From: Isurus oxyrinchus
Taxonomy: Eukaryota
Reading direction: 5' to 3'
Length of the DNA stretch: 38,839 nt
NCBI GenBank assembly: GCA_026770705.1
Contig: JANJGN010000016.1
Location: 88,350,001-88,388,839, forward strand
Each line of letters starts with the position of its first letter. The stretch's first letter is position 1. Below, one piece after another: positions 1 through 38,839 of the stretch. Position numbers and translations under genes: made by a program. The notes below the pieces were generated by a model that did no database searches, was not told the origin of the DNA, and saw nothing but the letters and a program-made list of their open reading frames with translations.

Positions 1-382
1 CAGTCTCTGTACTCAGGTACATCACATTTCACAATCCAGTCTGTGTACTCAAGTACATCACCCTTCACAATCCAGTCTGTGTACTGAGGTACATCACACT
101 TCACAATCCAGTCCGTGTACTCAGGTACATCACACTTCACAGTCCAGTCTGTGTACTCAGGAACATCACGCTTCAGAATCCAGTCTGTGTACTCAGGTAC
201 ATCACGCTTCAGAATCCAGTCTGTGTACTCAGGTACACCACACTTCACAGTCCAGTCTGTGTACTCAGGTACATCACACTTCACAATCCAGTCTGTGTAC
301 TCAGGTACATCACACTTCACAATCCAGTCTGTGTACTCAGGTACATCACACTTCACAATCCAGTCTGTGTACTCAGGTACAC
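1..382. repeat. 36-bp minisatellite (CAGTCTGTGTACTCAGGTACATCACACTTCACAATC), ~10 copies, runs off the window edge
   Basis: The unit restarts at 1, 37, 73 and onward. The 12-aa periodicity of ORF 115-447 reflects it. Confidence 0.95.
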
Positions 383-1254
383 CACCGCCGTCCTCACACG
401 GATCTGAAGCTCCAGTTCCGGTTCCTCGAGGGACCAGAGTTTTGTGAGCACCTCATTCGTGAATCACAGCCCCTAAATGCACTGCTCCTGCCTTCGGTGT
501 TGGTGAAAATTGCTACCGGAAGGTTCTGTGTGGACACGGCCTCCTGCTGAGTTCCCGTCTCACCCTCCTCGGTACAATGGACTGGGAACATGTGGTGTAC
601 CCTGAGAACTTGCAGCTAAAAACAATGTCTTCCCCACATGCAGCATCTCTTCCTGTATCTTCACCAACTTGAAACAACTCCTCCAAACACCCAGTCCTTC
701 CACAAACTCAATCAGAACCAGGAGAAAGTCAGCAGGAACTCAGCTGCAGGTTGTTGATGGTCCCTTTAAATCTCACTGGTCTCTGGATCCCTCACACTGC
801 TGAACCTGTACCAAATCTGCTTTACAATCTGACTGAGCTCACCATCTGCTGACTCTGTATCCTTCCGGAACACGCCTGTAACACGCGTGTTAATGCCCCT
901 TCACCACGATGGTGTCCACTGTGGCCCAGACTGGAAGTGGGAAGAAACCTGCAGCCGCCATTTTGTTTCCAATCGGGTTCCTGTCGTGTCGAAATTCCCG
1001 GGGTTATGGAGGCAAAATTTGTGGTCATCGTATTCACTGAACGTATAATCTTGTTTTATAGATTTTAAAGTCATTACTTGGTCGGGTTTAGCTGATAGGA
1101 GGATTCACTGAACTGTTTCTGGGTAAACTTACCCCTGCCGCTTCTCCTTGTGCGGTGATCGTCTCTTTGTGATTTTTTTCTCCTGTTCCAGTCGCCTCTC
1201 TCAGCAGCTGCTCTGTCACGTTTCAGTTTAAACCCTGAGGGTGTCTCCCATACT

Positions 1255-1280
1255 CTCCTCTCTCTCTCTCTCTCTCTCTC
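1255..1280. repeat. (CT)n microsatellite
   Basis: Direct reading. Confidence 0.9.
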
Positions 1281-1837
1281 GAATATCTGAACCTGTTTAT
1301 ATCCCTTTGCAGTCTCTTTGTATCCTCCTCACAGCTTACTTTCCCAACCAGCTTTTTATTGTCAGTAGCCCTGACTGTGGGTGGAATTTTCTGTGCCGTG
1401 AGTGAACAATATGGCGAGAAGGCCAGAAATAGGCTTCACCCCACCTTGAAACCAATTTGTGATCGTCCGCTCAGCTGGTCAGTGGAGGGCTGCGTCTCCC
1501 ACCATCGGACGTTGGGAGCCTCATTGTAACACATCTGCCTATCAGAATAAGGCCAGCCCACCGGAATCATCCCCCCCGCACCCTCCCCTGGGCTGGATCG
1601 TCCACCCCCCTTGGCGTGATTGTGAGCTGCCGTCTTTCACAACAGCTTGTGCTTGGCGGGCTGCTCTCTGAGGGGGACGGGGAGGGGAGTTCCCAGTAAC
1701 ATTGTGCAGCACTCGCCAGGGGGGCCTGTTGGGCTTCAAGGGTGAGGCAGGTTGATGGGGGGTCAAGGGCGGCCCTGAAGCTGATGCGACTTTGCTGGAG
1801 ACAAAGGTTTGCCTCGTGACTGCGGCAGTTTGTGTGG

Positions 1838-2080
1838 CCAGGGGGCGGGGCCGTGGGGCGGGGCCGTGGGGCGGGGCTGGGGCCAGAGGGGGCGGGGCTC
1901 TGGGGCGGGGCTGGGGCCAGAGGGGGCGGGGCTGTGGGGCGGGGCTGTGGGGCGGGGCTGGGGCCAGAGGTGTCGGTGTCTGGGGGCGTGGCCTGGGACT
2001 GAGAGGAGGGCCCAGATGGGGAGGGGCCAGATGGTGCGGTACCTGGGGTGAGGTGGGGGCGAGGCCTGGGGGCGGCGCCG
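1838..2080 (+). repeat. G-rich GGGGCGGGGC(T/C) low-complexity tract (GC boxes, G4-prone)
   Basis: Repeated GGGGCGGGGC units, densest at 1838-1965. Confidence 0.85.
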
Positions 2081-2366
2081 GTTGTGAGGGGCAGCCTCTT
2101 TCAATGTTTGGGCCAGTCTCTCCCATGGTCCAAGCTAACAGAGCAGCCTTGCCGTGCGGGTTAGGAGAATGTCTGTGTCTGAGCTGAGAGCACAGCCTGC
2201 AGTCCAATGGGCAAAGCTGCCGCCAATCGGTCAGGTGCGGTGGGGCGGAGGAGGGTGGGGTTTTGGGCAGCCAATCAGGACACTAATCTCTGGCCACCCA
2301 AGTGGTGGACAGCACTCAGCGGGATGTGTTAAGGGGCCTTCAGACTTAACCAGGACAGGTTCTTAG

Positions 2367-2951
2367 TGTACCCATGTTAACCACGTCTCTCTCTGTCTCA
2401 TCCTGCAGGAGGAGTACATCAGGAGCATGGATCATATACATATAGCTTATATGTCTGGTTAAATATAGACATGCAGATTGCAGCAGCTTATACATTTTTA
2501 TACCCAAACTAGGATCTAAACGCACACCCACTAGGTTTCTCTGCCACTCCCTGAGTGGTCACAGAATATAAAAGCTAATCCCCGAAAAGGAGAGCTGACG
2601 CTGGCCAGGCTTTCCGTTCTCTCTCTCTTTCACTGTCATCTCTACGTTGCTGACGTAGGTTCTTCCATTTCCGCGATGGTTGGTCTCCGGAGTCTTTGCT
2701 GGCTCCAGGCTCCAGATTCTCCATTCTTATTCTGCATCTTATCCCTCCAAGCTGTGCTGTCTCTCTCTCCCGTTGCTTTAGGCTTGCTCGCCTAGTCTGT
2801 GCTTCTCCTTATTGGCTCTATCCCAAGGCCTTAGGTAGCATTACCTCATTACCCCTTTTCTAAATAAGGACTTGTGTCTTATCACATTTCCCTTGTTTTT
2901 CACAAAACTCAGCTAATTCAAACCAGTTCCAGCCAGCTCAGGCCTGCGACT
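2367..2951 (-). mobile_element. Possible solo LTR
   Basis: Block begins TGTACCC and ends ...GGCCTGCGAC with LTR-like composition. No partner LTR, PBS or TSD identified. Confidence 0.25.
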
Positions 2952-3747
2952 GAACTCAGGTTACTTCAGTTCAAAAGGTTTTTGCCTGTGTCAGCAGTTC
3001 GGCTACAGCCCCTGGCCAACACTTGGTTTCTGTCGACGTTGACAAAATTCTGGCCTTTGCAAAAATGGCGTCTGTGATTCCTGGATACATTTGTGGGCGG
3101 ACTCTTGGGAGGTGCCACTGGGATCCTCAGTGGAGCCCTGGAAGGAACCACTGCCTTAGAAGTTTTACTTTCACAGCCACTGGCAATGGATGCCCTTCCA
3201 GTCCCCGTGGCACCAAATCCTGCAGAACGGGGCAAATGTCAGTCACCAGATGCCAGGACATGTGGAGGCGTCTGTGACACAGGGTCTCACTCATCTGCAG
3301 ATAACACATGTGATGTCTATACGCCCTGGGTCCAGCAAGATGCCTGCAAACTACTGCTCCCTGAGGATCATCCTCTAAACTAGGGGAACAATCATCGCCA
3401 CTTTGAGGGGTCAGTGTTGCTTAAATGGGCATCATTGCTTCACTTTCCTGACTCTCCACATGACAACTGAACAGCTGCTAACCTGTCTCTGCTGTGACTC
3501 TCTCCTCAGTTTGGAACCATCAATTCAGTTGGCTGGCCCTTTAGTGCCCTCCCTACCCCCACCCCCTCAGTCATGTGTCTCAGTGCAGCCTTCCCCAGTC
3601 ATTGTCCCCAATGGAGCCTTTACCCTGCAGCCCCTTCCCTTCCCTCAGTCCTGTCTGGCGCCTCCCCCAATGGATCCCTTGTCCTGCAGCACAGTAACAG
3701 TGCCCCCCTCCCTCCCCCCTTAACCCTGCTGTCGTACCTGCTTTGAG

Positions 3748-4810
3748 ACAGAGAAACATAGAAAATAGGAGCAGGAGCAGGTCATTCAGTCCTTCCACTC
3801 TGCTCCACCATTCAATATGACCATAACTGACCCTTTATCTCAACACCATTCTCCTGCTCTCTCTCCATACCCCCTGATACCTTTAGAGTCCAGAAATCTA
3901 TCTATTTCCTTCTTAAATATATTCGGTGACTTGGCCCCCACAGCCTCTGTGGTGGAGAATTCCACAGGTTCACCAGCCTCTGAGTGAAGCAGTTTCTCCT
4001 CATCTCAGTCCTAAATGGTCTACCCTGTATCCTGAGATTGTGACCCCTTGTTCTAGACTCCCCTCCCCAGAGAGAGGAAACATCATCCCTGCGCCCAGTC
4101 TGTCCAGCCCTGTCAGAATTTTATACGTTTCAATGAAATCTCCTCTCATTCTTCTAATCTCCAGTGAATACAGGCCTAGTCGGCCCAATCTCTCCTCATA
4201 CAACAATCCTGCCATCCCAGGAATCAGTCTGGTGAACCTTTGCTGCACTCCCTTTGTGGCAAGTATATCCTTTCTTAGTTAAGGAAACCAGAACTGCACA
4301 TGATACTCCAGGTGTGGTCTCACCAAGGCCCTGTACAGCTGCAGTAAGACATCCTTGCTCATGTACTCTTGTCCTCTCACAAGGAAGGCCAACACACTAT
4401 TTGCCTTTTCACCTGCTTGCTGCACCTGCATGGCTTGCTTTCAGTGATTGGTGTACAAGGACACCCAGGTCCCTTTGTACATCAACATTTCCCAATCTAT
4501 CACCATTTAAATAATACTCTGCCATTCTGTTTGTCCTGCTGAAGTGGATAACTTCACACTTACCCACGTTACACTGCACCTGCCATGTATTTGTCCACTC
4601 ACTCAACCCGTCCAAATCACCTTGAAGCCTCTTAACACCCTCCTCATCGCTCACAATCCCATCAAGTTTCATGTTGTCAGCAAACTTGGGAATATTACAT
4701 TTGGGTTCCCTCATCCAAAGCATTGATATATATAGTGAATAGCTGGGGCCCAAGCACTGATCCCTGCCAAACCCCACTAGTCACCGCCTGCCACTCCGAA
4801 AAAGACCCAG
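3748..4810 (-). mobile_element. CR1-type LINE, 5'-truncated (RT C-terminus plus 3' tail)
   Basis: ORF fragments KFADNMKL..LQGDLDGLSEW..WQVQCNVGKCEVIHF and QRFTRLIPGM..YEERLGRLGLYSLE.RRMRGD. The tail reads AGAAACATAGAAAATAGGAGCAGGAG on +. Confidence 0.9.
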
Positions 4811-5569
4811 AAGAGACCCTCCTGAAGCTGATGTGGTGCAGCCTGTGAAGTCTGGCACTGACCCTGGTGAGCTCACCTCGGGGTCAGGAATGAAGTGCAG
4901 CTTTCCAGCTCCACCTGGTTTCAATCCTGTTGTGAAACACGTGGTTCTAACCGCACGCTGATGTGGGCTCTCATCCAGGGTGGAGGGATGATTCCGGCGA
5001 GCAGGAGTCATAATGAGATGCTGATTTATGCTAATGACATTCACAATCCTCAGCGGTGGGAAACGTGTCCCACCATTGAGGGCTGAAGCGAACAATCACT
5101 TCCTCGTTTTACATGGTGGTAAAGGCGGTTTTGGGCCTTCTGGTCAGATTGAGTCCTCGCTCCCACCATGACACCCGCCACCACTGGGAGCAGGAAATCC
5201 CGGCCAAAGACTTTGGAGAGGAAAGGGAGGTTAGTGATGGGGTGGGAGTTTACAAGGACTGATTGGTTGAGTGTGGGTTTGTTGAGGAGATGGTGATGAT
5301 GGTGATTTTGAGAGCGAGGGGGTCAGTACGTGTGGAGGGGCTGACCCTCTGGTACCTGAACTCTCCCAGTGAAGCTTTCCCTCTGTTACTTTATCTCTCT
5401 TGTCATGGCACCCAGTTGGAATCTGAATAATTCCAATGGATTTCCCTGTATTTCCTTGTTTTACAGATTATTCCAAACAGATTACCCTCTGAGTAAATAA
5501 TATTTACCTGATCAATGTTGTAATTTTACTCTCACTGCTTTCCATTAACGTCATCAGCTTTTCCCACAT

Positions 5570-5820
5570 AATCAGAGAATCACACAGCACTGAAGGAGGC
5601 CATTCAGCCCCTCGGGTCTGTTCTAGCTCTTTGAAAGAGTGATCCAATTAGATCCACTGCCCTTCTCTTTCCCCATTGGCCTGTAATTTCTCCCTTTGAG
5701 TTTTTCTCCAATTGCCTTTTGCAAGTTATTCTTGAATCAGCTTCCAACGCCCTTCCAGACAGTGAGTTCCAGATCAGGACAATGTTAATGACATTCAATC
5801 TGTGACCTCTCCTGTCACTG
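5570..5820 (-). mobile_element. CR1-type LINE 3' end fragment
   Basis: ACAGCACTGAAGGAGGCCATTCAGCCC tail; IWNSL...CKRQL motif in ORF 5604-5798. Confidence 0.7.
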
Positions 5821-5879
5821 GAAACAGTTTCTCCCGATTTACTTTATTAAAATTCCTCATAATTTAGGCAATTTGTATC

Positions 5880-6578
5880 CTGGGATGGGAAATGAGGTAC
5901 AGTAAAGTGAGGGAGTCTGGGAGACAAACACAGGAAGACATTAATAAACTTGCAGAATGGGCACTGAATTGGGGAATAACTTTCAACATTGAGAAGACAG
6001 AAGCTTTACATTTTGCTTGGAAGATTAGGGAGGAGACCAACTTCTTGCAAATAAGTCTCTAAATGTGGTCAAGAAACAGAGGGATCTGAGAGTGCAGACA
6101 CATAAATCCCTAAGAACTGTGAGACAGGTTAGTAAAGTCACAAAAGAATCATATCAAGCACTCGGGTCTATTTCTAAAGGGATAGAATTGAAACACAGAG
6201 GGTTTATGTGAAACAGGTATAGAATCTTGGTTAGACCACACTTGACGCACTGTTTCTGGTCTCCATATTAAGAAAAGGATACAGAGACACTGGAGAAGGT
6301 AGAAAAGTGAGTGACACAGTGAGGATAGAGTCATCAGTCTGGGGTCCTCTTCTCTGGGAATGAAATGACTGAGAGGGGAGCTGACTGATGTCTTTAAGGT
6401 GATGAAGGGATTTGATAGGGTGATGTAGAGAAGATGCTTCCAATTGTGGGTGGGACCTAAACTACCAGGCGTGAATAAAAGATAAACACCAAAAATCTAA
6501 TTGGGAATTCAGGAGGAACATTGTCACTCAGAGAGTGGTTAGAACGTGGAACTCACTGTCACTGATAAACAAGAGATA
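5880..6578 (+). mobile_element. Degenerate CR1-type LINE ORF2 3' region
   Basis: Remnants read as ERDLRV, LVRPHL..FWSPY, TQRVVRTWNSL. Confidence 0.75.
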
Positions 6579-6583
6579 GTATG

Positions 6584-7670
6584 TGTTATAGAGTTGATCA
6601 TCAGGCAACTTTTCTTGGTGGAAACATTTGACTTTATTTACAAGAGGACAGCAGCAACTACACATCTGCATCAAGCTCCATTACTACAGAAGTCCTCTCT
6701 CTCTCTCTCTGTGTGGAGGTTGCCTGAAATGCTCACACATTGGTTTACACAGTTCATGTGATCTTACAGTACACGGTTATTCTTAAAGCTACAGTCCAAC
6801 ATTTCCCAAAACTATAACCACGACGTTCCTCCCCCATTAACTTTTCTGTACATTTTGTATTTACAAGGACATTTATCTCATGACATTACAATATTTACAC
6901 AGGTCATAAAATTACAAGTTCAGCCTTTCAGGTGGTTTCCTGATCCGTGTGGAACATCACAGCTCCACGCCTTCAGATTCTTTTGCAGGAACCACGTCCT
7001 CTGGAACCGCATTAATATCAGGTACCTCATTAGACACATGCAGTTCAGTGTCTCCCACTCCGACAGAGACATCGGCCATGTCTGCCCTAGGTTGAGCAAA
7101 TTCAACAGGAACCAGTGGTTCGGTAATGACTATCGGTGGAACAATGTCCTATTGTTTTATTTCTCCTATTACAGTGGTAAATTGCAGGTTTTTTCTCCTA
7201 CAAGTACTCAGGAGGATCGCTCTCCTCTTCTCTTCCTCTGTGATTTTGTTTGCTTGAAAGAAGAACTCAAGACATTATATATATTGTGACCAATCATCAG
7301 TGGCTGCTTCAAAGGGATCGATTCTGAAAAACTGGCATTTTGAATGCGTATACCTGCTGTTATTTCAAACAAACATAGAGATTCACAATCGCTGGGTGAG
7401 GTACAGAACCAATTCTGATTTATCCTCATCGCCAGTTTGTTATAGAGTTGATCTTCAGGCAACTTTCCTTCATGGAAACATTTGACTTTGTTTACGGGAC
7501 AGAGCAGCAGCAAATACCTGTGAGCATCCAACAGCACGACGACAGAAGTACTCTCTCTGTACACGTTCCCATGCTGCTAGCACACTGGTTTAGAGAGATC
7601 AGGTGATCTTATAGCATGGGATTATTCTTATAGCTGCAGTCCAACAGTCACCAAATTTATCATCACCAAA
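6584..7670 (-). mobile_element. Internally deleted Ty3/Gypsy LTR retrotransposon (LTRs ~6584-6825 and ~7438-7670)
   Basis: Two diverged direct repeats both start TGTTATAGAGTTGATC. PBS TGGCGATGAGGAT (7422-7434, -). PPT GGGGGAGGAA (6826-6835, -). Gag N-terminus MPVF.RIDPFE..DDWSQYI..LEFFFQANKI....RRAILLSTC from 7338. Integrase-type C-terminus STRIRKPPERLNL* ends at 6912. Flanks GTATG/GCATG may be a TSD. Confidence 0.85.
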
Positions 7671-7951
7671 GCATGAGTGTAAATTCACAGCTTTTATTAC
7701 TGTTTGTTTGGATGGAAAAAAATGCAAAACAAAGTTAATTATTGTTTAGTCAATCCCGTCTGTTTTTAATTGTACAATATTTAAGAACAACTCACTCCCT
7801 GGGGAGCTCATGTAAATACTGAGCCCCTCCTGGAGCCCAATGTTATGGGAGGGAAACAAAGGAAATTCAGAACGAGTGGTTCGAGAGAGAAACTTGGCAG
7901 CTTTAATTCAGAGGGGCATGATCTCACAATGTTGTTAGGTGCTGAAAACAA

Positions 7952-10900
7952 AAATACTGCTCCCTGCTCCCTCCAATACTGCCAGATCGCTACTCTCTCT
8001 AACACTGCCAGATTGCTACTCTCTCCAACTCTACCAACTCCCTGCACTCTCCAATAATCCCAACTCCCTGTTCCCTCGAAAACTACCAACCCAATGCAGT
8101 CTCCAATAATGACAGCTCCATCTCTCCCCAATACCGCCAGCTTCCTGCTCCCTCCATTACTGCCTGCTTGCTGCTCCCTCAAATACTGCTGACTCCCTAG
8201 CCCCTCTAGTAATGTCAGCTTCCTGTTCCTTTTAATACAGCCACTTCCCTGCTCCCTCCAATATTGCCAGCTACCTGCTCCCTCAAACACTGCCAGCTTC
8301 CTACTCCCTCTGATACTGCCAGCTCCCTGCTCCCTCAAAAAGTGCCAGCTCCCTGCACCCTCCAATACTGCCAGCTCCCTGCTCCCTCCAATGCTGCCAG
8401 CTCACTACTCTCTCCAATACTGCCAGATACCTGCTGTCTCCAATAATGCCAGCCCCTTGCTCCATCCATAACTGCCAGTTCCCTGCTCCCTCCAATACTG
8501 CCACCACCAAGCTCCCTCTAATACTGCCAGCTTCCCTTCCCTCCAATACTGCCAGCTCCCTGCTCCCTCCAATACTTCTAGCACCCTGCTCCCTACAATA
8601 CTGCCATCTCCCTGCTCTGTCCAATTATGCCAGATCCTTGTTCCTTCCGTTAATACCAGCTCCATGCATTCTCCAATACTGCCAGCTCCCTGCACCATCC
8701 AATACTGCCAGCTCACTGCTCAATAAAATACTACCACCTCCCTTCTCCCTCCAATACTGCCACCTCCCTTCTCCCTCCAATACTGACAGCTCCCTGCTCC
8801 CTGCACCTTCCAAAATTGCCAGCTCCTTGCTCTCTCCAATAATGACACATCGCTGCTCTCTCCAATACTACCAGGACACAAGTTCCTCCAACATTGCCAG
8901 CTCCCTGCTCCCTCCACTACTGGCTGCTCGTTGCACACTCCAATACTGCCAAATCCCTAGTCTCTGTAATATTGCCAGCTTCTTGGCCCCTCTAATAAAT
9001 CAAGTTCCTACTCTCTCCAATACTCCATTCTCCCTGCTCCATCTAAAAATTCCAGCTCCCTGCTACATCCCTGCACCCTCCAATACTGCCAGCTCCCAGC
9101 TCGCTCCAAAACTGCTAGCTCCCGGTTCCCTCTTATAATGCCAGTTTCCTGCTCCCTCCAATAAAGCAAGTTACTGCTCTCTCCAATACTGCCACCTCCC
9201 TGCTCTCCGCTATACTCCTCTTCAACACTGTAAGCTCTCTGCACCCTCCAATACTGCCAGCTCCCTGCTCCCTCCAATACTGCCTGCTCCCTGCTCCCTC
9301 CAATACTGCCAGCTCCCTGCTCCCTCCAATACTGCCAGCTCACTACTCTCTCCAATACTGCCAGCTCACTGCTCCCTTCAATACTGCCAGCTCACTGCTC
9401 TCTCCAATAATGCCAGCTCCCTGCACCCTCCAATACTGCCAGCTCCCTGCACCCTCCAATGCTGTCAGCTCACTGATCTCTCCAATACTGCCAGCTCCCT
9501 GCACCCTCCAATACTGCCAGTTCACTGCTCCCTCCAATGCTGCCAGCTCCCTGCTCCCTCCAATACTGCCAGCGCCCTGCTCCCTCCAGTGCTGCCAGCT
9601 CCCTGCTCCCTCCACTATGCCAGCTGCCTGTTCCCTCCAATACTGCCAGCTCCCTGCTCCCTCCAGTACTGCCAGCTCCCTGCTCCCTCCACTACGCCAG
9701 CTCCCTGCTCTCCCCAATACTGCCAGTTCCATGCACCCTCCAATAGTTCCAACTCCCTGTTCCCTAAAACACTACCAGCTCCCTGCAACCTCCAATACTG
9801 CCAGCTTAATGCTCCCTCCATAACTTCCATTCCCTATCTCAGTTCAATAATGCAGATCCTTGTTCCCTCCGTTACTGCCAGCTCCCTGCTCCCTGCAATA
9901 CTGCCAGCTCCCAACTCCCTCCAATGTTGCCAGCTCCTCGCTCTCTCCAATACTGCCAGCTTCCCATCCCTCCAATACTTCCAGCACCCTGCTCCCTACA
10001 ATACTGCCGTCCCCCTGCTCTATCCAATTATGCCAGATCCTTGTTCCTTCCGTTAATACCAGCTCCATGCATTCTCCAATACTGCCAGCGCCCTGCACCA
10101 TTCAATACTGCCAGCTCACTGCTCAATAAAATACTACCACCTCCCTTCTCCCTCCAATACTGCCACATCCCTTCTCCCACCAATACTGACAGCTCCCTGC
10201 ACCTTCCAAAATTGCCAACTCCTTGCTCTCCCAAATAATGACTCTCTCTCCAATACTACCAGGACACAAGTGCTTCCAACATTGCCAGCTCCCTGCTCCC
10301 TCCACTACTGGCTGCTCGTTGCACACTCCAATACTGCCAAATCCCTAGTCTCTGTAATATTGCCAGCTTCTTGGCCCCTCTAATAAATCAAGTTCCTGCT
10401 CTCTCCAATACTCCATTCTCCCTGCTCCATCTAAAAATTCCAGCTCCCTGCTACATCCCTGCACCCTCCAATACTGCCAGCTCCCAGCTCGCTCCAAAAC
10501 TGCTAGCTCCCGGTTCCCTCTTATAATGCCAGCTTCCTGCTCCCTCCAATAAAGCAAGTTACTGCTCTCTCCAATACTGCCACCTCCCTGCTCTCCGCTA
10601 TACTCCCCTTCAACACTGTAAGCTCTCTGCATCCTCCAATATTGCCAGCCCCCTGCTCCCTCCAATAATGCTTCTTCCCTGTTTTATCCAATACTGCCAG
10701 CTCCCTGCTCGCTCCAATAATGCCAGCTCCCTGCTCACTCCAAAAATTCCTGCTCCACGCTCACTCCAATAATGCCTGCCCCCTGTTCCCTCCAATACAG
10801 CCAATTCCCTGCTCCCTCCAATGCTGCCAACTCCCTGCACCGTCCAATACTGCCAGCTGCTGGCTCGCGCCAATAGTGCCAGCCCCCTGCTCCCTCCAAT

Positions 10901-13900
10901 AATGCTTCTTCCCTGTTTTATCCAATACTGCCAGCTGCCTGCTTTCTCCATAATCCCATCCCCACCTCTTCTCAATAATGCCAGACCTTTGTTCTCTTCA
11001 TTCCTGCCAAGCTCCCTGCTCCCTCAAATACTGCTAGCTCCCTGCTCGCTCCAATAATATCCGCTCCCTGCTCCCTCAAATACTGCCAGCTCCCTGCTCC
11101 CCCCAATACTGCCAGCTCCCTGCTCCCCCCAATACTGCCAGCTCCCTGCTCCCCCCAATACTGCCAGCTCCCTGCTCCCCCCAATACTACCAGCACACTG
11201 ATCCCTCCACTCCTGGCAGTGCCCTGCTCCCTCCAATACTACCAGCTCCCTGCTCCCCCAATACTGCCAGCACATTGATCCCTCCCCTCCTGGCAGTGCC
11301 CTGCTCCCTCCAATACTACCAGCTCACTGCTCCCCCCAATACTACCAGCTCACTGCTCTCTCCAATGCTGCCAGATTGCTACTCTCTCCATGATGCCAGC
11401 TCCCTGCTCTCTCTAAGATTAACCAGCTCCCTGCTCCTTCCAATACTGCCAGCTCCCTGAAAACCTCCAAACAACCAGCTCCCTCCAATACTGCCAGCTC
11501 ACTGCTCTCTCGAATACCGACACTTCCCTGCTCCCTCCAATACTGCCAGCTCCCTGCTCACTACACTTCTGCCAGCTCCCTAGTCTCTGCTATGTTGCCA
11601 GCTCCATGGCCCCTCTAATAAATCCAGTTCCTGCTCTCTCCAAAACTGCACTCTCCCTGCTCCATCTAAAAATTCCAGCTCCCTGCTACATCCAATATTG
11701 GAAGCTCCCTCCAATAATGCTTCTTCCCTGTTGTCTCCAATACTGCCAGCTCCCTGCTCGCTCCAATAATGCCAGCTATCTATTTACTCAAAAAGTGCCA
11801 GTCCCCTGTTCCCTCCAATACTGCCAGCTCCCTGCTCCCTCCAATGCCAGCTATCTATTTACTCAAAAAGTGCCAGTCCCCTGTTCCCTCCAATACTGCC
11901 AGCTCCCTGCTCCCTCCAATAATGCCAGCTATCTATTTACTCAAAAAGTGCCAGTCCCCTGTTCCCTCCAATAATGCCGGCTCCATGCTCTCTCCAAAAA
12001 TTCCTGCTCCCTGCTCACTCCAAAAATACCTGCCCCCTGTTCCTTCCAATACAGCCAACTCCCTGCTCCCTCCAATGCTGCCAGATCCCTGCATCCTCCA
12101 ATACTGCCAGCTCTCTGCTCTCTCCAATAATTCCTGACCCTGATCCCTCCAATAACGCCAGCTCACTGCTCACTCCAATAGTGCCAGCCCCCTATTCCCT
12201 CCAATGCTGCCAGCTTACAGGTGGCTCCAATATTGCCAGCTACCTGCTCCATCCAGTACTGCCACTTCCCTGCACCCTCAAATACTGCCAGCTTCATGCT
12301 CCCTCCAATAATACCAGTTTCCTGCTCCCTCCAATAATGAAAATTACTGCTCTCTCCAATACTGCCACCTCCCTGCTCTCTCCAAAACTGCCACCTCCCT
12401 GCTCTCTCCAATACTGCCACCTCCCTGCTCCCTGCAATACTGCCAACTCCCTGAAAACCTGCAAACAACCAGCTTCCTTCAATACTGCCAGCTCCCTGCT
12501 CTCTTGAATGCTGCCAGCTCCCTGCTACCTCCAATACAGCCAGCAGCCTGCTCAATAAAATACTATCAACTCCCTTCTCTCTCAAATACTGCCAGCTCCC
12601 ATTTCCCTCCAATAATGCCAGCTCCCTGCTCACTGCAATGCTGCCAGCTCCCTGCTCCATCCAACCCTGCCAGGTCCCTGCACCCTGCAATATGGATAGA
12701 TCCCTACTCCCCCCAATACTGCCAGCTGCCTGCATTCTCCATAAATGCCATCCCCATCTTTGTTCAATAATGCCAGACCTATGTTCCCTCCATTCCTGAC
12801 AAGCTCCCTGCTCCCTCAAATACTGCCTGCTCCCTGCTCCCTCCAATACTGCCAGCTCACTGCTCTCCCCAATGCTGCCAAATTGCTACTCTCTCCAAAG
12901 ATGCCAGCTCCCTGCTCTCTCCAAAATTCCCACCTCTCTGCTCCTTCAAATACTGCCAGCTCCCTGAAAACCTCCAAACAACCAGCTCACTCCAATACTG
13001 CCAGCTCCCTCGTCTCTCGAATACCGACACTTCCCTGCTACCCCCAATGTTGCCAGCTCCCGGATCACTACACTTCTGCTAACTCCTTGCTCCATCCAAT
13101 AAAGCCATTGACCTGCTGAATAAAATACTGCCACCTCTCTTCTCCCTCAAATATTGCCAGATCCCTGCTCCTCCAATTCTGCCAACTCCCATCTCCCTCC
13201 AATAATGCCAGCTTCCTGCTCCCTACAATACTTCCAGCACCCTGCTCCCTACAATACTGCCATCCCCCTGCTCCATCCAATTATGCCAGATCCTTATTCC
13301 CTCCATTAATGCCAGCTCCCTGCATTCTCCAATACTGCCAGCTCCCTGCACCATCCAATACTGCCAGCGCCCTGCACCATCCAATACTGCCAGCTCTCTG
13401 CTCAATAAAATACTACCACCTCCCTTCTCCCTCCAATACTGCCACATCCCTTCTCCCTCCAATACTGCCACCTCCCTGCTCCCTGCACCTTCCAAAATTG
13501 CCAGCTCCTTGCTCTCTCCAATAATGACACATCGCTCTCTCCAATACTACCAGGACACAAGTGCTTCCAACATTGCCAGCTCCCTGCTCCCTCCACTACT
13601 GGCTGCTCGTTGCACACTCCAATACTGCCAAATCCCTAGTCTCTGTAATATTGCCAGCTTCTTGGCCCCTCTAATAAATCAAGTTCCTGCTCTCTTCAAT
13701 ACTCCATTCTCCCTGCTCCATCTAAAAATTCCAGCTCCCTGCTACATCCCTGCACCCTCCAATACTGCCAGCTCCCAGCTCCCTGCAAAACTGCCAGCTC
13801 CCAGTTCCCTCTTGTAATGCCAGCTTCCTGCTCCCTCCAATAAAGCAAGTTCCTGCTCTCTCCAATACTCCATTCTCCCTGCTCCATCTAAAAATTCCAG

Positions 13901-16900
13901 CTCCCTGCTACATCCCTGCACCCTCCAATACTGCCAGCTCCCAGCGCCCTGCAAAACTGCCAGCTCCCAGTTCCCTCTTGTAATGCCAGCTTCCTGCTCC
14001 CTCCAATAAAGCAAGTTACTGCTCTCTCCAATACTGCCACCTCCCTGCTCTCCGCTATGCTCCCCTTCAACACTGTAAGCTCTCTGCATCCTCCAATATT
14101 GCCAGCCCCCTGCTCCCTCCAATAATGCTTCTTCCCTGTTTTATCCAATATTGCCAGCTCCCTGCTCGCTCCAATAATGCCAGCTCCCTGCTCACTCCAA
14201 AAATTCCTGCTCCACGCTCACTCCAATAATGCCTGCCCCCTGTTCCCTCCAATACAGCCAATTCCCTGCTCCCTCCAATGCTGCCAACTCCCTGCACCGT
14301 CCAATACTGCCAGCTGCTGGCTCGCGCCAATAGTGCCAGCCCCCTGTTCCTTCCAATACTGCCAGTTCACAGGTGCCTCAAATACTGCCAACTACCTGCT
14401 CCCTCCAATACTGCCAGCTCCCTGCTCCCTCCAATACTGCCAGCTCCCTGCTCCATCCAAAACTGCCAGCTCTCTGCTCCCTCCAATAATACCAGTTTCC
14501 TGCTCCCTCCAATACTGCCAGCTCCTTGCTCTCTCCAATACTGCCAGCTCCCTGCTCCCTCCAATACTGCCAGCACTCTGCTCTCTCTAATACTGCCAGC
14601 TCTCTGCTCCCTCCAATACTGCCAGCTCTCTGCTCCCACCAATACTGCCAGCTCCTGGCTCCCTCCAATACTGCCAGCTCCCTACTCCATCCAATACTGC
14701 CAGCTTCCTGCTCTCTCAAATACTGCCAGCACACTGCTCCCTCCCCTACTGACAGTGCTCTGTTCCTGCAACGCGGCCAGCTCACTGGTCTCCCCAATGC
14801 TGCCAGATTGCTACTCTCTCTAAAGATGCCAGCTCCCTGCACCTTCCAATACTGCCAGCTCCCTGAAAACCTCCAAATAACCAACTCCCTCCAATATTGC
14901 CTGCTCCCTGCTCTCTCCAAAATTGCCAGCTCCCTGCTCTCTCCAACACTGCCAGCTCCCTGCTCCCTCCTATACTGCCAGCTCCCTGCTCCCTCCAATA
15001 CTTCCATCTGCCTGCTCCCTCCAATACTGCCAGCTCCCTGCTCCCTGCACTTCTGCCAGCTCCCTGCTCACTCGAATACAGCCAGCAACCTGCTCAATAA
15101 ATTACTACCACCTCCCTTCTCCCTCAAATACTGCCAGATCCCTGCTCCTCCAATTCTGCCAACTCCCATCTCCCTCCAGTAATGCCAGCTTCCTGCTCCC
15201 TACAATACTTCCAGCACCCTGCTTCCTACAATACTGCCATCCCCCTGCTCCATCCAATTATGCCAGATCATTGTTCCCTCCATTAATACCAGCACCCTGC
15301 ATGCTCCAAAACTGCCAGCTCCCTGCTCAATAAAATACAACAACCTCCCTTCTCCTTCCAATACAGCCACCTCCCTTCTCCCTCCAATACTGCCAGCTCC
15401 GTGCTCACTCCAATACTGCCAACTCCCTGCTCGCTCCAATAATGCCAGCTCCCTGCTCCCTCAGATACTGCCAGCTCCGTGCTCACTCCAATACTGCCAG
15501 CTCCCTGCTCCCTCCAGTACTGCCAGCTCCCTGCTCCCTCAAATACTGCCAGTGCCCTGCTCGCTCCAATACTGCCACCTCCCTTCTCCCTCCAATACTG
15601 CCAGCTCCCTGCTCCCTCAAATACTGCCAGCTCCCTGCTCCCTCCAATAATGCCAGCTCACTGCCGACTCCACTACTGCCAACTCCCTGGTCTCTACAAT
15701 ATTGCCAGCTCCATGGTCCCTTCAATAAATCAAGTTCCTGCTCTCTTCAATACTGCACTCTTCCTGCTCTATCTAATAATTCCAGCCCCCTGCTCTTTCC
15801 AATACTGCCAGCCTCCTGCTCCCTCCAATACTGCCAGCCCCCTGCTCCCACCAATACTGCCAGGCCCGTGTTCCCTCCAATACTGCCAGCTCCCTGCTCC
15901 CTGCAATATGGATAGATTCCTACTGCCCCCAATACTGCCAGCTGCCTGCATCCTCCAATACTGCCAGCTCCCTGCTCCCTCCAACACTGCCAGCTCCCTG
16001 CTCCCTCAAATACTGCCAGCACACTGCTCCCTCCCCTACTGGCAGTGCCCTGTTCCTGCAATACTGCCAGCTCACTGGTCTCCCCAATGCTGCCAGATTG
16101 CTACTCTCTCTAAAGATGCCAGCTCCCTGCTCCTTCCAATACTGCCAGCTCCCTGAAAACCTCCAAACAACCAGCTCCCTCCAATATTGCCAGCTCCATG
16201 CTCCCTCCAATACTGCCAGCTCCCTGCTCCCTCCAATACTGCCAGCTTCCTGCTCCCTCCAATACTGCCAGCTCCCTGCTCCCTCCAATACTGCCAGCTT
16301 CCTGCTCCCTCCAATAATGCCAGCTTCCTGCTCACTCGAATACAGCCAGCGATCTGCTCAATAAATTACTACCACTTCCCTTCTCCCTCAAATACTGCCA
16401 GATCCCTGCTCCTCCAATTCTGCCAACTCCCATCTCCCTCCAATAATGCCAGCTTCCTGCTCCCTACAATACTTCCAGCACCCTGCTCCCTACAATACTG
16501 CCATCCCCCTGTTCTGTCCAATTATGCCAGATCATTGTTCCCTCCGTTAATGCCAGCTCCCTGCTCCCTCCAATACTGCCAGCTCCCTGCTACCTCCAAT
16601 CCTGCCAGCTCCCTGCTCCCTCCATTACTGCCAGCTTCCTGCTCCCTGCACTTCTGCCAGCTCCCTGCTCCATCCAATAAAGCCAGTGACCAGCTCAATA
16701 AATTACTACCACCTCCCTTCTCCCTCCAATACTGCCAGCTCCCTGCTCCCTCCAATACTGTCAGCTCCCTGCTCTCTCCAATACTGTCAGATCCCTGCTC
16801 CCTCTAATATTGCCAGCTCCCTGATCCCTCCAATAATGCCAGCTCACTGCCAACTCCAATACTGCCAGCTCCCTAGTCTCTGCAATATTGCCTGCTCCAT

Positions 16901-19036
16901 GGCCACTTTAGTAAATCAAGTTCCTGCTCTCTTCAATACTGCACTCTTCCTGCTCTATCTAATAATTCCAGCCCCCTGCTCCATCCAATACTGCCAGCTC
17001 CCTGCTCCCTGCAATATGGATAGATTCCTACTGCCCCCAATACTGCCAGCTGTCTGCATCCTCCAATACTGCCAGGCCCCTGTTCCCTCCAACGCTGCCA
17101 GCTCCATGCTCCCTCCAATACTGCCAGCTCCCTGCTCTCTCAAATGCTGCCAGCTCCCTGCTCCCTGCAATATGGATAGATTCCTACTGCCCCCAATACT
17201 GCCAGCTGCCTGCATCCTCCATAAATGCCATGCCCATCTCCATTCATTAATGCCAGACCTGTGTTTCCTCCGTTCCTGACAAGTTCCCTGCTCCCTCCAA
17301 TACTGCCAGCTCCCTGCTCCCTCCAATACTGCCAGCACACTGCTCCCTCCTCTACTGGCAGTGCACTGTTCCTGCAATACTGCCAGCTCACTAGAGTCCC
17401 CAATGCCGCCAGATTGCTACTCTCGCTAAAGATGCCAGCTCCCTGCTCTCTCCAATACTGCCAGCTCCCTGAAAACCTCCAAACGACCAACTCCCTACAA
17501 TACTTCCAGCACCCTGCTACCTATAATCCTGCCATTCCCCTGTTCTGTCCAATTATGCCAGATCCTTGTTCCATCCGTTAATGCCAGCACCCTGCATGCT
17601 CCAAAACAGCCAGCACCCTGCTCAATAAAATACAACAACCTCCCTTCTCCCTCCAATACTGCGAGCTCCCTGCTTTCTCCATTACTGTCAGATCCCTGCT
17701 CCCTCTAATATTGCCAGCTCCCTGCTCCCTCCAATAATGCCAGCTCACTGCCAACTCCAATACTGCCAGCTCACTGCCAACTCCAATACTGCCAACTCCC
17801 TGGTTTCTGCAATATTGCCTGCTCCATGGCCCCTTCAATAAATCAAGTTCCTGCTCTCTTCAATACTGCACTCTTCCTGCTCTATCTAATAATTCCAGCC
17901 CCCTGCTCTTTCCAATACTGCCAGCTCCATGCTCCATCCAATACTGCCTGCCCCCTGTTCCCTCCAATACTGCCAGCTCCCTTCTCCCTGCAATATGGAT
18001 AGATTCCTACTGCCCCAAATACTGCCAGCTGCCTGCATCCTCCTTAATGCCATGCCCATCTCCATTCAGTAATGCCAAACCGGTGTTCCCTCCGTTCCTG
18101 ACAAGCTCCCTGCTCCCTCCAAAACTGCCAGCTCCATGCTCGCTCCAATACTGCCAGATCCCTGCTCGCTCAGCGACTATCTGCTCCCTGCTCCCTCCAA
18201 TACTGCCAGCTCCCTGCTCCCTCCAATACTGCCAGCTCCCTGAAAACCTCCAAACAACCAGCTCCCTCCAATATTGCCAGCTCCCTGCTACGTCCAATAC
18301 TGACAGCTCTCTGCTCCCTCCAATACTGCCAGCTCCCTGCTCCATCCAATACAGCCAGCGACCAGCTCAATAAATTATTACAACGTTCCTTCTCCCTCGA
18401 ATACTGCCAGATCCCTGCTACTCCAATTCTGCCAACTCCCATCTCCCTCCAGTAATGCCAGCTTCCTGCTCCCTACAATACTTCCAGCACCCTGCTCCCT
18501 ACAATACTGCCATCCCCCTGTTCTGTCCAATTATGCCAGATCCTTGTTCCCTCCATTAATGCCAGCACCCTGCATGCTCCAAAACTGCCAGCTCCCTGCT
18601 CAATAAAATACAACAACCTCCCTTCTCCTTCCAATACTGCCACCTCCCTTCTCCCTCCAATACTGCCAGCTCCGTGCTCACTCCAATACTGCCAACTCCC
18701 TGCTCGCTCCAATAATGCCAGCTCCCTGCTCCCTCAGATACTGCCAGCTCCGTGCTCACTCCAATACTGCCAGCTCCCTGCTCCCTCCAGTACTGCCAGC
18801 TCCCTGCTCCCTCAAATACTGCCAGTGCCCTGCTCGCTCCAATACTGCCACCTCCCTTCTCCCTCCAATACTGCCAGCTCCCTGCTCCCTCCAATACTGC
18901 CAGCTCCGTGCTCGCTCCAATCCTGCCAGCTCCCTGCTCGCTCCAATACTGCCAGCTCCCTGTCCTCTGCAATACTGTCAGATCCCTGCTCCCTCTAATA
19001 TTGCCAGCTCCCTGTTCCCTCCAATAATACCAGCGA
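7952..19036. repeat. ~11 kb tandem array of a 26-bp unit (CCCTCCAATACTGCCAGCTCCCTGCT) with higher-order duplications
   Basis: The unit is visible throughout; length/26 gives roughly 425 degenerate units. Landmark variants recur at kb scale. Confidence 0.97.
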
Positions 19037-19659
19037 GCTGGATGTGAGTGTTTAATATAAGGGGGTGTTTGTCAGTATATTTTCGATGCTCTATGGTTTC
19101 TGAGCATGGTGGGAGGGGATCAGGGCTCTGTTCTTTGACGTGACGCAGTGATATCTGTCCCAGTCTCTCAGACTGTGATGCTGTTGTTCTCTGTGACTGA
19201 CGCTATGATATTGATTGTAATCTCACTCAGTGTGACACGAGGTTACATGTCTTGATCAGTGGTGAGGGAGGAGCAGACTGAACAAGGAGCTGCAATCATC
19301 AGTCACTGCCGAAATCCTTCACACAGCCCGCACACTCCGCAAACTTCTTCACTAAATATTCTTTCAGCTCCTTAATGAGAGGCCTGGAGCTGAAAAGGGA
19401 AAAAGAGAAAGACATCTTTTCGAGAGGCTCATGGACACAATGTACACTGTACATTACCCACTAATGACACTCTGTCTACATTTAACTCATTGTTTAAGCT
19501 CCAGCCCACCTCCTGTTCCCATCCATATGTTTCAGTCAAGGAGCCTGATAAGCCTCTAGCACAGGAGGAGGCCATTCAGCCCCTTGTGTCTGTGCTAGCT
19601 GTGCACTCGGATCATTCAGAACTAACCTCTCAGTTTAATGTCTGTAATGGGGAAGTGAC

Positions 19660-20700
19660 TGGAACCTGTTATTAGAGACAGAATGAGTGATAAATATGAA
19701 CTGATCAGAGAGAGTCAGCATGGATTTAAAAAGGATCAGACATCTTTAACTAACCTGGTTACATTTTTTAAGGAGGTCACTAATGTGGTAGATCAGGGAA
19801 TGTCTATTCTATTGATATGGATTTCCAGAAGACATTTGAGAAAATTCAACATGAGAGACTGTGAATAAAAATGGAAGCAGATGGAATTTGAGGAAACCTA
19901 TTGCCATGGATGAGGAACTGGTTAGGAGGCAGGAGACAGAGAGTAGGGATAATGTGTATGTGCTCCAATGAGCAAGATGTGAATAGTGATGTCCCCAGGG
20001 ATCTGTGCTGGAGCCTCAGCTTTTCACAATATTTATCAATGATTTGGATGAAGAAATAGAGAGCCATATATCCAAGATTGCTGACGACACTAAGTTAGGC
20101 GGCTTGGAGGAGGTTACAGAGATGGGGAGTGTCGAGGACTGAGAGGGATTTGAGAACAAGGATGAGAATTTTAAAATCGAGACATTGCTGGGCTGGGAGG
20201 TCAGTGAGCACAGGGGGTGATGGGTGAACGGGACTTGGTGTGAGTTCAGATCCGGGCAGCAGAGTTTGGGATGAGCTCATGTTTACCGAGTGTGGAAGGT
20301 GTGACTCCGGCCAGGGCAGCATTGGAATCGTCACGTTTCAGGGAACAAAGACATGGAGGAGATTCTCAGCAGCAGATGGTCAGAGGCAGGCCGGACTCGG
20401 GCGATGTTACTGAGGTGGAAATAGGCTCTCTTAGTGATGGAGCGGATGATGTGGTCAGAAGCTCATCTCAAGGTCAAACTGGACACCATGGCTGTGAACT
20501 GTGTGGTTCAGTGTCAGACAGACCCAGGGAGAGGGATGGAATCGGTGATGAGGGAACAGAGTTTGTGATGGGGACTGAAGACAATGGCAAATGGAGCTCA
20601 ACGTGGGGAGTGTGAAATCATCCACTTTGGACCGAAGAAAGATGGATCAGAGTAATTTGTAAATGGTGAGATGCTGGCAGCTGTGGAGGAGCAGAAAGAT
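19660..20700 (+). mobile_element. CR1-type LINE RT fragment interrupted by an antisense L2-like insert (~20100-20585)
   Basis: LIRESQHGF..SLTNLVTFF, then KIADDTKLG at ~20075-20100. It resumes at ~20585 with WQME.NV..CEIIHFG. The insert matches the L2 copy at 31700-32712 in reverse. Confidence 0.8.
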
Positions 20701-21047
20701 GAGGCCAAGGTTGTGAAGAGTCTGGTTCAGCAGCAGACAGTGCTCAGGGAGAGGGATGGAGTTTGTATCGGGAGCTGAAGACGATGGCTTTGATCTTCCC
20801 AATGTGTTTCCCAGTGAGCCTGCCTCCTCAGTCCTGACTGCTCTTAGCTGCTGTTCTTTTCACTGATTGGACAGTTATTATTACAGATTCAGACCACAGC
20901 AGAAACCCCCAGTGTAAAAAATAACTGCAAAGATTGTCCGATCGCAAGACTGAAACGTAACCAAGAGAGGAAGTGAAAGAAGGAGCTCAGAGCAGCTGGA
21001 TGTTTGTTACTGACACGGGAGAAAACTGTGAACCGTGCCCACTCCCT

Positions 21048-21180
21048 AGAATCTTACAGCACAGAAGGAGGCCATTCAGCCCATCCTGTCTGTGAGTTAC
21101 CCAGTGAGTCCCACTCCCCCTCTCTGTCCCCATAACCCAGCAAATCTTTCCTTTTCAGGTAGATCTCCAATTACCTCTTG
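21048..21180 (-). mobile_element. CR1-type 3' tail fragment
   Basis: AGAATCTTACAGCACAGAAGGAGGCCATTCAGCCC tail motif, also seen at ~5580 and ~19560. Confidence 0.65.
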
Positions 21181-21367
21181 TAGACCTGGGTCCACAGCTC
21201 GAGACTGTCCCAAACCTGGGCTCAAAATTGGCATCTCATTCATTCATTGGAAGACAAAATGCCCGGGGTGGGAAATGGAGCTCAGATCTCCAAACATTCC
21301 CTCTCCCCTCCTGAGGGACACTTCATGCTGGGATACATTTCGATGGAACCTGGGAGCACAACACGGG

Positions 21368-22210
21368 GGAGGCTGTGGGGTAGCGGCAATGTTACTGGAC
21401 CAGTAATCCAGAGGCCCAGGGTAATGCTCTGGGGTCACACCTTCAAACCCCACCCCGGCAGCTGGTGGAATTTAAATTCAATTAATAAATCCAGAATTAT
21501 AATTTAGTCTCAGTCACGGTGACCATGAAACCATTGTCGATTGATGTAAAAACCCATCTGGTTCACTAATGTCCTTTAGGGAAGGAAATCTGCTGTCCTT
21601 ACCTGGTCTGGCCTACATGTGACTCCAGACCCACAGCAATGTGGTTGACTCTTCACTGCCTCTGAAATGTCCTCCCATTTGTACCAAACCGCTATGAGGT
21701 CTAAAAGGAATGAAAGCAGATGGACCTCCCGCCATTGATCTAGACACTGGAAACGACAACAGCAAACTCAGCCCTGTCCACCCTGCAAAGTCCTCCTGAC
21801 TGACATCTAGGGATTAGTGTCAAAATTTGGAGAGCTGTCTCACAGACTAGTCAAGCAACAGCCTGACAGAGTCATCCTCACGGAATCATACCTTACAGAT
21901 AATGTCCCAGACACCACCATCACCATCCCACCAGCAGGACAGGTCCAGCACAGGTGGTGACACAGTGGTATACAGTCAGGAGGGAGTTGCCCTGGGAGTT
22001 ATCAACATCGATTCCCAACCCCATGAAGTCACATGGCAGCAGGTCAAACATGGGCAAGGAAACCTCCTGCTGATTACCACGTACTGCCCTCCCTCAGCTG
22101 GTGAAGCAGTGCCCCTCCATGTTGAACATCACTTGGAGGGAGCACTGAGAGTGGCAAAGGCACAGAATGTACTCAGTGTGGAGGACTTCAATGTGCATCA
22201 CTAAGAGCTG
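21368..22210 (+). mobile_element. tRNA-like/SINE-type head followed by an APE endonuclease remnant of a non-LTR retrotransposon
   Basis: A-box-like TGGGGTAGCGG and a degenerate B-box (TTCAAACCCC), then LVKQQPD.VILTESYL...DR...GG..VVY...TTYCPPS...EDFNVHH (ORF 21902-22204). Confidence 0.75.
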
Positions 22211-22289
22211 CTAGGTGTGTTGAAGCCTCAACTTGATAGCAGGGTATTTGACTGCAGGAGCCATCACCAATGAGAATAATTCTGTCATC

Positions 22290-22912
22290 GACAACATGAA
22301 TTTTTGTAGCGCCTTAACATAAAAAACATCCCAAGAGGTTTCAGAGAGCTGCAGTAAGAGGAACGGGGGAGGGGGTGGGAAGACTTTAGGAAGAGTTGTT
22401 GAAGACTTGGGGAAAGGATGGAGTTTGATGGAGGAGAGAGAAGCCTGGAGAGGGGGAGGGATTAAGGCAGGAATTCAGGGAGCTGGGCCTCGGCGTCTGA
22501 AGGCTCTGCTGTCAATGTTGGGATGAAGGAAGCAGCAATGGGCAGGAGAGCAGAGTCAGAAGGTGGAAGGGTGAGGGAGGGAATGTGAGTCTGCAGCAGA
22601 AACCAGAGGTAGGGAGGAGCGAGGCCATGGAGTGCATTGGAGGGCAGTGAGGTCAGGGATTAGAGGTCAGTGAGGTCAGGGGTAGTGTAGGAACAACACT
22701 TTGTGTGGGACAGGGTATGGAATGCTGCATTTTGGATCATTTGGGGTTTATGGAGCATGGAGAAGATATCGGAATAATGGAGTCAGGAGGCGAGACAAAC
22801 AGGGATAAGGGTTTCTGTGGTCAAGGGGCTGATGTAGTGTAGAGACGGACAATGTTGTGGAGATGGAAATGAGAGGCTTACGGTATGGAGAGATGTGGAG
22901 TTTGAAGTTCAG
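22290..22912 (-). mobile_element. L2-like LINE 3' region, degenerate
   Basis: Reverse of an L2-type tail (TTGTAGCGCCTT...AACATCCCAAG). GGAATTCAGGGAGCTGGGCCT mirrors the L2 at ~32600. Confidence 0.55.
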
Positions 22913-23282
22913 ATACTGGAGGCTCAATGGGAAGGAGGCCCATGTTTACTGGTCCCTATTGGAGGCTCCAGTGGGAAGGAGGCCCATGTTTACTGGTCTC
23001 TATTGGAGGCTCCAGTGGGAAGGAGGCCTATGTTTACTGATCCCTATTGGAGGCTCCAGTGGGAAGGAGGCCCATGTTTACTGGTCCCTATTGGAGGGTC
23101 CAGTGGGAAGGAGGCCCATGTTTACTGGTCCCTATTGGAGGCTCCAGTGGGAAGGAGGCCCATGTTTACTGGTCCCTATTGGAGGGTCCAGTGGGAAGGA
23201 GGCCCATGTTTACTGGTCCCTATTGGAGGGTCCAGTGGGAAGGAGGCCCATGTTTACTGGTCTCTATTGGAGGGTCCAGTGG
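22913..23282. repeat. 44-bp minisatellite, ~8 copies
   Basis: TATTGGAGGCTCCAGTGGGAAGGAGGCCCATGTTTACTGGTCCC restarts at 22957, 23001, 23046 and onward. Confidence 0.95.
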
Positions 23283-23339
23283 GACATGGACACCATGGTT
23301 GATGTTTGGGACAGTTCCTTGTTGTCAATGTGTGATTGA

Positions 23340-24345
23340 CAACTTTGAGTAAGTCACAAGCAAGGTGGATAAAGGGGAAACTGTAGATGTGGTGTACACG
23401 GAATTTTTAAATGCATTTGATAAGGTGACACATCAAACATTGCTGCATAAGATGAGAGCTCATGGGCCAGGATTTTGCTCTCGTCGGGTGAACTCGGTGG
23501 GGGTGAGAGTGGGCGTTCAGGAAGCCGACCACTGCCTGTGATTGGAGCCTGAGTGGGATTTCACACTGGCGAGCCAATTAAAGCCCTCGCAGCGTGAACC
23601 ACGTGCTACAGCGCTCAGCGCTGCCTGTGTCGGGGGTGGGAGGGAGGGGGGGTAAGCGGAGAGCTTTGTGCATGAGTGCGAGTGTGCACAGGAAAAGCTC
23701 CCTGAGGCACGGAGCGGCCTGTAAGGTAGCTAAATGTGTCGATCTCATCAAGATGGGTAGGAATGTAATTTGTTAAGAGGAGGTAGGGAGTCTGCAAAGG
23801 GATATGGACAGGTTAAGTGACAGGACAACAATTTGGCAGATGGAGCGTAATGTGTGAAAATGTGAACTAGGCAGGAAGAATACAAAAGCAGGATATTATT
23901 TAAATGGAGAGAGATCCTGCAGAACTCTGCGATCCAGAGGGATCTGGGTGTCCTGGTGCATGAATCACAAAAAGTTGGTTTGCAGATGCAGCAAGTGATT
24001 CGGAAGGCACATGGAATGTTGGAGTTTGTTGCAAGGGGAATGGAATATAAACATAAGGAAGTTTTACTGCAGCTGTACAGGGACATTGGTGAGACCACAT
24101 CTGGAGCAGTGTGTACAGTTTTGGTCTCCTTATTTGAAAAAGGATATAATTGCGTTTGAAGCAGTTGAGAGAAGGTTCATTCGGCTCACTCCTGGGATGA
24201 GGGGTTTATTTCATGAAGGCAGGTTGGACAGGTTGGGACTCCAGTCAGTGCAATGGAGAAGAATGAGAGGGGATCTTATTAAGACATATAAAATCCTGAA
24301 GGGATTTGATAGATTGGATTCCAGGAGGTTGACCCCACTTCTTAC
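23340..24345 (+). mobile_element. CR1-type LINE RT fragment with a MITE-like insert at ~23464-23725
   Basis: VDVVY.EF.NAFDKV.H; RDLGVLVH; LVRPHLEQCVQFWSPYLKKD...RRMRGDLIKTYKILKG. The insert begins GGGCCAGGATTTT, like the end at 1379. Confidence 0.85.
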
Positions 24346-24364
24346 GCGAGAGAAAAATGAGTAG

Positions 24365-24610
24365 GTGGAGGGACAAAGAAAGAGAGACAGAAAGTTAGGG
24401 AGAAAGAGAGACAAAGAGTGAGAGGGAGAGAGAGGGAAAGGAAGAGAAGGGGAGGGAGAGAGAGAGCAAACAAGGAGAGTGAGACAAAAAGAACAAGACA
24501 AGGAGACAGGCAGAACGAGAGGGAGAGAGAGACAGGGAGTGATGGACAGAGAGAGGGAGAGAGAGACAGAGAGTGATGGACAGATACTGAGAGAGGGAGG
24601 GAGAGAGTTG
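24365..24610. repeat. AG-rich low-complexity tract immediately upstream of the Ig promoter
   Basis: Direct reading. Confidence 0.85.
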
Positions 24611-24611
24611 A

Positions 24612-24709
24612 AGAGGAAGTGAAAGGTGCTGACGTGGTTCTCTCTGGGTGATACCATTTACATACTGAGGAACAGCCAGTGAGACTCTGACAGGCTGCAG
24701 CTGTATAAA
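24612..24709 (+). promoter_or_regulatory. Ig light-chain V promoter
   Basis: ETS-IRF element GGAAGTGAAA 24615-24624, TGACGTGG 24630-24637, variant octamer ATTTACAT 24656-24663, E-box CAGCTG 24698-24703, and TATAAA 24704-24709, about 60 bp before the ATG. Confidence 0.8.
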
Positions 24710-24769
24710 GCTGAGCCCAGTGAAGGGAGAGTTTATCAGTGACCAGGCACAGGGACAGGAGCAGACACC

Positions 24770-24818
24770 ATGATTTCAGCCATCCAGCTGATCTGGCCTC
24801 TGGCATTCTGCATCGCAG
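24770..24818 (+). CDS. IGKV: Ig light-chain leader exon (MISAIQLIWPLAFCIA-G)
   Basis: GACACCATG Kozak-like context, hydrophobic signal peptide, and a phase-1 GT donor at 24819 that splices in frame to the AG at 25003-25004. Confidence 0.92.
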
Positions 24819-25004
24819 GTACAAATCTCTCTCCTTCCACTGTGAATATTTTCCTGCTCTCCATTTCCAGCCAATTCAACTGACTTGTGATTGAAGGGAA
24901 AATGCTGAAAGCAGAGGAACGGTCACTGTCTCTAACAATATCTCATTTTACAGGCTCTTTGTGTGACAGTTCTTACTTCACTCTGTTTCTCTATTACCCC
25001 TCAG

Positions 25005-25302
25005 GTATCAGTGGGGACATCACCATGAAACAGCCTCCCCTGGTGTCAGTGAGCCTGGGCCAGACCGCCACCATCACCTGTACGGCCAGTCAGTCTGTTA
25101 GCGGCTATGTTGCTTGGTACCAGCAGCGAGAAGGACAGAAACCCACTCTCCTGATCTATGATGCAACAACTCGATTCACAGGAACATCCGAGCGATTCAC
25201 CGGCAGTGGATCTGGCACCCAATTCACCCTGACAATCAGCAATGTACAGAATGAGGATGTCGCTGATTATTACTGTCAGCAATGTTATAGCAGCTACCCC
25301 TA
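25005..25302 (+). CDS. IGKV: Ig kappa-type (shark type III/NS4-like) V segment, unrearranged
   Basis: [10 protein letters not shown]...[66 protein letters not shown]. Open frame with conserved Cys-Trp-Cys, followed by an RSS. Confidence 0.96.
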
Positions 25303-25330
25303 CACAGTGATACAGAGCCTGACAAAAACC
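25303..25330 (+). other. V recombination signal sequence, 12-bp spacer
   Basis: CACAGTG (25303-25309), 12 nt, ACAAAAACC (25322-25330); both are perfect consensus. Confidence 0.98.
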
Positions 25331-25335
25331 TCAAT

Positions 25336-26068
25336 ACACACAGCACCACCTCCTGTACTGACACATCCCACAGTTATATAGAATATATAATAATGGACAC
25401 ACAGCACCATCTCCTGTACTGACACATCCCACAGTTATATAGAATATATAATAATGGACACACAGCACCATCTCCTGTACTGACACATCCCACAGTTATA
25501 TAGAATATATAATAAAGGACACACAGTCCCACCTCCTGTACTGACACATCCCACAGTTATATAGAATATATAATAATGGACACACAGTCCCACCTCCTGT
25601 ACTGACACATCCCACAGTTATATATAATATATAATAATGGACACACAGTCCCACCTCCTGTACTGACACATCCCACAGTTATATAGAATATATAATAAAG
25701 GACACACAGTCCCACCTCCTGTACTGACACATCCCACAGTTATATAGAATATATAATAATGGACACACAGTCCCAGCTCCTGTACTGACACATCCCACAG
25801 TTATATAGAATATATAATAATGGACACACAGTCCCACCTCCTGTACTGATACATCCCACAATTATATAGAATATATAATAATGGACACACAGTCCCACCT
25901 CCTGTACTGATACATCCCACAGTTATATAGAATATAGAATAATGGACACACAGTCCCACCTCCTGTACTGACACATCCCACAGTTATATAGAATATATAA
26001 TAATGGACACACAGTCCCACCTCCTGTACTGACACATCCCACAGTTATATTTAATATATAATAATGGT
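25336..26068. repeat. 61-bp minisatellite, ~12 copies, in the V-J spacer
   Basis: GGACACACAGTCCCACCTCCTGTACTGACACATCCCACAGTTATATAGAATATATAATAAT restarts at 25395, 25456, 25517 and onward. Confidence 0.96.
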
Positions 26069-26194
26069 CACTTTACCTCTTACCCTCCATGTCCACACAT
26101 GAAGAGCAGCTGAAAGATTTATCAAATAAAATTAGGATTCTCAACTCTTGGAACAAAAAAAAGACATTGAGAGGAAGAGAGAGGAAAAGAGCGA

Positions 26195-26690
26195 GAGTTA
26201 AAGGTGAGTGTGAGTGAGAGACAGAGAGAGGGTGAGAGTGAGTTAAAGGTGAGTGTGAGTGAGAGACAGAGAGAGGGTGAGAGTGAGTTAAAGGTGAGTG
26301 TGAGTGAGAGACAGAGAGAGGGTGAGAGTGAGTTAAAGGTGAGTGTGAGTGAGAGACAGAGAGAGGGTGAGAGTGAGTTAAAGGTGAGTGTGAGAGACAG
26401 AGAGAGGGTGAGAGTGAGTTAAAGGTGAGTGTGAGTGAGAGACAGAGAGAGGGTGAGAGTGAGTTAAAGGTGAGTGTGAGAGACAGAGAGAGGGTGAGAG
26501 TGAGTTAAAGGTGAGTGTGAGTGAGAGACAGAGAGAGGGTGAGAGTGAGTTAAAGGTGAGTGTGAGTGAGAGACAGAGAGAGGGTGAGAGTGAGTTAAAG
26601 GTGAGTGTCAGTGAGAGACAGAGAGAGGGTGAGAGTGAGTTAAAGGTGAGTGTGAGTGAGGGACAGAGAGAGGGTGAGAGTGACTGAGTG
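26195..26690. repeat. 45-bp (some 41-bp) purine-rich minisatellite, ~11 copies, in the V-J spacer
   Basis: Unit GAGTTAAAGGTGAGTGTGAGTGAGAGACAGAGAGAGGGTGAGAGT; 15-aa periodicity in ORF 26204. Confidence 0.95.
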
Positions 26691-26704
26691 AAGCAGAGAG
26701 CTGA

Positions 26705-26743
26705 GGTTTTTGTACAGCCCCTGCACTGGAAGCTCTCAGTGTG
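26705..26743 (-). other. J recombination signal sequence, 23-bp spacer
   Basis: GGTTTTTGT (26705-26713), 23 nt, CAGTGTG (26737-26743). The heptamer has one mismatch with the essential CAC intact. Confidence 0.96.
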
Positions 26744-26778
26744 GGTTACGTTTGGTAAAGGAACCAAACTCAGACTGA
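26744..26778 (+). CDS. IGKJ: Ig kappa-type J segment (VTFGKGTKLRL-S)
   Basis: FGxG motif after the 23-RSS. The consensus donor GTAAGT at 26779 is phase 1 and in frame with the C exon. Confidence 0.96.
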
Positions 26779-27486
26779 GTAAGTAAACCCCAATTCTCCC
26801 TTATTAACCCTTTCAATACTGAAACTTTCTCAAACACTAATACTGAATAGTTGAAGGTGTTAGTGAGGAGCTGCAGTGAATGAAATGGTTCAGTGAACAA
26901 CACTGTGTATAACAGGGTGCCCAGCTGTATTTCTTTCATTACATTCCCCCCTTTAAGCAGCAAGATAGAAATAACCAACTTTTACCCACCGTCTAGAGGA
27001 GATCTGGACGATTGCAGACTGTGCTGACATTGCTGCACCATGGACTGAAATCAGTCACTAGACTCCTGTCAGTCTCAGTGTGACAGACACGGGCAGAGTT
27101 TGATATGAGCTCCGGCTCCCTCTCACAGTCTCTGATATAACTGATCACAGCACCAGCACAGTGAGACACCGAGGTCCCACCTCCCCCAGCTTGAACTCTG
27201 CTCTCTCCACTCCCTGGTTATCTCTTGGCAAATTTCTGATGACAAACAGGTAGAGCAGGGCCCACAATCCAGTGGCTTCAGTGTTCCAGGATTTCGGGGA
27301 GACTCTCCGTTTCCCCCGAATGTTTAAATGTCACCCTCTAGACTCCAGACCTCCCGGAATCTGCTCTCCATCTCTCTCCTGAAGACACTGTCTCTGACTG
27401 GGGAACAGCCCACCCTCCCCAAGTGGGCTCATTACTCCAAGTGTGAGGCGGGAGGGTGAACATGACAGGCTATTGGACCGTGAGGT

Positions 27487-27783
27487 GTCGGCCGTGCCTC
27501 AATGGGTAGCACTCTCCCCTCAGAGTCGCAATGTTGTGGGTTCAAATCCCACTCCAGAGACTTGAGCACATAATCCAGGCTGAGACCCCAGTGCGGTATT
27601 GAGGGATGGCAGCACTGTCAGAGGAACCATCTTTCTGATGAGACAAACTGAGGTCTGCCCTCTAAGGAGGATGTCAAAGACCCCATGGCACTATTTGAGG
27701 GAAACCTTGGATCTTGCTGTGCACAATTCTCTGTAAACATCCTGAGGTGATGATCGGTGCTATAGAAATGCAAGTCTTCCTTC
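27487..27783 (+). mobile_element. tRNA-derived SINE with a Deu-like core (SacSINE1/AmnSINE-related) in the J-C intron
   Basis: B-box GGTTCAAATCC at 27539-27549, core ...CTGTCAGAGG..CATCTTTC.GATGAGAC...AAAGACCCCATGGCACTATTTGA, and tail GCTATAGAAATGCAAGTCTT. The family name is from memory. Confidence 0.8.
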
Positions 27784-28244
27784 ATGGTTTGGCGCTCCTG
27801 ATCCTGACCCTCGCACTCTCACCTTCCAAGGTTCATGGGGTCATTAGGAGCAGTGATCCTGTCTGACCCCCAGACTCTGAGACTTATTGTAGCCTCACCC
27901 TTGACTTCTCTCCAGTGCTGGGAGTCAAGGTTTGAAATGAAATCTAGAACCTTCTATACCGAGACCCAATATGAATCCTTTCTGAAGTGGGTTGATCCAA
28001 GTGTGCTCCAACATTCTGGGATAAAGTTCTCTCGATGTGTGATCTGAGGATTGTTAATGCTGAACCTGTTTCCCCGGACAGGCTGATCAATAGTCAGAGC
28101 TTCCTGACAGCTTAACAGTGTCTTAGAGGGACACTGAGTCTTTAAACACTCTTACTATTAACCATTTCAGCGCTGAATTTGTGGTAACCCTCTTTACAAA
28201 TGTCTAAGTAACAGCCCAATATGATTTAACCAGCTTAACATCAA

Positions 28245-28910
28245 ACCTTTACCTCCTGCCACTCAACCAATTTGAAACACAACTTGCTCCTTTCCCTGGG
28301 ATCCAATGAGTTTTAACTTTCTGACCAGTCTGTCATGTGGAAACTTGTCAGAAGTCTTGCTAAAATCTGCATGGACGTCATCAAATTCATTACCCACATC
28401 AGCCCTCCTTGTTACCTCCTCAAAAATTTCAATCCAGTTAAAGGCACGACCTTCCCTTCAGAAATCCATGTTGACTGTCCTTGATCGAAATGTGACTTTC
28501 TCAATGATGATTGGAATTCCTTTCAGAAATTTTTACAATTTGCCCACCACTGAGGTTAGAGTGACTGGTCTGTAATTTCTCAGTCTATCCCTTCCTCCCT
28601 TTTTAAACAACATTATCAGTCCTCCAGCCCTCTGACACCACACCCCTATCCAGAGAGGATTGGGAAATAATGGTCAGAGCCTCTGCTATTTCTTCCCTTG
28701 TTTCCTTTCCTGCCTGGGATACAATTCATCCGGGTCTGGGGATTTATCCACTTTCCAAGATGCTGAAGACATTAATATCTCCTCTCTCACGATGTTTATC
28801 CCATCCAATATTTCACAATTCTGCTCCTCCTCAACTAGAATGTCCGTGTTGTCCCTCTCTTGTGTGAAAACAGATGTAAATTATTCATTCAGAACCATCT
28901 ATGTGCTTCC
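28245..28910 (-). mobile_element. CR1-type LINE RT N-terminal fragment
   Basis: The reverse strand gives remnants of RPVTLTSVVGKL, SQHGF.KGR and DFSK..DK.PH. Confidence 0.75.
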
Positions 28911-28932
28911 AACCCCACCCCCTCCCCCCAAT

Positions 28933-29134
28933 NNNNNNNNNNNNNNNNNNNNNNNNNNNNNNNNNNNNNNNNNNNNNNNNNNNNNNNNNNNNNNNNNNNN
29001 NNNNNNNNNNNNNNNNNNNNNNNNNNNNNNNNNNNNNNNNNNNNNNNNNNNNNNNNNNNNNNNNNNNNNNNNNNNNNNNNNNNNNNNNNNNNNNNNNNNN
29101 NNNNNNNNNNNNNNNNNNNNNNNNNNNNNNNNNN
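28933..29134. other. Assembly gap (202 N) inside the J-C intron
   Basis: Run of N, flanked by a C-run and an AG-rich tract. Confidence 1.
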
Positions 29135-29329
29135 GTGAGGTAGAGAGGCAGAGATAGGGAGAGAGAGAGAGAAGGGCGGGGGGAGAGACAGAGAAAGGGC
29201 GATAGAGTGGCAGAGAGTGAGGGAGAAAGATTTAACTTTTCGGTCTCTAATCGAACCTACTCATTGCTTAGTTATCCTCACGTTATTTCTTTGTGTGAAC
29301 ATATTTGTTCTGAATTCTACCTCCTCTTT

Positions 29330-29700
29330 GAATACCTCGCATTGCTATAACATTGATTTACCATCAAGTTGCTGATTCCTGTCCATTTTGACAAATCCAA
29401 GCTCAGTAAAAATTTCCTGAATTTGAAACATTTACTTTTGGTCTATCTTTACCCTTTTCCATAACTGCTCTAAATCTAACTGAATTATGATCACTATTAC
29501 CCAAATACTCTCCCACTGATAAACCTTCCACCTGCCCAGATTTATTCCCTAAAACTTTAAAAAAAACTGCCCCTTGTTGGGTTTGTTAACTTCCGGCTAA
29601 AAAAGTTCACCTGGATGGATTATAAGAATTTTGCATCATCTATACATTTACACAGATTTGATCCCAGTTAATATTCGGGAAGTTGAAATTCATTATAATG
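29330..29700 (-). mobile_element. CR1-type LINE endonuclease fragment abutting the C-exon acceptor
   Basis: The reverse strand reads IIMNFNFPNINW and LGNSDH. Confidence 0.65.
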
Positions 29701-29733
29701 ACACTGATTAAACTTCCTCCTCTTCTCTTTCAG

Positions 29734-30062
29734 GCAGAGAGAAGTCACCACCCACACTGACCCTGCTGCCCCCCTCCCCAGAGGAGGTCAAGACCAAGGG
29801 CACTGCCACCCTGGTGTGCCTTGCCAATCACTTCTATCCCGATGAGGTGAAGGTGGAGTGGAAGAAGGACGGTGTAGCCATTTCGGACGGGGTTCAGACC
29901 AGCAACTACCTGCGAGCTTCGGACAGCACCTACAGCGTCAGCAGCCTGCTGACCCTCTCTGGCTCCGGCTGGGAGTCCAACGCCAGCTTCTCCTGTGTCG
30001 TCACCCACGAGAGTCTTTCCTCTCCCCTCAGCAAGAGCATCAGGAGATCAGAATGTGCGTAG
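29734..30062 (+). CDS. IGKC: Ig kappa-type light-chain constant exon
   Basis: Polypyrimidine tract plus CAG acceptor, then (S)REKSPPTLTLLPPSPEEVKTKGTATLVCLANHFYPDEVKVEW...STYSVSSLLTL...FSCVVTHESLSSPLSKSIRRSECA*. The penultimate Cys for the H-L bond is present. Confidence 0.97.
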
Positions 30063-30241
30063 AGTGTTAGAGACAGTCCACAGAGGAGATACAACTTTAA
30101 ATAGAACAGGGGTGAGCTGGGAGGGCAAAGGTCATTGTCAGCACCAAATTACAACTCTCTTCCTTCTCAGGACCGGCTCTGAGACACTTCTGAGGGTCAG
30201 GGGTTAATGCACATTATTGGTGCAGTGTACAGTGAGGTTCA

Positions 30242-30705
30242 TTCTGTATCTAACACTGTGCTGTACCTGTCCTGGGAGTTTTTGATGGGGACAGTGTAGA
30301 GGGAGTTTCACTCTGTATCTAACACTGCTGTACCTGTCCTGGGAGTGTTTGACGGGGACAGTGTAGAGGGAGTTTCACTCTGTATCTAACACTGCTGTAC
30401 CTGTCCTGGGAGTGTTTGACGGGGACAGTGTAGAGGGAGCTTTACTCTGTATCTAACCCCGTGATGTACCTGCCTTGGGAGTGTTTGACGGGGACAGTGT
30501 AGAGGGACCTTTACTCTGTATCTAACCCCGTGTTGTACCTGCCCTGGGAGTGTTTGATGGGGACAGTGTAGAGGGACCTTTACTCTGTATCTAGCCCCCT
30601 GCAGTACCTGTCCTGGGAGTGTTTGATGGGGACAGTGTAGAGGGAGCTTTACTCTGTATCTAACCCCGTGTTGTACCTGCCCTGGGAGTGTTTGTTGGGA
30701 CAGTT
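30242..30705. repeat. 67-69-bp minisatellite, ~7 copies, in the predicted 3' UTR
   Basis: CTCTGTATCTAAC...TACCTG.CCTGGGAGTGTTTGA.GGGGACAGTGTAGAGGGA restarts at 30311, 30378, 30445, 30514, 30583 and 30652. Confidence 0.95.
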
Positions 30706-30902
30706 TAATCTCGTGACGCTAAGTAAAACCTCTCTAAGATGCTGAAGACTGTCAGCTGTACAAAAATAATGTGACCCTCCGAAGTGTCTGCTTCAGTAAA
30801 CCAGACCCCTTCCTGCTCACCCTGCAGTTACAATTTAAGGTTTAGTCACTGTTTAAAGGGACAGGATTCTCATGTTCTGGAGAAAATCTCCACAAGCGTT
30901 TT

Positions 30903-31003
30903 AATAAACCTCCATTCTCCCTGTGAATTTCTCCAGCTTCCTCTGGCTGGGCTGTTTATTCAAGTCTTTTTTCTGTAAATGTCAATGTGTAAAAGGTAAT
31001 AAA
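30903..31003 (+). terminator. Polyadenylation signals AATAAA at 30903-30908 and 30998-31003
   Basis: These are the first AATAAA hexamers I found after the C stop. The second is followed by a GT-rich stretch. Confidence 0.7.
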
Positions 31004-31289
31004 CATTAAGAATATTCAGTCTCTGTCTGGTGAGTGCTTTGGAAATGTCCCACCTCCCCATCAGCTGATTGGCTGCATTTCAGCAAGTGATTGTCCTGAT
31101 TGGCTGGTTGGCCTGTCAATCAATGACACATCAACAGAAGATTTGATTCAAAGCCAGTTATCAATTATTTTAAAATGATCAGTTTTATCCTGAATCTCTT
31201 GAATTTACAAGATTAAAAACAGAAAAGAATCTGGAAGTTGCTGGGATTAAATCATCACAACCACAATACCCCAAACCATATTCATGACC

Positions 31290-32712
31290 TCCCCATGACC
31301 TTCCCATCTCACGTGGTCTCGCTACTCCCATAGTTTCAATCACAGATAAGACCATCTCTGATCACTTCCTTGTATCACTCCCCACCCACAGCCCCCTTCC
31401 ACAGCCCAACCCTACCCCCTTCTGTATCCATCCCTGGAAAAACCTATTCCCCAATTCACTTACAACTGCACTTTCACAATCCCAACAATCTGGTCTCTGG
31501 CCCTCCGATCACCACAACATTTCTGCAGCTACTGATTTACACAACCTCACCCTCACCTCCACCTTTCATATCCTAGTCCCCAATAAAACCATTCCTCTCC
31601 CTCACCCTGGCCCTTCCCCCTGCTACCACCCTCATCTCCACTCACTCAATCCAAGGGAGGCAGACTTGAAACCGGTTTATCCATCACCGCCAGATCTGGC
31701 TGGACGCTCCAAACACTCCCGGCTCCTCCTCTCATCTGCTAAAACTGTCCCTGCTCCGTTACCTCTGGTGTCCCCCAAAGATCGATCCTTGGCCCCTCCT
31801 ATTTCTCACCTACATGCTGCCCCTCAGACACATCATCTGAAAGCATAGCGTTAGTTTACACATGTACACTGAAGACCCCCAGCTCTACCTCACCACCACC
31901 TCTCTCAACTCCTCCACTGTTGCTAAATTATCAGACTGCTTATCCCACATCCTGTACTGTGTGAACAGGAATTCCTCCAATTAAATATTGGGAAGACTGA
32001 AGCCATTGTTTTCAGTCCCCACTCCAAACTCTGTTCTCTAACTCCTGACTCCATCCCTCTCCCCGGTAACAGTCTGAGATTAAACCCGTCTGTTCACAAC
32101 CTTGGTGTCACATCTGACCCTGAGATGAGCTTCCAACCTCATATTCGTGACATCACTAAGACCGCCTATTTCCACCTCCATAACATCGCTCGACTTCACC
32201 CCAGTCTCAGCTCATCAGCTGCTGAAGCCCTCACCCATGCCTTGGTTACCTCTGGATGTGACTATTCCAATACACTCCTGGCTGTTCTCCCACATTCTAC
32301 CCTCCACAATCGTGGGGTCATCCAAAACTCTGCTGCCCGTGTCCTAACTCACAGCGAGTCCCGTTCCCCTGTCACCCCTGTGCTCACTGACCGACATTGT
32401 TTCCTGGTCAAGCAACATCCTGATTTTCCAATTCCCATCCTTGTTTTCAATTCCCTCCATTGCCTCACCCCTCCCTATCTCTGGAATCTCCTCCAGCCCT
32501 ACAACCCTCTGAGATATCTGCACTCCTCTAATCCTGGCCTCTGGTGGATTCCTAATCAGAATCGCTCCACCATTGGTGGCCCTGCCTTCAGCTGCCTGGG
32601 CCCCAAGCTCTGGAATTCCCTCCCTACACCTCTCCCCATCTCTCCCTCACTTTCCTCCTTTAAGTCACTCCTTAAAGTCAACATCTTTGGCCAAGCTTTT
32701 GGTCGTCTGATC
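31290..32712 (+). mobile_element. L2-type LINE, fragmented with internal deletions
   Basis: SGVPQRSILGP, YTEDPQLY (YADD-like), QLNIGKTE, NLGV; ORF 32125-32742 YFHLHNIARL...HALVTS..DYSNTLL...QNSAARVL...AFSCLGPKLWNSLP. Confidence 0.88.
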
Positions 32713-32715
32713 CAT

Positions 32716-33150
32716 TGGCCCAGAAATTCCGATCTCCGGTAGCCCGGAGGCACAGGCCAAGATGCACTGGGGAACCCCTCGGAATTCCCTACACACTGAT
32801 TACAGGGGAATTATACAGGAAGTCTGAACTTCCGATGGGAAATTACCCTGTGCCTGGATCCCTCTGAAACTCTGATTTAAAGCCCGGAGATTTCGGATCA
32901 TTCCGACTTACTGATTGGAAATGTTACCCGGGAAAGGTTGGGAGGATTAAAACCAGTTCTAACTCCTGGGTAACTAGATGACTAAAACCCCCAACCCCCA
33001 AATATACCCAGGACAATCCCCTTCCGCTACCCACCTGACCTGATGAACACCCCTGGACCCCAATGACACCCGACCTGAGCATCAGCCCGAATGCCCCTCC
33101 AGATTACCCCCGACCTTCCCAATAGCCCCCCCAAGCAGCCAACTACCCCT
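32716..33150. mobile_element. Possible MITE/DNA-transposon end leading into the 27-bp array
   Basis: Starts GGCCCAGAAATT, resembling the termini at 1379 and 23464. No matching other end found. Confidence 0.3.

Positions 33151-38839: not shown

Follow-up and report, generated by a model that had tools for sequence, protein, structure and literature searches.

The reading that we favour, and hold with somewhat better than even confidence, is that the 11-kb array of 26-bp repeats lying upstream of an immunoglobulin (Ig) light-chain cluster in Isurus oxyrinchus is a minisatellite copied passively along with kappa clusters, placed at this cluster by an insertion and acting as an incidental R-loop substrate, not as a programmed switch (S) region. 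Taken alone, the array is probably an ordinary minisatellite. It lies in a stretch of 38,839 nucleotides of contig JANJGN010000016.1 (C16), referred to here as the window, with the following neighbours on its left:

Positions 1 to 385, no strand: end of the partner cluster's 64-kb array of 36-bp units (C16:88,286,337-88,350,385).
Positions 386 to 7958, no strand: left spacer, about 98% shared with paralogous arrays and leading to the partner cluster on the opposite strand.
Positions 7959 to 19034, no strand: 26-bp minisatellite array found with TRF, about 426 degenerate units, 11,076 bp.

TRF (26-bp unit, 426 copies, 69% matches) returned the array and a consensus identical to that of an earlier, sequence-only reading of the window, the length of 11,076 bp being that of the array as assembled. 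The G-rich minus strand described in that reading was confirmed, with 42% G and 51 GGG per kb, and the GC skew of the plus strand is about -0.57 along the whole array. Its statement that GAGCT and AGCA occur in most units was too strong: GAGCT is present at 169 of the 432 unit junctions (39%; AGCT at 205) and AGCA in 225 of 433 units. The density of AGCT is 19.6/kb in the array versus 4.2/kb across the remaining window, and 3.3/kb in the J-C intron. The proposed comparison with shuffled sequence upheld the AGCT excess, which is about twofold against dinucleotide shuffles (217 versus 110±8), but WGCW was barely raised (591 versus 522, 1.13-fold only) and GGGG was depleted (90 versus 305), all of this against a null that is weak for motif enrichment when the shuffled sequence is a tandem array. 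GGGG occurs at 8.1/kb in the array and 8.6/kb elsewhere in the window, and GGGGT/GGGCT is also depleted relative to dinucleotide shuffles (12 versus 83). When a single 26-bp unit was shuffled, AGCT arose 6.6% of the time and at least two WGCW motifs 2.4% of the time. The array has grown by internal block duplications of 250–610 bp, which are 92–96% identical, and unequal exchange has likely expanded it and its sister arrays.

A genome-wide search with the unit gave 585 matches at three mismatches or fewer, 581 of which fall in 12 arrays at C16:85.82–88.37 Mb (420 of 422 forward and 161 of 163 reverse matches), the region over which 25 V and 25 C copies are spread. The repeat is thus restricted to one 2.6-Mb kappa locus and is not spread across many chromosomes, by which a dispersed satellite or a transposon-derived repeat was ruled out. 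The other four matches were not located; a separate 20-mer search gave one match on C8, and one related array, of 28-bp units, is found on C2. One array is present per head-to-head cluster pair in 12 of 13 pairs, and the remaining pair has lost its array and has two open V exons. The arrays (48–426 copies; 1.2–5.3 kb in the 11 others) share flanks that are about 98% identical between paralogous sites, which shows co-duplication with the clusters, and it is this co-duplication that accounts for their association with Ig genes. With a unit in the range of 10–100 bp, 12 paralogous sites of 1.2–11.1 kb and shared flanks, the repeat is a locus-specific minisatellite (VNTR), confined to the spacers between head-to-head clusters and probably duplicated together with them. 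Enrichment beside Ig/TCR clusters had been put forward as a check by the sequence-only reading; in 40 stretches sampled at other Ig-superfamily loci the unit did not occur. The first control set serves as a general control and not as IgH, as two V genes on C26 translate as TCR-like or other V domains. The second set, with no copy of the unit either, consists of 16 stretches that precede putative IgH C exons; they lie upstream of multi-C1 clusters, no V or J was detected in them, and their J-C intron status is unconfirmed.

The size of the window array is unremarkable, since nearby minisatellites reach 44–69 kb (36-bp arrays of 27, 44, 64 and 69 kb in the locus, along with one 61-bp array of about 15 kb). 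The cluster unit holds about ten different minisatellites, and AGCT reaches 13–28/kb in other shark minisatellites. Several observations sit less easily with passive copying. The array has been kept in nearly every head-to-head pair, three of its 12 copies carry a non-homologous junction, and of ten types of tandem or simple repeat whose composition was measured in the cluster unit, no other combines high G skew with high AGCT. The break of the window array inside an AGCT, the relation of array length to distance and the variation at WRC in the window array, all given below, point the same way.

The cluster that follows the array on its 3' side is an intact, split V-J-C light-chain cluster:

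Positions 24656 to 24818, plus strand: octamer-like ATTTACAT and leader exon (ATG at 24771; leader intron 186 bp).
Positions 25005 to 25330, plus strand: open V exon (V itself 25005-25302) with a 12-bp-spacer RSS.
Positions 26705 to 26778, plus strand: 23-bp-spacer RSS and J (26744-26778, FGKGTKLRL).
Positions 29734 to 30062, plus strand: open C exon, 25 copies at 96–100% identity, all at C16 85.78–88.48 Mb.

The ATG lies 5,737 bp past the array, in agreement with the gap of 5.7 kb given previously. A 12-RSS on V with a 23-RSS on J is presumably a kappa trait. These RSS types, the split V-J-C organisation, the many copies and the 186-bp leader intron are those of a shark Ig kappa (NS4, type III) cluster, and the leader intron of nurse shark NS4 (kappa) is likewise 186 bp (PMC2193156). 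A PDB search returned generic Ig constant matches only. The window cluster is likely kappa.

The border between array and cluster is a junction that all 27 other clusters lack:

Positions 19030 to 19041, plus strand: left junction of the inserted cluster, with CCAGC of the array, three untemplated bases (GAG) and the cluster head (CTGG) from 19038.

The other cluster heads all begin to match at 19038 and have a CT/GA tract in front. The junction shows no microhomology, and the array end CCAGC is cut inside an AGCT, a position with a chance of about 6% per break. The usual right flank of the array recurs behind the C exon of the window cluster, from +133 at C16:88,392,449, placing a reciprocal junction 23 kb from the array border. 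A 23-kb cluster copy was thus likely inserted at the array end, which would be how the array came to adjoin a cluster; a single insertion repaired by end joining would suffice, and a tandem duplication followed by deletion fits as well. The link to cluster duplication suggested by the sequence-only reading therefore holds for one duplication with its junction in the array. That this is a collapsed or chimeric repeat attached to the wrong cluster by assembly is highly improbable. The sequence in front of 19038 does differ from that of every other cluster, and no single read or contig was seen spanning the 11 kb. However, a 75-nt contig from a second species (18999–19073) crosses the junction, with 39 letters to one side of it and 36 to the other, making it a germline junction common to two species, and the reciprocal junction is in place. 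Furthermore, no sister array has more than 1–6% of the 24-mers of the window array, within which the block duplications are not identical.

Non-homologous junctions are found in three of the 12 arrays (that of the window and those at 86.451 and 87.372 Mb), and the array at 87.372 Mb is a mosaic of three array families. It is conceivable from this that the arrays are germline fragile sites whose frequent breakage drives the birth and loss of kappa clusters, an account to which we give little credence. By hand count, 11.6 kb of the cluster (19038–30700) contain about 15 distinct large indels, a rate that predicts some two to three breakpoints in the arrays against the three seen, and junction density in the array is no higher than elsewhere in the cluster unit. 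In addition, the other extra cluster (13/14) arose without a junction in a 26-bp array. Flank-haplotype switching across arrays could not be called, as the distances (1–3%) are too uniform.

No germline footprint of AID was detected in the sister arrays, which show neither a raised mutation rate nor a WRC bias. In seven of them 107 of 1772 sites vary (6.0%), the flanks giving 44 of 972 and 28 of 456, and by context the values are 7.6% for WRC, 7.3% for other C and 4.3% for SYC. In the window array WRC positions are somewhat more variable than SYC positions, with transitions at 0.080 for WRC versus 0.059 for SYC and 0.109 for other C.

Contigs that come from two studies and two species join 26990 to 19389 on the minus strand with GT-AG borders, from which a spliced antisense RNA is deduced:

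Positions 26990 to 27044, minus strand: covered part of the upstream antisense exon, within the J-C intron; the donor, GTGGGT, lies 211 bp 3' of J.
Positions 19390 to 26989, minus strand: antisense intron, 7,600 nt, GT-AG, spanning J, both RSS, V, leader and promoter.
Positions 19038 to 19389, minus strand: last antisense exon, with a polypyrimidine tract and AG acceptor (19391-19390).
Positions 19051 to 19056, minus strand: ATTAAA, a hexamer that 19 of 28 clusters have intact and that is a candidate poly(A) signal for this RNA.

This RNA likely starts in the J-C intron, runs over J and V and has its last exon ending at the array border. Of the upstream exon, 29–30 letters were read directly and 54 are contained in the contig from read set X18; its donor is kept in all 23 clusters that have the site in the examined DNA, and the polypyrimidine tract and acceptor in 27 of 28. 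The RNA nature of read sets X15–X20 is an automatic guess and not on record; X19 (flagged as probably DNA) and X15 (stopping at 19390 with no extra letters) were excluded from the splice evidence. The X17 and X18 contigs end 5–6 nt beyond 19038, a weak hint of an RNA end. An X17 contig leaves the window at 19391 into a different end of 139 nt, which had no match in the window, the genome or the other examined DNA. The longest ATG-started frame across the two exons is just 43 codons, and a coding role was rejected; an Rfam search of the antisense exon gave no match.

The antisense transcription on which the switch-like orientation had been said to depend is thus supported by spliced contigs, but not in the window cluster itself. 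In these contigs the variants are those of sister clusters and the upstream sequence is the canonical one, so that antisense transcription of the window cluster, whose own alleles include 19042A and 19189C, remains putative, and the RNA likely ends at the array border. In X15, 18935–19033 is without cover, which is compatible with the array being transcribed or not; one array-like contig in X16, 92 nt long and at a depth of 3.7, matches none of the examined arrays exactly and is neutral. In the mechanism that we favour, antisense RNA would be cleaved and polyadenylated at the array border, and read-through, in the window cluster only, would yield G-rich RNA from the array and with it incidental R-loops.

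In the 27 other clusters the hexamer is followed by a GA tract that measures at most a few hundred bases (in cluster 17 with 48% G), and the window cluster is predicted to be the only one of 28 in which the end of the antisense RNA directly meets a G-rich array resembling an S region. G-rich pause sites act in transcription termination. The array might then be a terminator or insulator that replaced the usual GA tract behind the antisense poly(A) signal, pauses Pol II and was tolerated or expanded for this reason, an explanation that we regard as unlikely. The array does offer 42% G on the same strand as the GA tract; moreover, block 19038–19565 is as conserved as the C exon (pi 0.2–1.0% among clusters), and the last-exon block persists in three clusters that have lost V. 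The explanation nevertheless accounts for one of 12 array copies only, the hexamer is mutated in nine of 28 clusters (five ATTACA and four ATTCAA), and no poly(A) tail was seen. A search for CTCF-core and kappaB motifs found none. In cluster 1, the GA tract is shortened by a 28-bp array.

As far as the available excerpts describe them, mammalian IgH S regions resemble the array in being kb-long tandem repeats with one G-rich strand, G-clusters and enriched AGCT. At 11,076 bp it is within their length (1–12 kb), its 42% G lies in the 35–50% reported, in an excerpt, to support R-loop elongation (PMC4245955), and its AGCT exceeds that of the neighbourhood, at 40% of the density of synthetic S regions, given there as four AGCT per 80 bp. 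GGGG is not enriched, and the array is located 5' of a light-chain leader instead of in an intron before a heavy-chain constant gene. Unlike S regions, it has no promoter of its own within a few hundred bases, it is G-rich on the antisense strand of the adjacent gene, and its paralogues are homologous co-duplicates. The array is not a switch region by membership, though the apparent insertion at its end and the spliced antisense RNA leave the idea some ground. The suggested R-loop substrate is supported as to base composition. The switch-like function suggested for the array is not supported, given the co-duplication, the absence of the unit from the sampled Ig-superfamily loci, the mutation and junction data and the placement of 11 of 12 arrays at 11–145 kb from the facing cluster head. 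Array length and this distance are inversely correlated (Spearman -0.85, n=12; -0.81 without the window copy), the copies being non-independent.

Another parallel is offered by the like-switch repeats of the mammalian IgH 3' regulatory region (0.5–2 kb, 35–50% G, in the part of PMC6594652 available), transcribed repeats that flank an Ig enhancer and are joined to a donor S region, which likewise lie outside the coding unit, with a G-rich strand, near a bidirectionally transcribed Ig locus. The array differs from them in lying 5' of light-chain clusters, in which no S-mu-like donor was seen. As such an element, it would be read through from the antisense side, form R-loops and receive putative AID breaks, and joining of same-orientation arrays, some 200 kb apart, would delete clusters as a light-chain 'locus suicide' or editing step. 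This seems to us doubtful. The kappa-only distribution, the G, GGG and AGCT content, the spliced antisense RNA directed at the G-rich strand and the single orientation of seven consecutive arrays speak for it. However, the predicted poly(A) site is 11–145 kb away from those 11 arrays, with C-rich repeats in between, and mouse class switching (CSR) drops with merely 50 bp of added promoter distance (PMC4245955, in excerpt); the AGCT density, GGGG depletion, lack of an AID footprint and absence from putative IgH loci add to this. The wider proposition, that kappa clusters produce a conserved, spliced antisense germline transcript from the J-C intron across V and that its read-through turns spacer arrays into putative AID substrates whose joining deletes clusters in B cells and occasionally reshuffles them in the germline, is in our judgement a long shot. 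If true, sharks, in whose lineage switch regions are said to be missing, would have a machinery akin to switching.

These findings touch on how one of dozens of near-identical shark light-chain clusters is opened, mutated and silenced, and on AID-type recombination before switch regions arose (both in the accessible part of PMC4279169). The same excerpt cites Zhu et al. 2012 for inter-cluster 'switching' at shark IgH, which spans distances above 100 kb, is thought to be AID-mediated and takes place without S regions. That process exchanges heavy-chain C regions, whereas the array lies 5' of V, so that its breakage could remove or relocate entire clusters and not swap C. The spliced RNA over V-J is a concrete target, ready for primer design, through which cluster accessibility and convergent transcription can be approached, and the window cluster is a natural experiment against its sisters for R-loops, mutation and deletion. 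V-region antisense RNA is known in mammalian Ig loci (PMC3920468), as are antisense transcripts that start downstream of JH (Perlot et al., as cited in an excerpt of PMC9971809); those of the mouse are described as transient, with multiple starts. The shark RNA similarly starts in the J-C intron and runs over J and V, but its splicing removes a 7.6-kb intron and leads to a conserved last exon, which lies 5.4 kb 5' of the leader, and nearly all clusters retain the splice sites. The array itself, with its degenerate unit, block duplications, inter-array exchange and many similar arrays nearby, resembles the GC-skewed VNTRs of segmental duplications, from which it differs in the two WGCW motifs of its unit and in one copy lying directly behind an Ig antisense exon.

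The array upstream of the light-chain cluster (window 7959-19034) comprises 426 copies of a 26-bp unit with 69% matches and has a GC skew of about -0.57, with 42% G on the minus strand, as the sequence-only reading of an AGCT-bearing, G-rich array had it. AGCT occurs 217 times against 110 ± 8 in dinucleotide shuffles, with a density of 19.6/kb versus 4.2/kb in the remaining window. By unit-by-unit count it stands at 205/432 unit junctions, and by chance in 6.6% of shuffled 26-bp units. The statement that GAGCT and AGCA occur in most units was too strong, given GAGCT at 169/432 junctions and AGCA in 225/433 units, and the suggested comparison with shuffles gave about a twofold excess for AGCT and a small one for WGCW (591 versus 522). 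GGGG (90 versus 305 in shuffles) and GGGGT/GGGCT (12 versus 83) are fewer than expected. On paper, the array would resemble an R-loop-competent AID substrate, but compared with an Ig switch region it fails on both position and GGGG content; 42% G with G-clusters falls in the R-loop-supportive range (excerpt of PMC4245955).

Between the array and the leader ATG there are 5,737 bp, matching the 5.7 kb originally claimed, and the light-chain cluster itself was confirmed: V, J and C are all open, with a 12-bp RSS at V and a 23-bp RSS at J. Its leader intron of 186 bp has the length given for nurse shark NS4 (excerpt of PMC2193156), and the cluster was therefore termed kappa, a call based on that length. 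The V-J spacer (25336-26683) is packed with minisatellites of 61-bp and 45-bp units whose copy number varies, and the RSS distance therefore differs among clusters.

The array is restricted to the Ig kappa locus, and is probably passive. All 54 exact unit matches lie at 85.82-88.37 Mb of the same contig (C16, on which the window spans 88,350,001-88,388,839); allowing up to 3 mismatches, 585 were found genome-wide, of which 420/422 forward and 161/163 reverse matches were placed in 12 arrays and 4 remained unplaced. The Ig association that was to be sought genome-wide is thus real (581/585 in the kappa locus), but is explained by co-duplication of the locus. Within 2.7 Mb there are 28 cluster heads (conserved cluster starts, the window cluster included), 25 V copies (87-100% identity) and 25 C copies (96-100% identity), arranged as 13 head-to-head pairs and two extras. 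One array occupies the spacer in 12/13 pairs, having been lost from one, and array flanks are about 98% identical between copies; judged by these sequences, the association is that of one ancestral array copied along with the locus. At 5 mismatches the unit had no match in 20 10-kb stretches close to other Ig constant exons, including 16 that lie upstream of putative heavy-chain exons, and no AGCT-rich array >750 bp was found in 20 further stretches near other V genes. Kappa-spacer fragments (93-98% identity) without the array lie 3.7 Mb from the locus (L086 and L087, C16:92.19-92.20 Mb), and a 28-bp minisatellite at C2:166.4 Mb (L022:4566-4974), which has the core GGAGGGAGCAGG in common with the 26-bp unit but no AGCT, is a possible distant relative.

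Block duplications of 250-610 bp (92-96% identity) enlarged the window array, which has only 1-6% of 24-mers in common with any one sister array, and the array at 87.372 Mb is a mosaic of three array families; such block duplication, mosaicism and divergence reads as ordinary minisatellite turnover. Variable sites number 107/1772 in seven closely related arrays, versus 44/972 and 28/456 in the flanks. WRC cytosines (23/303 variable) differ little from other C (23/317) and exceed SYC (13/302) to some extent, an order also seen in the left flank; this comparison revealed no germline AID footprint in the seven arrays.

The remaining 11 arrays of the 26-bp unit measure 1.2-5.3 kb. The same spacers contain a 61-bp array that is about 15 kb long and 36-bp arrays of 27, 44, 64 and 69 kb, the three largest being:

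G000:C16:86,925,919-86,994,929, 36-bp array of 69 kb upstream of a kappa cluster
G000:C16:88,286,337-88,350,385, 36-bp array of 64 kb upstream of a kappa cluster
G000:C16:88,415,800-88,459,628, 36-bp array of 44 kb upstream of a kappa cluster

Within one 36-bp array at 86.78 Mb the orientation flips. Most spacers also have 55-bp arrays, reaching about 17 kb (stretches L001, L011, L019, L038) and deleted before the window cluster and the next one; their unit holds three CACGTG E-boxes. Among cluster-unit repeats, the 26-bp repeat alone combines G skew with high AGCT, and elsewhere 59-bp and 69-bp minisatellites have 28 and 13-17 AGCT/kb, respectively. The 59-bp one (L108:4704-5452, C26:29.59 Mb) has a TCR-like V on one side and, on the other, a C1 exon belonging to a multi-copy V-C family on C26. 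The highest G4Hunter score in the cluster unit belongs to a 28-bp array 3 kb behind C (window 33182-35616; minus strand 49% G, GGGG 34/kb), many units of which read CAGGTAAGT, a 5' splice-site consensus; a 308-bp piece of it stands 74 bp upstream of the cluster 1 head. A GC-box-rich repeat, GGGGCGGGGC, at 1840-1997 in mid-spacer, also present in sister spacers, is a possible promoter-like island.

In each of the 27 other clusters, the match of the head to the window begins exactly at 19038; ahead of it stands a CT/GA tract and, in most cases, 55-, 23- and 36-bp arrays before that tract. In the window, the array end CCAGC is followed by three untemplated bases and the head, and the array's normal right flank resumes at its base +133 (C16:88,392,449), behind the window cluster's C exon, from where it continues to the next cluster. 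The simplest reading is insertion of a 23.4-kb cluster copy at the array end; tandem duplication and subsequent deletion also fits. The early idea of cluster duplication thereby gains one real case. A 75-nt contig from run X5 (organism B, another species) bridges the left junction, which is therefore taken to be germline and old, and an assembly artefact is barely conceivable. Junctions in two further arrays, beside that in the window, would suit a germline fragile site, but about 15 distinct large indels in 11.6 kb of cluster body (hand count) predict roughly as many array junctions as were observed, and no junction in a 26-bp array accompanied the birth of the other extra cluster, so that we consider fragility unlikely.

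Contig cover of 19038-19390 ends abruptly in runs X15, X16, X17 and X18, and DNA contigs of X1 and X5 continue past 19390. From there, the contig of X16 (organism A, from study P8) and that of X18 (organism B, from study P10) jump to sequence matching 26991 and beyond, a point 211 bp 3' of J. Read on the minus strand, the 7,600 bases passed over have GTGGGT at their start and a polypyrimidine tract with AG at their end (CT..AC on the plus strand), and this join is absent from genomic DNA of all 28 assembled clusters; we therefore infer a spliced antisense RNA, an argument that rests on the GT-AG join, the RNA status of X15-X18 being an annotation guess. This RNA would start in the J-C intron and run antisense across J, V and the promoter, much as mouse antisense transcripts begin 3' of JH (excerpts of PMC9971809 and PMC3920468); a review states that promoters appear to be tied to V segments only (excerpt of PMC5192425). 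The acceptor is intact in 27/28 clusters (cluster 15 lacks it) and the donor in 23/23 examined, 1.1-6.6 kb from the V start. Nucleotide diversity (pi) of the terminal exon block (0.2-1.0%) resembles that of the C exon (0.3-0.7%) and is below that of most intronic bins, which could stem from selection or gene conversion. ATTAAA occurs on the minus strand at 19056-19051, in 19/28 clusters, and X17 and X18 contigs end 5-6 nt past 19038, weakly hinting at a poly(A) site there; X16 extends 45 nt more.

Beyond the antisense terminal exon, the G-rich array strand follows directly in the window cluster alone. If polymerase ran past the candidate poly(A) signal of the antisense RNA, this array would be transcribed as G-rich RNA, which could form R-loops, a process dependent on orientation (excerpt of PMC5485518); a terminator role for the array itself seems improbable. 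The antisense contigs carry sister-cluster alleles and canonical upstream sequence and so point to sister clusters; for the window cluster itself, antisense transcription is predicted. Because 11/12 arrays lie 11-145 kb from the antisense end, behind C-rich repeats, R-loop formation is regarded as a by-product, and we think it fairly probable that the array is a passive locus-specific minisatellite, in whose window copy R-loops could arise from antisense read-through. The same distances argue against deletion of clusters via the arrays in the manner of switch recombination, which we find slightly less plausible still than fragility or termination; like-switch repeats have been described (excerpt of PMC6594652), and cartilaginous fish are, according to a review, without switch regions, yet their heavy-chain clusters recombine with each other (excerpt of PMC4279169). 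Array length falls with distance to the antisense end (Spearman -0.85, among copies that are not independent), a trend compatible with transcription-linked expansion.

A limited literature search, including PMC2435157, which is not proof of absence, found no published report of the 26-bp array or of shark light-chain antisense RNA; the new, testable parts are this RNA and the insertion junction. In X17 (organism B) a different 139-nt partner, with no match in this genome, joins at the acceptor (window 19391). The antisense terminal exon is retained in all three heads without V or J (G000:C16:86,227,108; 86,461,836; 86,705,022), of which two have no V, J or C in 20 kb and one still has C.
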